DNA from: an uncultured Planctomycetota bacterium
GTDB taxonomy: Bacteria > Planctomycetota > Planctomycetia > Isosphaerales > Isosphaeraceae
Length of the DNA: 64,000 bases
Assembly (NCBI GenBank): GCA_963823665.1
Contig: CAWGMQ010000008.1
Span: 1,632,001-1,696,000 of the forward strand
Reading direction: 5' to 3'
The position numbers were made by a program, and so were the translations under genes. The number at the start of each line of letters is the position of its first letter. The stretch's first letter is position 1. The notes beneath the pieces are model-generated. The model was not told the origin of the DNA. It was given only the letters and a program-made list of their open reading frames with translations, and searched no databases. Of this stretch, positions 1 through 64,000 are shown piece after piece.

Positions 1-668
1 TTGTCGACCTGTGCGGGCTCGTGGATGAAGCTGGCGGTCTCGCGGGAACCGCGTGCATCCTGGCGGACCCAGCCGGTGAACGCCCGGGCGGCTTCGCGGA
101 TGTCGCGCTCGGTAAAGTTTCCGGGGCCCAAGGTGAAGAGCTCGAGGAACTCGCGGGCGAAGTTCTCGTTGGGCTTTTCCTTCCTGCTGGTTCCACCGTC
201 GAGCCAGACGAGCATCGCGGGATCAGTCACAATGGCTTCGAGGAGCGGCGCAAAGCTACCGAGGGCTTTTGAGCGCAGCGTCTCGTTCTGGGCGTCCATG
301 AGTGCGACGGACTCGACCTTCTTGTTGCTGGTGGCGAAGTGTCCGTGCCAGAAGAGGGTGAGCTTTTCGCGGAGCGGGTCTGGACCATGGAGGATGCGGT
401 TGAGCCAGCAGACCTTGAGCAGCTCGATGTTCGACGAGGTGCGCGCCGTCTGCCGCAAACTATCGATGGCTTCCTGGGCGTCGGTGGGGAGCTGCGCCGG
501 GTGAAAGAGATTCTCGACGCTACGGGCGGGGCCGGCCTGGAGGTCGCGGAGCAGCTCCGCGCGGGTGGCGCCGAAGCCGGCGCGGCGGTGCAGGTGGGCG
601 ACCTTGCGGAGGTTCCAGGGGGATTCTGGAGCCGGCTCGTACGGGGACCAGGGGGATTGGTTTGACAC
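1..668 (-). CDS. DUF1800 family protein (partial, runs off the window start)
   Basis: Manual minus-strand translation from GTG at 668: MSNQSPW...AHLHRRAGFGA...PLREKLTLFWHGHFATS...PAMLVWLD...PNENFAREFLELFTLG...DIREAARAFTGW, motifs typical of DUF1800. Confidence 0.85.
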   Translation of the reverse strand, partial: MSNQSPWSPYEPAPESPWNLRKVAHLHRRAGFGATRAELLRDLQAGPARSVENLFHPAQLPTDAQEAIDSLRQTARTSSNIELLKVCWLNRILHGPDPLREKLTLFWHGHFATSNKKVESVALMDAQNETLRSKALGSFAPLLEAIVTDPAMLVWLDGGTSRKEKPNENFAREFLELFTLGPGNFTERDIREAARAFTGWVRQDARGSRETASFIHEPAQVD

Positions 669-697
669 GGTATGCCTCACGTGGTTCGGCCAGTCAT

Positions 698-745
698 TCG
701 CACTCGGCCCTCACCCGGCCTGCGGCCACTTTCTACGCGGGTTGG
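698..745. repeat. Palindromic REP-like element (CCCTCACCCGGCC type), degenerate copy
   Basis: TCGCACTCGGCCCTCACCCGGCCT at 698-721 is identical to 12976-12999; both lie just 3' of an ECF gene. Confidence 0.65.
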
Positions 746-749
746 GATC

Positions 750-3665
750 TCATCGAGTTTGTGGTTTTTCGACCAGGATGTCACCAAGGTCCAGCGTTTC
801 GCCGGGCTTGACGGTGAAGTCTTTGCGGATCTGCAAGCCTTTCTGGTCATTCGCTAGCGACCAGTCGACGATGCGGTACGGCGCGCGTGGGATCAGGTCA
901 GGTAACGTGATTCTACCGTCGGAGTCGGTTACGGGGCCATGCGGGCGCACGTAGTGGTCTGGATCGATGCTGGCCACCCATGTCTCATCGGCTGCTAACT
1001 GGCTTCCTCTGTCGATTGAGCCGGTGTGAACCGATCCTGGAGTCATGATCAGCTTGAAATACGACCCCATCTCGAGCTTCTGGATTGGCTTGCCGTCGGG
1101 CCCGACGAACCGGGCCTTAGCCTGGCCGCAGGGCTCGAGGCGGACTGTCAGTTCCTCGCTGGCCTGCTTGCCCGAGATTTCCACCGCCGCGCCCCATCGG
1201 TGCTCGGCGTCGAGGAAATAAACCGGCGATTTCTTGTCGGGGTCGAATCCATGCAGCTCGAACCGGCCGTGATGAGCCTGAGTGTAGTTGTGCGTGAGCC
1301 ACACGAGGTTGATGGGGTCGAGCTGCTGGCGGCTGAGCATGACAGCGTCTCGCACCTCCTCGCCCGACGGACCGGACACACGGCCCCGCAGGGTCTTGCC
1401 GGGGTTCAGGGTGGAAGAGATCGTCAAGAACGAGTCACCGGCCTTGCATTCGTAGGCGATGATGTCGTGGGCGTATAATCGCCAGCCGCCGGGCTGACCG
1501 CTTGCATAGAGCTTTCCGCCGCTGATCTCCTGGGGAATAAAGTCGAGGGTGGGAGCCACGATCATCAGGTGTCCCTTGCCGGGCGGCACAGCGACTTGAA
1601 ACGCGCCATCGTCTTTGCTCCTCACGATGGCCTCAAAACCATCGATGATGTCGGGCGGTGGCTTGATGGGGACGAACTGGACGCTCGCCCCCGCGACTGG
1701 CCGGCCGGTCCCGTTCTCGGTCACCTTGCCGTGGATCAAGACGCCGCGCGGCAGTGTGAGGTCAAGTTCCTTCTTGACGGCTCCCTTTGTCCAGGCGAAT
1801 TCGTGCTCGCGGGCGAGATAGGGCTGGCCCTCAGGGGGAAAGGCTCGCATGCGAAAGTAATCGCCCGAGAAAGGGCTGATCTTGAACCGGCCTTCGTCAT
1901 CGGCCCGGAATTTGGTTGTGAACATCCCGCCAAAGGAGCCGAAGCTTGCTCGTACGGAGATCACGGCGCCCTTGATCGGCTGGAGGGTGTCGGCGGCCAG
2001 TGCGCGGCCTTCGATGATCTTCGCGGGATGGAGGGCCAGCGTGACTTCCTTCGAGTCGTCTCGATCCGCGGCCGGGAAGTCGAATCGCTGCTGTGCGAAG
2101 CGGGGGTCCTGGATGAACAGGATGACGGAGAGGCCGCGGCCGATGCCGGCGAGTGTGAATCGGCCCTTGGCGTCGCTCTTGACGCTCTTCGGCCAGGCGC
2201 GAAGCTCCTGCGGAGGAAGAGCCCAGGGGTAGCCGAAACCGAGGTAGAAGCTGTCGAAGTTTCCGGCGCCGGCCAGGGGCGAGACGCTCTGCACGCGATT
2301 GAAAGAGACATCCACTCCCGCGGCCGGCTCACCGCTCAGATCGACCAGCCGGCCGCGAATGAGCTGTTCCGGCCGGAGGCGCAACTCGAGCGCGGTCTCC
2401 CCGGCATCGGGGTGCACGCGGAGGCATCCGAAGCCGGAGCCCGGGCCCGCGGCGCCGGCCAGGGCGTACACCTCGAGGAAACGAGCCGACGAGACACCCG
2501 CCGCCTCGATGCGGAAGCGTCCATCGGCGTCAGTCGCCGCCTGGCCGAGCAACACGAAGGCATTCTTTTCCACGTCGGTTCCCGCGGCCGGAGTGCGAGA
2601 CACGCCGATCACGTCGATCGGCACGCCTGAGGCGGACTTGCCGGCCGGGTCGAGAACACGGCCGGTGAGCGTCATCCGGCCCGGCGTCGGAGTGTCGGGC
2701 ATTGGCGAACGAGGGCTGTGCGGTGCGGCGATCGGCAACGTTCCGGCCAATAAGGCGCTCATGCGTTCGTTCTCCGTCGCGAGCTGGCGATTGACGTAGC
2801 CTGCGCCGGTGGCGATGCTCCCAAGGAGGAACAGGGACAGCAGAGTGAGTTTGAGCTTGGTCGCCAGCATGGACCTCAGCACCTCCTGGGCCAGGACCGA
2901 GGCCAAGGGTGCGGCGGATTGGCCGGCGACGAACCGGATCGCGGCACGCGCGGTCATCTCGCACAGGTAGGATGAGACCGACGCCGAGGCGTAACGCGCG
3001 GAAAGGGCAGCGGCAATTCCAGCGGCGGGCAGGACGACACCGCGCCGGGTGAGCGCTCGCTTGAGCTTTTCGCGGGCGCGGGCCATCCGGCTGCGAAGTG
3101 TTCCGTGCGAGCAGCGGAGCCGGCGGGCGGCCTCGTGGACGGTGAGCCCTTCGAGGTAGCACAAGACGACGGGAAGCCGGAATGCACGGGGTAGACGCTC
3201 GATCTCGTTGTGCAGCAGCTCGGCTTGTTCGACGCTCAGGAAAACCTTCTCGGCTGAGGGGGCGGCGACGCGCGACGCAGCGTTTGACATCAGGGCGGCC
3301 TCCTCGTTCTTACGGCGACGATCGAGCTGGTGCCTGGCATGCCGGCAGGTGCGGAGAGCGACGCCGTAGAGCCAGTTCCCGAGCAAATCGGCATCGCGGA
3401 TCGAGTGTGCCTTTTGAGCCAGAATGACGAAAACCGCCTGGAATGCATCTTCAGCATGCTGGCGGTCGTGCAGCAACTCGGTGCAGACGCCAAGCACCAG
3501 CGGGCCGTGACGGAGCACGAGCGCGGCGAACGCGGACTCGGCGGCCGCGTCTCGTCGTGCGGTGAAGCGGTCGAGGAGCTGGCGGTCGGAGAGTCCGGCG
3601 ACGGAGCGGCCCTCGAAGAGGGCTTCGATCTGCCGGACCACCGAGCCGGATGCTATGGTCGACAT
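750..3665 (-). CDS. ECF sigma-70 factor with TM helix and long C-terminal carboxypeptidase-regulatory-like repeats (ECF57/ECF01-Gob-like), copy 1
   Basis: SDRQLLDRF, HAEDAFQAVF, WLYGVALR, LPRAFRLPVVLCYLEG, GTLRSRMARAR; hydrophobic helix after KLKL; repeated GRV.D..G.P..G / TD..GRF units. Confidence 0.9.
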   Translation of the reverse strand: MSTIASGSVVRQIEALFEGRSVAGLSDRQLLDRFTARRDAAAESAFAALVLRHGPLVLGVCTELLHDRQHAEDAFQAVFVILAQKAHSIRDADLLGNWLYGVALRTCRHARHQLDRRRKNEEAALMSNAASRVAAPSAEKVFLSVEQAELLHNEIERLPRAFRLPVVLCYLEGLTVHEAARRLRCSHGTLRSRMARAREKLKRALTRRGVVLPAAGIAAALSARYASASVSSYLCEMTARAAIRFVAGQSAAPLASVLAQEVLRSMLATKLKLTLLSLFLLGSIATGAGYVNRQLATENERMSALLAGTLPIAAPHSPRSPMPDTPTPGRMTLTGRVLDPAGKSASGVPIDVIGVSRTPAAGTDVEKNAFVLLGQAATDADGRFRIEAAGVSSARFLEVYALAGAAGPGSGFGCLRVHPDAGETALELRLRPEQLIRGRLVDLSGEPAAGVDVSFNRVQSVSPLAGAGNFDSFYLGFGYPWALPPQELRAWPKSVKSDAKGRFTLAGIGRGLSVILFIQDPRFAQQRFDFPAADRDDSKEVTLALHPAKIIEGRALAADTLQPIKGAVISVRASFGSFGGMFTTKFRADDEGRFKISPFSGDYFRMRAFPPEGQPYLAREHEFAWTKGAVKKELDLTLPRGVLIHGKVTENGTGRPVAGASVQFVPIKPPPDIIDGFEAIVRSKDDGAFQVAVPPGKGHLMIVAPTLDFIPQEISGGKLYASGQPGGWRLYAHDIIAYECKAGDSFLTISSTLNPGKTLRGRVSGPSGEEVRDAVMLSRQQLDPINLVWLTHNYTQAHHGRFELHGFDPDKKSPVYFLDAEHRWGAAVEISGKQASEELTVRLEPCGQAKARFVGPDGKPIQKLEMGSYFKLIMTPGSVHTGSIDRGSQLAADETWVASIDPDHYVRPHGPVTDSDGRITLPDLIPRAPYRIVDWSLANDQKGLQIRKDFTVKPGETLDLGDILVEKPQTR

Positions 3666-3712
3666 CGCCGCAGGCCTCCTCGACCCGTCGTGAATCTCTT
3701 TCTTACATCAGG

Positions 3713-3741
3713 TACTGCCTCGCTCTCGGATATCGTATCCC
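3713..3741 (-). promoter_or_regulatory. Putative ECF promoter GGGATAC-N17-CAGTA
   Basis: Minus strand GGGATACgatatccgagagcgaggCAGTA, 48 nt before the ATG; same motif and spacing precede all five ECF genes. Confidence 0.75.
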
Positions 3742-3800
3742 GGTTTGTGGGTGAAATCGCGGAGAGACTGTGCGAGAGACAAGAAAGGGGGGGCGAAGTC

Positions 3801-6698
3801 TTAGCGGCCTGACGGCTTCTCGATCAGGATGTCGCCCAAGTCGACAGTTTCGCCGGGCTTGACGGTGAAGCTCTTCCGGACTCGAGAGCCCGACGGACCG
3901 CCCACGAGGTCGACGATTCGATAGTTCGCACCGGGGATCAGAGCTGGGAATCTGATGCGGCCCTCGGGGTCGGACACAGGCGCTTTCGCGTAATTGATGG
4001 GATCAATGGCGAACAGCCGACCCACCTGGCCGCGGAGGCTGTTCGCGTCCGCGGGGGTGCGGCTTCCTGGGTCTCGATCCGGAATGATGATCGTGGAGAT
4101 CATGTACTCGTGGTGGTAGCCGGCGATCGGCCGGCCGTGAGCGTCGAGCAGGCGAGCTGTGGCCGCGCCGCAAGGCTCGAGGCGAATGGTGAGTGGTCCG
4201 CCGGCGGCGGACTTTCCCGAGAGCTGCGCCGTTGCGCCGAGCCTGCGCTTCGGGTCGAGGAAGTACACAGGAAGTACCCGGTCGGGGTCGAGGCCGTGCA
4301 GCTCGAACCCGCCATTGACGGCGTTGCCGTGATAGTTATCCCGCCAGATGCGCCATGCCGGGGCACTCTGACCGAGGATCTGCTGGCCGATGATCCAGAC
4401 GTCGTTGACAGGTTTCTCGTCCGGCCCGACGAAGCGGCCGGCAACCGTGATGCCACGGCGAAGAGTGACGCGGACTTCCAGTGCGAGCCCGCCCGGCTGT
4501 GGGTCGCAGGCAACGAAGCTGTGGGAATAGATACGCGTGCCACCTTGCTGGCCGCGAAAGAACTCGCGATTGCCGATTTCGCGAAGCACAAAATCTTCGG
4601 TTGGCGCGAGCACGGCAAGATGACCCGCTACCGGTGGTGCGGCAAGCTCGAACGAACCATCGGCGCCCGTCTCCGATTGGCCGTCGCTCTGGTAGGCTCC
4701 GCCGTCCGCGCGAGTGTGTGGCTTGAAGTGCACCGATGCACCCACCACGGGACGGTTCGATCCCTCCTCCGTTACCTTGCCACGAATGACGACACCCTTT
4801 GGAAGGACGAGGTCGATCGACTGCTCGATCGCGCCCTTGGGCCAATCAATTCGCTTCTGAGTGGCGAGGCAAAGTTGACCGAGAGGAGGTAAGGCGGTTA
4901 CGAAAAAAAGTTCGCCCGGCCAGGGGTTCGCGCGAAACCGGCCGTCGGCATCGGTTGTGAAGCTGGCTGACCGCGACCCGCGCTGCGCCTCGCCTGTGGA
5001 AGTGATTTCAACCCGTGCGTGCGGGACGGGTCTGCCGGAGTCGGCAAGAGTCACGCGGCCGGTGATGATCTGGGCGGGCTGGAGCGAGCTCGAAACGGCC
5101 TTTGCGCCACGCGCATCGTCCGTGGCGAGCTCGATCATCTGGGGAGCAAATCGCGGGTCGACGACGTTAAGCCGGATTTCGAGCCCGCGACCGACGCCAT
5201 GCACAGTAAACCGTCCGTCTGCGTCGGTCGTCGCGGGCTTGGGCCAGCCGGGAATGTCGTTGACGCGGGCCCACGAGAAGATCGGTCCTTCCGACGTGAT
5301 GCGACCGTCCAGTTGAGGTCCTGAGTCCGGAACGAGGACGCGCCGGATCCCGACGACGGACACCACGACGCCCTGGGCTGGCCGGCCGGTCAGGTCGAGC
5401 AGGCGGCCGTGGATAAGCTGTTCGGGCTCGAGCGAGATATCGCCCGCGGGCTGGTCTGCGTCAGGGTCGACATTGACCCAACCGGTGCCGTAGCCGGGGG
5501 CCAGCGCTACGACAGTGAATTCGTCACTCCGCGACGACGAGGTGCGAGGCGTGTCGAGCCGGAACCGACCGGATTCGTCGCCATTCGCATGCGCAATCAC
5601 AATCGCATAACGTCCTTCGTCACCGGCGCCAGGCCGCAAGAACTTGGGCCTGGCGGATGCGATCACCGTTGCACCCGGCACCGGTTTGCCCTGCGGATCG
5701 AGCACTCGGCCTACCACGAACATGCGGCCGGGTGCGGGCTTTGCGCTCGTGTCGTCCGGCTTCACCACGGCAGGTGTTTGCCGGGCAGGCTGAGGCGATT
5801 CGGGCGAGTTCCTCGCCAAAGCACGCGTCAGATAGCCAGCGCTTACGGCCACGGCGCCGACGAAAAGCATCGCCATCGAGACGAATTTCAGCTTGTGAAA
5901 GAGCATCGATCGAAGCACCTCCCGGGCGAGGACTGCTGCCAGCGGCGCGGCGGACGGGCCGACGGCGAAGGAAATCGCGGCACGCGCGGTTGTTTCGCAC
6001 AGATGGAATGAAACCGATGCCGAGGCGGAGCCCGGTGACAAAGCCGCGGCAAGTGCGGCTGCCGGCGCGATTATGCCGCGGCGAGTGAGGCCGCGCCTGA
6101 GCTTTTCGCGGGCGCGGACCAAGCGACTGTGGATCGTTCCTGCCGGGCAGCGGAGGCGCAGGGCGGCCTGGTCCAGCGTCAGGCCCTCGAAATAGCAAAG
6201 CACGACCGGGATGCGGAACACGCCGGGCAACTGCTCAATCTCGGCGTGCAGAGTTTCGGCATGTTCGTGGGCTATTGCCACCTGTTCGGCCGTGTTCGAT
6301 GTGCTGGCTTCTGGTTGGATCATGGTACGGTTCTCTTCGTTCTTACGCTGGCGGGCCAGACGGGCTCTGGCTTTGCGCGCGGTGCGAAGCGCGATTCCGT
6401 AGAGCCAGTTGCTGAGCAGGTCCGGATCGCGGATGGAGCGGGCACGGCTTGCCAGAACCAGGAAGACGGCCTGGAACGCGTCTTCGGCGTGCTGTCGATC
6501 GCCCAAGAGCCTGCGGCAGATGCCAAGGACCATCGGACCGTGCCGAGCGACCAGTGCGGCGAATGCGTCTTCGCCGGTCGAGTCGCGCTCGGTGATGAAA
6601 CGCTCGACGAGCTGGCGGTCGGAGAGGCCGGCGATGGTGCCGCTGTCGTAGAGCGACTCGATGTGCCGGACTATGGAATGAGTCGTTACGTTGGACAT
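3801..6698 (-). CDS. ECF sigma factor with TM and C-terminal beta-sandwich repeats, copy 2
   Basis: Same architecture as copy 1; start placed at MSNVTT by comparison with the paralogues. Confidence 0.9.
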   Translation of the reverse strand: MSNVTTHSIVRHIESLYDSGTIAGLSDRQLVERFITERDSTGEDAFAALVARHGPMVLGICRRLLGDRQHAEDAFQAVFLVLASRARSIRDPDLLSNWLYGIALRTARKARARLARQRKNEENRTMIQPEASTSNTAEQVAIAHEHAETLHAEIEQLPGVFRIPVVLCYFEGLTLDQAALRLRCPAGTIHSRLVRAREKLRRGLTRRGIIAPAAALAAALSPGSASASVSFHLCETTARAAISFAVGPSAAPLAAVLAREVLRSMLFHKLKFVSMAMLFVGAVAVSAGYLTRALARNSPESPQPARQTPAVVKPDDTSAKPAPGRMFVVGRVLDPQGKPVPGATVIASARPKFLRPGAGDEGRYAIVIAHANGDESGRFRLDTPRTSSSRSDEFTVVALAPGYGTGWVNVDPDADQPAGDISLEPEQLIHGRLLDLTGRPAQGVVVSVVGIRRVLVPDSGPQLDGRITSEGPIFSWARVNDIPGWPKPATTDADGRFTVHGVGRGLEIRLNVVDPRFAPQMIELATDDARGAKAVSSSLQPAQIITGRVTLADSGRPVPHARVEITSTGEAQRGSRSASFTTDADGRFRANPWPGELFFVTALPPLGQLCLATQKRIDWPKGAIEQSIDLVLPKGVVIRGKVTEEGSNRPVVGASVHFKPHTRADGGAYQSDGQSETGADGSFELAAPPVAGHLAVLAPTEDFVLREIGNREFFRGQQGGTRIYSHSFVACDPQPGGLALEVRVTLRRGITVAGRFVGPDEKPVNDVWIIGQQILGQSAPAWRIWRDNYHGNAVNGGFELHGLDPDRVLPVYFLDPKRRLGATAQLSGKSAAGGPLTIRLEPCGAATARLLDAHGRPIAGYHHEYMISTIIIPDRDPGSRTPADANSLRGQVGRLFAIDPINYAKAPVSDPEGRIRFPALIPGANYRIVDLVGGPSGSRVRKSFTVKPGETVDLGDILIEKPSGR

Positions 6699-6788
6699 TT
6701 CGCTCGCTCCGCGTCGCACTCTTCATCACTTTCCACCGCTTCTTCAAGCGGGTTTTCGCGATTCCGGGACACGGCGCTCCGCGCTCTG

Positions 6789-6887
6789 GCGAGCGCCGGC
6801 GCAGCTCGGCGGGAGCCTCGCACTCCCGAAATCATGAGCGAGCGCCGGCGCAGCTCGGCGGGAGCCTCGCCATCCCGAAATCATGAG
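6789..6887. repeat. Tandem duplication (49-nt period) of a GCTCGGCGGGAGCCTCGC palindromic element
   Basis: GCGAGCGCCGGCGCAGCTCGGCGGGAGCCTCGC(AC/CA)TCCCGAAATCATGA starts at 6789 and again at 6838. Confidence 0.85.
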
Positions 6888-6898
6888 ACACCGCTGCA

Positions 6899-6927
6899 TA
6901 CTGCCCGGACAGTGGTCCATTTGTCCC
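6899..6927 (-). promoter_or_regulatory. Putative ECF promoter GGGACAA-N17-CAGTA
   Basis: Minus strand GGGACAAatggaccactgtccgggCAGTA. Confidence 0.65.
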
Positions 6928-6986
6928 ACTTTGTTTGGCAAGTCGCCAGAGAAAAGCGATTGACCGCCGAACGCGGCAGCCCGGAG

Positions 6987-7011
6987 TCGGGAGACGGAGC
7001 TCCCTCCTACA
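6987..7011 (-). repeat. GTAG-type REP-like hairpin
   Basis: Minus strand TGTAGGAGGGAGCTCCGTCTCCCGA: GTAG followed by a GGGAG...CTCCC stem. Confidence 0.55.
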
Positions 7012-7106
7012 AACCAATCACGAAGGGGCAGGCGCTGTCGGGCGACGTTTCTAATTATCGCAGGTCATTTGAAAGTCAGTGATCCGCGGGTCATTCACGG
7101 CATCGC

Positions 7107-9929
7107 TTATCGCGATGGCTTCTCGATCAGAATGTCGCCGAGATCGAGCGTCTCACCGGACTTGACGGTGAAATCTCTACGCACCTGGACGCCTTTGTTT
7201 TCGTCGTTCACGGTCGACCAGTCGTTGATCCGATAGGTCGCACCGGGGATCAGGTCCGGAAGCGTGATCCGGCCGCCCTGGTCGGTGAACTGGCCATTCC
7301 AGTAGTGTTTGCGGTCGAGGTTGATGACGGCGGCCGCGTCGGCGGCGAGCTGTGCTTGTGCTTCGGCGGTTCTTGTCCGCGAAGAGGGGCCGCTGCTGCC
7401 GAGGATTTCGAGCTGGGGAGAGATTCTGGGGATCGGTTTGCCGTCTGGCGTGACGAAGCGAGCTTTTGCCTGGCCGCATGGCAGGAGCTGGACCTCGATG
7501 TCTTTGCCGGACTGCTTGCCCGAGAGATCGACGGTCGCGCCCCACTGATGATCGGCGTCGAGGAACGAGACGCGGGTGGGTTTTTCAGGATCGAGCCCGT
7601 GCAGCTCGAAGGATCCATCGCGGGCGTGAATTGTGAGATCGCCGCGCCAGTTGACGTGGAAGTAGTTGAAGTGAAGCAATGCGACGATCTCGGCCTTGTC
7701 GACTGTTTGACCGGCCGGACCGATCAGGCGCCCCTTGACGATCATGCCCGGGCGAAGCTCGGAATGGATCTCGTGCGGTGAATCACCGGCCTTGACTTCC
7801 CAGGGGATGATGTCGTGGGCGTAGTAGCGTTCTCCGCCGGGCTTGCCCGAATAGCGGATGCGTTCGCCGATCGCTTCGAGTACGTAGTCGGGAGTCGGGC
7901 CATAGACGAACAGATGCCCTTTTCCGGGAGGGACGACGATCTGATACGAGCCGTCATCCTTGGTGGTCACGACGTTTTGCCAGCCCTGGATCACGCCGGC
8001 CCTTGAACGAGCCGCGAGCCATTGCACGCTTGCGCCGGCGATCGAGCGGCCGGAACCTTGTTCGATCACCTTGCCGCAGAGCAACACACCGCGCGGGAGC
8101 TTCAAGTCTTGCGTCTTCTTGACCGTTCCCTTGGGGCAGGACACATCCTGCTCGATTGCGAGATAGGGACTGCCTTCTGGGGGAAACACTTCGGCACGGT
8201 AATGGGTGACTGGGCGAACGTTCGTTGTGTATTGTCCGTGCTCGTCGGTGCGGACGTGCACGCCCGAGGACATCGAGATCACCGTGCCGGGAATCGGTTC
8301 GCCCGTGTCGGCGGCGAGGACCTGGCCGTCGATGATGGTTGCGGGCTGGAGGGTCTGTGAAAACTCCTTCGGGCCATCGCGCGTATCGGTCTGGATGCGG
8401 AAGTTCTGGCCGGCGAAACGGCCGTCGCGGACGCTGACGGCCACCGTGACATCGCGACCGATTCCTGAGAGCGTGAGCCGGCCCTGGTCGTCGGTCGTTA
8501 CCGGACGAGGCCAGTTGCCTAGCGCGTCGGGTACGTGGGAGCTGCCAATGTTGACGCCGTCAAACGTGCCGATCTTGGTAGGACGGCCGACGCTCGAGAT
8601 CTGGAGCTTGACTTTGGGAATTGGCTGTCCGTTCACGTCGAATAGCTTGCCGCGAATGACCTGCTCAGGCAGGAGGCGGATCTCGACTGTGGGCGCGCCG
8701 GCATTGGCGTTGAGCTCGGCCCAGCCGAGGCCGAAGCCGGGTGCCGCGGCCAGGGCGTAAACTTCGAAGAACCGTGTGAACGAGGTGCGGGACGCTTCGA
8801 GGCTGAAGCGGCCGCCGGCCGTCGAGAGGCCGCGGCCGAGCACGCGATGGCGCTCCGGGTCGACCACGGTGCGTACCCAGGGCTCACGAGGGCGGCCGAT
8901 GATCTCGACCGGAACGCCGGCCATTTCCTTGCCGGAGGGATCGAGGATTCGGCCGGTGACAAACATTCGGCCGGGTGGTGGAGTTCGATCGATCGGCAGA
9001 GCCGCGTCAGCGCTTTTGGCGACAGGTCGTGTGATTTTCCGGTCCTGGGTCTGCGCCGCGGCCGGTGCCAGGCAGAACGCGCACGTGGCACCCGCGGCAA
9101 TCAACAGTAACGAGAGTGCGGTCAGCTTCAACGTGTTCACGAGCATGGATCGCAGCACCGCTTGCGCGAGAGGCGCAACTGAGAGGCCGGCAGCGAACTC
9201 AACCGCGGCGTGAGCGGTCGTTTCGCACAAGCGGGGCGCCACGGACGCGGAGGCTGCACGCGACCAGAGCGTGGCGGCCAGGGCGGCTGCGGGCAAGACG
9301 ATGTCGCGGCGGTTGAGGCCATGCTTGAGCTTTTCACGCGCGCGGGCCATCCGGCTGCGGATCGTGCCATGGGAGCAACCGAGGCGCCGGGCGGTCTCGT
9401 GAACGGTGAGTCCCTCGAGGTAACAGAGCACGACCGGGAGTCGGAATGCACGTGGCAATCGCTCGATCTCGTCGTGCAGCAACTCGGCCTGTTCGCAGGT
9501 CAGAACCGCCTGCTCGGCTGATGAGGCGGCGATGCTCGAAGCGGCACTGAAGACGGGCATGGCCACCTCGTTCCTGCGACGGCGGACGAGCTGGTGGCGG
9601 AGATGACGGCATGTGCGGATGGTGACACCATAGAGCCAGTTCCCGAGCAGGTCGAGATCGCGGATGGAGTGTGCCTTGCGAGCGAGCACCAGGAAAACAG
9701 CCTGGAAGGCATCTTCTGCGTCGTGGCTGTCGTGTAGAAACTCGTTGCAGACGCCGAGGACCAACGGGCCGTGCCGTCGTACCACGGCGGCGAACGCCGC
9801 CTCACCGGCTGCGTCTCGCCGCGCGGTAAAACGATCGAGGAGCTGGCGGTCGGACATGGCGGCGACTGAGGTCCCGTCGAAGAGCGACCCGATTTGCCGG
9901 ACGAACGAGTTTGTCGCTATTGATGTCAT
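7107..9929 (-). CDS. ECF sigma factor with TM and C-terminal beta-sandwich repeats, copy 3
   Basis: DAEDAFQAVF, GTIRSRMARAR; start placed at MTSIAT because the upstream extension of the ORF call overlaps the promoter motif. Confidence 0.9.
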   Translation of the reverse strand: MTSIATNSFVRQIGSLFDGTSVAAMSDRQLLDRFTARRDAAGEAAFAAVVRRHGPLVLGVCNEFLHDSHDAEDAFQAVFLVLARKAHSIRDLDLLGNWLYGVTIRTCRHLRHQLVRRRRNEVAMPVFSAASSIAASSAEQAVLTCEQAELLHDEIERLPRAFRLPVVLCYLEGLTVHETARRLGCSHGTIRSRMARAREKLKHGLNRRDIVLPAAALAATLWSRAASASVAPRLCETTAHAAVEFAAGLSVAPLAQAVLRSMLVNTLKLTALSLLLIAAGATCAFCLAPAAAQTQDRKITRPVAKSADAALPIDRTPPPGRMFVTGRILDPSGKEMAGVPVEIIGRPREPWVRTVVDPERHRVLGRGLSTAGGRFSLEASRTSFTRFFEVYALAAAPGFGLGWAELNANAGAPTVEIRLLPEQVIRGKLFDVNGQPIPKVKLQISSVGRPTKIGTFDGVNIGSSHVPDALGNWPRPVTTDDQGRLTLSGIGRDVTVAVSVRDGRFAGQNFRIQTDTRDGPKEFSQTLQPATIIDGQVLAADTGEPIPGTVISMSSGVHVRTDEHGQYTTNVRPVTHYRAEVFPPEGSPYLAIEQDVSCPKGTVKKTQDLKLPRGVLLCGKVIEQGSGRSIAGASVQWLAARSRAGVIQGWQNVVTTKDDGSYQIVVPPGKGHLFVYGPTPDYVLEAIGERIRYSGKPGGERYYAHDIIPWEVKAGDSPHEIHSELRPGMIVKGRLIGPAGQTVDKAEIVALLHFNYFHVNWRGDLTIHARDGSFELHGLDPEKPTRVSFLDADHQWGATVDLSGKQSGKDIEVQLLPCGQAKARFVTPDGKPIPRISPQLEILGSSGPSSRTRTAEAQAQLAADAAAVINLDRKHYWNGQFTDQGGRITLPDLIPGATYRINDWSTVNDENKGVQVRRDFTVKSGETLDLGDILIEKPSR

Positions 9930-9972
9930 TTTCGCAGACTCCCTGCGCCGTGAATCATCGTACCACGGCAGG

Positions 9973-10001
9973 TACTGCCTCTCTCGAGAATAGCGTATCC
10001 C
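9973..10001 (-). promoter_or_regulatory. Putative ECF promoter GGGATAC-N17-CAGTA
   Basis: Minus strand GGGATACgctattctcgagagaggCAGTA, 44 nt before the ATG. Confidence 0.75.
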
Positions 10002-10037
10002 GACTTTCCGAGTTTGGCGAGAATTAACGAGCGTCAT

Positions 10038-12848
10038 TCACGGGCGAGGGATGGTGACGTCCGGAAGATCGATTGTCTTGCCGGCCTGGGCCGTGAATTC
10101 GAAGTCATGGCCGCGGAGGCGGTATTTCGCACCGGGGATGAGTGATGACCAGGTAATGCGGCCGTCGGCATCCGTGCGCAAGCGCCGAAGACGCTCGGAA
10201 TCGAGATTCGATTGGTACTGCATATCGGCCATGATTTGATCCGGCCGCGCGTTTATATCGGCGCCGGGCGTGATGATCAACATGAGCTGGTCGCCCGTGT
10301 GGCCCGCGATCGGCTTGCCCTGGGGGTCCTTGTATCGAACGATTGCCGCGCCACATTTCTCGAGCTGGATCGTTACCGGTCCGTCCCGGGCCGATTTGCC
10401 GGAGAGCTCGACGGTTGCCCCGAGCTGGTGCTCGCGGTCAAGGAAATGAAACGTGTAGGGTTTCTCGGGGTCGCAGCCGGGGAGCTCGAACCGGCCGTCT
10501 CGCACCTTGATCTGGGGCGCATTGCCTGTGAAGAAGGTAAATGGTGTGCCGGTCAGCTTGTTGTGAATGTAGGTTCGGCCCAGAGCGATCGCACTCGTGA
10601 TCGGGTGGCCGTCAGGCCCGATCACACGCCCGGCGACGGTAACTCCGCGCCGGAGTTGCAATTTCACGTTTTCGGGCGCCGAGCCGGGCTTGATATCGAT
10701 GTGAGCCAGCGCATCGGGGTACATGAGCGCGTTCGGCAGGGATCGAACTCTCAGCTCCTCGTTCGTCGTTGTGATGTGCAGATAGTCGGGATTCGCTGCC
10801 CGGATGAGCAGGTGGCCTGGTCCGGCGGGAACAACGATCTGGAACTTGCCTTCGGGATCGGACACTGTCTCGCTGTGCCGCAGTTCACCACGTCGAAGGA
10901 GAGGGTTGTTGATTGTCGTCTGGGCATAATGGACGAGTGCGCCGGCAACCGGCTTGCCGGACGCTGCTTCTGTGATCGTGCCGGGTACGCGCACGCCGCG
11001 GCTGAACTTGAGCTCGATCGATTGCGTCACGGCGCCTTTCGGCCAAACGAGATCCGCCCGCGCATCGAGATAAGGCTCGCCCGCAGGTGGATAGGCAGTG
11101 ATCGAGAAGGATTCGCCGGACGCAGGGATGATGCGCGCGAGGCCCTGATCGTTGGTGGCAGCACCGGTCGCTCGTTCTGTTGACGGGCGCTGTCGCCGCA
11201 CGCCGCGAACGCTTACCCAAACGCCTGGCAGGGGCTTGCCGTCGTCGGCGCGCGTGGTGCGGACCTCGATCACCTGGGCGGGAGACAGCGTCAGGGACAG
11301 TGCGCCCGTCTTCGGCTCATCCACGGGATCGATCGAGAACGTCTGCCGAGCGTGGCGGTCACTGCTGGCTTCAACCATGATCGTCGAGCTTCGACCCAGT
11401 CCGCGAAATGTGAAGCGGCCCTGGTCGTCGGTCGTCGCCGGTTCAGGCCATGCGGGGGCTTGGCCGGCGCCATCAAACGGAGCGGTGTGATACCGACTCA
11501 CGCGCACGGGGACTCCGGCGATTGGTTGGCCCTGAACGTCAAACAACCTTCCCCGAACGATTCGTTCGGGTTCCATCGTGATCGTCAAAGGCGAGCGGGG
11601 TAGATCGTCGCCGATGTACTTGCCCGTGAGCGCCCATCCCGTCGCCCCGGCGACCAGATTCAAGCCGACGCGATCGGTTGCGATCCGTGGGAAATCAACG
11701 CGGAAGCGGCCATCTGCATCGGCGGCGGCCGAGCCCAAAACTTCGTAGTGCTCCAGTTCGCGCACAAGGCGGCCTTGGGGAAGCGGCGGCGGCATGGCCA
11801 CCACGGCGACCCGGGCGCCGGGTACCGGCTTGCCATCGGGTGCGAGAACGCGGCCATGAATGGTGACCTGGTCCGGGTCCTGGCGCGAAGACGCTGCTTG
11901 TTGAGTTAATGCTTGGCCCGGGCGAAGTCCGGGCGGGGACGGATTGGGCTCGTCGTTCCTTGCCAGAGCCCGCGTCAGATAGCCGGCGCTCGTGGCGAGG
12001 GCGCCGAGCAACAGGAACGACAGCGCGAGGAGCTTCGCCTTGTGGAATAGCGTGGACCGGAGCAACTGCCTGGCGACGGCCGTCGCCAAGGGTGCGGCGG
12101 ACTGGCCGGCCGCGAACTCGATCGCGGCTCGTGCCGTTGTTTCGCACAGGTGCGGGGAAACCGATGCCGAGGCGGAGCGCGTGGAAAGGGCCGCGGCCAG
12201 GGTGGCGGCGGGTAGGATGATGCCGCGGCGCGTGAGGGCACGCCTGAGTTTTTCGCGGGCGCGGGCCATCCGGCTGCGAAGCGTGCCGTGGGACCAACGG
12301 AGCCGGCGGGCCGCTTCATGGACGGTCAGGCCCTCGAGGTAGCATAGAACGACCGGCAGGCGGAAGGTGCGTGGCAGGCGCTCGATCTCTTCGTGCAGCA
12401 GCTCAGCCTGCTCGCGGGCCAGGAGCGATTGCTCGGGGGATACAGTGGCGGCGCCTGATCTCAGGTTCGACATCTGGGATGCCTCCTCGTGCTTGCGACG
12501 GCGAGCGATGCACAGGCTTGCCTGGCGGCACGTGCGGAGGGCGACGCCGTAGAGCCAGTTGCCGAGAAGGTCGGGGTCGCGGATCGAGTGCGCCTTTTGA
12601 GCGAGGACCAGGAAGACAGCCTGCACGGCGTCTTCGGCGTCGTGGCGATCGCCCAACAGCTCGTTGCATACGCCCAGGACCAGCCGGCCGTGGCGGAACA
12701 CCAACCCGGCGAATGCCGCTTCGCCGACTGCGTCTTGCCGCGCGATGAAGCGGTCCAGGAGCTGGCGGTCCGATAGGCCGGCGACAGCGCTACCCTCGAA
12801 GAGCGACTCGAGCTGCCGCACCATCGAGCCGGATGCATGGGACTGCAT
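10038..12848 (-). CDS. ECF sigma factor with TM and C-terminal beta-sandwich repeats, copy 4
   Basis: DAEDAVQAVF, SHGTLRSRMARAR, TM helix, repeats; the most divergent C-terminal region of the five. Confidence 0.9.
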   Translation of the reverse strand: MQSHASGSMVRQLESLFEGSAVAGLSDRQLLDRFIARQDAVGEAAFAGLVFRHGRLVLGVCNELLGDRHDAEDAVQAVFLVLAQKAHSIRDPDLLGNWLYGVALRTCRQASLCIARRRKHEEASQMSNLRSGAATVSPEQSLLAREQAELLHEEIERLPRTFRLPVVLCYLEGLTVHEAARRLRWSHGTLRSRMARAREKLRRALTRRGIILPAATLAAALSTRSASASVSPHLCETTARAAIEFAAGQSAAPLATAVARQLLRSTLFHKAKLLALSFLLLGALATSAGYLTRALARNDEPNPSPPGLRPGQALTQQAASSRQDPDQVTIHGRVLAPDGKPVPGARVAVVAMPPPLPQGRLVRELEHYEVLGSAAADADGRFRVDFPRIATDRVGLNLVAGATGWALTGKYIGDDLPRSPLTITMEPERIVRGRLFDVQGQPIAGVPVRVSRYHTAPFDGAGQAPAWPEPATTDDQGRFTFRGLGRSSTIMVEASSDRHARQTFSIDPVDEPKTGALSLTLSPAQVIEVRTTRADDGKPLPGVWVSVRGVRRQRPSTERATGAATNDQGLARIIPASGESFSITAYPPAGEPYLDARADLVWPKGAVTQSIELKFSRGVRVPGTITEAASGKPVAGALVHYAQTTINNPLLRRGELRHSETVSDPEGKFQIVVPAGPGHLLIRAANPDYLHITTTNEELRVRSLPNALMYPDALAHIDIKPGSAPENVKLQLRRGVTVAGRVIGPDGHPITSAIALGRTYIHNKLTGTPFTFFTGNAPQIKVRDGRFELPGCDPEKPYTFHFLDREHQLGATVELSGKSARDGPVTIQLEKCGAAIVRYKDPQGKPIAGHTGDQLMLIITPGADINARPDQIMADMQYQSNLDSERLRRLRTDADGRITWSSLIPGAKYRLRGHDFEFTAQAGKTIDLPDVTIPRP

Positions 12849-12891
12849 CGCCGCTGGTTCTCCGCATCATGAAACTCGTTACCACGCGAGG

Positions 12892-12920
12892 TACTGTGTT
12901 GCCGGCTGCTATTGTATCCC
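12892..12920 (-). promoter_or_regulatory. Putative ECF promoter GGGATAC-N17-CAGTA
   Basis: Minus strand GGGATACaatagcagccggcaacaCAGTA, 44 nt before the ATG. Confidence 0.75.
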
Positions 12921-12975
12921 AGGTTGCCGTGGAAGTCGCGACAGAACGCAGATCTTCCGCGGTACGAGTGATCGA

Positions 12976-13025
12976 TCGCACTCGGCCCTCACCCGGCCTT
13001 TGGCCTCCCTCTCCCAGGGGGAGAG
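12976..13025. repeat. Palindromic REP-like element CCCTCACCCGGCC...CTCTCCCAGGGGGAGAG
   Basis: CTCTCCC-AGG-GGGAGAG hairpin; shares 24 nt with 698-721 and resembles 35598-35642. Confidence 0.75.
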
Positions 13026-13044
13026 CAGGTTCAGCTCGCGGTTG

Positions 13045-15945
13045 TCATCGGGCTTGGGGCTTCCCGATCAGGATATCGCCCAGCACGGTGGTTTCGCCGG
13101 GCTTGACGGTGAAGTCTTTGCGCACCGGAGCGGCAGGTGGATTGCGGACGACGATTCGATAGTTTGCGCCGGGGATCAGAGCGGGGAATGTGATTTGACC
13201 CAGAGCATCGGACTGGGGGGGTACCGGATAGTTGATCGGGTCGATCCTGGACAGGTATCCACTTTCGGTTGCAAGGTCATTCGCGCCGACTACGTCGCCG
13301 CGTGCCGGATCTGGTCCGAATCTGACGATCATCGAAGTCATTAACTGGTCGCGGTACCCGGCCACGGGCTTGTTACCGGCGTCGACAAGCCGGGCGACGG
13401 CCGAGCCGCAGGGCTCGAGGCGAATCGTGATAGGCCCGCCGGCCGCGGACTTCCCCGAGAGGTGGGCCACCGCGCCGAGCTTGCGCTTCGGCTGAAAGAA
13501 ATAGACGGGGATCTCGGTATCGGGATCGATCCCGTGCAACTCGAATCGGCCGCTCGGTGCCGTGCCGTGATAGAAACCCGACCAGACGCGCCAAGCGACG
13601 GAACCCGGCCCGAGTGCGGCCCGGCCCATGATCCAGGTATCCGGAACCGGCTGATCGTCGGGACCGACGATTCGGCCCGAGACCGTCTGGCCGCGGCGAA
13701 GCGTGACCTGGACCTCGAGGCCGCTGCCGCCTGATTTCGGTGCGCAGGCGATGAAGCTGTGGGAATAGATTGGCCGGCCGCCTGGCAAACCCTCGTAGAA
13801 CTCGCGATTGCCAATCGCCCGCAACACAAAATCCTCGCTGGGACCCTGAACGGCCAGGTAACCGCCGGCGGCGGGGCCCACGGCGAGCTCGAAGGATCCG
13901 TCGGCTTGGGACTCTGCTTGACCGCTCCCACTGGCATTGGCGCCGGGCGCGGAACGTGGGACGAACATCACCCACGCGCCTGCGACCGGAGCCTTCGAGC
14001 CTTCCTCGGTGACCTTTCCGCGGATCGGCACGCCGCGGGGAAGAGCCAGGTCGACCGACTGCTCAGCCGCGCCCTTGGGCCATTCGATTCTCCTGGAAGC
14101 GGCCAGGTAAGGCTCCCCGACCAGCGGAATCGCTGCGATGGCGAAGACATCACCGGGTAATGGATTCGCGCGAAATCGACCGTCGGCGTTGGCTTGAAAG
14201 GGGATTGTCCGGAAGCCTCTTTGACCCGCCCCTCCGGCAGCGATCTGGATCCGAGCTTCCGGGACAGGCTTGCCCGTGTCAGCGTATGTTACGCGGCCGG
14301 TGAATATCCTGGCGGGTTGCAGGGCCGCGGCGAAGGACTTCGCGTCCGGGGAATCGTCGGTCGCGACATCGATCATCTGGATCGCAAATCGCGGGTCGAT
14401 GATGCTGAGCTGAGCCTCGAGTCGATGGCCGATGCCGTGCAGCTCGAACCGTCCTTCGGCGTCGGTCGTCACGGGCTTGGGCCAGGCTGGAATGTCGTTG
14501 ACACGAAACCAGTACGAGGGCCCGTCGAGGTGCGCACGCGGAAGATCGCTACCCTGTGGCTCCGGAGCGAGGACGCGCCGGATTGCGGAGACCGAGACGA
14601 CGACGCCCTGCGCCGGGCGCTCTTGCAAGTCGAATAGCCGGCCCTTGATCACTTGCTCGCGGCGGAGCGATATGTCGGCGGCGGGCTGATCGAGATCAGG
14701 GTCGATCTCGGCCCACCCGACCGCAAAGCCGGGCGCCAAGGCGATCGCCATGAATTCGTCATTTCGCGTCGACGACGTGCGAGGAGCATCGAGTCGAAAC
14801 CGGCCGGATCCGTCGGCTGCCGCGTGTGCGATCACAGCCTGGTGCTGTCCTTCGAGCCGGGCGACTCTGGGCGACAGCTTGGTGCGGGCGGAGGCGACCA
14901 CGATCGCGCCGGGCACCGGCTTGCCTTCTGGATCGAGGACACGGCCAACCACGAACATTCGCCCCGGAGCCGGCTTGGGCGCTGGATCATCCGGACGAGC
15001 AGCAGCCGGCGATTGGCGACTGGCCGCCAGGCGTTGGGGCTCATCGTTCCTCGCCTGAGCGCGAGCAAGATAACCGGCACTCGAGGCAACGGCGCCGACC
15101 AAGAGCAACGCGAGTGCGAGGATCTTCAACTTGTGAAAAAACATGGTTTGCATTACCTCCAGAGCCAGCGCCGCCGCCAGGGGCGCGGCGGATTGGCCGG
15201 CGGCGAACTGGATTGCGGCACGGGCGGTTGTTTCGCACAGGTGGGGTGAGGGCGATGCCCTTGCCGAGCTGTGTGACAGAGCCGCGACCAGCGCGGCGGC
15301 GGGCAAGACGACACCGCGGCGGGTGAGGCCGCGCTTGAGCTTGTGTCGTGCGCGGGCGATCCGGCTGCGAACCGTTCCGGCGGGGCAGCGCAGCCGGTTC
15401 GCGGCCTCGTCGAGCGTCAGGCCTTCGAAGTAACAGAGGACCACCGGCTTGCGAAACGAAGCTGGGAGCCGGGCGATTTCGCTGTGCAGGGCCTCGGCCT
15501 GCTCGCGATCGATGGTGGGCTCGAGCATCGAACAGAGCAGCGCAGGCGAGCCCGGATCATGTTGGCGCACGAGGCCAGCCTCTTCTTTCTTGCGGCGGCG
15601 GTTGAGCTGGACCTTTGCGCAACGGGCCGTGCGGAGCGCGACTCCGTAGAGCCAGTTTGCCAGAAGATCCGGGTCGCGGATCGAGCGCGCCTTGCGAGCC
15701 AGCACGAGGAAGACGGCCTGGAACGCGTCTTCGGCGTGATGAAGGTCGCCCAGAAGCTGATGACAGAGGTCAAGAACCATCGGGCCGTGCCGCGCGACGA
15801 TCGCGGTGAAAGCGGCTTCGCCGGCGGTGTCGCGCGCCCGGGTGAAACGATCCAGGAGCTGGCGGTCGGAGAGGCCGGCGACCGAGCGGCCATCGAAGAG
15901 CGACTCGAGCGACTGGACCAGACACCCCGGTGCGTTGCGCGACAT
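13045..15945 (-). CDS. ECF sigma factor with TM and C-terminal beta-sandwich repeats, copy 5
   Basis: HAEDAFQAVF, PAGTVRSRIARAR; C-terminal region most similar to copy 2. Confidence 0.9.
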   Translation of the reverse strand: MSRNAPGCLVQSLESLFDGRSVAGLSDRQLLDRFTRARDTAGEAAFTAIVARHGPMVLDLCHQLLGDLHHAEDAFQAVFLVLARKARSIRDPDLLANWLYGVALRTARCAKVQLNRRRKKEEAGLVRQHDPGSPALLCSMLEPTIDREQAEALHSEIARLPASFRKPVVLCYFEGLTLDEAANRLRCPAGTVRSRIARARHKLKRGLTRRGVVLPAAALVAALSHSSARASPSPHLCETTARAAIQFAAGQSAAPLAAALALEVMQTMFFHKLKILALALLLVGAVASSAGYLARAQARNDEPQRLAASRQSPAAARPDDPAPKPAPGRMFVVGRVLDPEGKPVPGAIVVASARTKLSPRVARLEGQHQAVIAHAAADGSGRFRLDAPRTSSTRNDEFMAIALAPGFAVGWAEIDPDLDQPAADISLRREQVIKGRLFDLQERPAQGVVVSVSAIRRVLAPEPQGSDLPRAHLDGPSYWFRVNDIPAWPKPVTTDAEGRFELHGIGHRLEAQLSIIDPRFAIQMIDVATDDSPDAKSFAAALQPARIFTGRVTYADTGKPVPEARIQIAAGGAGQRGFRTIPFQANADGRFRANPLPGDVFAIAAIPLVGEPYLAASRRIEWPKGAAEQSVDLALPRGVPIRGKVTEEGSKAPVAGAWVMFVPRSAPGANASGSGQAESQADGSFELAVGPAAGGYLAVQGPSEDFVLRAIGNREFYEGLPGGRPIYSHSFIACAPKSGGSGLEVQVTLRRGQTVSGRIVGPDDQPVPDTWIMGRAALGPGSVAWRVWSGFYHGTAPSGRFELHGIDPDTEIPVYFFQPKRKLGAVAHLSGKSAAGGPITIRLEPCGSAVARLVDAGNKPVAGYRDQLMTSMIVRFGPDPARGDVVGANDLATESGYLSRIDPINYPVPPQSDALGQITFPALIPGANYRIVVRNPPAAPVRKDFTVKPGETTVLGDILIGKPQAR

Positions 15946-16015
15946 GTGTTCCGGATCTCTCGTCTTCTACATGGCTCGGCCGGAGAATCCCGGCGTGAAA
16001 TCTTCCCACGCTATA

Positions 16016-16044
16016 TACTGGGCAGTCGACTACGATGTTATCCC
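16016..16044 (-). promoter_or_regulatory. Putative ECF promoter GGGATAA-N17-CAGTA
   Basis: Minus strand GGGATAAcatcgtagtcgactgccCAGTA, 71 nt before the ATG. Confidence 0.7.
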
Positions 16045-16073
16045 AGGTTGCGGTCGAAGAGGAGAAGCCGCAG

Positions 16074-17300
16074 ATGAACAAGCAGGCGATCGCCCTGCTT
16101 TCGCTCGGGCATTTTCTGATCGACTTTTGCCAGGGCGTGGTTCCGGCTCTGGTGCCGTTTCTGGTGGACGAGAGGCGATTCAGCTATGCGATGGCCGCGA
16201 GCCTGGTGTTTGCAATCAGTGCGACTTCGTCGATCGTGCAGCCGCTCTTCGGCGGGCTCGCTGATCGCATTGGCGTGTGGTGGCTCTTGCCGGGAAGCGT
16301 GCTGCTGGCTGGCGTGAGTCTGGCAATCGGGACTCAAGCGGAAAGCTACCCGGTCGTGCTCGCGGCTGTGGGACTGAGCGGCCTGGGGGTGGCGGCCTTT
16401 CATCCCGAGGCCGCGCGCAAAGCTCACATCGCCAGCGGCGACAAGCGAACGACCGGGATGAGCTATTTCTCGGTCGGAGGCGGGTTGGGGTTTGCCCTCG
16501 CGCCTGTGATCACGACAGCGGTGGTTGTTTCCTGGGGCATGCGCGGAATCGCGGCCCTGCTCCTGCCGACCGGCGTGGTCGCGCTTTTGATCGGCTGCTT
16601 GATCGGCAGAGCAGGTGCAAGACCGCATTCCGATGGACATGGGCCGAGCTTCACGGGGGAAGACGACTGGCGGGGCTTCGGAATCCTCTCCGGCGCGACG
16701 GTCTGCCGTTCGATCGTGTTTTATGGCCTCAATACGTTCCTGGCGCTTTACTTCATGAACCGCTGGGGCCAGACCGCGGCGGAAGGAAACCGGGCGCTGG
16801 CCATTTTTCTGGGCACCAGCATCGTGGGAACGCTGACAGGGGGCTATCTCGCCGACCGGCTGGGGCGACGGAAAGTGATCCGCATGGGCTTCGCCGGGGG
16901 CGTGTTGTTCCTGGCGCTGTTTGCGGTCAGCACCAATCGATCGCTGGCTCTCGCGCTCCTGGTTCCGCTGGCCGTCTTTTTATTCATGCCCACCTCGGTT
17001 CTGGTGGTTCTGGGGCAAGAGTACTTGCCGCGGCGGGTGGGGATGGCCTCGGGCGTGACCTTGGGCCTGGCCGTGAGCGTCGGCGGGATGTGCGCGCCGT
17101 TGCTAGGGCGGCTGGGCGACCGATACGGATTGTTCAGCGTCATCATGGTGCTGATCACGCTCATGATCGTGGCAGCATTCCAGACGCTTGCTTTGCCCCC
17201 GGCGGGCCGGCACGATCGACGCGCGGCTGAGGCGGGCGCGGCCGACAGGGGGCAAACTGTGGCGAGTGGTGAGCGTGTTGGGGCGCGCGACATGGTTTGA
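16074..17300 (+). CDS. MFS transporter (Fsr/fosmidomycin-resistance-like)
   Basis: About 12 hydrophobic segments, QPLFGGLADR and GGYLADRLGRR loops, AAFHPEA motif; GAGGAG upstream of MNKQ. Confidence 0.85.
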   Translation: MNKQAIALLSLGHFLIDFCQGVVPALVPFLVDERRFSYAMAASLVFAISATSSIVQPLFGGLADRIGVWWLLPGSVLLAGVSLAIGTQAESYPVVLAAVGLSGLGVAAFHPEAARKAHIASGDKRTTGMSYFSVGGGLGFALAPVITTAVVVSWGMRGIAALLLPTGVVALLIGCLIGRAGARPHSDGHGPSFTGEDDWRGFGILSGATVCRSIVFYGLNTFLALYFMNRWGQTAAEGNRALAIFLGTSIVGTLTGGYLADRLGRRKVIRMGFAGGVLFLALFAVSTNRSLALALLVPLAVFLFMPTSVLVVLGQEYLPRRVGMASGVTLGLAVSVGGMCAPLLGRLGDRYGLFSVIMVLITLMIVAAFQTLALPPAGRHDRRAAEAGAADRGQTVASGERVGARDMV

Positions 17301-17362
17301 GTGGCGGAGGCGGGAACAGGACAAGGCGTGCGCCGCCGTAACTGGATTGCGACCTACCCGCA

Positions 17363-18159
17363 ATTCTTGACCGCTACGATCGCCCGGTCGTGAGCTTGGC
17401 GGTATTGTGCGACGAGCAGCGGAGTTGGCGGCCCGACCGATTCGTGTACAATAATTTGGGCGTGGTTCAATTGCGGGTAACACCACCGGCGAACTGGCGC
17501 GAAGCGGGAGCAAGACTAACCGGAGCCCTCGCTTGCGCTTCGGGTTAGTGTAGTTGCCAGGACGCGTCTGCAACGTGTCACCCTAACAGCGGCCCGATTG
17601 AACCACGCCATAATTTGGGCTGTGATCTCGACTTTCGGTTCCCGATGGTCAAGCTGATCGACTATCGCCGGGACGAGGCGGCCCTTGAGCAGTCTGGCAA
17701 TCCGTTTGCGGCCGTCATCCTGGCGCAGCTCAAGGTTCTCGAGACGCGGGATGCGCCCGCGACGCGGTGGCAATGGAAGCTTCGCCTGGTCAAGAGCCTT
17801 TACGATCGTGGGCTGAAACGAGAGCAGGTGCGGCAACTTTTTCGTGTGCTCGACTGGATGTTGGCCCTTCCGCCGGAGCTCGAGCAGTCGTTCCGAACTG
17901 ACCTCGAGCGTTTTGAGGAGGCTCGACGCATGCCTTATGTGACGAGTATTGAAAGACTGCGCGCGAAGAAGGACACAAAGAAGGCGTGGCAGAAGGCCTG
18001 CAGATCGCCATCCTCAAGCTGCTGGAGCTCAAGTTCAAGAAATTGCCGGCCAAGCATGAACGAAAGCTCCGCTCGATCAGCGAGATCGAGCGGCTGGGCG
18101 AACTGTTTCAAGCCGCGAATGACGCCGAGACGCTCGATGATGTCCTCTCGCAGCTCTAA
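17363..18159 (+). pseudogene. 5'-truncated, MITE-interrupted Rpn/YhgA-like (DUF4351-type tail) gene
   Basis: LDRYDRPVVSLAVLCDEQRSWRPDRFVYNNL | GCDLDFRFPMVKLIDY...NPFAAVILAQLK...LFRVLDWMLALP...MPYVTSIERL; tail EEGHKEG...LELKF after a 1-nt shift near 17960. Confidence 0.7.
17459..17609. mobile_element. 151-bp non-autonomous MITE
   Basis: Perfect 13-bp TIR GGCGTGGTTCAAT (17459-17471) / ATTGAACCACGCC (17597-17609); 8-bp direct repeat ATAATTTG at 17451-17458 and 17610-17617; excision restores the reading frame. Confidence 0.9.
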
Positions 18160-18172
18160 GGAGGCTCGACGC

Positions 18173-18482
18173 ATGCCTTATGTGACGAGTATTGAAAGAC
18201 TGGCGCGAAGAAGGATATCGTGAAGGATATCGGATAGGTTTTCGGATAGGACTTCGCGAAGGAATCGAGAAAGTATTCGAGAAATGACGTCAGCAGGGTA
18301 TAGCCGAAGGATTCCAGGCTGCCATCCTGGAGCTTCTGGAGGGCAGCTTCAAGAAAGTGGCGGCCAAAGACGTGCAATCTGTCCGCTCGGTGCGCGACAT
18401 TGAGCGGCTCAAGGCGTTGCTGCGAGCCGCGGGTGACGCTGACACGCTCCAGGAAGCCCTCTTGTCGCTTAGAGATGATTAG
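18173..18482 (+). pseudogene. Second Rpn-like C-terminal module (RpnS/DUF4351-like); frameshifted with an internal TGA as assembled
   Basis: TAAGGAGG then ATG; MPYVTSIERLA..EEGYREG...AILELLEGSFKK...IERLKALLRAA; 44 bp identical to 17916-17959. Confidence 0.6.
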
Positions 18483-18484
18483 CA

Positions 18485-18994
18485 ATGATCAAGAAAACTC
18501 TCGCACTGGTGGTGTGTGGTGTGGCGCTGGCCGTGGCCTGGGCCGGGCTCAGAGCCCGTGGGGATGACAAATCGGACGCCGTCGTCCGCGACGTGCGTGC
18601 GGTTCTCGATCAGCAGGTCGTCGACTGGAACAAAGGGGATCTCGACGGATTTCTCGCCGGATACTGGAATTCTCCGAAGGTCGTGTTCATGTCGGGCGGG
18701 CAGCGGTTTGACGGGTATGAGGCCATGCGCGATCGGTATCGCCGTCGATACAAAGCCGAGGGGAGGGCGATGGGGCAGCTCGCGTTCTCGGAGCTCGAGA
18801 TCGAAGCGCTCGGGGCGGAATCGGTGTTTGCGCGGGGGCGATTTAATCTGACGATGCCTGACGGCTCGAAGCCGACAGGGCTGTTCACGATCATCCTGCG
18901 GAAGTTTCCGGACGGCTGGAAGATCGTGCATGACCACACGTCGGCTGAGGAGGCGCGCCAGCCGACTGCGGTCAAGAAACCCGCTGAGCCGTGA
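18485..18994 (+). CDS. Secreted NTF2/SnoaL-like (DUF4440) protein
   Basis: Signal peptide; WNKGDLDGFLAGYW, G.L.FSELE, WKIVHDHTS. Confidence 0.85.
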   Translation: MIKKTLALVVCGVALAVAWAGLRARGDDKSDAVVRDVRAVLDQQVVDWNKGDLDGFLAGYWNSPKVVFMSGGQRFDGYEAMRDRYRRRYKAEGRAMGQLAFSELEIEALGAESVFARGRFNLTMPDGSKPTGLFTIILRKFPDGWKIVHDHTSAEEARQPTAVKKPAEP

Positions 18995-19053
18995 GCGGGC
19001 GGACGGCTCGAACGCGAGATGACTTTGGGCGAGCCTTGATGCACCACGTCAGT

Positions 19054-19632
19054 CTATGCGAGCGCCGCTTTCGGGGCAGCCGGGCGCACGATTGCTGCGA
19101 GCGCCAGACCGGCCAGGAACCAGCCGACCGTGTGTTCGATGGCCTGGGCGATCGTGAAGTCGAGCGGGAAGCCGTACCAGTTCCAGTATGGTATGCAGAC
19201 CATCACGAAACCGAAGACGCCCATCAACGTGACGCACAGCACGCGGATGACGAACCCGGGCCTGAGCTGGGTGACGAGAAACGCGGCCAGGATGCCGCAG
19301 ACGACGTTGGTCAGAAACTGTGGCAGCAAGTACTTGGGCAAGGCTGTTTCGACGCCTTCGGGGTGGATGATCAGGAAGCCGGTCGGGCCTTTGGCGGCCT
19401 TTTCCTGCAGGAGCTTTTGCTCTTCCGCCGATCTCGATTTCATCATCGCCCGACCGGGAAGGAGGTAGATCCCGGGCTCCTTTACGGAGTCTTTGACGGC
19501 GGAGGAGACGGGCGCTTCCTGCGGGAGATTATGGATTCCGGTTTCACCAAGCGGCAGCGCCTCGTGCGCCGCGAATCCCCAGAAGAAGATGATGATTCCG
19601 GCGACCAAGCCGCCGAGCAAGATTTTAACCAT
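19054..19632 (-). CDS. Conserved hypothetical membrane protein (about 4 TM)
   Basis: MVKILLGGLVAGIIIFFWGF; PGIYLLP; YWNWYGFP motif; hydrophobic segments. Confidence 0.7.
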   Translation of the reverse strand: MVKILLGGLVAGIIIFFWGFAAHEALPLGETGIHNLPQEAPVSSAVKDSVKEPGIYLLPGRAMMKSRSAEEQKLLQEKAAKGPTGFLIIHPEGVETALPKYLLPQFLTNVVCGILAAFLVTQLRPGFVIRVLCVTLMGVFGFVMVCIPYWNWYGFPLDFTIAQAIEHTVGWFLAGLALAAIVRPAAPKAALA

Positions 19633-19729
19633 CGCTTGTTCCCCGCAGTGGACAGACGGTTGCAGCCCTGGTTTTATCACGTGACGGTCCGAGGCATCAC
19701 GCGATATACTGTACAGTCGCATCCCATCG

Positions 19730-20875
19730 TCAGCAAGGGGAGCGGTCGAGTTTGTTCATCGACTTTCGAACCGGGCGATGCGCCCGCGCCTCGCCGACCG
19801 CCCAGCCTGCCTTGGCCGTGCTGAACGCCACGGCATGGAAGCCTTCCGGGCTGAGCTTCGTCCAGTTTTCGCCGCCATCGGTCGACCGGTCGGTTCCGGT
19901 AGGGCCAACGGCCAGCAGGGTTGGTCCGGGAGAGTCCGGTACGCGGATGACGGCGGAGCGATAGCCGGTGGGTTGCGAGCCCCTGAGGACTCTCCACGTT
20001 CGCCCGCCGTCGGAAGTGAGGGCGCAGAGCTTGTCCGCCTTTTCCGGCTCCTTAAAATCGCCACCGACGGCGACGCCATGGTCCGCATCCCAGAACGCGA
20101 GCGAGAATATTCCCGCGGAGCCGTTGCCGGCGCGGATGGGGGTCTGGTGGGCCGTCCAGTGCTGGCCACGGTCGGTGGTGTGGAAGACCCGTCCGGCGCC
20201 GGTGGCGAACCAGGCGTTTTTGTCGCCCTGAACGACGAGGCAGGTACCGCTGGCGGCGAATGCACCTTCCCCGGTCAATGCGGCGGGGATGCCGTTCGGC
20301 CCAACACGTGTCCAAGTCTTGCCAGCGTCGTCGGTCTTCAGCACCACAAAACACCCGTCTACCGGGTCGCCTAACGCGAGCCCAAGGTCTGCGTGCCAGA
20401 ACGCGAGGGCGTCGAGAAAGCCCGTCGGATCGGGGTTCGTGTGTTCGAGCGCCCAGGTTGCGCCGCCGTCAGATGTCTTGTAGATCCGCGAGAGATTGCC
20501 GGCACCAATCGACAGGATATGCGCGGTGCGCGCGTCGAACGCCTCGATGTCGCGAAAATCGCTCGCTTCCGCGCCGGGGACCATTCTGCGATTCCAAGTT
20601 TCGCCGCCATCGATGGTGAGCAGGACCGTGCCGCCGCTTCCGCTGGCCCACGCGACTTTTGCACTTACAGCGCTTACTCCCCGAAGTCGAGCGGATGAGC
20701 CAGAGCCCTCGAAGACCCACTGGGCGGCCGAATTCGCATGCAAGCACTGAGCCGCGAAGAGCGCGAGCGCCCATCCCAGGGCGACGCGTGCTCTCAGCGT
20801 TTTGAGAAGAGCTGGCCGAAGTTTGCAAGGACGCGGACGAAGCCACTTGGCGGCGGCTTGGTTTCGGGCGTGCAT
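19730..20875 (-). CDS. BNR/Asp-box beta-propeller (YCF48/glycosyl hydrolase-like) secreted protein
   Basis: Repeated (T/S)xDGGxTW Asp-boxes, DFRDIEAFD, EGAFAASGT; true start uncertain; possible frameshift near 19790 (alternative end GRIARFESR at 19756). Confidence 0.8.
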   Translation of the reverse strand: MHARNQAAAKWLRPRPCKLRPALLKTLRARVALGWALALFAAQCLHANSAAQWVFEGSGSSARLRGVSAVSAKVAWASGSGGTVLLTIDGGETWNRRMVPGAEASDFRDIEAFDARTAHILSIGAGNLSRIYKTSDGGATWALEHTNPDPTGFLDALAFWHADLGLALGDPVDGCFVVLKTDDAGKTWTRVGPNGIPAALTGEGAFAASGTCLVVQGDKNAWFATGAGRVFHTTDRGQHWTAHQTPIRAGNGSAGIFSLAFWDADHGVAVGGDFKEPEKADKLCALTSDGGRTWRVLRGSQPTGYRSAVIRVPDSPGPTLLAVGPTGTDRSTDGGENWTKLSPEGFHAVAFSTAKAGWAVGEARAHRPVRKSMNKLDRSPC

Positions 20876-21087
20876 TGGCGGAAGAGATCCTCGAGAGTCC
20901 GACGGAATCGCCAGTCCAGGCTGATCGCGCTGAGCTGGTCAAACTCGGCCTTGCTCATGTAGCCATGGAAGACGAGTTTGTGCGCCTCGGCGTTATATTC
21001 TAGCCGACTGCCGAACTTGGGAGGCACTGCGAAATCGTCAGGCAGCTTCTCCAACGTGACGAAGTGATCCATGGGATCATCCATCAA
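20794..21087 (-). CDS. Small hypothetical protein
   Basis: 97-aa ORF with protein-like composition (LEYNAEAHKLVFHGYMSKAEFDQL). Confidence 0.55.
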   Translation of the reverse strand: MMDDPMDHFVTLEKLPDDFAVPPKFGSRLEYNAEAHKLVFHGYMSKAEFDQLSAISLDWRFRRTLEDLFRQCTPETKPPPSGFVRVLANFGQLFSKR

Positions 21088-22129
21088 TCTATGGGCATAC
21101 GGCGTCGCGCCGGTGCGTCCTGACCAGCGTGTCGCGACGAATGTGAGGGAGATTCATCCTCCACCCCATGTCTATTGTTACTATTCGTCGAAAGACAGCG
21201 ACAGGCGTCAGGGTTTGAATGGGTTTTGATTCTGCTGCGGCGATGCGGTGCGGAGGAGGAAGGTGGTAACGAAGAGGCGAAGGGACCGAGAGTTGATCGA
21301 CGCGGCGGTGGCGCCGGGGTTTTCATCTGCGCCGGGCCGCGTTTACGGAGTGAATTTTCTTTCCTAATCGATCTCATCGCTGGAACCCGGAAACTTTCTG
21401 GAAAACTCCAGGTCGATGGCGTCTTGAATCGGCAAAGTGGTCGCATATTGTATGTGAGCGAGTGCGCTGCGTGCTGGCGTTTTGGAGCCGGCGCGTGGCG
21501 ACATCCGCGTCATGGAGGCTCACCCGGAGATCGGAGGAATTCATTCATGACCGAGGGAAGTGTTGCAGGGGCTCGAAGCGTTCCTATTGACTTTCGCCCC
21601 GTTGGGGCGGGAACTGGCCGGGGGAGTGGCCGACAGGAGTGCCGGCCTTGCGCCGTCCGCGCCGGCGTGTGCGCACGGACTCAATTCCGATCAAGTTCAG
21701 GATTCAGAACTCGGTTGGTTTACACTAGTGTACGGATGCTGAAGGACCCCCGTAATATTGCCACTTTTTGCCATTTTTTCGACGGGTTCAACGATCGTTT
21801 CGTGTGGAGTAGCTGCGCTGCAAGTCTAATGGATATAACCAAATAGGAACAGAGCGATGGCATTCTTCGGCGATGGTAAAAGCTCGTGGCACGGGTCACC
21901 GAAAATTGCCATTACAAATCGATGGTGTTGTTCACTATGTTTTTGGCCCTTTTTTCAGTGAAGTCCAACCGAGATCCGCACCGCTACAGGTACAGGCGAG
22001 TGCGCGAGGTTTTCGCTGGATCAAGCTCCAGTTTCCACCACTCCGGACGGACGCTCGACTTTGCGCGTCGGGACGGTTGGAATGGTAAACGGCGGTGGAG
22101 CGGACTCGAGCTCAGAAAGAGGGAAACCC

Positions 22130-22951
22130 ATGACTCGACGGCACGCGGTGGCGTTTGCTTTATCGGCGGCAGTTCTGACGGCGCTGGGCTCGCGCGGAAT
22201 TGGCCAGGATGAGCCCAAGGTGGGGTTCAAGGACACCCCGATGCTGCCCGGCGGGAAGTGGCATGTGCATGACGGCGATCGGCCTCGCCCGCCGGTGATC
22301 ACGCCGGGGACGTGCAGCACTCAGCAAGAACCAGGGCAAGCGCCGTCCGACGCCGTGATCTTGTTCGACGGCAAGGACCTCTCGCACTGGCGGGGCCGGC
22401 GGGGGCAGCCGGCGGACTGGAAAGTCGAGGACGGGGCGATGGTGATCAAGTCGGGCGCGGGTGAAATCAGGTCGACGGAGGAATTCGGAGACTGCCAGCT
22501 TCATCTCGAGTTCGCGGCACCCGTGCCGGCGCGAGGCCGGGACCAGGGACGGGGCAACAGCGGGGTGATGTTCTTCGGGCGGTATGAGATCCAGGTGCTC
22601 GACAGTTTTGAGAACGTGACGTACGCCGACGGGCAGGCGGCCGCGATTTACGGGCAATATCCGCCTCTGGTCAACGCGTCGCGACCGCCGGGGCAGTGGC
22701 AGACGTATGACATCATATTCACCGCACCAAGATTCAAGCCGGACGGATCGCTGGAATCGGCGGCGTTCGTGACGATGCTGCACAACGGCGTGCTGGTGCA
22801 CAACCACGCCGCGGTTATTGGCGCCATGGCGTACCGGGCCGTCGGAAAGTACTCACCGCACGGGCCAAAGGGGCCGATCTTGCTTCAAGACCACGGTAAC
22901 CCGGTTCGGTTCCGTAACATTTGGGTTCGGGAGATACGCGAAGTGCAATAA
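22130..22951 (+). CDS. DUF1080 (3-keto-disaccharide hydrolase-like) protein with Tat-like signal
   Basis: MTRRHAV signal; LFDGKDL, GNSGV, YEIQVLDS, GQWQTYDI, LQDHGNPVRFRNIW. Confidence 0.9.
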   Translation: MTRRHAVAFALSAAVLTALGSRGIGQDEPKVGFKDTPMLPGGKWHVHDGDRPRPPVITPGTCSTQQEPGQAPSDAVILFDGKDLSHWRGRRGQPADWKVEDGAMVIKSGAGEIRSTEEFGDCQLHLEFAAPVPARGRDQGRGNSGVMFFGRYEIQVLDSFENVTYADGQAAAIYGQYPPLVNASRPPGQWQTYDIIFTAPRFKPDGSLESAAFVTMLHNGVLVHNHAAVIGAMAYRAVGKYSPHGPKGPILLQDHGNPVRFRNIWVREIREVQ

Positions 22952-23048
22952 CAGCAATCGGTTACGACAAGGCGTTTACACCGCCCGAGGACATGGGCCT
23001 GGTTCAACGGGAGCGAGGGCGAAATTACACCTTCAATGGTCCGCAGCA

Positions 23049-23113
23049 CGTAGGGTGGGTGAAACCCACCGGCCGTAGTGTTATACGGGATGATGGGTTA
23101 CACCCACCCTACG
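23049..23113. repeat. Inverted pair of GTAG-family REP elements
   Basis: CGTAGGGTGGGTGAAACCCACC ... GATGGGTTACACCCACCCTACG; a third copy at 55813-55834. Confidence 0.85.
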
Positions 23114-23408
23114 AAGAGAATGGTAGTCCCGTTGCACTCCAACCGCGTCCAGGAGTGTTACGTGCGTTTGAACCAGGCCGACACATGGAAAGAAACGTGC
23201 GTGCGAGTCCGGAGTTCCTCGCACTGACGCTTAACATCATAGAGAGCACGACCTCAGGGCGGCCAATCACCGGATTGCAATTTTTGTTTAACCGAATCGC
23301 CCTTCCTGATAGATTATTGAGTTGTCGCCACTTTTTCGAACGACGACCCACCCCGCAAGAGTCCCTCCGTTTTTCGGTCAGGCCAAATTGAAAAGTTGGG
23401 CAATAGCC

Positions 23409-25850
23409 ATGCGTGATCGGGCGCGCCGCCGCGGTACGTGCCACGGCGTCTGTGCACTGCTCGCGACCCTCGCACTTTGCGGGAGCGCGGCGGCGGGTGA
23501 TGGAAGCGCTGCCATTGCCCGATTCGAGGAGACGGTCCAGCCCATCCTCATCGACTACTGCTACCGCTGCCACGCCGACGGCATGAAGAAAGGCGATCTT
23601 GCGTTCGATCAATCACAGATCGGCGACCTCGTCAAGAAACGAGACTTGTGGCTGGCGGTGCTCAAGAACGTGCGCTCGGGACTGATGCCGCCGGCAGGTA
23701 AGCCACGGCCGAGCGAAGCGGAGGTTCAGCAGCTCGCGCAGTGGATCAAGTCCGACGTGTTCGAGATCGACCCTGCCAACCCGGACCCGGGCCGAGGCAC
23801 GATCCGGCGTCTCAATCGCGCTGAATACCGCAACACCATCCGCGATCTGACGGGATATGACTTCAAAGTCGAGGAAGAATTCCCGCCAGATGACTCGGGC
23901 TACGGGTTTGATAATATCGCCGACGTCCTCTCGGTTTCGCCGCTGCTGCTGGAGAAGTACATCCAGGCGGCGGAGTCGATCGTCGCAGCCGCCGTTCCGA
24001 CCGTCTCGCGACTGATTCCGGAACGGAGCTACCGCGGAACCGAGTTTCGCGCTGTGGAAGGACCGGGCAACGGCGATCGGATGAGCGTCTACAACAAAGC
24101 AAAAGTCAGGCGGATGATCATCGCCGACATCGACGGAGACTACCGTCTGGCGATGGAAGTTGCAGTACATGGCTCGTTCGTTTATGACCCCGGCCGGTGC
24201 AGGATGGTTGCGCGGCTCGACGAGAAAGAGCTGGTCCGCGACACCTACGCGTGGCAGGACGGCAAGGTTTATCGTTATTCGTTCACCGAACCGCTCAAGG
24301 CCGGCGACCATCACGTGAGTTTCGAGATCGAGCCGCTTGCGGACCCGCAGGTGCAAAAAAAGGCGTCGAACACGTCTGTTGATGTCCGAATCGTCTCGGT
24401 GAAGTTTCAAGGCCCGCTTGATCCGAAGCACTGGTCGCACCCGAAGAACTACGATCGGTTCTTTGCGAAAGAAGAGCCCCCGCAAGGGGAAGCCGAGCGG
24501 CGTGCGTATGCCCGGGAAGTTTTGTCCCGGTTTGCGACGCAAGCGTTCCGCCGCCCGGTGGATCCGGAGGCACTCGAGAAGCTCGTCGCGATGGCGGAGA
24601 AGATCTACCGCCTGCCCGGCCAGCGGTTTGAACAGGGCGTGGCGCGGGCGATGGTCGCCGTGCTCGCGTCGCCGCGATTTGTCTTCCGGGTCGAGGCAAG
24701 CGGGCCAGACGCGAACGCGGCGGGCCAGAAATACCTGCCGGTCGATGAATACACGCTCGCTTCTCGGCTCTCCTACTTCCTCTGGTCGACAATGCCGGAT
24801 GCCGAGCTTTTTCGCGCGGCCGAGCGCGGCGAGCTCAGGAAGAATCTGGCGGCCCAGATCAAACGCATGCTGGACGACCCGCGCAGCGAGGCGCTCTATC
24901 GCAATTTCGTCGGGCAGTGGCTCCAGGTTCGTGATGTGGACGGGTTTACCATCAACACCCGCGTCGTCCTGAGGCAGGAGGGAAGCAGGGCGAGGATCGA
25001 GCTCGACGGCCAGACCCGCCGCGCGATGCGCAACGAGACCGAGATGGTATTCGCCCACATTGCGCGTGAAGATCGCAGCGTGCTCGAACTGATCGATAGC
25101 GATTACACCTTCTTGAACGCCAAACTGGCCGAGCTTTATGGGATCAAGGGCGTGAGCGGGAGCCAGATGCAGAAAGTGACGTTGCCGAAAGACAGCCCGC
25201 GCGGGGGGGTACTGACCCATGCGTCGGTGCTGCTGGTGACATCGAACCCGACCCGAACGTCGCCGGTGAAGCGCGGCCAGTTCATCCTGGAGAACTTGCT
25301 GGGGACGCCCGCACCGCCGCCGCCGGCCGTCGTTCCGCCGCTGGAGGATGCCAAGAAGGAATTCAAGGATCGAGAGCCGACCGGCCGCGAGCTACTGGCG
25401 CTGCATCGCGCGCAGCCTTTGTGCGCGTCGTGCCACGCGCGGATGGACCCGATGGGGCTCGCGCTTGAGAATTTCAACGCAATGGGTCTCTGGCGTGATA
25501 AGGAGCGCGGGCAGCCGATTGATTCGACCGGGAAGCTCCTGAGCGGTGAATCGTTCCGCGACGCGAGAGAGCTCAAGCGCATTCTGAAGGAGGGGCACAA
25601 GGCCGATTTCTATCGCTGCATCTCTGAAAAACTCCTGACTTATGCCCTGGGACGCGGACTGGATTATAATGACGTCGAGGCCGTGGACCGAATTGTGGAG
25701 CGGTTGAATGGTGCAGGAGGGCGGTTTTCCGCCTTGCTCGTGGGAGTGATCGAATCGACACCGTTTCAAAAGCGGCGGAGCGTTTCCACCGTGAGCACCG
25801 CATCGAGCGGGTCTCGAGAACTCAGTCAACAGGCACGGTCAAAGCCATGA
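23409..25850 (+). CDS. Planctomycete cytochrome c / DUF1587-1595-1592-1588-1585 domain protein
   Basis: CYRCH, RRLNRAEYRNTIRDL, GFDN, LASRLSYFLWSTMPD, TSPVKRG, CASCH, YALGRGL. Confidence 0.92.
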   Translation: MRDRARRRGTCHGVCALLATLALCGSAAAGDGSAAIARFEETVQPILIDYCYRCHADGMKKGDLAFDQSQIGDLVKKRDLWLAVLKNVRSGLMPPAGKPRPSEAEVQQLAQWIKSDVFEIDPANPDPGRGTIRRLNRAEYRNTIRDLTGYDFKVEEEFPPDDSGYGFDNIADVLSVSPLLLEKYIQAAESIVAAAVPTVSRLIPERSYRGTEFRAVEGPGNGDRMSVYNKAKVRRMIIADIDGDYRLAMEVAVHGSFVYDPGRCRMVARLDEKELVRDTYAWQDGKVYRYSFTEPLKAGDHHVSFEIEPLADPQVQKKASNTSVDVRIVSVKFQGPLDPKHWSHPKNYDRFFAKEEPPQGEAERRAYAREVLSRFATQAFRRPVDPEALEKLVAMAEKIYRLPGQRFEQGVARAMVAVLASPRFVFRVEASGPDANAAGQKYLPVDEYTLASRLSYFLWSTMPDAELFRAAERGELRKNLAAQIKRMLDDPRSEALYRNFVGQWLQVRDVDGFTINTRVVLRQEGSRARIELDGQTRRAMRNETEMVFAHIAREDRSVLELIDSDYTFLNAKLAELYGIKGVSGSQMQKVTLPKDSPRGGVLTHASVLLVTSNPTRTSPVKRGQFILENLLGTPAPPPPAVVPPLEDAKKEFKDREPTGRELLALHRAQPLCASCHARMDPMGLALENFNAMGLWRDKERGQPIDSTGKLLSGESFRDARELKRILKEGHKADFYRCISEKLLTYALGRGLDYNDVEAVDRIVERLNGAGGRFSALLVGVIESTPFQKRRSVSTVSTASSGSRELSQQARSKP

Positions 25851-27253
25851 ACCAAGTCCATTCGCGAAAAGAAATGGCGGGAGCCGCAACCGCGAGCGAG
25901 TCGAGCCGTCGTGCATTCCTGCGAGGCGCGGGGGTGGCGCTGGCCCTTCCCGCGCTCGAATCGATGCTGCCCGCCGGCGTGGCTGCTGCCACGAAAGATG
26001 CGAGCAAACTGGCGGTGACGGCGACGGGGGCTCCGCTGCGGATGGCGTATGTCTACGTGCCCAACGGGGTGCACCAGAGCTACTGGTGGCCCAAGACGGA
26101 AGGCAAGGATTTCGAGCTGACCAAGACGCTCCAGCCGCTGGAGAAAGTCAAACAGCATATCCAGATCCTGGGCGGCCTCGATCAAATCAATGCGACCGCC
26201 GGACCTGACGGGCCTGGAGATCACGCCCGAGCCAGCGGCTCGTTTCTCACGGGTGTGCGGGTGAAGAAGACGGCCGGTGCCGACATTCATGCGGGCATTT
26301 CGGTCGACCAGTTGGCCGCGCAGCGAATCGGTCACTTGACACGATTTCCATCGCTCGAGCTCACGTGTGACGCGGTGCGGAAATCCGGGTCGTGTGATTC
26401 GGGCTACTCGTGCGCCTACCAGTACAATCTGTCGTGGAGCGGACCGACCCTGCCGGTCGCGCCTGAGCCAAACCCGCGGCTCGTGTTCGAGCGGCTCTTC
26501 GGAGCCGGTGCTCCGGCCGAGCGGCGCAAGAACCTGGCGCTGCGCCGGGAGCAGCAGCGGTCGATTCTGGACTTCGTGCTCGAAGACACGCGCAAGCTCG
26601 AGAAAGAGCTCGGCGGCGGCGACCAGCAGAAGCTCGATGAGTACCTGGCGGGCGTGCGCGAAATCGAGCGGCGGATCCAGGAGGCCGAAAAGTTCAAGGA
26701 AACGCCAAATCCCAACGTTGAAACGCCGACGGGAGTTCCGGGCAGCTTTCCCGAGCACATCGGGCTCATGTTCGACATGATGGTCCTGGCATTCCAGACC
26801 GACTCGACCCGCGTTGCCACATTCTTGCTGGCGAACGAAGGGAGCAACCGGACATTCCCGGAAATAGGAATCTCGGAGGGCCATCACAACTTGTCGCATC
26901 ACTTCGGCAAGAAAGACATGATGGAGAAAATCGGCTCGATCGACCTCTGGTATGTGCAGCAACTGGCGAAGTTCCTCGAGAAGCTCGAGTCGATCAAAGA
27001 TGTCGATGGGCATTCAATCCTGCACAATTCCATGATCATCTACGGCAGCGGAAACTCCGACGGCAATCGGCACACGCATTCGAACCTGCCCATCATCCTG
27101 GCCGGAAAGGGTGGCGGAGACTTGACCGCCGGCCGCTACTGCAAATTCAAACCCAAGCCACTCAATAACCTCTACCTCAATATGCTTGACCGCATGGGCG
27201 TCGACGGCGTCCCTCGACTTGGTGATTCCACGGGCCGACTCGAAGGGGTTTGA
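25847..27253 (+). CDS. DUF1552 domain protein
   Basis: SRRAFLRGAGVALALPALESM, YVPNG, SVDQLAA, GYSCAY, FQTDSTRVAT, HNLSHH; usual partner of DUF1592 proteins. Confidence 0.92.
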   Translation: MNQVHSRKEMAGAATASESSRRAFLRGAGVALALPALESMLPAGVAAATKDASKLAVTATGAPLRMAYVYVPNGVHQSYWWPKTEGKDFELTKTLQPLEKVKQHIQILGGLDQINATAGPDGPGDHARASGSFLTGVRVKKTAGADIHAGISVDQLAAQRIGHLTRFPSLELTCDAVRKSGSCDSGYSCAYQYNLSWSGPTLPVAPEPNPRLVFERLFGAGAPAERRKNLALRREQQRSILDFVLEDTRKLEKELGGGDQQKLDEYLAGVREIERRIQEAEKFKETPNPNVETPTGVPGSFPEHIGLMFDMMVLAFQTDSTRVATFLLANEGSNRTFPEIGISEGHHNLSHHFGKKDMMEKIGSIDLWYVQQLAKFLEKLESIKDVDGHSILHNSMIIYGSGNSDGNRHTHSNLPIILAGKGGGDLTAGRYCKFKPKPLNNLYLNMLDRMGVDGVPRLGDSTGRLEGV

Positions 27254-27512
27254 CGCGTCCGATCGGACGTTCGATTCCTTCCTTTCAGCGCACCGGCAAG
27301 CGCGCGACGGTGGTCGTTCCCTGCGCCCCCGGCGTGAGATTCACACAAATCGCGACCATGGAAATGTGCGAACTGTTTGGCGATTTCGACCAAAACAATC
27401 CGGGGAAATTCCCCAGCCGGGTGTTGAAAGCGGCGTCATTCGTGCTCATTCTATGGCGTGGATTGCCTCGGCGCGTGACAGGCGGATTCTGGTTCCAGCG
27501 CGAGCCGATTGA

Positions 27513-28174
27513 ATGCCGCAGATTTTTCATCCGAGTGCCAACACGTTGTCGCGGCTGACGATTTTCGGCGCCGTCGGGATCGTGCTCGGCCTCTTGCTCT
27601 TGAGCTACCTGATTCTTCAGTCTCCGTATCAAACCCAGGTGCGCGTGGTTCGGCCTCAGCCGGTGCCTTTCTCGCACGAGCACCATGTCAGCGGCCTGGG
27701 AATCGACTGCCGCTACTGCCACACTTCGGTCGAGACCTCGTCGTTTGCGGGTCTGCCGCCCACCCATACGTGCATGTCGTGCCACTCGCAGATCTGGGCG
27801 GCGAGCCCGATGCTCGAGCCGGTGCGCGACCAGCCTGGCTCAGAACAAACCGCTGGAATGGACGAGGGTCCACGATCTTCCGGACTTCGTCTATTTCAAC
27901 CACGCGATTCATGTTCAGAAGGGGGTGGGTTGCGTGTCGTGCCACGGGCGCGTGGACAAGATGCCCATGACGTGGAAGGAGGAGCCGATGACGATGAGCT
28001 GGTGTCTGGATTGTCACCGCCATCCGGAGCGGCATCTGCGGGAAAAGAGTGAGGTGCTCGTGATGGACCTGCGCTCTCACCTCGGCGCAGCAAACCAAGA
28101 GAGGGCGAGAACTCGTCAAGCGAAACCATGTCGAAGTCGATCGACTGACCAACTGTTCGGTGTGCCACCGATGA
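27513..28174 (+). CDS. actA: Alternative complex III pentaheme cytochrome c (frameshifted as assembled)
   Basis: QPVPFSHEHH; hemes CRYCH, CMSCH, CVSCH, CLDCH, CSVCH across frames; shifts near 27830 and 28080-28105. Confidence 0.85.
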
Positions 28175-31100
28175 AACAGCTACCCGAATTGACTGTGCTC
28201 GACAACGTGCCGCCCGATCGGAGGCTCGAGCCTGCGCTCGGCGGTGCGATCGCCGGTTGTGTGGAGGAGCCTCGAAGAGCTAGCCGGGGTCGCACAGGAG
28301 GAGGAGGTCTCGAGCGCCCTATTTCTGGCGAGGGTGGAAGGAATCGCTGACCGGGCCCAACCGGCGAGATTTCCTGAAGGTTTCGGCTGCGTCACTGGCG
28401 CTGGCCGGTCTTTCGGGGTGTGCCTATCAGCCGGCCGAATCGATCGTTCCGTACGTGCAGGCCCCCGAGGAGATCGTTCCCGGCCGGCCGCTTTTTTTTG
28501 CTTCGGCGGTGCCGATCGACGGATTCGCCTGCGGCGTGCTGGTCAAGAGTGAGATGGGCAGGCCGATCAAGATCGAAGGCAACCCTGCGCATCCGGCGAG
28601 CCTGGGAGCGACGGATATCTTCGGGCAGGCTGCGCTCCTGGGGCTTTACGACCCTGATCGGTCTCAACTGATCACGCGCGGCGGTCGGATCGAGATCCTG
28701 GGAACATTTCCAGAGCCTGGTGCTCGATACTCGGGAATCGCTGCGCTCGAAGAAAGGCTCGGGTTTACGAATCCTGACGCAGACCGTGGCCTCGCCGACT
28801 CTGGCCGATCAGCTTCACCGGCTGCTCGAGCAGTTTCCCGAAGCCAGGTGGCACGCGTACGAGAGCGTGTCGCGCGATGCAATTCGTGCGGGCACGCGAC
28901 TGGCATTCGGGGACGAGCTCGAGCCGGTGCATCATTTTGAGAAGGCGGACGTCATTGTGTCGCTCGAATCCGACTTCCTCGCGTGGGGACCGGCGCGGCT
29001 CAAGGATGCGCGCGCGTTCGCCGCGCGGCGGAACGCCATCGACGTCGGCACGGCCGGCTCGATGAACCGGCTGTACGTCGTCGAATCCACGCCGAGCTTG
29101 ACCGGCGCCGCGGCCGATCACCGGCTGGCGATAGCCTCGCGGGACGTGGCGAAGGCTGGCGAGTGCGGTTGCCGATGCGATCGAGCAAGGGAACGCGGGC
29201 GGGCCCGCAAATGGCGACCTTCCCAAGGGACTGTCTACGCATTCCGGCTGGATCACGGCCGTCGTGCGCGATCTGACTGCGAACCGCGGCAAGAGCCTGG
29301 TCATCGCGGGCGACAGTCAGCCGGCGTGGGTTCATGCGCTGGCCCACTTCATGAATCAGGCGCTGGGCAATATCGGCAAGACCGTGGAGTTATTTCCCGC
29401 GGGCAGACGTTGGGCCGGCGGACCAGATCGGCTCGATTGGCGAGCTAGTCCGCGACACCCTAGCCGGCCGGGTCGAGACGCTCTTCATCCTCGGCGGCAA
29501 CCCCGCGTATGATGCACCGGCGGATCTGGATTTTGCCCGGGTGCTGGCATCGGAACGGACGAAGCTGCGCATCCACCTGGGGCAATACGACGATGAGACG
29601 GCACGGCTCTGCCACTGGCACATCCCTCAAGGGCACTTTCTGGAGACATGGAGCGACCTGCGAGCGTTTGATGGCACGGTTACGATTCAACAACCGCTTA
29701 TCGCTCCTCTGTACGAAGGGAGATCGGCGCACGAGCTACTGGCGCTCTTAATGGGGCAGCCCGAGCTTTCGGGACTCGAGATCGTGCGCGACTACTGGAA
29801 ACGACAGGGATTGGGCGGTGAATTTGAAGGGAAGTGGCGAGAGGCGCTCGAGGCGGGTCTGATCAAGGGGACGACCGCGGAGCCGAAATCCGTGGGTGCG
29901 GCCAAGAGGCCGCCGAAACCGTCTTCGGATCCGGACGACGAAACGGGAAACCTGGAAATCGTCTTCCGGCCCGACCCGACGATCTGGGACGGGCGGTACG
30001 CCAATAGCGGTTGGCTTCAGGAATTGCCCAAGCCGCTTGCGAAGCTCTCGTGGGACAACGCAGCACTTCTGAGCCCGGCGACCGCGCGTAGACTCGGGGT
30101 GACAAACGAAGATGTGCTGGAGCTCGACTATCGCGGCCGCTCGACGAGAATGCCGGCCTGGATCATGCCGGGGCAGGCCGATCAATCGATCACTGTCTTT
30201 CTGGGGCATGGACGTCGCCGGGCGGGAAGGGTCGGGACGGGCGTGGGTGTCGATGTGTCTGCGATGCGCCATTCAGACGCGCCATGGTTCGGCAGCGGCC
30301 TCGAAGTCAGGAAAACCGGGGAGCGCCGGCGGCTGGCCGCAATGCATCATCACTTCAACATGGAAGGAAGGGATTTGATCCGCACGGGGACGCTGGAGGA
30401 GTATCGTCGTGAGCCACGCTTATTCCAGCGCGCAGAGCACGAAGCGAATCGCGGCCAGAGCTTGATCGATGAGCCAAAGCCACAGGCGGAGCATGAAAAA
30501 GGGGAGGGAAACGCCTGGGGGATGGTGATTGATTTGAACACGTGCATCGGGTGCGCGGCTTGCGTGGTGGCCTGCCAGGCCGAGAACAACATTCCGGTTG
30601 TGGGCCGCGAGCAGGTTCTGGCGTCGCGCGAGATGCACTGGCTGCGTATCGATCGTTATTTTGAAGGCGAAGACGCGGCCAACCCCAAGGTCGATTTTCA
30701 GCCCGTTCCGTGCATGCATTGCGAGAAGGCTCCGTGCGAGGTTGTCTGCCCCACGGGGGCGACAACGCACAGCGCGGAAGGGCTCAACGAGATGACGTAC
30801 AACCGCTGCGTGGGCACGCGCTACTGCTCGAACAACTGCCCGTACAAGGTGCGGCGGTTCAACTTCCTGCATTATGTAGACGACGAGAGCCCAACGCTCA
30901 AGCTGATGCGAAACCCGGACGTGACCGTGAGGTCGCGCGGGGTGATGGAAAAGTGCACGTACTGCGTGCAGCGGATCAACGCGGCCAGGATTGCGGCGAT
31001 GATCGAGAACCGGGCCGTCGGCGGTGACGAGGTGGTGACGGCGTGTCAGGCGGCATGCCCGGCCAGTGCGATCACGTTCGGCAATCTCAACGATCCGCAA

Positions 31101-31250
31101 AGTGCGGTCGTGAAGGCGAAGGGCGGCCCGCGCAATTATGTTCTTCTGGAAGAGCTGAATACGCGGCCACGGACAAGTTATCTGGCGAAGCTACGCAATC
31201 CCAACCCCGAGATCGAGGCGAGCGAACGCCATGAATCGCAGCGATCCTGA
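28171..31250 (+). CDS. actB: Alternative complex III molybdopterin-like/4Fe-4S subunit (several frameshifts)
   Basis: WRSLEELA, GRPIKIEGNPAHP, LYDPDRSQ, RLYVVES, NSGWLQELP, CIGCAACVVAC, CMHCEKAPC, CVGTRYCSNNCPYKVRRFN, EKCTYC. Confidence 0.88.
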
Positions 31251-32652
31251 ACCAGCCGACAGCGCGGCTCGAGTGCCGATTCTGGCGCCGGGGCATACGT
31301 ATGCCACGGTGACGGACAAGATCAGCGCGCTCGTGCTGGTGCGACCGTACAACTGGCGATGGTTCTTGGGCATGGCGATCGGCTTCTTCCTGACGATGGT
31401 CCTGTTCACGTCGCTCACCGTGTTGCTCTTGCGCGGGGTGGGGATCTGGGGAATCGATGTCCCGGTGATGTGGGGTTTTGCGATCGTCAATTTCGTGTGG
31501 TGGATCGGGATCGGCCATGCTGGCACGCTGATCTCGGCGATCCTGCTGTTGCTCAAGCAGGATTGGCGGACGTCGATCAACCGCTTTGCCGAGGCGATGA
31601 CGCTCTTCGCCGTCGCGTGCGCGGGGCTATTCCCACTCTTCCACATGGGGCGGCCCTGGCTTTTTTACTGGTTGACGCCATACCCGAATACGATGGGGCT
31701 CTGGCCGCAGTGGCGCAGCCCGCTCGTATGGGACGTATTCGCCGTCTCCACGTACGCGACGGTTTCGCTCTTATTCTGGTACGTCGGCCTGATTCCCGAT
31801 CTGGCGACGCTCAGGGACCGGGCCAAGAATCGCTGGGCACAATTTATCTACGGATTCCTGGCGATGGGCTGGCGAGGGTCGGCGCGGCACTGGCATCGCT
31901 ACAAGACGGCGTACCTGCTTCTGGCGGGGCTGGCGACACCGCTGGTCGTTTCGGTGCATACCATCGTGGCCTTCGACTTCACGATCGCCATACTGCCAGG
32001 CTGGCATTCGACGATTTTCCCGCCGTACTTCGTGGCGGGGGCGATCTTCTCGGGGTTTGCCATGGTGATCACGCTGGCAATTCCCTTGCGGAGAGCGTTT
32101 GGTCTGGAAGATTTCATCACGAGCCGGCACCTGGAAAACATGGCCAAGGTCATGCTCGCGACCGGAATGATCGTGGCTTATGGATATATGATGGAAGCGT
32201 TCTCGGCCTGGTACGGGAACAATACGTTCGAGAAATTCGTGTTGCTCAAGAATCGGCCGACGGGGCCTTACGCACACACTTACTGGATGATGATGACCTG
32301 CAATGTCTTCATCCCGCAGTTGCTGTGGTCGGCCTGGGTGCGGCGGAACGTGCAGCTTTTATGGCTGATTTCGATCGCGGTGAATATCGGCATGTGGCTC
32401 GAGCGCTATGTGATCGTGATCACGAGCCTGCACCGCGATTATCTACCATCGTCCTGGAGCATGTACCACGGAACGATCTGGGATTACGCGACGTTCTACG
32501 GCACGCTCGGCCTGTTCCTCACGCTGATCTTCTTGTTCATCCGCTTCCTGCCGGTGATCTCGATCACGGAGATGCGCGAGCTGGTTTACGAGACGCAACC
32601 GGAGGGAGGGCAGGGCGGTCATCCGGCTACGGCGAAGGAGGCCGCACCATGA
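31231..32652 (+). CDS. actC: Alternative complex III NrfD-family membrane subunit
   Basis: NFVWWIGIGHAGTLISA, WRTSINRFAEAMT, SPLVWDVFAVSTY, PGWHSTIFPPYFVAGA. Confidence 0.93.
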   Translation: MNRSDPEPADSAARVPILAPGHTYATVTDKISALVLVRPYNWRWFLGMAIGFFLTMVLFTSLTVLLLRGVGIWGIDVPVMWGFAIVNFVWWIGIGHAGTLISAILLLLKQDWRTSINRFAEAMTLFAVACAGLFPLFHMGRPWLFYWLTPYPNTMGLWPQWRSPLVWDVFAVSTYATVSLLFWYVGLIPDLATLRDRAKNRWAQFIYGFLAMGWRGSARHWHRYKTAYLLLAGLATPLVVSVHTIVAFDFTIAILPGWHSTIFPPYFVAGAIFSGFAMVITLAIPLRRAFGLEDFITSRHLENMAKVMLATGMIVAYGYMMEAFSAWYGNNTFEKFVLLKNRPTGPYAHTYWMMMTCNVFIPQLLWSAWVRRNVQLLWLISIAVNIGMWLERYVIVITSLHRDYLPSSWSMYHGTIWDYATFYGTLGLFLTLIFLFIRFLPVISITEMRELVYETQPEGGQGGHPATAKEAAP

Positions 32653-33198
32653 CGACTCGAGCGGCTGATCCGGCTGTGTATGGTCTCCTGGCGGAATTCG
32701 ATAAGCCGGAGGACGTGGTCGCGGCGACTCGAGACGCTTACGCGGCCGGCTACCGGTTCATGGATGCGTACACTCCGTTTCCCGTGGAGGGGCTGGCCGA
32801 GGCGCTTGGGTTTCATCGCGACGGGATCGCGCGGATTGTCTTGCTGGGCGGGCTCTTTGGCGGTCTCGGGGGGTTTTTCATGTTGTGGTACTCGTCCGTG
32901 GTCCACTTCCCGCTTGATATCGGCGGGCGCCCTTATAATAGCTGGCCGGCGTTCATGCCGATCACATTCGAGCTCACGATCCTGGTGGCTGCTGTTTCGG
33001 CGGTGCTCGGGATGCTGGCGCTTCAACGGACTGCCGCGGCCGCATCATCCTGTGTTCAACGTGCCGGACTTTGCGCTGGCGTCGCGCAACCGGTTCTTTC
33101 TGTGCTTGCAGGCGCGCGACCCGCTATTTGACGTCGATCGATCTCGAGTGTTCCTGCAGGAACGAGCCCCACGGACGATTTCTATTGTGCCCCATTGA
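32649..33198 (+). CDS. actD: Alternative complex III subunit D (DUF3341), frameshift near 33022
   Basis: GLLAEF, DAYTPFPVEG, IGGRP..SWPAFMPITFELTIL, then NGLPRPHHPVF in the next frame. Confidence 0.85.
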
Positions 33199-33211
33199 CT
33201 GACCGCTCGAC

Positions 33212-33817
33212 ATGAGTAGATCACCGATGAGTCGCTCAACTTCGGCTTGGTTGTTTCTGGCGACGCTCGTGCTGTGCGGATGCCGCAGCGAGATGTACGA
33301 CCAGCCGCGCTACAAGCCTTATCATTCGAGCGGGTTCTTTTCCGACGGCACCTCGGCGCGCCCGCTGGTTGCCGGCACGGTTCCGCAACGGGATAGGAAG
33401 GAGCTGGGCAAAGCGTCGGCGGAGCATTTCGACACCGGCAAGATTGCGGGTGTGCTCGCGGAGACCCTGCCATTTCCAGTCGATCGCGCGGTCCTCGAGC
33501 GGGGGCAGGATCGCTTTCGTATTTTCTGCACGCCTTGCCACGGCGAGCTGGGCAACGGCCGGGGAATGATCGTCCGGCGCGGTTTCAACCCTCCGCCGAG
33601 CTTTCACAGCGACGAGCTGCGGAAGCAGCCCGTCGGCCATTACTTCGACGTGATGACCCGAGGCTTCGGCACGATGTATTCCTATGCGTCGCGCATCGCG
33701 GCCAAGGACCGCTGGGCGATTGCGGCTTATATCCGAGCGCTGCAATTGAGCCAGAATGCGCGGGTCTCGGAGCTATCGCCCGATGATCGCGGTGTGCTCG
33801 AGGAGGGCGCTCGATGA
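33212..33817 (+). CDS. actE: Alternative complex III monoheme cytochrome c lipoprotein
   Basis: Lipobox LCGC, MYDQP, CTPCH, DRWAIAAYIRALQ. Confidence 0.88.
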   Translation: MSRSPMSRSTSAWLFLATLVLCGCRSEMYDQPRYKPYHSSGFFSDGTSARPLVAGTVPQRDRKELGKASAEHFDTGKIAGVLAETLPFPVDRAVLERGQDRFRIFCTPCHGELGNGRGMIVRRGFNPPPSFHSDELRKQPVGHYFDVMTRGFGTMYSYASRIAAKDRWAIAAYIRALQLSQNARVSELSPDDRGVLEEGAR

Positions 33818-35031
33818 CACTGCTCTCCGATCATGACATGAGCTGCGGGCCGGAGCTGAGGCGGCGCCTGGACGTTTTGCAAACTCGAGCCTTGGTGGCG
33901 GGAGGTGCGGGTCTGGCGCTTGCTCTCGGCGGTTGGGTGCTCTGGCCGCGGCAGATTTTCGCAGCCTACCTGGTGGGGTATCTGTTCTGGCTGGGTATCG
34001 TGCTGGGCTCGCTCGGCCTGACGATGCTGCACCACCTGGTCGGCGGCTCGTGGGGGCTTGTGATCCGGCGGCCGCTCGAGGCGGGTGCCGCGACGGTGCC
34101 GCTCATGGCTCTGCTTATTCGTGCCGGTTGCGCTCGGCATGCCGACGCTCTATCCCTGGGCGCGGGCCGGAGCGGCCGAGCACGTCGGCGCTCATCTGAG
34201 GGAGGCCTACTTGAACGAGCCGTTACTTCCTGGCGCGGGCGGCCGGCTACTTCGGCGTATGGACCGCACTCGGGTTCATGCTGGCCGGGTGGTCGAGCCG
34301 GCAGGACCGTACGAGCGACCATCGGCCGAGCGGACGACTTCAGCGCATGAGCGGGCCGGGGACGGTGATTCTGTTTGCCGCGAGCACATTCGCTGCGGTG
34401 GACTGGGTGATGTCGCTCGAGGCGCCGTGGACGTCGACCATTTTCGGCGCGATGTTGATCACCGGCGAAGCGATGGCGACCTTTGCCGCGATGATCGTCG
34501 TGACCGCCTTCTTGAAAACCGGCAAGCCGATGTCCGAGATTGCGACGCCGGAGCGGCTCAATGACCTGGGAAACCTTCAACTGGCTTTTGTGATGTTGTG
34601 GGCTTACATGTCGTTTTGCCAGTACCTGATCATCTGGAGCGGCAACTTGACCGAGGAGATTCCCTGGTATCTGAAGCGAACCCGCGGTGGCTGGGAATGG
34701 GTGGCGCTTGCCTTGATCGTCTGCCAGTTTTTCCTTCCCTTCTTCCTGCTTCTCATTCGCGAAAACAAGCGGCATTCCCGGTCACTGCTGGGTGTGTGTC
34801 TGCTCATTCTGCTTTTGCACTGGGTCGATCTGGTGTGGCTGGTGGTCCCGGCTTCTTCCGACGCGGCGAGCCCGCGGATTCCCTGGACCTGAGACTTGCT
34901 TGAGCGCAGTGACGCTCGTGGGTGTGGGCGGAATCTGGGTTGCGGCTTTCGTGGCGCGGCTGAAGCGCTTGCCGCTCGTGCCACTCAACGATCCCAGCTT
35001 GCTCAGAGCGCTCGAACACGCGGGAGCATGA
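33814..35031 (+). CDS. actF: Alternative complex III subunit F (frameshifted)
   Basis: DWVMSLEAPWTSTIFG, NDLGNL..AFVMLWAYMSFCQYLIIWSGNL.EEIPWY; shifts near 34120, 34225 and 34890. Confidence 0.82.
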
Positions 35032-35532
35032 CGAACGTGGATGACGCACAACCGCAGGCCCGATTGCTGCCTGACTCGAAAACTGCCCACGAAGCGCAAC
35101 AGGCTGAAGGTGCGCGGCCTGGTCTGGTTCGCCACTGGACTTGTGGTCGTGACGGTGCTGGTTCTGGGGGCGATGGCGCTCGTGATGCGGGGCTTAACCC
35201 CTGAAGAGAGAGACCTCGAAGCGCTGGCTCCACCCCGATTTGCGGGGGACACCGGCGAGTACCCTGCGCCCAGGATCCAGGCAGACCCAGCGGTCGAGCT
35301 CGATGAGATGAAAGCGGAAGATCTCGGCCGGCTGAACACGTACGGATGGATCGATCGCAAGACGGGCATCGCTCATATTCCGGTCGACCGCGCGATCGAC
35401 ATCCTGGCCAAGAAGGGGCTGCCGACTCCGGAAGAGCGGGGAGTAAAGCCTGGAGGGCCGGCGGAGAAGGACAGTTCTGGGGCGCGCAAGGAGCAGTCGA
35501 AACCGGAGGCTGGAGGGGAGCCCAGGCGATGA
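35028..35532 (+). CDS. Small membrane protein of ACIII operons (possibly ActG-like), frameshift near 35097
   Basis: One TM helix, P.PRIQ, LNTYGWID..GIAHIPVDRAI motif; position between actF and SCO. Confidence 0.65.
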
Positions 35533-36488
35533 GTATTTGCAGAATCAGATGCATGTTCTCTTCGCTGTCCATGGAGCGCCGGCGGCTTGCGCCGAGGCCC
35601 CACCGCGGCCCTGGGCGGCACCTCCCCCAGAGGGGGAGAGGGATGCTTGTGATCGCGATCACCCTTCTGGCGGTTGCCGCGCACGCCCAGCCGCCCTCGT
35701 CGAATCTGACCAAGGACGTCGGGTTTGACCAGATGCTCGGCGCCAAGCTTCCGCTCCAGGCGCGGTTTCGGGATGAATCGGGGCGCGAGCTCGCGCTGGG
35801 AGAGCTTTTCGGGAGGCGACCGGTGATCGTGGCGCCGGTGTATTACGGGTGCCCGTTGCTGTGCGGCCAGGTCTTGACCGGGCTGGCACGAGGGTTGAAG
35901 CCCTTCGCTCTGGAGGTGGGCAAGGATTTTGACGTGGTCGCCTTCAGCATCAATCCCGACGAAAGGCCCGCGCTCGCCGAATCGAAGCGGACGGCGTATG
36001 TTGAGCGTTATGACCGCCCGGGCACGGAATCGGGCTGGCATTTCTTGACTGGCGAGCAAGCCTCGATCACCGGTTTGTGCCGTGCGATCGGTTTTCGCTA
36101 CACCCAGGACCCGAGAACCAAGCTGTATACGCATGCCGCCGGGGTAGTCGTCGTGACGAGAGACGGGGTTGTTTCCCGCTATTTCTTCGGGATTGACTTC
36201 CCGCCCAAGGAGCTCGAGCGCGAGCTCAAGCAGGCCAGCGCCGGCCGCGTGGGCTCGCCGATCGGCCGGCTGCTGCTCTTCTGTTACGACTATGACCAGG
36301 CGACGGGGAAGTACACGCTTTCGATTTTGCGGCTGATCCGGGTGCTGGGCACGGCGACGGCCGTTTCGCTCGCGGGATTTCTGCTCGTGATGGTTCGCCG
36401 CGAAAGGCGTTGCCGACGTACGGCGATGCGAGAGGGTGGTCAAAACCAGGGTTCGATGGAGTTGCGGGGCGAAACCGAGGGTTCGTGA
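35529..36488 (+). CDS. SCO1/SenC copper chaperone
   Basis: YYGCPLLC, GWHFLTG, HAAG, SRYFFGI, LLFCYDYD..GKY; ATG overlaps the upstream stop; alternative start at 35643. Confidence 0.88.
   Translation: MSICRIRCMFSSLSMERRRLAPRPHRGPGRHLPQRGRGMLVIAITLLAVAAHAQPPSSNLTKDVGFDQMLGAKLPLQARFRDESGRELALGELFGRRPVIVAPVYYGCPLLCGQVLTGLARGLKPFALEVGKDFDVVAFSINPDERPALAESKRTAYVERYDRPGTESGWHFLTGEQASITGLCRAIGFRYTQDPRTKLYTHAAGVVVVTRDGVVSRYFFGIDFPPKELERELKQASAGRVGSPIGRLLLFCYDYDQATGKYTLSILRLIRVLGTATAVSLAGFLLVMVRRERRCRRTAMREGGQNQGSMELRGETEGS
35598..35642. repeat. REP-like palindrome within the SCO 5' region
   Basis: CCCCACCGCGGCCCTGGGCGGCACCTCCCCCAGAGGGGGAGAGGG resembles 12986-13025. Confidence 0.6.
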
Positions 36489-36509
36489 GCTCTCTGGAAG
36501 GTGGCGACA

Positions 36510-37459
36510 ATGTGGAACTTTCCCTTGTTTCCCGAGCAAGCGTCGAGCCTGGCGGGGCAGGTCGATGCGCTTTACCTGTTTGAGCTGGGCGTCGCCGGCT
36601 TTTTCACGGTGCTGATCTTTCTCTTGATCGTGAGCTTCGCGATTCGCTATCGCCGGCGGATGCGGGTGGACCGGTCAAATCCACCGACGGCGAGCAAGCT
36701 GCTGGAGGCGATCTGGATCGGCGTGCCGCTCTCGCTGGTCTGGTGATGTGCAGCCTGGGGGTCGCGCTCTTCTTCAAGGAGTACGACGCACCGGGCGACG
36801 CGCTCGACATCGCGGTGGTGGGCAAGCAGTGGATGTGGCATTTGCAGCATCCCGAGGGGCGGTCGGAGATCAACGAGCTGCACCTGCCGGTGGGAAGGGC
36901 GGTCAAGTTGACGATGATCTCGCACGACGTGATCCACAGCTTTTACGTCCCCGCGTTCCGGGTGAAGCAGGATGTGTTGCCCGGGCGCTACACGACGATG
37001 TGGTTCGAGCCGTCGAAAGTCGGGCGCTATCACCTCTTCTGCGCCGAGTATTGCGGAACGAACCACTCAACGATGCGGGGATCGGTCACGGTGATGGAGC
37101 CTGTCGACTTCGAGCGATGGCTGTCAGAGGGGGGTATTGGACCGTCGATGGCCGAGGAAGGGGAGCGGCTGTTCGTGCAGCATCACTGCGCGGGGTGCCA
37201 CCGCGGCAGCCAGACGGTGCACGCGCCAAAGCTGGAGGGGGTTTTCGGGCGGCCGGTGCCGATTCAGGAGGGTCGCGAGGTTCACTTCGTCACGGCTGAT
37301 GCCGCCTACATCCGCGATTCGATACTCAGGCCGAAGGCGCAGGTGGTGGCGGGATATGAGCCGGTCATGCCGTCGTTTCAGGACCAGATAGCCGAGCAGG
37401 ATCTCTTGAAAATCATCGCCTACATCAAATCGATCGGAGCGGAGGGCTCATCGCGATGA
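36510..37459 (+). CDS. coxB: Cytochrome c oxidase subunit II with fused cytochrome c (caa3), frameshift near 36742
   Basis: [24 protein letters not shown]uA site, C-terminal CAGCH. Confidence 0.9.
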
Positions 37460-39075
37460 GTGCTGCCGAGGCCACCTACCAGGAAGACTATCTGCAGGCG
37501 TACACGCTCAAGTCGTGGCTTTTGACCACGGACCACAAGCGGATCGGCCTGCTCTACATGGCTTCGATCACGTTCTTCTTCTTTGTTGGCGGGGCCGCGG
37601 CGACGGTGATGCGGCTGGAGCTGATGACGCCGCAGGGGGACGTTCTGCACTCGCCGGACGCGTACAACCGGCTCTTCACGATGCACGGCGTGGTGATGAT
37701 CTTCTTCTTCCTGATTCCGTCGATACCGGCGGTGATCGGCAATTTCCTGGTGCCGCTCATGATCGGTGCGAGGGACCTGGCCTTTCCGTGGCTCAATCTG
37801 CTTTCGTGGTACATTTACATGATCGGCGGGTCGATTGCGCTTTATATTTTGATTTTCGGCGGGATCGACACCGGCTGGACGTTCTATACGCCGTTTTCCA
37901 CGATGTTCTCGAACACGATGGTCGTGCCGGCGGCGACGGCGGTGTTCATCACGGGGTTTTCCTCGATTCTGACGGGGCTCAACTTCATCGTGACGATCCA
38001 CACGATGAGGACCACGGGAATGACCTGGTTTCGCCTGCCGCTCATGATCTGGTCGCTCTATGCGACCAGCCTGATCATGGTGCTGGGGACGCCGGTGCTG
38101 GCGATCGCGGTGGCCTTGGTCGCGGTGGAGCGGATGCTGCACGTCGGCATCTTCGACCCGGCCCTCGGGGGCGACCCGATCCTGTTCCAGCATCTCTTCT
38201 GGTTCTATTCGCACCCGGCGGTGTACATCATGGTGCTGCCGGGGATGGGGGTGGTCAGCGAAATTGTGCCGTGCTTCTGCCGGCGGCCAATCTTCGGATA
38301 CCGGCTGATTGCGTTTTCGAGCATGGGGATCGCCGTGCTGGGCTTTCTGGTGTGGGGACACCACATGTTCGTGTCGGGGCAGTCGATGTACGCCGGGATG
38401 GTCTTCTCGGTCTTGAGCTTCCTGGTGGCGATTCCGTCGGCGATCAAGGTCTTCAACTGGACGGCGACGATGTACAAGGGTTCGATCCGGCTGGATACGC
38501 CGATGCTCTACGCGCTGGGGTTCATCGGCCTTTTCACGTTGGGCGGGCTCACGGGGCTGATGCTGGCGACGCTGGCGATCGACGTGCATGTGCACGACAC
38601 GTATTTCGTGGTCGCGCATTTCCACTACATCATGGTGGGAGGCGCTGTGATGGCCTACATGGGGGCGATTCATTTCTGGTGGCCGAAGATGAGCGGGCGG
38701 ATGTACTCGGAGCTATTCGGCAAGCTGTCGGCGCTGGTGGTCTTCGTGGGCTTCAACCTGACTTTTTTCCCGCAGTTCGTGCTCGGCTATCTGGGCATGC
38801 CGCGGCGCTATTATGAATATCCGGCTGAGTTTCAAGTGCTGAATGTGATGTCGACGGCCGGGGCTTCGATTCTGGCCGTGGGTTATGTTTTGCCGCTTGT
38901 CTATCTGCTGCTCTCGCTGCGCAAGCCGCCGAACGCGGGCCCGAACCCTTGGAACGCAACGGGGCTCGAGTGGCAGACCGATTCGCCACCGCCGGTGCAC
39001 AACTTCGAGGAAGTTCCGGTGGTGACGTGCGGCCCGTACGCTTATTCTCCCGAAGCTGCCGAAGGCGCGACCTGA
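37456..39075 (+). CDS. coxA: Cytochrome c oxidase subunit I, A2 type
   Basis: [46 protein letters not shown]. Confidence 0.95.
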
Positions 39076-39076
39076 G

Positions 39077-39791
39077 ATGACCATCGGATCGCAGACAACC
39101 GAGCGAGGTGCCGGCGCGGAAGACGAGCCGATCCTGTCGCACCAGTTTGACGACGTGGAGCAGCAGAGCGAGGCCTCCACGCTGGGGATGTGGCTGTTCC
39201 TGGCGACCGAGGTGATGTTCTTCGGGGGCCTCTTGACAGCTTTCGCGGTGTATCGCACGACTTCACCGGAAGCTGTGGCGCTGGCGAGCCGGCATTTGAA
39301 CGTGTGGCTCGGGTGCCTGAATACGGTGGTGCTGCTGTACGAGCAGCTTGACCATGGCGATGGCCGTGCGAGCGGCCCAGTTGCGGCAACACCGGCCGCT
39401 TCTCTTCTGGCTGGTTGCGACGATGGTGCTTGGCACCGGATTCCTGGGGATCAAGGCCATTGAGTACACGCAGGAATATCACGAGCAATTGATCCCCGGC
39501 TGGAACTTTCAGGTGCCAGAAGATGACCGGCCGCTGGTCGAGCAAGAACACGTTGACCCGCGGCGCATGGAGATGTTCTTTGTGCTCTATTTCTTCATGA
39601 CAGGACTGCATGCCGTGCACCTGATCATCGGCATCGGATTGCTCGGGGTGATGGCTTATCTTTCGTGGAAGCGGTGGTTCTCCGGAGGGGGTGCCGTGCA
39701 GATCGAGGTGACGGGGTTGTACTGGCACTTTGTGGACGTGGTCTGGGTGTTTCTCTATCCGCTGCTCTACTTGATTGACGTCTACCGATGA
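39077..39791 (+). CDS. coxC: Cytochrome c oxidase subunit III, frameshift near 39340
   Basis: GMWLFLATEVMFFGGL; TGLHAVH; GLYWHFVDVVW. Confidence 0.88.
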
Positions 39792-40087
39792 AACAGCACG
39801 TGGCGACCGTTCGCACCAATATCGTAATTTATGTGCTCTTGCTGCTGCTTCTGCTGGCGACGGTGGGGGCTGCGTACATCCCGATGGGGCCGCTGAATTT
39901 TCCGCTGGCGATGGCCATTGCCGCAACGAAGGCGGTGCTCATCGTGTTGTTTTTCATGCATGCGCTCCATAGCCATCGGCTCACGCTGGTGATCGCTGTT
40001 GCGTCGCTCTTGTGGCTGGCGATCATGATTGCGCTGACCTTGAGCGACTATCATTCGCGAGGGTGGCTCGATATACCCGGGAAGTGA
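39788..40087 (+). CDS. coxD: Cytochrome c oxidase subunit IV family protein
   Basis: 3 TM; KAVLIVLFFMH; LTLSDY. Confidence 0.85.
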   Translation: MKQHVATVRTNIVIYVLLLLLLLATVGAAYIPMGPLNFPLAMAIAATKAVLIVLFFMHALHSHRLTLVIAVASLLWLAIMIALTLSDYHSRGWLDIPGK

Positions 40088-40160
40088 CGTGTGGTAAGCT
40101 GACCGGCGTGTGATGCGCGGATCGCACGCACTGCGTCCGAGGCGGGCGACGGGAGTTGAA

Positions 40161-43100
40161 ATGAGGCATCTTCGAATCGGTATAGCGTGCGTCGCCACGA
40201 TCCTTGTCGTGTCGATCACGGAATCAATCGCGGCTGATTCCGCGAATCTGCTGGCTGACCCATCGTTTGAACAGCCGAAAGATCGCGATCAGTTTGGTCT
40301 GGTCTTCGCCAAATGGGGTGGGTGGAAATACGAGGGAGACTGCGAGTTCCGAGTCGGTGACTTGGGGCACATCGGCAAACACTCGTGCCTGCTTTCAGGT
40401 GGCGTGGGAGCCAAGATCCGGATCACTCAGAATGTCGAGCTGGAGCCTGGGCGGTATCAGGTTACGGCTTACCTGAGAGGGCTTGATATCACCACGGGGA
40501 CATACAACGCGTCGACCGAATTCATGTTCGACGGGAAGTACATTCAACTGAACAAGCGAGGGACGTTCGGGTGGAGCAAGCTCACCTATGTGGGCGAGAT
40601 CAAGGAGAAGAAGCAGGCCGGGCCGTCGTTCGGACTGTTTGCACCGGGGTTTCTCTGGATCGATGACGTGACGCTCGAACGGGTGGGCCAGGACGTGGCT
40701 CTCACGGAGGCGCCTGTATTTGGCGGTGAAGAGAGCCCGATTGCACCGCCAGGCGAGCTGTCAGGGGAAGCCGTGCGTTGCTCGCAGTGCGGGTACCGGA
40801 ACAACGCGACGTGGAAGATGTGCTATGCCTGTGGGGTTGCGCTCGAGTTGAAGGCGGCGAGTGCGGCGGGGCCAAAGGTCAAGCTCATCGCGACGTTTGA
40901 GAGCGGCAACCCATTCTCAGGCGGCGAGGTGGTCGGTGCGCACGCGAGCGAAGGGCGGAAGGCGCTGCGCGTGGAAAAGGGGTATGCCAGCCTCGAACAA
41001 GCGCAGGATTGGCTGGGGTATGATTTCCTCAAGGCTGACCTTTTCGTGGAGGGACGAAAACCGCTCAATCTTTACGTCGAGATACGCGACTCGGCAACGG
41101 ACGGTTACTGGACCCGGGTCAATTATTCGACGGTCGTGCCGCCGGGAAAAAGCACGTTGATCATCCCGGTGAAGCAACTTTATGTGGGTGAGAAATCGCG
41201 GCCAGGGCGGATGCTCATCCTGAACGCAATTACCAGGCTCGTCTTCGGGGTCGGCGATCAACCGCCAGCGCCGCTCTTCATCGACAACCTTCGTCTGGAA
41301 CGCGACGATGCGCCCGAAAAGGTGAGATTCGACGGCCTTTTTGCGTTCGACTTCGGCACGGGCACGAGCCCTCTCATGGAGGGGTTCACACCGATCACGC
41401 CCGCGACAGAGTACAGTCGCGGCCGGGGATACGGGCTCAAGGATGCGCGGATCTGGCGGGCCTTTGATGCATTGCAACCGGAGCCGCTGTATCAGGACTT
41501 CATCTGCATCGAGGCGGGGGGCCTCGCCGTGGATGTGCCGAATGGCCGTTATCGCGTGTTCGTCAACATCGACAGTCCATCGGGGTTCTGGGGAGAGTCT
41601 CAGACCTACCGCCAGCGTACGATTGTGGCCGAAGGGATTCCGGTCGTGCGCGAAGGGATGGATTTCGACGCATTCCGGAAGAAGTACTTCCGGTTCTGGA
41701 ATGTCGAGGATTTGCCGAGCGACAACACGTTTGACAAGTATCAGAAGGCCTATTTCCGAGAGAAGCGGTTCGACGTCGACGTGAAAGACGGGCAGTTGAA
41801 CCTGGAATTTCAGGGAGAGAACTGGGGCTGCTCGGTGTCGGCGGTGGTGATCTTTCCGGTGACGAAGGCGGCGACGGGCGAAGCGTTTCTCAAATACGCG
41901 GAAGGGCGGCGCCGATTTTACTTCGACAATTACTTCAAGCGCGTTCTTCCGGAGCCGAGCGGCGAGCCAGTGCTGCCGACCGCGGAGGACCGACGCCGCG
42001 GGTTCGTTGCCTTTCAGCGCGACTCGATGGAAGACGTCTCGTACAACGATACGCCCAGAAAGAAAGACATCGTCGATCGCGTGAGAGGCGAGGCCTTCGC
42101 GGGTGAATACGAGCCGATGACCGTGGCGCTGTTGCCGCTGCGCGGCATGGGCAAGGTTCACGCGAGCGTGAGCGACCTTGCGGGGGAGAGCTCGACGATT
42201 CCGGCGTCGGCGGTTGATCTTGGTTACGTCTCGTATCGCCTCAGCCGGGTGACGTCCGAGGGGACCGTGTACACGATCGCGCCGCGGCTGATCATGCCCG
42301 GAGGTGATGTGGAAATGCCACAAGGTCTCACGCGGCGCTTCTGGATGACGGTCAAGACACCGCCAACGGCGCGTCCGGGGCTATACAAGGGGACGCTGTC
42401 GATTCGCGCCGAAGGCGGCGGCGCTTCGCGCATCCCGCTAGAATTCCGGGTGCGGTCGGGGAAGCTGCTTGCCGTCGACATTCCTGCCGGCCCGTTCGGT
42501 TACACGACGGGGATTCCCTGGTTTGGCGAGGACGCCAAGGCGGCGGCGTTCAATCAGCAGATGGTGAGAAAAAGTTTGCAGAAGATGCGCGATCATGGAT
42601 TCACAGCTTGCAGCGGGCTGCCGTCGATCGCGTACGGAGGATTCAACCAGGGTAAGCCGGTACTGGATTTCAGGGCGGCTGACGCGTCGATGAAACTGCT
42701 CAAGTCGCTGGGATTCCTGGGTGTGAGCAGCTATGGCGGCGGCGTTTCAGGGTTTGACGCCTACCATCAGGATTCGGGTGCGATGGGATCGGCAGGCGTC
42801 ACGGAATACTCGGCTTTCGTCAAGGCGATCTATTCGCAGGTGCAGCGGCATGCGGTGCAGCAGGATTGGATTCCAGTCTATTACAATCTGGCTGATGAGC
42901 CGATCGGCGATGAATTGATTCGCTCGGCGGAAAACGCGGAAGCGTACCGGAAGGCTTTTCCGAAGGGGCCGCCTTTCTTCACGGGGGCGAGCAGCTTGAC
43001 CGGCACCAATCGAGACGATCCTCATTTCCGTCTGGCCAAGGCACTGAACGTGGTTTCGTGGAACGACCACGATGAGGCTTCGGTGAAGTTATTGCACAGC

Positions 43101-43544
43101 CTGGGAGCGGATTGGGCTTTTTACAACGGCGGGAACCGGTGGACCTACGGCACTTACATGTATAAAGCGGCCAAAGAGTTCGGCATGAAGTTCCGTCTCT
43201 CATGGCACTGGAATGTGGTTGCCGGCGACCCGTATTACGCGCTCGACTGCCGGGAAGACGATTACGCCTGGTGCAACACGTCGCCTGGCGGCGATCTCAT
43301 TCCTTCGGTCGAATTTGAGCGGCTGCGTGAGGGGCTGGATGATTACCGGCGGCTCTTGACGCTGGCGCGGCTTGCCGAAGAGCGCGGGAGTGCACCGGCC
43401 GCGCGAGCCGCCAAAGACTTGATCTCGAAGCGAATGGCTGCTTTCAGGCTGGGTCAGCGCGATCATGATGCACTTTTTCCAGTAGAGGACTGGGGGCAGT
43501 TTCGACGGCAGGTGGATGACTTGATCGAGGCGCTACGAAATTGA
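40161..43544 (+). CDS. Large secreted multidomain protein (CBM-like domains, zinc ribbon, GH123/DUF4091-like C-terminus)
   Basis: Signal peptide; NLLADPSFE...WIDDVTL jelly-roll; CSQC-N-CYAC; FDFG domain; GEYEP, ADEP, REGLDDYR. Confidence 0.65.
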   Translation: MRHLRIGIACVATILVVSITESIAADSANLLADPSFEQPKDRDQFGLVFAKWGGWKYEGDCEFRVGDLGHIGKHSCLLSGGVGAKIRITQNVELEPGRYQVTAYLRGLDITTGTYNASTEFMFDGKYIQLNKRGTFGWSKLTYVGEIKEKKQAGPSFGLFAPGFLWIDDVTLERVGQDVALTEAPVFGGEESPIAPPGELSGEAVRCSQCGYRNNATWKMCYACGVALELKAASAAGPKVKLIATFESGNPFSGGEVVGAHASEGRKALRVEKGYASLEQAQDWLGYDFLKADLFVEGRKPLNLYVEIRDSATDGYWTRVNYSTVVPPGKSTLIIPVKQLYVGEKSRPGRMLILNAITRLVFGVGDQPPAPLFIDNLRLERDDAPEKVRFDGLFAFDFGTGTSPLMEGFTPITPATEYSRGRGYGLKDARIWRAFDALQPEPLYQDFICIEAGGLAVDVPNGRYRVFVNIDSPSGFWGESQTYRQRTIVAEGIPVVREGMDFDAFRKKYFRFWNVEDLPSDNTFDKYQKAYFREKRFDVDVKDGQLNLEFQGENWGCSVSAVVIFPVTKAATGEAFLKYAEGRRRFYFDNYFKRVLPEPSGEPVLPTAEDRRRGFVAFQRDSMEDVSYNDTPRKKDIVDRVRGEAFAGEYEPMTVALLPLRGMGKVHASVSDLAGESSTIPASAVDLGYVSYRLSRVTSEGTVYTIAPRLIMPGGDVEMPQGLTRRFWMTVKTPPTARPGLYKGTLSIRAEGGGASRIPLEFRVRSGKLLAVDIPAGPFGYTTGIPWFGEDAKAAAFNQQMVRKSLQKMRDHGFTACSGLPSIAYGGFNQGKPVLDFRAADASMKLLKSLGFLGVSSYGGGVSGFDAYHQDSGAMGSAGVTEYSAFVKAIYSQVQRHAVQQDWIPVYYNLADEPIGDELIRSAENAEAYRKAFPKGPPFFTGASSLTGTNRDDPHFRLAKALNVVSWNDHDEASVKLLHSLGADWAFYNGGNRWTYGTYMYKAAKEFGMKFRLSWHWNVVAGDPYYALDCREDDYAWCNTSPGGDLIPSVEFERLREGLDDYRRLLTLARLAEERGSAPAARAAKDLISKRMAAFRLGQRDHDALFPVEDWGQFRRQVDDLIEALRN

Positions 43545-43566
43545 CTTGGGCCGACGGGGAGTTGCC

Positions 43567-45572
43567 ATGCGAAGAGTGAGCAGCATGATCGTCGTCGCGG
43601 TAGTCGCGGCGTGGCCGGGTTTGATCTCGGCGCAGGAGCGCACGATCGAGGGGGGCCGGTTGAACGGATTGAAGGTGCTTTCGGACAAGGTCGACGACGT
43701 GACGACGGTTGAGAATATCGTCAAGTCGTTCGCCAAGCGGGGAATGAGCGAACAGGATCGGGCCAAAGGCTTGTGGACGGCCATCATCCGGTATCGCCAC
43801 CAGACAACGCCGCCGAACGAGCAGCTCGCCGGCGACTGGGAGGCGCATGACCCGGTGAAGATCTTCAACGTCTACGGGTACTGCATGTGCTGCTGCTGTT
43901 CGGCGCTGGTCGAAGCGCTCAATCGCGAGGACGGGCGGGAGGCACAGGGGCGAATTCTGAACGGGCACAGCGTTCCCGAGGTTCGTTATCGCAATGGCTG
44001 GCACATGTTCGACGGCTCGCTGATCAACTATTTTCCAAGGCCCAAGGACGGTGTGGTGGCGTCGGTCGACGAGGTCGCCGGTGCCGTGGCTGAGTGGTAT
44101 GCCAAGAACCCGGGCTACCAGAAGAACGGTGAGAAGATCTTTCAACTGATGCGGCAGGATGGCTGGGAGGGATGGCGGCTAGCGGGGCCGCCGCTCTTGT
44201 CGAATTGTCCTTTCTATCGAGCGGGCTATCTGCCGGCACGCACGCACGGGTGGGATGCGACGATGGCCGAATACGACCGGAAGAGTGAAGTTTACGAATA
44301 TGGCTACCAGGTCGGCCACCGCGCCTTGTTTTCCTTGCGCCGGGCGAATCGTTCGTGCGTGAGGCGGGCAACCGGGGGCTGCACGTGAACATGGACGTCG
44401 ACCCGAAGTGGGAGGGTCTCAAGGCCAAGGCGCCGGAGAACGACCTGGTTTATGTCAAGGAATATCTGCCGGGATACCGCGGCGGCCTCGTTGCCAATGG
44501 CGTGCACCGTTATGCCCCCGCAGTGGTGAAGGGCGATCTGGAACGAGGAGCGGAGGTGTACGAGAACCTGACTTCGGGCGCCGGATCGGCGATTCGCGCC
44601 AGGGAATCTGGTCGCCCAGGCGTTCTGGTGATTCCTTTGATATCGCCTTACGTGTATCTGGGCGGAAAACTCAAGCTCGTCGCATCGGGCCGCTCGAGCT
44701 TGGATGTACTTAAAGTCTCAATTTCGACGAACAATGGGCGAACGTTCGTGCCGGTCTTTTCCGAAACGCAAGGCAAGCGCCGCACGGCGACAGTCGACCT
44801 CAAGGACAAGATCTTCAGACGTTATGCATACTGGCTTCGGGTCGAGCTTGAAGGTGGCACGGCGCTCGAATCGCTTGAAGTCGAGAATGATTTTCAGCAT
44901 GCCCCGCGGACGGTGCCGTGGCTGGACAAGGGAAAAAACACGATCACGGTTGCGGCGGACCGCGACACGGCGATCGCAACGCGGTCGATTGCCTGCCGGA
45001 TCACTGCGGACCCGGCGTTCAACAAGAATGAGACGAGCACAACGATGGGGGTCGTGTTCGACAACGTTGACGTACGCGGCGATGCGTGCTGGTGGAAGGG
45101 GGGTACGGGCACGATGACGGTGCCGGTTGAGGTGCCGGGCGATCTGGTCAGCCTGAGATTCAGTACGCAGTTTCGGGCGCGGAGCCCGAAGGATCGCATC
45201 CGGGTGACAGCGAGTGCCGACAACGGCCGGGCGTGGCGCGAGGTGGCCGTATTGCAGGGGCCGACTCAAGGCCGGACCGAGCACGTTCGCGCGGAGAAGT
45301 GGCCGGTCAAGACCCGCAAGGTGCTGCTGCGGTTCGAGATGACCGGGAATAATACTGCGGGCGTTCAGAGCTTTCGGATCGACGCCGACTACCACGATCC
45401 GATGGCTGCCCGGGCGCTGCGTCCATTTCGAGTCGTCCATCGGTGGAAAGAGGGTGCTCGCGAGAAGATGCACGCCGAGACGATCGCTCGCTTGCCGGCG
45501 AAGTATACGATTCAGGCGGCGAGCGAGCCGGAGATGGTGTCGGTGGGGTATGAGATGGAGGGGAGCCGGTGA
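43567..45572 (+). CDS. Secreted transglutaminase-like protein, frameshift near 44340
   Basis: Signal peptide; YGYCMCCCC, GHSVPEV, WHMFD consistent with a Cys-His-Asp triad; continues in ORF 44355-45572. Confidence 0.6.
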
Positions 45573-45583
45573 GTCTGAACGTG

Positions 45584-46417
45584 CTATTCTTTGAGCGGCA
45601 GGAGCTCGACTTTGCGGAATTCGATGGGGTGGCTTTCTGATTGAAGAGAGATCGTGCCCCCGTGGAGCATTTTGTCGCCGTTCTTGATCAGTTTCTTGCC
45701 TTCGGCGTCCTTGTCGTCGAGCTGGGCTTTTTCGTATTCGATCACCGTCTCGCCGTCGACCATGTGCTTGATCAAGCCATTGCCGTGCACCTCGACATCG
45801 ACCGAAACCCATTCGTCTTGGGGATAGGTCTTGGAGTGAGAATTCGTGCAATGCTGGGTGATGAGCCGGTCGCGCATGACGATGTTTGTTCCGGGTGTGC
45901 AGACGTTGCAGGTCGGGCGCTTGGCCTTACCGTCACCGCCCAGGAACTGCACCTCGATCGAGACGGGAAAGTCCTGGTCTTTTCTCATCGACTCGGGCGA
46001 CTGACCGTGGATCATCACGCCGCTGTTGCGCAAGGCCCAGCTCGGGCCGCCGGGACATTGCTCGCCGACAAAGCGGTATTCGATGTGCAGCTTGTAGTGC
46101 GAGAACGGGGTCTTGTAAAAGAGGTGGCCGAACTTGCCGTCGAATCGGGAGTACTTGTCGTACGAGACTTTCAGAACACCGTCTTCCACGCGGAAGGTGT
46201 TGCCGAAATTGTCGCCTGCTTCGTAGCCGGTGATCTTGGGTTTCCAACCGTCCAGGTCTTTGCCGTTGAAGAGTGGAATCCAGCCGTCCCTTGCGGGCTG
46301 ATCCTGGCCGAGAGCGCGAGACAGCCCAGGTTGGAGGAAGCCCACGGCGATTGAGAGAGCGAGCGAGCCGCTCAGCGCGATGGCGGTGGTTCTTGCATGC
46401 GATGCTCTGTTTGTCAT
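45584..46417 (-). CDS. DUF1080 domain protein
   Basis: LFNGKDLDGW, NSGVMIH, SIEVQFLG, LQSESHPIEFRKV. Confidence 0.88.
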   Translation of the reverse strand: MTNRASHARTTAIALSGSLALSIAVGFLQPGLSRALGQDQPARDGWIPLFNGKDLDGWKPKITGYEAGDNFGNTFRVEDGVLKVSYDKYSRFDGKFGHLFYKTPFSHYKLHIEYRFVGEQCPGGPSWALRNSGVMIHGQSPESMRKDQDFPVSIEVQFLGGDGKAKRPTCNVCTPGTNIVMRDRLITQHCTNSHSKTYPQDEWVSVDVEVHGNGLIKHMVDGETVIEYEKAQLDDKDAEGKKLIKNGDKMLHGGTISLQSESHPIEFRKVELLPLKE

Positions 46418-46437
46418 GGTGTTACCTCGATTTGAAA

Positions 46438-46740
46438 TCACAAGCGGGGCGGCGCGGGCTTGATAGGAGCGTCGAATACTTCCGGCGCCTTGTACTGACG
46501 GCCGTCTTGTTTGACGTAGAGGCAGGCTGGTTTCGCGGGATCGTATTGCCGGGGCACGTAGACCCAGTAGTCGCGCACGGTGCCGGGGAAGATCTTGCTG
46601 TGATCGAACGTGTATTTCTTCACTTCACCGCGGGGCGGCGCGTCGCCTGGTTGGAATTCAGCGGCGCGGAGATTCGTGGGGATCGCGAGCACAAGCGGGG
46701 TGAGGAGGTAGGCGAGGAATCGCAGGTAGGATCTTGGCAT
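46438..46740 (-). pseudogene. Truncated N-terminus of an esterase/gluconolactonase-type protein
   Basis: Signal peptide plus PRGEV...SKIFPGTVRDYWVYVPRQYDP..PACL.V.QDG...APEVFD, then an abrupt end. Confidence 0.65.
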
Positions 46741-47012
46741 GGATCGATTCCTGGGGGAGGGTGAGCAGGATTTACGATCGATCTGGGGCGGGGATGATTT
46801 TATCCGACGCGGAGACGTGAAGACAGGATGGTGTGGAGGAAGAGTGCGAGCGTCGAACGCGGGCGGGATTGGATGTGAGCAGCCGCTGTATTGAGAATGA
46901 ACCGCAATGGCGGACCCTACGAATTGGGGATTTTCTCGGAGGAAGCATGCACGGCGGAGTGGTCTCGAGGGTTGTGCTTCTGGTAGAGTACAATGATCCA
47001 ACCGACGAGAGT

Positions 47013-47125
47013 CCCTTCGCGGAGCGAAGGGCGACAATGGGGTGGGAACGGGGACGCACTTTCGCGGAGCGAAAGGCGACGATGGGGTGGGAACGCGAAG
47101 GCCCCTTCGCGGAGCGAAGGGCGGC
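47013..47125. repeat. Three tandem copies (45-nt period) of the TTCGCGGAGCGAA(A/G)GGCG palindrome
   Basis: Cores at 47016, 47061 and 47106; the linkers share ATGGGGTGGGAACG. Confidence 0.85.
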
Positions 47126-47158
47126 ACTGCGTGGATGTTTAGAGTGCTGGAGGTTTCG

Positions 47159-48232
47159 ATGTTCGGTTTCTTGACGGTTCTCGCGCTTCAGATCGCCTCG
47201 GGCGGAGCGAGCAAGGACGATCCCAAGATTTCGGATGTCGACTTCCGGGCATATTTCGACGCGGCACGCGCGGGGAAGTTGACGATCCCAGACGAAGCGA
47301 TTGAAGAAGCGCGGCGCTATCGGTATGTATTTGTCGGCGGATTTCATAACGAACGGCTGCCTGGTTATTTTGCGCAGAATGCGCGGGAGCTTCGCGCGAA
47401 GGGAGTGCCGAAGGAGGCAGTCCATTTTATATTCCCAAGCTCGCACCACTCCGTGGCAGGCAATGCGCGGGTTGTGCGCGAACAGTTTGAGGAGATTGCT
47501 GGCGCGGGCCGCGAAAAACTGGTCATCATCGCGCATAGCCGGGGGTCGTGCGACACCTTGGCGTTTGCTTTGCAAAACCCTGAGTTCGTCGCCGAGCACA
47601 TCCACGCTTTATTCTTGATTCAAGGTCCTTTTGGCGGGACTGCGCTGGCTGACTATGTGGTGGGCGAAGGACCGCCGATGGACCGGCGAATGCCGCTGGG
47701 ATACCGCGTTGCCGGGCATACGCTGGCGAACATCGAAGGCTTCATGCTCGATCACGGCAAGCACGGCGGACTGGCGTCGCTAGCACGACGAGCTTCGAAG
47801 GAGTTCTGGGAGGACATGCTCAAGGAGAGCTCGGCGGCGATACCGATCGTAAGCCCCAAGACTTTTTACATCACAAGCGAGATCCCAGCTTCAGGGCATC
47901 GGTTGTTCCAGCGTCCGATCGCATCGTATCTGGAAGTCCATTTCGGAGAGAATGACGGGGTGGTGGCGCTCGAGGACCAGAATCTCGCGGGTATCGGCAA
48001 GGTACTCGCCGTGCTCGATGCCGGGCACACGGATCTCACGAACCGCTTCCCGTCGGGTCGCGCTGCGCAACGGATGAGGAAAGCGATCGTCGACGCGATC
48101 ATCATGAGCGTCGGAGAAGAAAAGGCGGCGCAGTCGCGGGAACGGAAGGATCTACCGGAGACGGGATCGGGTGGCGAACGAACGATCGGCCAGGGCCGAT
48201 CCCGAGGACTTTTCAATATTGGTCGGCGCTAA
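47159..48232 (+). CDS. Secreted alpha/beta hydrolase (lipase-like)
   Basis: FVGGF, nucleophile elbow AHSRG, NDGVV, GH. Confidence 0.75.
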   Translation: MFGFLTVLALQIASGGASKDDPKISDVDFRAYFDAARAGKLTIPDEAIEEARRYRYVFVGGFHNERLPGYFAQNARELRAKGVPKEAVHFIFPSSHHSVAGNARVVREQFEEIAGAGREKLVIIAHSRGSCDTLAFALQNPEFVAEHIHALFLIQGPFGGTALADYVVGEGPPMDRRMPLGYRVAGHTLANIEGFMLDHGKHGGLASLARRASKEFWEDMLKESSAAIPIVSPKTFYITSEIPASGHRLFQRPIASYLEVHFGENDGVVALEDQNLAGIGKVLAVLDAGHTDLTNRFPSGRAAQRMRKAIVDAIIMSVGEEKAAQSRERKDLPETGSGGERTIGQGRSRGLFNIGRR

Positions 48233-49427
48233 CGATTTCAGCGCCGGAGCGGGTCGACAGCGCCTGGTAGACTCCCATGGGCGGTCCGGCGGTGAACAGG
48301 CCGGTCGAGGAGTTGTACGAGACGTTGGTCGGTGCACCGTTCGCCGGATTAAACGGCCAGGTGTTGACCGAATCCTTGATGAAGCGGACCGAGCCGTCCA
48401 GGAAGGCGAAGTTGCAGCCGCCGGGATGATAGCTCGAGGCGGCGATGGAAAAGTTGTCTTCCTGGGCGTCGTAGCTGTAGAAATAGTCGCTGCCGGGATC
48501 GTCGCCGATGCGGCCGAACGGGTTCATGGGATAGAGTGCGGTGAAGAGTGTGTCGCCGAAGTTCCCAGAAATCCAGGCACCGTTATACAAGTAGTCGATT
48601 GAATAATTGACGTCGGGTGTCTGACTGAACTTGCCGTGGGCTTTCTCGCCGAAGGCGAAGGTGTTGCTCAGGCCATCAGTAACCGAGGCGAGCGTTGCCG
48701 GGCGCACGCTGCCGGGATTGAGGGGGGCGATCGGGTTGGGTGCGACGGGCGGGTTTGCGTCGGGCCATCCGAGGTAGAAGAAGACGCCGTTGGCCTGGTT
48801 GAGGATGGCGAGATGCTGGGCAGGGGAGGTGATCGAAATCGGCACCTTGCAGAAGGTTCCCATGTTGCCAGCGTAGCTCGTGTAGGTCAGGACCTGCGTG
48901 GAACCGTCCCAGCCCCAGCCGGCGAAGGGGACATGGAGGCCGGCGATCGACGCGTCGGACGGACACCACAGGACGCTCAGGCCGACCGCGCCGACGGTTG
49001 CGTTGTCAGCGGTCCAGTTGATCAAGCTGTAGTTGTATGCGTTTGCCATGGTCTGCTGTTCGAAGAAGGGGAGCATCCGGGCGAAGATGCTGCTGCCGAC
49101 GTAATAACCGTTCGGACTGTACAGGCAATTGGGCCCGCAATTCTCTCGAGCCATTCCGTAGGGATAGCTGCCGTTACCACTCTCATAATTTGCCAGCGCG
49201 AGCGCGAGCTGCTTCAGGTTATTAACGCACTGAGCGCGGCGAGCGGCCTCACGCGCTGACTGGACTGCCGGCAGCAGAAGGGCAATCAAAACGGCGATGA
49301 TGGCGATCACCACCAGGAGCTCGATCAGGGTGAAGCCACCGCTACGGTGCGATCGGCCGCGGCGCGATCGCCCGCAGCGGTGACGGTTCTTGGTGAGAGA
49401 GCTGTTGAGCTCGAGTGAGATAGTCAT
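48213..49427 (-). CDS. DUF1559 prepilin-type N-terminal cleavage / H-X9-DG protein
   Basis: GFTLIELLVVIAIIAVLIALLLPAVQSAREAARRAQCVNNLKQ, TDGLSNT, HPGGCNFAFLDGSVRF; AAGGAG upstream. Confidence 0.95.
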   Translation of the reverse strand: MTISLELNSSLTKNRHRCGRSRRGRSHRSGGFTLIELLVVIAIIAVLIALLLPAVQSAREAARRAQCVNNLKQLALALANYESGNGSYPYGMARENCGPNCLYSPNGYYVGSSIFARMLPFFEQQTMANAYNYSLINWTADNATVGAVGLSVLWCPSDASIAGLHVPFAGWGWDGSTQVLTYTSYAGNMGTFCKVPISITSPAQHLAILNQANGVFFYLGWPDANPPVAPNPIAPLNPGSVRPATLASVTDGLSNTFAFGEKAHGKFSQTPDVNYSIDYLYNGAWISGNFGDTLFTALYPMNPFGRIGDDPGSDYFYSYDAQEDNFSIAASSYHPGGCNFAFLDGSVRFIKDSVNTWPFNPANGAPTNVSYNSSTGLFTAGPPMGVYQALSTRSGAEIVSADQY

Positions 49428-49457
49428 TCGACTTGCTCCTTGATGATGAGATCGTGA

Positions 49458-49688
49458 TCAGCGCCCGGGGGCGCGGCCCTTGGCGGGAGCCGCGCCCGCC
49501 CGTGATGACCTGGCCGTTCCGGGCGTCACGTCGACTTTCCTCTGGATGATCGCTTTCCTGGATTGATCGGGAATCTCGCTCGGGGTGGTCGACGAGCCGC
49601 AACCGGCAATCGGAATGATGATGACGGCGAACGAGGCGATGCCGCGCGAGAAGTTGAAACGCGAGAGAGCCCGTCTTCTTCGCCACAT
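49458..49688 (-). CDS. Small lipoprotein upstream of the DUF1559 gene
   Basis: Basic N-terminus, hydrophobic stretch, lipobox IAGC; stop 30 nt before the DUF1559 start. Confidence 0.6.
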   Translation of the reverse strand: MWRRRRALSRFNFSRGIASFAVIIIPIAGCGSSTTPSEIPDQSRKAIIQRKVDVTPGTARSSRAGAAPAKGRAPGR

Positions 49689-49971
49689 GGTTCGTTTCCG
49701 GCTGGAGATTCGTTGGTCCGCCCTGGCGCAGAGGCAGCGTCCGGGGGCGGGAGCGATTCATTGGTGACGCGCGAGCGATGAAAGCTCGAGTCGCCGGGAG
49801 GAGAGCGGCGCATGTCGATGGCGAAACCGGTTTGCCGGATTCGGGCATCGAGCAGACCACAACCCACTGGCGGCGGAAGCCTATGCGCGTGCGTGGACGT
49901 TCAATGTCAGTTCGTAACGTAGAATCAAGGTTTGATCAGGGCACGCCCTTCCCGCGAGGGCGTGAACCGTA

Positions 49972-50175
49972 TGGATGCGGGTAGGTCTTCGGACTCCCGA
50001 GCTGAGGTGTCAGGCCTTCTCATCGGGCCGCCCGCAATGGGACGGACCAACAATGGCAACAAGAGGGGTAACACCCGTAAGCGCTCGGTCACCGCGGCGG
50101 GGCCGTTCCGGATTCACACCGGATTCCCTGTTCGCCGGCTTCGGCAGGCTGCCGGGCCGGCCACCAGCATCTCGT
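49972..50175 (-). ncRNA. Cobalamin riboswitch
   Basis: Minus strand: GATGCTGGT...AACAGGGAATCCGGTGTGAATCCGGAACGGCCCCGCCGCGGTGA...GCCATTG...GAGAAGGC...GAGTCCGAAGACCTACCCGCATC; P1 GATGC/GCATC closes the aptamer. Confidence 0.9.
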
Positions 50176-50336
50176 GACGTGAGGGAATCATAGCGGGCCG
50201 CGCTGAACTTCGTCAAGATAGAGCTCTGGGATGAGTGGCTTGCCCGAAAAGCAGCCACGAACGAAGAAACACTGTCCCCGGAAGTGTTCATCGACGAGTT
50301 GGCGAAGAAATCGCCGGCCGAACCGGAGCAGAAGCC

Positions 50337-53300
50337 GTGAGCGAAGAGTCGTTATTCCAGAAAGCGCTCTCACGAGCACCCGAAGAGCACGCGGTCTTGC
50401 TGGAGCTGGCGTGCGCAGGGCGGCCCGAGCTGCTGGCGGCCGTCGAGGCAATTCTTGCGGCCCACAACATGGCGGGCGACGTACTCGACAGGCCCCCGAA
50501 CGATCCGGCTCGGACCGAGCTTTCTGGCTGTGGTCTGTGTCAACCGGGCGAAAGTGTTCTTCGAACCACGAGCCGTGAGGAAACTTCGCTGGCCGCGGCA
50601 GCGACCGCCGAAATTCGCCCGACGTCGGAGGCCGGCATGGTCATCGCCGGGCGTTACACGCTTCAAGAAAAGATCGGTGAAGGCGGCATGGGCGAGGTCT
50701 GGGTTGCCAAGCAGACCGAGCCCGTCAAGCGCAACGTGGCGCTCAAGCTAATCAAGTCGGGCATGGATTCGAAGGCCGTGCTGCAACGCTTCGAGCAAGA
50801 GCGGCAGGCGCTGGCGATGATGGATCATCCCCAGATCGCGCGCGTGCTCGATGGGGGCCTGACGCCGACCGGCCAGCCGTTCTTCGTCATGGAGCTGGTG
50901 AGCGGGCTGCCGCTCAACAAATTCTGCGACGAGTCTCGGCTCTCGACGCGAGAGCGGCTGGGGCTCTTCGTGCCGATCTGCCAGGCGGTGCAGCATGCGC
51001 ATCAGAAGGGCATCGTCCACCGCGACTTGAAGCCAGCGAACATCCTGGTGACCATCATTGACGGCAAGCCGATTCCCAAAGTCATCGACTTCGGCGTGGC
51101 CAAGGCGATCGCCGGCAAGCTGACCGATGAATCGATGTCGACGCAGTTCGGCCTGGTGCTGGGCACGCTCGAATACATGTCGCCGGAACAGGCGGCGTTC
51201 TCGGGCGAGGACATCGATACCCGGGCTGACATCTACTCGCTGGGAGTGATCCTGTACGGGCTGCTGACCGGTCTGCGCCCGATCGACGCCGAGCGTCTCA
51301 GGGAGGCCAGTCTCGCGGAGATGATCCGCATCATCCGGGAAGAAGAGCCATCGAAGCCAAGCACGCGCCTTTCGAACGAGGAATCACTGCCGTCCATCGC
51401 GGCCTTGCGAGGAACCGAACCGCGGAAGTTGATCACGGCGTTGAGCGGCGAGCTCGACTGGGTGGTGATGAAGTGCCTGGAGAAGCAGCGCGAACGGCGT
51501 TACGCGACGGCGAATTCTCTGGCACGCGACATCGAGCGCTACCTGGCCGACGAACCTGTGGAAGCGCGGCCGCCGTCAGCAAGCTATCGCCTGCGAAAAT
51601 TTCTCAAGCGCAACAAGGGTTCGGTCATCGCGGCGAGTCTACTGCTCCTGGCTTTGCTCGGTGGCATTGCGGGGACGACCTTTGGATTGATCCGGGCCGA
51701 GAAGGCTCGTTCCGCCGCGGCGGAAAAAGCCGAAGGAGAGCGGCTGGCCAGGCTGCAGGCTCTGGCAGAGCGGGAAAAGGCGGTCGCGGCCCAGAAAGCC
51801 GAAGCGCAGCAGCGTGCTCAGGCGATCGTCGAGCGCGACAAGGCGGTCGCGGCCGAAACGAAATCGAATGCGATCAACGAGTTCCTGGCTGAAGACCTGC
51901 TGAGGCAGGCCGAGCCCTCGAATAACGCACCCGAGGACCATGTGACGCTCGTTGAGGTGCTCGACCGTGCGGCCGAGAAGGTCGGCAAACGGTTCGCGGA
52001 ACAGCCTGATCTCGAACGAACCCTGCGTGCAACGATCGCGTCGGCGTACCATGGACTCGCTTACTGGGAGAAGGCGGAGAAGCAGTGGCGGTCGCTGCGC
52101 GATGCAGCGTGGCGGCGTAATCCACAATCTCCCCAATTCTACTTCTGCGAGGGGCAGCTTGCTCATATCCTGAGGCACCGGGGCCGGCGCGACGCCGAGG
52201 TCATGAAGATGGCAGAAACGGCCGCTCGTGGACTCGAGCGCACGGTGGGCAAGGACCACCGCACAACTCTGCAAATCCTCGGACTCCTCGCCGTAGCGTA
52301 CCGGGAGGACGGCAAACTCGCCGAGGCGATCTCGCTGCTCGAACGCGTCCTCAACGCCTCGATCTCCGAACTTGGACTGGACCACGCACACACCGTCACC
52401 GCGCGTGGCAACCTTGCCGTGGCGTACTATAGAGCAGGGCAGCACGAGAAATCCGTGCCGATGTTCGAAGACCTGCTCGAGCGCAAAGAGACCACGCTGG
52501 GCCGCAAGCACCCGGACACGCAGTTGACGGTGGGCAACCTCGGAGCCAACTACATCGAAGTCGGCCGGCTCAAAGAGGCAGTTGCATTGCTCGAAGAGGT
52601 CGCCGACTCCGCGCACAAGTACCCGAGCCTTCGCGTGTTTGGTGTTTACCTCGCCGATGCCTACGTGAAATCCGGCAGGCTCAGCGAGGCGATCGCGCTT
52701 GACGAGCGCTTCCGTGACGCCCAGCAGGCCACGCTCGACGCCGACAACCCCAGCGCTTTAGCCACGCTCAACAATCTTGCCGTAGCTTACTGGAATGCGA
52801 AACGACTCGACAAATCCGTACCCTTGTTCGAAGACGTCCTCAAGCGGAGAGAGGCCAAGCTTGGCCGCCCGCACCCGGAGACGCAGGCGACGGTGGGAAA
52901 CCTCGGCGTCAACTACAAGGATTCCGGCCGGCTCGACCGGGCAATTCCGCTGCTCGAGGAGGCCTACCACTCGAGACGCACGTTCCCGACCCTTCGCAGC
53001 TTTGGGCCTCCGCTCGCCCAAGCCTACGGGAAGGCCGGCCGGTCGGCCGAGGCCATGAAGGTGGCTCAAGAGTTCCTGGCCGAAACCCGCAAGACCTCGC
53101 CGAAGGACAGCCCTCGACTCGCTGTTGCCCTGGTGCAGATCAGCGTTGTGCTGCTGGAAGTCAAAGCCTATGGCGACGCTGAGCGGGTCCTCCGCGAATG
53201 CCTGGCGATCCGCGAGAAGACGGAGCCCGATTTCTGGACCACGTTCAACACGAAAGCGATGCTGGGCAACGCGCTCTTGCACCAGAAAAAGTACGCCGGC

Positions 53301-53501
53301 GCCGAGTTGCTGCTCGAGGCCGGCTATCTCGGAATGAAAGAACGGTTTGGAACGCTCCCTCCGAAGGCAAAGGACCAGATGGCGGTCGCCCTGCGACAAC
53401 TCGTCGAGCTCTACGAGGCCACCGACAGGTCCGCTTTAGCCGCCAAGTGGCGGAAGACACTGGAAGATCACACGTCGGCCGCGAAGCCGCTGGAGAAATA
53501 G
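50337..53501 (+). CDS. Hanks-type Ser/Thr kinase with TM and TPR repeats
   Basis: GEGGMGEVW, VALK, HRDLKPANIL, DFGVA, GTLEYMSPE; TPR-like LGxxHPxT repeats; GTG start inferred. Confidence 0.92.
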   Translation: MSEESLFQKALSRAPEEHAVLLELACAGRPELLAAVEAILAAHNMAGDVLDRPPNDPARTELSGCGLCQPGESVLRTTSREETSLAAAATAEIRPTSEAGMVIAGRYTLQEKIGEGGMGEVWVAKQTEPVKRNVALKLIKSGMDSKAVLQRFEQERQALAMMDHPQIARVLDGGLTPTGQPFFVMELVSGLPLNKFCDESRLSTRERLGLFVPICQAVQHAHQKGIVHRDLKPANILVTIIDGKPIPKVIDFGVAKAIAGKLTDESMSTQFGLVLGTLEYMSPEQAAFSGEDIDTRADIYSLGVILYGLLTGLRPIDAERLREASLAEMIRIIREEEPSKPSTRLSNEESLPSIAALRGTEPRKLITALSGELDWVVMKCLEKQRERRYATANSLARDIERYLADEPVEARPPSASYRLRKFLKRNKGSVIAASLLLLALLGGIAGTTFGLIRAEKARSAAAEKAEGERLARLQALAEREKAVAAQKAEAQQRAQAIVERDKAVAAETKSNAINEFLAEDLLRQAEPSNNAPEDHVTLVEVLDRAAEKVGKRFAEQPDLERTLRATIASAYHGLAYWEKAEKQWRSLRDAAWRRNPQSPQFYFCEGQLAHILRHRGRRDAEVMKMAETAARGLERTVGKDHRTTLQILGLLAVAYREDGKLAEAISLLERVLNASISELGLDHAHTVTARGNLAVAYYRAGQHEKSVPMFEDLLERKETTLGRKHPDTQLTVGNLGANYIEVGRLKEAVALLEEVADSAHKYPSLRVFGVYLADAYVKSGRLSEAIALDERFRDAQQATLDADNPSALATLNNLAVAYWNAKRLDKSVPLFEDVLKRREAKLGRPHPETQATVGNLGVNYKDSGRLDRAIPLLEEAYHSRRTFPTLRSFGPPLAQAYGKAGRSAEAMKVAQEFLAETRKTSPKDSPRLAVALVQISVVLLEVKAYGDAERVLRECLAIREKTEPDFWTTFNTKAMLGNALLHQKKYAGAELLLEAGYLGMKERFGTLPPKAKDQMAVALRQLVELYEATDRSALAAKWRKTLEDHTSAAKPLEK

Positions 53502-53504
53502 CCA

Positions 53505-54361
53505 ATGATCAAATTCCTGGTTCTTTCGTTCGTTCTACTCGCTCAATCCGAGGCTTCCAAGGTCGGGCCTTCTTCAGGCGCTCTGGTTGTCGACGGAGGC
53601 GGGGAAAATGCAGAGACGATCAAGAGGTTCGTGGAGCTGGCTGGTGGGGTGGATTCACCGGTGGTGCTCATTCCCACGGCACTCGAGACCGAGCAGATCG
53701 ATCTCAAGCGGCAAGGGCAGGCGTTTTCGCGCCGGTTCGGATTCAAGAACGTGACGGTTCTGCACACGCGGGACCGGGGCGAGGCGGATAAGGCGGAATT
53801 CGTGGCGCCGCTTGAGCGGGCCCGGGGAGTCTGGTTTGGAGGTGGAAGGCAGTGGAGGCTTGTGGACGCCTACATGGGCACGCGCACCCAGCGCGCGATC
53901 GAGGGGGTGCTGCGCGCGGGGGCGTGGTCGGCGGCTCATCGGCCGGCGCCACGATTCAGGGATCTTACCTCCTTCGGGGCGCTCGCGAGGGCAATCACAT
54001 CATGATGGCCAAGGGGTACGAGGAAGGCTTCGGCTACTTGAAAGGGGTGACCGTCGACCAGCACCTGATCGTGCGCAGACGACAAGATGACCTCGTGGGC
54101 GTGATTGAAAAGAAGCCCGAGCTGATCGGGCTGGGGCTGGATGAACCGGCCGCAATCGTGGTGCAGGGAGACCGGATGGAAGTGATCGGCCACAGTGTCG
54201 TCGGCATATACGACGGCAAGGATCATGACGGCAAGCGGTACTATTTCCTCGCACCCGGCGAAGTTTTCGATCTCGCCACACGAAGGCGGGTGGATAAGCG
54301 AGCGAAGGCGGACGAGCGCACGAGCGACCCCAGCAAGAACACGGCTGGACAACAGAAGTGA
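53505..54361 (+). CDS. Cyanophycinase-like peptidase S51, frameshift near 53920
   Basis: GAL...GGG, IPTA, WFGGGRQWRL, then GGSSAGA, VDQH, GLDE in the next frame. Confidence 0.8.
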
Positions 54362-54378
54362 CACCTGGCGGCCAGACG

Positions 54379-55728
54379 TCAACGAGTGCCATCGTTCGCT
54401 TGAAGGGCACCGACGTGACGCTCTCTGGCGAACTTACCTAGCAACGTATAAATGTTGAAAAGCGCTTTATCCATCATGCGCTCACCGCCGCCGATCTCGA
54501 CCAGGGAGACCCCTGCGTCGGCGCCGTAGCCTCCTTCGTAGACGGCTTCGATGGTCGGGAAGTACATGCCGTGGCCGTTGCAATAGCCAAAGAACAGGGT
54601 GTGCTTCACGTATGCACGCGCTTTCAAGCGATTGGCGTGGTTGCAGAAGAACTCACCCGAGCCTCCGACCAAGGCTATCTCGCCGTTCAACAGCACGGTG
54701 TTGAGCTCGGCAACCAGGTTTTCGCCGTAAAGCTTCTGGTACGCGTGCGTGATCTCGGGAAAATAGCCGCGCTCGAAGGCGGCGGTGACTCGCGGGTCTT
54801 TGAGATCAACGCGGGTCTGGAAATGGAATGTGTCGACCACGCCCTTCACGCTCGGGGCGGCTGGCGCCTCGGTTTTTACTGCACGAGCGAGCGCGATGAC
54901 GTTGTCGGCCAGGGTTTCGCCGAAACCCTTGGGGCCAGGCGGGCCCGAGCCGACGTTGGGGCTCATGTCGCCGGCAGCACCTTGCATGAAGACGCATTTG
55001 GTGGAGAGCTCGGATTCAACCTTGTTCTTGAGAAAACCGGGGTAGTCGGCCGAGTACTTGAGGACCATTGTTTCGGTCATCACCGGGTGCGCGGCGAAGT
55101 TGACGAGGATGGCGATCGGCTTGCCTTCGGAGTCGTCGAAGCGCATGACGATCAACTGGGGGTCGGTGACTCGCAGCTCGCGTTTGGTGTGTCGGTTTCG
55201 ATTGAGCGTGACCGACTCCGTCGCGACGCCGAGCCGGGCGGGCTTCCTGGCCTTGTCGGCGGCGAGAATTGCTTCGATCAAGAGATGGGGCAGCTTCTGA
55301 GAATATTCAATCGCGGCGGGGAACTTCCCCTGGCCCAAGCCGGGCTCGTCGACCAATTCGATGACCGGTCCGTGGTGGGTATGGCTGCCGGTGATCAAGA
55401 CGTGCTTGATGCCTGCCTTGTCAGCGATTTCGCGGCGGATGATCTTCATCATGGCTTCGGTGGGCCCACGGCCGATATCGATACCGACCAACGCGACCTT
55501 GTCGTCGCCTGCGGAAATCACGACGGCCTTGGCCATCAGGGGGTCGAGGGTGCCCTCCGCGGGCTTGTCGTGGCGCGCACCATAACCCCACATGGGGATG
55601 CCCGGCGGGGGGGTGATGTCCTTATCGGCGGCGCCGGCCTGGAAGTCGGTGCCGGCTATGGCGGTGGTTTCGACCAACATGAGCAGTGCCAGAAGCCCGG
55701 AGGCCCAGCTCAAGCGACGCGTGGCCAT
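54379..55728 (-). CDS. Neutral/alkaline ceramidase N-terminal domain protein
   Basis: DITPP, GSHTHHGP, NFAAHP, SADYPG, QGAAGD, GEFF, GYCNG..YFP. Confidence 0.85.
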   Translation of the reverse strand: MATRRLSWASGLLALLMLVETTAIAGTDFQAGAADKDITPPPGIPMWGYGARHDKPAEGTLDPLMAKAVVISAGDDKVALVGIDIGRGPTEAMMKIIRREIADKAGIKHVLITGSHTHHGPVIELVDEPGLGQGKFPAAIEYSQKLPHLLIEAILAADKARKPARLGVATESVTLNRNRHTKRELRVTDPQLIVMRFDDSEGKPIAILVNFAAHPVMTETMVLKYSADYPGFLKNKVESELSTKCVFMQGAAGDMSPNVGSGPPGPKGFGETLADNVIALARAVKTEAPAAPSVKGVVDTFHFQTRVDLKDPRVTAAFERGYFPEITHAYQKLYGENLVAELNTVLLNGEIALVGGSGEFFCNHANRLKARAYVKHTLFFGYCNGHGMYFPTIEAVYEGGYGADAGVSLVEIGGGERMMDKALFNIYTLLGKFARERHVGALQANDGTR

Positions 55729-55812
55729 GGAGAGGATCCTTACCTTGAGCCTTTTCGAGAAGGTGCGTGGTTATGTCCGATCGATTGGCCAACCAAGACG
55801 TCGGCATCTGAT

Positions 55813-55834
55813 GGTGGGTTTCACCCACCCTACG
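55813..55834 (-). repeat. GTAG-family REP, single copy
   Basis: GGTGGGTTTCACCCACCCTACG is the exact reverse complement of 23049-23070. Confidence 0.8.
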
Positions 55835-56957
55835 ATCCTGCGGTGCGGCCGAGATAGGCCACGATGGCTCGCTTGAGTTCGAGGGGGTCGATCGCACCTG
55901 TTTTGCGGTAGAGGATCTTGCCGCCGGGCGCGACCAGGAGGGTGTAGGGAACGGGGCCGGGCCATTCCTGGTCGAGGGCCTCGGCAAACTTGTCGCGGTC
56001 GTCGACATTCAAGATGGCGTTGGATGCGGCGACATGGTTTTCCTTGAGCACTCGGAGGACGTCGTCCTGTTTGGCGATGTCGTCGAGACTGATCGTGACC
56101 AGCTCGAAGTTACGACCGCGATACATGCGGTTCATGGTGACGAGCTCGGGAAGCTCTGCGACGCAAGGGCCGCACCAGGTTGCCCAGAGGTTGATGAGCC
56201 GCAGCTTCTTCGTGTTGTTTTTTGCCAGCAGGGCGACAGCGGGCAGATCGATGGGCGCGAGTGCGACGGGCTCGGCGTTCCAGCGCTCGAGCGACTTGCG
56301 AGCGTCGGCCTCTTTCTCGGCCCACTTGGTCGAGCAGCCGGGTACGCGCGTGGTCTTCACCGCGACTTCGGTACCAGCGAGCACGGCGTCGATGGCGTTC
56401 TTGGCGTCGTGGGACTTGACCGGCTTCACTTCTCCATCGTCGAACCGGCCGGTGTAGCGGAGCTTGCGTCCGGCATCAAAAATGAAAACCTGCGGAGTTG
56501 CGATAACGCCGTAGGCGCGCGCGACGGACTGGGTCTCGCCGTCGTAGAGATATGGATACAAGTAGTCATGGTCTTTCGCTCGGATTTTCATTTCTTCGAA
56601 CGAGTCGCCCAGGTCAGTGTAGCCGAGCTCGTCGAGCCGGACCGCCCGAGGGTTGTTGGGCGAAATGGCGACGACCGCAACGCCCTTTTCGCGATAGTCG
56701 GCGCAAAGCCGGGCGATGCGTCCTTCGTAGGCCTGGGCCGTTGGGCAGTGATTGCAGGTGAAGACGATGAACAAGACCTTGCTCTGGGCGAAGTCTGCGA
56801 GGCTGTAGGTTTTGCCATCGACTCCCGGCAGCTTGAAGTCAGGGGCCGGCGAGCCGATTGCCAAAGGCGTCACGTCCGGCGGCGCGGCGGGAGCCATAAC
56901 GGAGGGGAGCAAAAGGGCCATCACACTCAGGAGCAGCGTCCAAGAGAGTCGGTTCAT
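55830..56957 (-). CDS. Secreted double redoxin/thioredoxin-fold protein
   Basis: APDFKLP, CNHCP, GCSTKW, WATWCGPC. Confidence 0.88.
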   Translation of the reverse strand: MNRLSWTLLLSVMALLLPSVMAPAAPPDVTPLAIGSPAPDFKLPGVDGKTYSLADFAQSKVLFIVFTCNHCPTAQAYEGRIARLCADYREKGVAVVAISPNNPRAVRLDELGYTDLGDSFEEMKIRAKDHDYLYPYLYDGETQSVARAYGVIATPQVFIFDAGRKLRYTGRFDDGEVKPVKSHDAKNAIDAVLAGTEVAVKTTRVPGCSTKWAEKEADARKSLERWNAEPVALAPIDLPAVALLAKNNTKKLRLINLWATWCGPCVAELPELVTMNRMYRGRNFELVTISLDDIAKQDDVLRVLKENHVAASNAILNVDDRDKFAEALDQEWPGPVPYTLLVAPGGKILYRKTGAIDPLELKRAIVAYLGRTAGS

Positions 56958-57064
56958 CGCCATCACCTCGCGTTCTTTTTTTGGAGTAATGCGGAGCTCC
57001 ATAGGGTAGTGTGCCAGGATGGCTGGTCGAATCCAAGGGGGTTATCTGAATCGAGAAGGGGGCA

Positions 57065-57916
57065 ATGATGCTGGCGCTTGAATTGACGATGGCCGTGAGC
57101 GTCGTGTTTGGTGATTGTGCGGGGTTCAGGGAAGGTCCGCCTTGGCGCGAGGCCAACGTCAGCGCTGCTGGTGCGCAGGATGCGGCCAAGAAGCCGGAGC
57201 GGTGGACGCCGTTATTCAACGGGCACGACTTGACGGGCTGGTACACGTTCTTGCAGCAGCACGGCAAGAACAGCGACCCGGACCACGTGATCGCCATTGA
57301 GGACGGTTCTATTCACTTATACAAGGAAGCACCGGAGAAGAGCAAAGTGGTGATGGGGTACATCTGCACGGAGAAGGAGTACGGGAATTATCATCTGCGC
57401 TTTCAGTATCAGTGGGGGACGAAGAAGTTTGAGCCGCGGTATGCGCTCAAGCGTGATGCGGGGCTCTACTATCATCTGAACGGACCAGACGCGGTTTGGC
57501 CGCGGGGCCTGCAATTCCAGATCGAGCAGACGAATGTCGGGGATCTGATCACGCTTTTTGGGTTCGCGATGGACACCTGGATCGACCCCAAGACGCGCGA
57601 CAAGGATCAGGCCATGTTTCAGGATCCCGGACAAGGAGGCCAGCCGCGGGTGCTGGGCGGGAAGGGGATCGCGTATCAGAAGCATGCTGCGGGGGAATTC
57701 GAAGTTGACGGCTGGAATACGGTCGAGGTGATTGCGAAGGGCGACACGACGGTGCACAAGTTGAATGGGCACGTCGTCAACCGGGGTGAGAACATCCGGT
57801 TCACGGATACGGAGAAGCCGGGAACAGCTCAGCCGGTGACCAAGGGGCGGATTGCACTCGAGATCGAGGCGGCCGAGATCTTTTTCCGGAAGGTCGAGAT
57901 TCAAGAGCTGGAATAG
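57065..57916 (+). CDS. DUF1080 domain protein
   Basis: LFNGHDLTGW, DAGLYYH, QFQI, WNTVEV, GRIALEIEAAEIFFRKV. Confidence 0.85.
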   Translation: MMLALELTMAVSVVFGDCAGFREGPPWREANVSAAGAQDAAKKPERWTPLFNGHDLTGWYTFLQQHGKNSDPDHVIAIEDGSIHLYKEAPEKSKVVMGYICTEKEYGNYHLRFQYQWGTKKFEPRYALKRDAGLYYHLNGPDAVWPRGLQFQIEQTNVGDLITLFGFAMDTWIDPKTRDKDQAMFQDPGQGGQPRVLGGKGIAYQKHAAGEFEVDGWNTVEVIAKGDTTVHKLNGHVVNRGENIRFTDTEKPGTAQPVTKGRIALEIEAAEIFFRKVEIQELE

Positions 57917-58293
57917 TTTGCCGCCGTAACAGAACCGGAAAATCCGAAAAAGTCTCATGTTTGCTCTCGAAGCGAGCCGAAGAGATCAGGTAGATGCTCT
58001 CTAACAGGAACTGACAACCCTACGAGAGAAGGCGCAACGACGGACTGCCAGCACCGCGGCGCGACATGAATCCGGCAGCGGCTGCGGCATTTCTGCCTGT
58101 TTGCGGCTTTGGCTCGATGCCGGCCGGAGGGCCATTACTCTCCGGCGGGCGTGACAATTTGACTAGACCCGGCCGTTCGACAGCAGCGTCATCTTTTAGC
58201 CTTCCGTGCGACTGATTCGTGGGTGGATCACACCCGGGATCAACGTCCGGCAGGGCAGAAGCGGTGGTGCGCGCCCGGCTCGAGGCGACGATC

Positions 58294-59289
58294 ATGTGCG
58301 GACTCATCGTGAAGTGCGCCTTGCTGGCGGTTCTGATCCAGGTCTTCCGCGCGCTCGGCAAGTTAGGCGGGCCGCGGTACAGCGGGTTGGCGCTCGGGCT
58401 GCCGAGCACGACGGCGGTTGTTTTGATTTTCTGCGGGTGTGAGCGCGGGAGCCTGGCCGCCACGGAAATGGCCGAATCGAGCCTGCTCGGGCTGGTCGCA
58501 GCGGTATCGCTGCCGCTGGTTTTTACCGGGGCGGTGCGGCTTGAATGGCCACTTTGGGGGGCGATTGGAGCATCTGTCGGAGGATACCTGCTGGTGGCGG
58601 CGACGCTGGGATGCCTGCCGGCGATCGGGGCTATGTCGAAGGTGATGGTTGCGGCTACCGCACTCGCCGGTGCAGCGAGCTGGGTGGGACGGATTCACGG
58701 GCCGCAAACGTGCGGAGACGGTGGTCGGGTGGCTCCCTCTGGAATTCGGACGGTGGTCCTGCGCACGGCCACGCCTGTCGTGTACGTGATTCTGCTCGGG
58801 ATCTTTGAAGGGATGGCAGGTCCGAGCTGGGCAGGGCTCATGAGCACGTTTCCGAGTTTGTCCCTGGTTGTCCTGGTGGTCACGTATCTGGAAGCTGGTC
58901 CGGGCGAGTCGAGCCGGGTGGCGCAGGTTTTGCCTTGCGGGAATTTGAGCACGCTCGCTTTTCTGGCGGTCTTCCGGCTGGTGTGCGAGGGAGCGGGGGT
59001 CGGGTGGGCGACGGCCGCTGGGTATGGCGCGGCTCTCGCGGCGCTTTTTGTGATTCAGCGACTCGCGGGCGTGATCGAGGTTGCGCGAGCGACGGTGATT
59101 GGCATTAACCCAAGCCGTGTGCTCGGGCGAATCGTGTGGCGCAGCGGAGCGGAGGCGGCTCCGTGGCCCAGGGGGCTGCACATTCGCCTGCCGGGCGCTC
59201 ATGTTTGTGGGGCGAATCGCGGGCGGCTGGCGAGGAGAGCGGGGCGGCGGTGTGGATTTGAGCCGCTGGTTGAGACGCTGGCGTGGTGA
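58294..59289 (+). CDS. Hypothetical polytopic membrane protein with internal duplication
   Basis: About 8 hydrophobic segments; repeated GPRYSGLALGLP / GPSWAGLMSTFP half-motifs. Confidence 0.65.
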   Translation: MCGLIVKCALLAVLIQVFRALGKLGGPRYSGLALGLPSTTAVVLIFCGCERGSLAATEMAESSLLGLVAAVSLPLVFTGAVRLEWPLWGAIGASVGGYLLVAATLGCLPAIGAMSKVMVAATALAGAASWVGRIHGPQTCGDGGRVAPSGIRTVVLRTATPVVYVILLGIFEGMAGPSWAGLMSTFPSLSLVVLVVTYLEAGPGESSRVAQVLPCGNLSTLAFLAVFRLVCEGAGVGWATAAGYGAALAALFVIQRLAGVIEVARATVIGINPSRVLGRIVWRSGAEAAPWPRGLHIRLPGAHVCGANRGRLARRAGRRCGFEPLVETLAW

Positions 59290-59417
59290 GTGCACTGGGT
59301 TCAGTTGGACCGTCCCTCACTGCAGCGTTTGCATGCCCCGGCTCACGACAACCGATGCCGGTTTTGCCAAACAGACGCAGGCGAAGTGGCCGAAGAGCCG
59401 TGGTCGTGACCCGCATC

Positions 59418-62184
59418 TCACCGTTGCGCGGCGGGCTGATCGATGACCTTCCGGAATTCATTACTCTCGCGCAGGATCTCGAGGTCGGGATCTTGCCCGG
59501 CGTGCTCCCGAATGGCGGGCTCGCGAAAGAAACCTGCATTCTTGGCGCACTTTAGCCATCGCCATGCGGCCGAGAGGTGTGACTCGACGAGGGGCGATTG
59601 CTTGGCGGCGCTGGGAGACGAGTCCTTGCGGGCGAGAGCGGCGCAACGTGCGAAAATGCATGCGAGGTTGTAACAATCTTCGCCGGAGATGTCCGGAGCC
59701 GTTTTCACGAGCTGAGCCTGGCTCAGGGCGCCAGCGACGTCGTTATCGCCGACTAACTCGATAGCCCATCGCACCCGGTACGCCGGCGGCACCGGGTCTT
59801 TGGAAAGTTCCACCACTCGCTTCCAGTCATCAGCCGCTTCACGGTGTTTTTCCTTTGCTCCTAACGCTAATCCGCGATTTCCGTGCAGCTTGAGGCAAAC
59901 TTCACGGGCCACGGAATCGTTCGGCTCGATCCGAAAATACGGCTCAACCTCTTTGAGCCCGGCGGCCGACCGCGCGATGGCTTCATCAAAACGACCCAAG
60001 TTGTGCAGCATGCCACCCCAATTCAGATTGATTTGACCTAGCGTGATCACGGAATTTCCGCGTTCGTCTCGACGGTCGGGCGGAATGGACAGTACCACTT
60101 GCTCAGCCTCGTGAAAACGCTTTTCAGCCTCGGTGGGATTCTGACCCCAGAGATTAACCCCCTCGTTCATAAGGGATGCCGCCAGCCTCAGAGTGACGCC
60201 AGGTAACACGGAAGGATCGATGCGTTTGCGAATCTCAGTGGCCCTTTGATAGTGGGCCGTGGCCATAGAAGCGTTCGTTGAGGCCTTAAGAGCGATTGCG
60301 AGATTGGTGTGACACATGGCCAGTCGCTCCTGGTGCGCCATGTCGTCTGGCTTAGCCTTGACCACGCGTTCGGCCAACTCCACGGCATGTCGACTGATGT
60401 CGACGATATGTTCCCTTTGATTCAAGTCGCCCAAGCAAGCAGCGAGCATCAATAAGCAATCGACCTGGAGCGCCATGTACCCGATGTCGCCGGGTTCTTC
60501 TGCGCAGGCCCTCAACCAACCCGATCGCGCGGCGCACCGAGGTCTCGGCCTGTTTACCCTGGCCGAGCGCGTGCTGGAGGATGTACGCATCGAGTAGCGC
60601 GCGGGCGGTGTCCGCACGAACGAACGGATCTTTTGAATCGTTCTCGAGAAGGATCTGATCGTAAAAGGTCAACGCCTTTCTCTGCAGCTCGCGGCGGAGT
60701 TCAATAAGTCGCGGAGAACCGGCGACCCGAGCGTCGTAAAGCAGAGCGAGCATCGCCTGAATGGCTTTGCGAGCCTCCTGATAGTTGCGGCGAGACTCGG
60801 CGTCCTTGGCCTGCGTCCGTTTCACTTCCGCGACAAGTTGAGCGTTGTGGCGATAGGTCTGGGCGATGAATGAGGATGCGGCAATGAGGATGGTTGCCGC
60901 CAGTATCGCCGAGACCGCGGACAGTCTGGGATTGCGTCGGCACCAGCGCCAAAGCCGTACCGCGGGTCGCACAGGCCGCGCCAGCGTCGGGCGGCCGTCG
61001 AGAAATCGCCGAATGTCCTCGGCCAGCGCTACCGCGGTCGCATAACGGTGACTCGGAACTTTCTCAAGGCACTTGAGACAGATGGCATCCAGATCACGCG
61101 GAACCTCAGGCTGATGACGGGACGGCGGAATAACGGTCTCAAAGAGGACTTTCTGGACAATCTCCCCGGGTGTTTCCGCCCGATAGGGCGTTTGGCCGGT
61201 CAGGGATTCATAGAGAATCACCCCCAGGGCGTGAATGTCCGCTGGGGCGCCGACCGCCGCTGAGCCCGGACCGGCTTGCTCGGGCGCCATGTAGGCCAGC
61301 GTTCCTACGAAACTACCGACTTCGGTTCGCGTCGAATTATCCTCCACGCGGGCCAGGCCAAAGTCCGTGATCTTGGGCTCGCCCTCCGTCGTCAAGAGAA
61401 CGTTTGACGGCTTGAGGTCCCGGTGGACCACCCCGCGGCTGTGCGCGTGGTCGACAGCCCGCGCGAGCTTTTCAACGAGCCTGGCCGCTTCTTGAGGGGG
61501 CTGGGGGATTCCCGCAAGGGCCCTGGCCAACGTAACCCCGTTGATGTACTCCAATGCCAGGTACAGCTCGCTCTGATACTCCCCGATGTGAAAGATCTGG
61601 ACAAGATTCGGGTGCTGGCACTTTGCAAAGGCTGCCGCCTCGCGTTCCAACCGCGTGCGATGGCCAGAGTCGTGCTGATTCTCATGCCGCAAAAACTTCA
61701 GCGCCACCTTCCTCTTTAGCGCAAGTTCATCGGCCAGGTACACGACTCCCATTCCCCCGCTTCCCAGAACACGTTCAGTTCGATAGCCGGGGATTTCCGG
61801 TAACCCATTGGGTGCGCAAACTTGCGAAGCTCCGTCGTTCGTAATCGGTACCAGCGTAGGAGGGCGAGATTCAGTAGAGAATGAGATCGCATCATAAATC
61901 TCGAATAACTGCGACAATGGCTCTGCCAGATCGGGGTAATCGCACAGGTACTCTGCCGGCGTCGGCGTGTCGCCTCTTCTGCGGCGGAGGACGATCTCCT
62001 GATTAATAAGCTCAATAATCGACTCCGGCTCAGCGGCGAATGATGCCTGCCGTTCGAGGTAAAACTTGAAGGGTCTGCATTCCCCACGCATCCAGTCCCT
62101 GACCTGTTCAGAAAGAAGCTGCTCGAGGGACAGGCCGAGCGGGCTGACCGTGGCACTTGCAATCTCATCCTTTACGTCAATCAT
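59418..62184 (-). CDS. Ser/Thr kinase with TM and TPR-like C-terminus, frameshift near 60505
   Basis: GSGGMGVVY, VALK, HRDLKPSNVL, DFGLA, YMAPE; C-terminal YNLAC...DPDL in ORF 59418-60617. Confidence 0.85.
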
Positions 62185-62758
62185 CGGGCAGTCCTTCAAG
62201 GTTCAACTCGCGAGCGATCCGGTCGAGTGCACGGTGAAATCGCTTCTTTGCCGTGTCGGCCTTGCCTCCAAGCTGCGCCGCGACCTCATCCCACTTGAGG
62301 CCCTGCGTGCGCAGATCCGATACCTTACGTTCGTCGTCTGTAAATCGCTTTCGCACTTCCTCAAGCAAATCCTTCCACATAACCTGGCTCGCTGGTCCCT
62401 TCGCGGGATCGGCGGGCTCGATGCCAGCAAGGCCCGGAGCAGCGACCGGAACCACACTGGTCCGGCGTTCGGGGCTCCGTGCCAGGTCGGCGACCTTGTT
62501 CTTGGCGATTTTCCTCAGGAGTGCCGTAAGTTGAGCCGGCCCTGCAATATCGTACTGCCCGAGCGCTGCCCGAATGAAGAAGCTCGCCATCACCGACTGA
62601 TAAATGTCGGACGGATCAGCGACACGCATGATCGATTCGACGCGCATGACGGCCGCCACCACTCTCTTGACGGCGGGTCTATACGTCTCGAACATTTCTG
62701 CTGCGGCCGCCTCGTCGCCGACCCGCACGCGCTCGAGTAAGTCTTCGAATCCACTCAT
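62177..62758 (-). CDS. Kinase-associated ECF sigma factor
   Basis: LLERVRVGDEAAA, DPSDIYQSVMASFF, IAKNKV, C-terminal HTH; overlaps the kinase start. Confidence 0.85.
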   Translation of the reverse strand: MSGFEDLLERVRVGDEAAAAEMFETYRPAVKRVVAAVMRVESIMRVADPSDIYQSVMASFFIRAALGQYDIAGPAQLTALLRKIAKNKVADLARSPERRTSVVPVAAPGLAGIEPADPAKGPASQVMWKDLLEEVRKRFTDDERKVSDLRTQGLKWDEVAAQLGGKADTAKKRFHRALDRIARELNLEGLPDD

Positions 62759-63178
62759 GCAGACGCTCCGGTAGCGGCCCAGGAACACGACGATGAGCGC
62801 CGCGATGCGCCCGGCTTCTACCCGCGAACCGAGCCGACGACTGGCTGTCGTGATCTTTTCGGGGCGTTTGCGGGAATCAAGTGATGGGGCCTAAAACGGC
62901 TGGTCACGCCGGAACCCGTTTCATCCAATGGCTTTAGGGGCTTTCCGCTTCCGTCTCAATGTCCCGGACACCGACTATGATCTCGAAATCCGGTGACGGC
63001 TTTCCACGATTTTGTCCCCTTCTTCGTTTCCGCCCCGATGGTTACAGACGAGGCGCCACGGCGGCAGCCCCTAATGGCTCGATCACGGAAATGGTGAAAC
63101 CGAGACAGCAGGGCGTGCCGTCACGCCTCGCCGCGCATCCCGGCCCACCTAGCATAAGCCAACAGGGAGCCGTCTTCC

Positions 63179-64000
63179 ATGAACGTCCGACGTCATCGAT
63201 CGATTTTCCGTGCGGTTACCGGCTTTGCTCTCTCGCGGCCGCGCAGGCGAAATTCAATTCCACGGGTCGAGCCACTCGAAATCAGGCAGCTTCTCTCGAC
63301 AGTAAACTGGATCTCCACTACCAGCGGCTCCTGGGACGTGGCCAGGAACTGGAGCACCGACAAGGTCCCGGGACCGACGGACGACGTGGTCATTGATGTC
63401 TCGGGCGCGAGTCCGACCGTGACGATCGGCTCGAACGTCGAATCGGTGAATAGTATTACGGCCGACGATCCCCTGGTCATCTCCGGCGGCGGTTTGACGG
63501 TCGCGGCCAACTCGACGATCAGCGGCGGCCTGGCGATGACTGGCGGCTCACTGACAGCTAACGGGTCCGACGTTTCGTTGATGGTCACGGGGACGACGGC
63601 AGTTTCCGCGGGGAATCTGTCCACCCAAAATGGCGCGATGCTCAGCCTTCTACAACTGACGAGCTATACGGAACCGACTTTTGACAGCTCCACCACGCTC
63701 CAGGCATCGGGAACGGGAAGCGTGCTGTCACTGCCGGCTTTGACCTCCATCGCCACGACGTCCGGATTCGACACGACCTACGTTGAGGCACTGTCGGGAG
63801 GGGACATCGAGCTCCCCGTGGTGACGCAGCTCAGTGGGTCGATCGATGTCGAAAGCGAAAACGCCAGCAGCAGAGTCAACCTGTCGGGCCTCGCCGACTT
63901 TAATGGCGGGTCGCTCACGGTCACTAGCCAGGGGACCGTCCTGGATCCGGATCTCACGACCCTCAACGGAGTGAGCGTGACCCTCGACGGCACCGGGACG
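63179..64000 (+). CDS. Large planctomycete surface protein with LEPRxLL-type signal (partial)
   Basis: Manual translation: MNVRRHR...RVEPLEIRQLLSTVNWISTTSGSWDVARNWS..VPGPTDDVVID, then S/T/G-rich beta-helix-like sequence, open to the window end. Confidence 0.8.
   Translation, partial: MNVRRHRSIFRAVTGFALSRPRRRNSIPRVEPLEIRQLLSTVNWISTTSGSWDVARNWSTDKVPGPTDDVVIDVSGASPTVTIGSNVESVNSITADDPLVISGGGLTVAANSTISGGLAMTGGSLTANGSDVSLMVTGTTAVSAGNLSTQNGAMLSLLQLTSYTEPTFDSSTTLQASGTGSVLSLPALTSIATTSGFDTTYVEALSGGDIELPVVTQLSGSIDVESENASSRVNLSGLADFNGGSLTVTSQGTVLDPDLTTLNGVSVTLDGTGT

Follow-up and report, generated by a model that had tools for sequence, protein, structure and literature searches.

Background

Many ECF sigma factors autoregulate via -35/-10 motifs upstream of their own gene. 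The group ECF57 was described in the ECF reclassification of Casas-Pastor 2021 (PMC7826278) as comprising ECFs of Planctomycetes with membrane-anchored C-terminal extensions, of which only a minority carries WD40-like repeats. In the available sections of that work, the predicted ECF57 promoters are described as not conserved, no conserved group promoter is reported, and it is left open whether the multiple copies per planctomycete are redundant or specialised. The set of Todor 2020 (PMC7776599) included planctomycetes (776 ECFs) according to the accessible parts of the paper, and some ECF57 promoters may already be contained in its Datasets S1/S2. The combination of a sigma factor and a periplasmic domain in one polypeptide is known from IutY of Pseudomonas putida (ECF243; PMC5411451, PMC8999054), where a two-step proteolysis ending with RseP (PMC5411451) provides the working activation model for the present genes. 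IutY differs in that it is encoded by one gene, is linked to a siderophore receptor of the outer membrane and has a FecR-like domain; massive paralogy, a private-promoter code or an internal start are not described in the available portions of the two reports. The sigmaV/RsiV system of Bacillus subtilis resembles the proteins analysed here in that a ligand triggers the regulated proteolysis of an inhibitor spanning the membrane, however, it uses a separate anti-sigma protein and occurs in a Gram-positive bacterium with one system per genome. The first cut of RsiV is made by signal peptidase. Pinto and da Fonseca proposed that extensions of this kind arose via capture of downstream genes. Among the papers listed by our literature searches, none describes a promoter or an internal start for ECF57.

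An array of five ECF57-type fusion genes

The window, i.e. the whole analysed stretch of 64,000 nt from an uncultured Planctomycetota bacterium, contains the following genes:

1..680, minus strand: 5' part of a DUF1800 gene, starting 69 nt past the g1 stop and followed by a DUF1501 gene outside the window
750..3665, minus strand: g1, 971 aa; ECF57-type sigma2-sigma4, helical linker, one TM segment (about 273-291), ectodomain
3801..6698, minus strand: g2, 965 aa; architecture as g1
7107..9929, minus strand: g3, 940 aa; architecture as g1
10038..12848, minus strand: g4, 936 aa; architecture as g1
13045..15945, minus strand: g5, 966 aa; architecture as g1

In all five genes an ECF57-type sigma is fused to a TM segment and an ectodomain. 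All of them carry the Pfam domains Sigma70_r2, r4_2 and CarboxypepD_reg, the best PDB matches of the ECF core are AlgU and RpoE, and the named relatives belong to Isosphaeraceae/Singulisphaera. With ECF57 as characterised in the available text (PMC7826278) they share the phylum, the sigma2-sigma4 core with an invariant Cys pair, the TM-containing extension, the many copies per genome and the association with a carboxypeptidase regulatory-like domain. The Cys pair, C61 in sigma2 and C169 in sigma4, is invariant in 30 aligned proteins and present in 128/128 and 115/128 members of the own-genome set, which includes frameshifted copies. Differences from the same source concern the copy number (at least 128 ECF57 paralogs in this genome versus a reported mean of 5.3), apparently the membrane anchor (one TM segment by hydropathy versus about two) and the ectodomain: WD40-like repeats were not found in the extension, which is CarboxypepD_reg/transthyretin-like.

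According to Kyte-Doolittle hydropathy alone, four array proteins have one hydrophobic window and g2 has two; 106 of 117 family members show such a window at 246-300, and in g2-g5 the TM segment is followed by an A-x-A site of signal-peptidase type. The g1 ectodomain consists of tandem transthyretin-like sandwiches. Sequence comparison with the PDB gave no match for it, and its fold matches are generic (best: the carboxypeptidase D transthyretin-like domain, Z 12.7, rmsd 1.6, 81 aligned) and do not point to a particular ligand. Over 651 aa, the ectodomain shares 58% identity with the ectodomain of a BlaR1/M56 protein. The predicted model of residues 1-320 is compact (pLDDT 91, pTM 0.83) and closer to anti-sigma-bound than to polymerase-bound sigmas, although AlphaFold may favour closed sigmas because many of them are in the PDB.

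Each array gene is preceded by an ECF-type promoter motif

The preliminary description of this DNA had claimed a bipartite motif, GGGA(T/C)A(C/A)-N17-CAGTA, in front of all five ECF genes. It is borne out by five exact matches in the window, all on the minus strand and at the coordinates named beforehand, while 100 dinucleotide shuffles yielded none:

3713..3741, minus strand: g1 promoter; GGGATA (-36..-31), N18, CAGTA (-12..-8); A-tract directly upstream (3744-3746)
6899..6927, minus strand: g2 promoter; GGGACA variant, the g2 sigma having His at RpoE position 171
9973..10001, minus strand: g3 promoter
12892..12920, minus strand: g4 promoter; -13 is A, Gln at RpoE 84
16016..16044, minus strand: g5 promoter; -13 is C, the g5 sigma having Cys at RpoE 84; adjoins a divergently oriented MFS transporter gene
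6789..6887, strand not given: 49-bp tandem duplication in the g2 leader

In RpoE numbering, GGATA occupies -35 to -31 and is followed by 18 nt and CAGTA at -12 to -8, which fits the geometry of ECF promoters; the spacing between -31 and -12 agrees with the 16-18 bp spacers of bipartite -35/-10 elements, and the motif is situated upstream of a sigma gene. The distance from the -10 box to the ATG, given previously as 44-71 nt in four genes, was recounted as 47, 43, 43 and 70 bases, the counting differing by one, while it amounts to 200 in g2, because the tandem duplication lengthens this leader (49 nt in the G001 orthologue). The spacer does vary as claimed, but two features recur in it, an A-T step shortly downstream of the -35 box and a 3' end rich in G/C. 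A Y-R step at -1/+1 is only mildly raised (0.34).

The strict pattern matched seven times in the 16.5 Mb genome versus five times with the backwards control, a count that by itself is unremarkable; beyond chance is that 7/7 matches stand immediately in front of the closest ECF paralogs. Allowing one mismatch made the genome scan uninformative (150 matches versus 225 in the control). The motif is also kept before the orthologous arrays in the related genomes G001 and G012, and one motif per gene supports the view that each array gene has its own promoter. The further conclusion that the array is not one operon is not supported, since no excess of terminators was found between the genes and read-through could occur. 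GGGACA-type matches in G012 (C16, C54, C99, C39) and G001:C17 have no ECF gene downstream and look like repeats or chance.

A common scaffold with paralog-specific dialects

The motif had been regarded as the target promoter of this ECF group. It is very likely an autoregulatory promoter, judged from the sequence comparison, however, of one clade only, whereas the group shares a scaffold, A-tract/G-G-A-x-x/N18/CA[CGT]TA, in paralog-specific dialects. This contrasts with the non-conserved promoters given for ECF57 in the accessible sections of PMC7826278. The scaffold precedes 104/128 own-genome paralogs examined and 87/106 from other genomes (shuffles 2/234), was recovered by unseeded de novo EM, and was found in a second family at 19/58 versus 0/58. 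The distance between -31 and -12 is 18 nt in 75% of the sites, the median distance to the start is 43 nt, and the 104 own-genome sites comprise 76 distinct promoter words. Most of the more than 100 copies would bear a promoter variant of their own that corresponds to the residues with which they read DNA.

Promoter bases co-vary with the sigma contact residues

Promoter bases co-vary with known sigma contacts, namely RpoE 172/-34, 171/-31, 84/-13 and loop/-10. The top mutual-information pairs include the published Ser172/-34, Arg171/-31 and -30, and Asn84/-13 as well as Arg176/-35, Gly168/-33 and Phe64/-10, taken from Table S1 of Todor 2020 as available to us (PMC7776599). Ser at 172 goes with G in 117/123 cases and Gly172 with T in 40/42, and Lys171 is associated with C in 42/44. 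As predictor of the base, the sigma's own residue outperformed the nearest relative at 172/-34 (16:3) and 84/-13 (21:6), non-significantly at 171/-31 (11:6) and 66/-10 (19:11), whereas at 171/-32, the position separating g2, the nearest relative was better family-wide (7:19). Cross-pair controls were flat at low identity. With a code trained on other genomes, 81-85 of 104 sigmas had their own promoter ranked within the top 10% (median rank 0.03-0.04). In its strict form, the independent-pairs test did not reach significance (best listed: 5 same, 0 opposite, 1 tie, p=0.0625) and was underpowered, with too few supported pairs.

The contact map of Todor 2020 (PMC7776599) was recovered de novo within one family and at equal spacing, and the code here separates paralogs inside one genome. 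In the measurements accessible from that study, the preferences of K171, S171, S172, R84, K84 and E84 agree with mutagenesis. Departures concern R171, which prefers T/A here (54/76) but C there, H171 (G/C there), G172 (without preference there) and H84 (AC there). In the ECF57 family, the -10 information comes mostly from loop residues 66, 69 and 72. The suggestion that the array genes may cross-activate is retained as a prediction for g1, g3, g4 and g5, and weakened for g2, where His171 and GGACA lead us to expect partial insulation. For the g5 sigma, the predicted matrix ranked its own promoter below that of g4.

A putative internal start site before the signal-peptide-like segment

Upstream of a conserved internal Met and a signal-peptide-like segment lies an internal Shine-Dalgarno sequence that is maintained through the use of rare synonymous codons:

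2868..2887, minus strand: g1, AGGAGGT at 2881-2887 and in-frame Met266 at 2868-2870, before the signal-peptide-like segment
5904..5923, minus strand: g2, GGGAGGT and Met265
9144..9163, minus strand: g3, Met262 with a weak Shine-Dalgarno (-5.3 kcal/mol)
12051..12070, minus strand: g4, equivalent position with ACG for ATG and no Shine-Dalgarno (-3.1 kcal/mol)
15142..15161, minus strand: g5, TGGAGGT and Met268

In g4 the internal start has apparently been lost, and 20 of 73 own-genome copies are without the internal Met. The Gly(-5) codon is GGA in 18/23, 44/56 and 16/24 cases of three sets versus a background of 7-17%, and among 118 low-identity representatives 50 of 63 Gly codons preserve the site. 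The anti-SD energy (-6.8) equals that of annotated starts, while the control Met56 reached -3.2; the spacing of 11-12 nt lies at the long end for annotated starts (mode 9). Third-position A is in excess at codons -6 to +6 around the Met, except -1, a basic n-region accompanies it in 188/194, and folding is low beside the site. These features suggest an exported, sigma-less product as likely, and that the internal start is used appears somewhat more probable than its disuse. No such start is mentioned in the available part of PMC7826278.

Regulon and alternative explanations

Genome-wide regulon scans, as proposed earlier, were run with strict patterns, which miss degenerate targets. They gave 27 sites, 24 before ECF57 genes and three not at ECF genes, hence, the visible regulon is mostly the sigma's own gene. 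The chance level given by the backwards controls (3, 1, 7 and 3 matches) is probably too high, because TA steps, which are rare, occur in the true patterns. From these comparisons, the motif is with high confidence a cognate autoregulatory promoter. That each motif is read by its own downstream sigma, and that family members switch on mainly their own gene, is likely as a combined reading, while a regulon restricted mostly to self is favoured by a narrow measure.

It is conceivable, albeit rather unlikely, that the promoters are cognate but the real outputs are degenerate targets elsewhere. In that case the self site would provide ordinary positive feedback, and the internal Shine-Dalgarno would serve for pausing or for the binding of an RNA-binding protein, or be a fusion relic. 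The strict scope of the scans leaves room for this, a beta-helix gene has a non-self site with complete A-tract in front of it (G000:C3:1734203), the capture proposal of Pinto and da Fonseca would account for a relic, and the internal site is missing from part of the family. The 24 self sites argue against it, as do the synonymous codons preferred in three sets and at the 50 Gly codons; a relic would not keep the ATG, the basic n-region and the low folding.

A single master sigma, housekeeping or ECF, reading all promoters, with the variation inherited in duplicated promoter-gene cassettes, is very improbable. A-tract, G-35 and CAnTA are indeed common to the whole family, relatives share residues as well as bases, and the starred-branch test was underpowered; however, the co-variation falls on known contact pairs and is absent from cross pairs, the residue outperforms ancestry at 172/-34 and 84/-13, and a sigma70 signature is lacking. 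TAnnnT was found in 34/132, TTGACA was matched at no more than 4/6 positions, and none of the five array promoters was called sigma70-like (TTGACA N16-18 TAnnnT). Still more remote is a repressor operator or RNA element, for which short hairpins possible in the g3 and g5 leaders could speak: these are not conserved over 17 aligned leaders, positions 1-20000 gave no Rfam match, the motif contains no palindrome or direct repeat, and its halves separately track sigma4 and sigma2 residues.

A possible one-gene circuit

With cognate promoters as the preferred reading, the full-length protein would reside in the inner membrane, its sigma closed by its own linker helices as in the predicted structure. 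A signal at the ectodomain might lead to cleavage by signal peptidase or another protease and then by RseP, as in IutY, which would free the sigma; RseP is encoded in the genome, and such proteolytic release is somewhat more probable than not. The freed sigma would fire its own promoter in a positive loop and probably also those of its near-identical array neighbours (g1, g3, g4, g5; g2 less). Translation of the induced mRNA might moreover begin at the internal Shine-Dalgarno/ATG and yield an ectodomain that is exported and lacks the sigma; together with co-transcribed gene products (DUF1800-DUF1501 after g1), this ectodomain would form the output. We tentatively propose that an ECF57 gene is a one-gene circuit of tethered sensor-sigma, internally started exported output and private promoter, with more than 100 insulated channels in one genome and small cross-talking cliques. 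A few co-evolving residue-base pairs would provide the insulation, and the array would exemplify a clique.

The underlying principle, ECF autoregulation plus the contact map, is already known. With a promoter and predicted specificity per paralog, redundancy versus specialisation becomes directly testable with reporters, and one genome provides many natural candidates for orthogonal sigma/promoter pairs on one scaffold as well as a within-genome test bed for the ECF recognition code. If the internal start works, it would explain the product of a sigma that, as far as visible, targets mostly its own gene.

Gene neighbourhood of g1

The ATG at 751-753 was rejected as start of the gene following g1, because it opens six codons only; the DUF1800 start is at 680. 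Co-transcription of DUF1800 with g1 is likely; in G001 the DUF1800 gene overlaps the g1 orthologue by 4 nt.

The sigma array and its predicted promoters

The window holds five copies of the motif GGGAYAM-N17-CAGTA, all at the places named in the preliminary description; 100 shuffles contain none. As had also been claimed, each copy lies upstream of one of five sigma genes, which by itself is an ordinary arrangement for ECF promoters:

750-3665, minus strand, g1, sigma2, sigma4 and CarboxypepD_reg
3801-6698, minus strand, g2, sigma2, sigma4 and CarboxypepD_reg
7107-9929, minus strand, g3, sigma2, sigma4 and CarboxypepD_reg
10038-12848, minus strand, g4, sigma2, sigma4 and CarboxypepD_reg
13045-15945, minus strand, g5, sigma2, sigma4 and CarboxypepD_reg

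The proteins (936-971 aa; named relatives Isosphaeraceae) are old paralogs with 56-76% identity in the sigma parts and 37-62% in the ectodomains. The motif lies 47, 43, 43 and 70 nt from the ATG, with g2 as exception at 200 nt; the g2 leader contains a 49-bp duplication. An MFS transporter gene (16074-17300, plus strand) runs divergently from g5: about 30 nt separate its start from the g5 -35 box, and its promoter must share DNA with the promoter or the leader of g5. Palindromic elements (CCCTCACCCGGCC...), which we take to be REP-like, are located at 12980-13035 between g5 and g4 and at 700-735 after g1.

Genome-wide, the window's own genome (G000) has seven strict matches against five in the backwards control, all seven directly upstream of the closest ECF paralogs. 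The motif is not missing before homologues in related genomes, being retained before arrays in two of them, one of six genes in G001 and another in G012; counts in most other genomes searched are at control level. The strict motif is clade-specific. In G012 and G001, a repeated element away from ECF genes (L131, L132, L133, L128) starts with GGGACA followed by CAGTA at the same spacing and is probably a dispersed repeat.

A family-wide scaffold with many dialects

In G000 (16.5 Mb) there were 298 candidates, and all 150 that were scored match the family; and 128 sigma N-termini, some frameshifted, were extracted from 100 regions. Frameshifted copies are many (e.g., L026, L030, L031, L032, L036, L099, L285, L286) and retain a matching promoter; they reflect either decay or assembly error.

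When the 128 regions upstream of these sigmas were searched by unseeded EM, akin to the MEME run that the preliminary description had proposed, the result was AAAA-N-GgA-N-CA.TA with a log-likelihood of about 750 (seeded shuffles 125-151). At a score of at least 6, a two-block model found sites before 104/128 own-genome and 87/106 other-genome paralogs versus 2/234 shuffles, with an 18-nt gap from -31 to -12 in 75%. After masking of the -35 box the site was unchanged in 121/128 and 94/106 cases. Alignment places the motif at G-35 G-34 A-33 T-32 A-31, 18 nt, C-12 A-11 G-10 T-9 A-8 in RpoE numbering. A sigma70 promoter reading fails. The 104 own-genome sites comprise 47 distinct -35 words and 29 distinct -10 words in 76 combinations. 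A second family, with 58 sigmas from three genomes, had 19 sites at threshold versus none in shuffles, hence the scaffold extends there with more drift. The window motif is one dialect of a predicted family-wide promoter: its earlier reading as the target promoter of the ECF group holds as a promoter prediction, not as a group-wide element.

The strongest residue/base pairs are 172/-34, loop residues 66, 69, 72 and 64 with -10, 171/-31 and -30, 84/-13, 176/-35 and 168/-33, six of them matching pairs in Table S1 of PMC7776599. Ser172 occurs with G-34 in 117/123, Gly172 with T-34 in 40/42 and Lys171 with C-31 in 42/44 cases. Where a sigma and its nearest relative differ, the base tracks the own residue at 172/-34 (16:3) and 84/-13 (21:6), not significantly at 171/-31 (11:6) and 66/-10 (19:11), and tracks the relative at 171/-32 (7:19). 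A test on supported branches, with at most six pairs, gave five same and none opposite (p=0.0625). A code trained on other genomes only, excluding sigmas at least 62% identical to the target, ranked the own promoter at a median of 0.04 (top 10% in 81/104). Some residue-position pairs were picked after the co-variation had been seen, so the only blind test is the second family, with a median of 0.06 among the 26/58 sites scoring at least 4. The published mutagenesis in Dataset S3 (PMC7776599) agrees for K171, S171, S172, R84, K84 and E84, but differs from this family at R171, H171, G172 and H84. Judged from these sequences, each promoter appears matched to its own sigma.

Within the array, GGACA with His171 is found in g2 alone; of nine distinct sigmas that combine His171 with Ser172, seven have GGACA. 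Residue 84 and the -13 base are His/G in g1 and g3, Lys/G in g2, Gln/A in g4 and Cys/C in g5. In the predicted matrix, the g1 and g3 sigmas place all five array promoters far above the median paralog, the g2 sigma prefers its own, and g4 and g5 are mixed up. No terminator excess was found between the array genes, hence separate promoters are compatible with read-through into DUF1800-DUF1501, which begins 69 nt past g1. Of the proposed separate units in place of an operon, the predicted own promoters stand and the exclusion of an operon does not.

The suggested regulon scan of G000 used four strict patterns including AA of the upstream tract, which degenerate targets would escape; 8/9, 7/7, 6/8 and 3/3 matches precede ECF57 genes. 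Among three other sites, L283 (G000:C3:1734203-1734236; full GTATT-N18-CACTA plus A-tract, before a beta-helix gene) is the best candidate for a non-self target, in the Gly172/Arg171 dialect. The only non-ECF site of the array's dialect, L038 (G000:C10:2436799-2436832), is followed by two short open frames; G001 has no strict match at the equivalent place away from ECF genes.

A conserved putative internal start

An internal in-frame ATG (Met266, g1 numbering) is present in 97/117 aligned proteins, directly followed by a basic stretch, a hydrophobic helix and often A-x-A; AAGGAG or GGAGG lies 11-12 bases 5' of it. Gly(-5) is encoded by GGA in 18/23 own-genome cases, 44/56 other loci (mostly Isosphaeraceae) and 16/24 of the second family (elsewhere 7-17%), and Arg(-2) by AGA/AGG in 7/16, 24/47 and 2/14 (elsewhere 3-7%), which indicates that the element is maintained through synonymous choice. 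Pairing energy to a generic anti-Shine-Dalgarno sequence is -6.8, as at annotated starts; synonymously resampled sequences give -5.9, and the conserved Met56 gives -3.2. Folding of the region (-7.8) is weaker than in the synonymous null (-9.6), and codons -6 to +6, with the exception of -1, show a 1.5-2.8-fold enrichment of third-position A. In the window the site is strong in g1, g2 and g5, weak in g3 and absent in g4. Database proteins P0028, P0033 and P0107 start at the equivalent residue; as gene-caller choices, some on short contigs, they are no proof of its use.

Proposed sensing and release

For residues 1-320, structure prediction gives a compact model with high confidence (pLDDT 91, pTM 0.83). 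Its two-domain superposition fits anti-sigma-bound sigmas (rmsd 6-13) better than polymerase-bound ones (about 27), which suggests that the sigma is autoinhibited through the linker. The ectodomain is modelled as all-beta (pLDDT 93), with about six transthyretin-like sandwiches as read from aligned ranges, and gave no catalytic match. It is 58% identical over 651 aa to the ectodomain of the BlaR1/M56 peptidase P0045, which favours a sensing role and points to swapping between two signalling chassis. We infer release by proteolysis from the sigma fusion IutY, as described in PMC5411451; PMC7826278 suggests such release for the ECF57 group. G000 encodes RseP. All functional statements on ECF57 promoters, sigmas and the internal start are predictions.

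Relation to earlier work and other window content

Earlier ECF57 motifs may be contained in Jogler 2012, Wiegand 2020 and Todor Datasets S1-S2. In the literature searched, and as far as we know, a putative ECF57 promoter, its apparent paralog-by-paralog code in a genome with more than 100 ECF57 copies, the strict sites, most of which are self-directed, and the likely link to a conserved internal start are new; ECF Hub logos and the remainder of the Casas-Pastor supplement may hold earlier motifs.

The window also carries an Alternative complex III/cytochrome c oxidase cluster (29541-39075, plus strand; 4Fe-4S protein, ActD, COX1). Typical planctomycete content is found at 23322-27253, 50235-53501 and 60352-62199: a DUF1592/DUF1552 pair as well as two Ser/Thr kinases, of which one carries TPR repeats. 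A 45-bp tandem repeat of 2.4 copies lies at 47014-47123.
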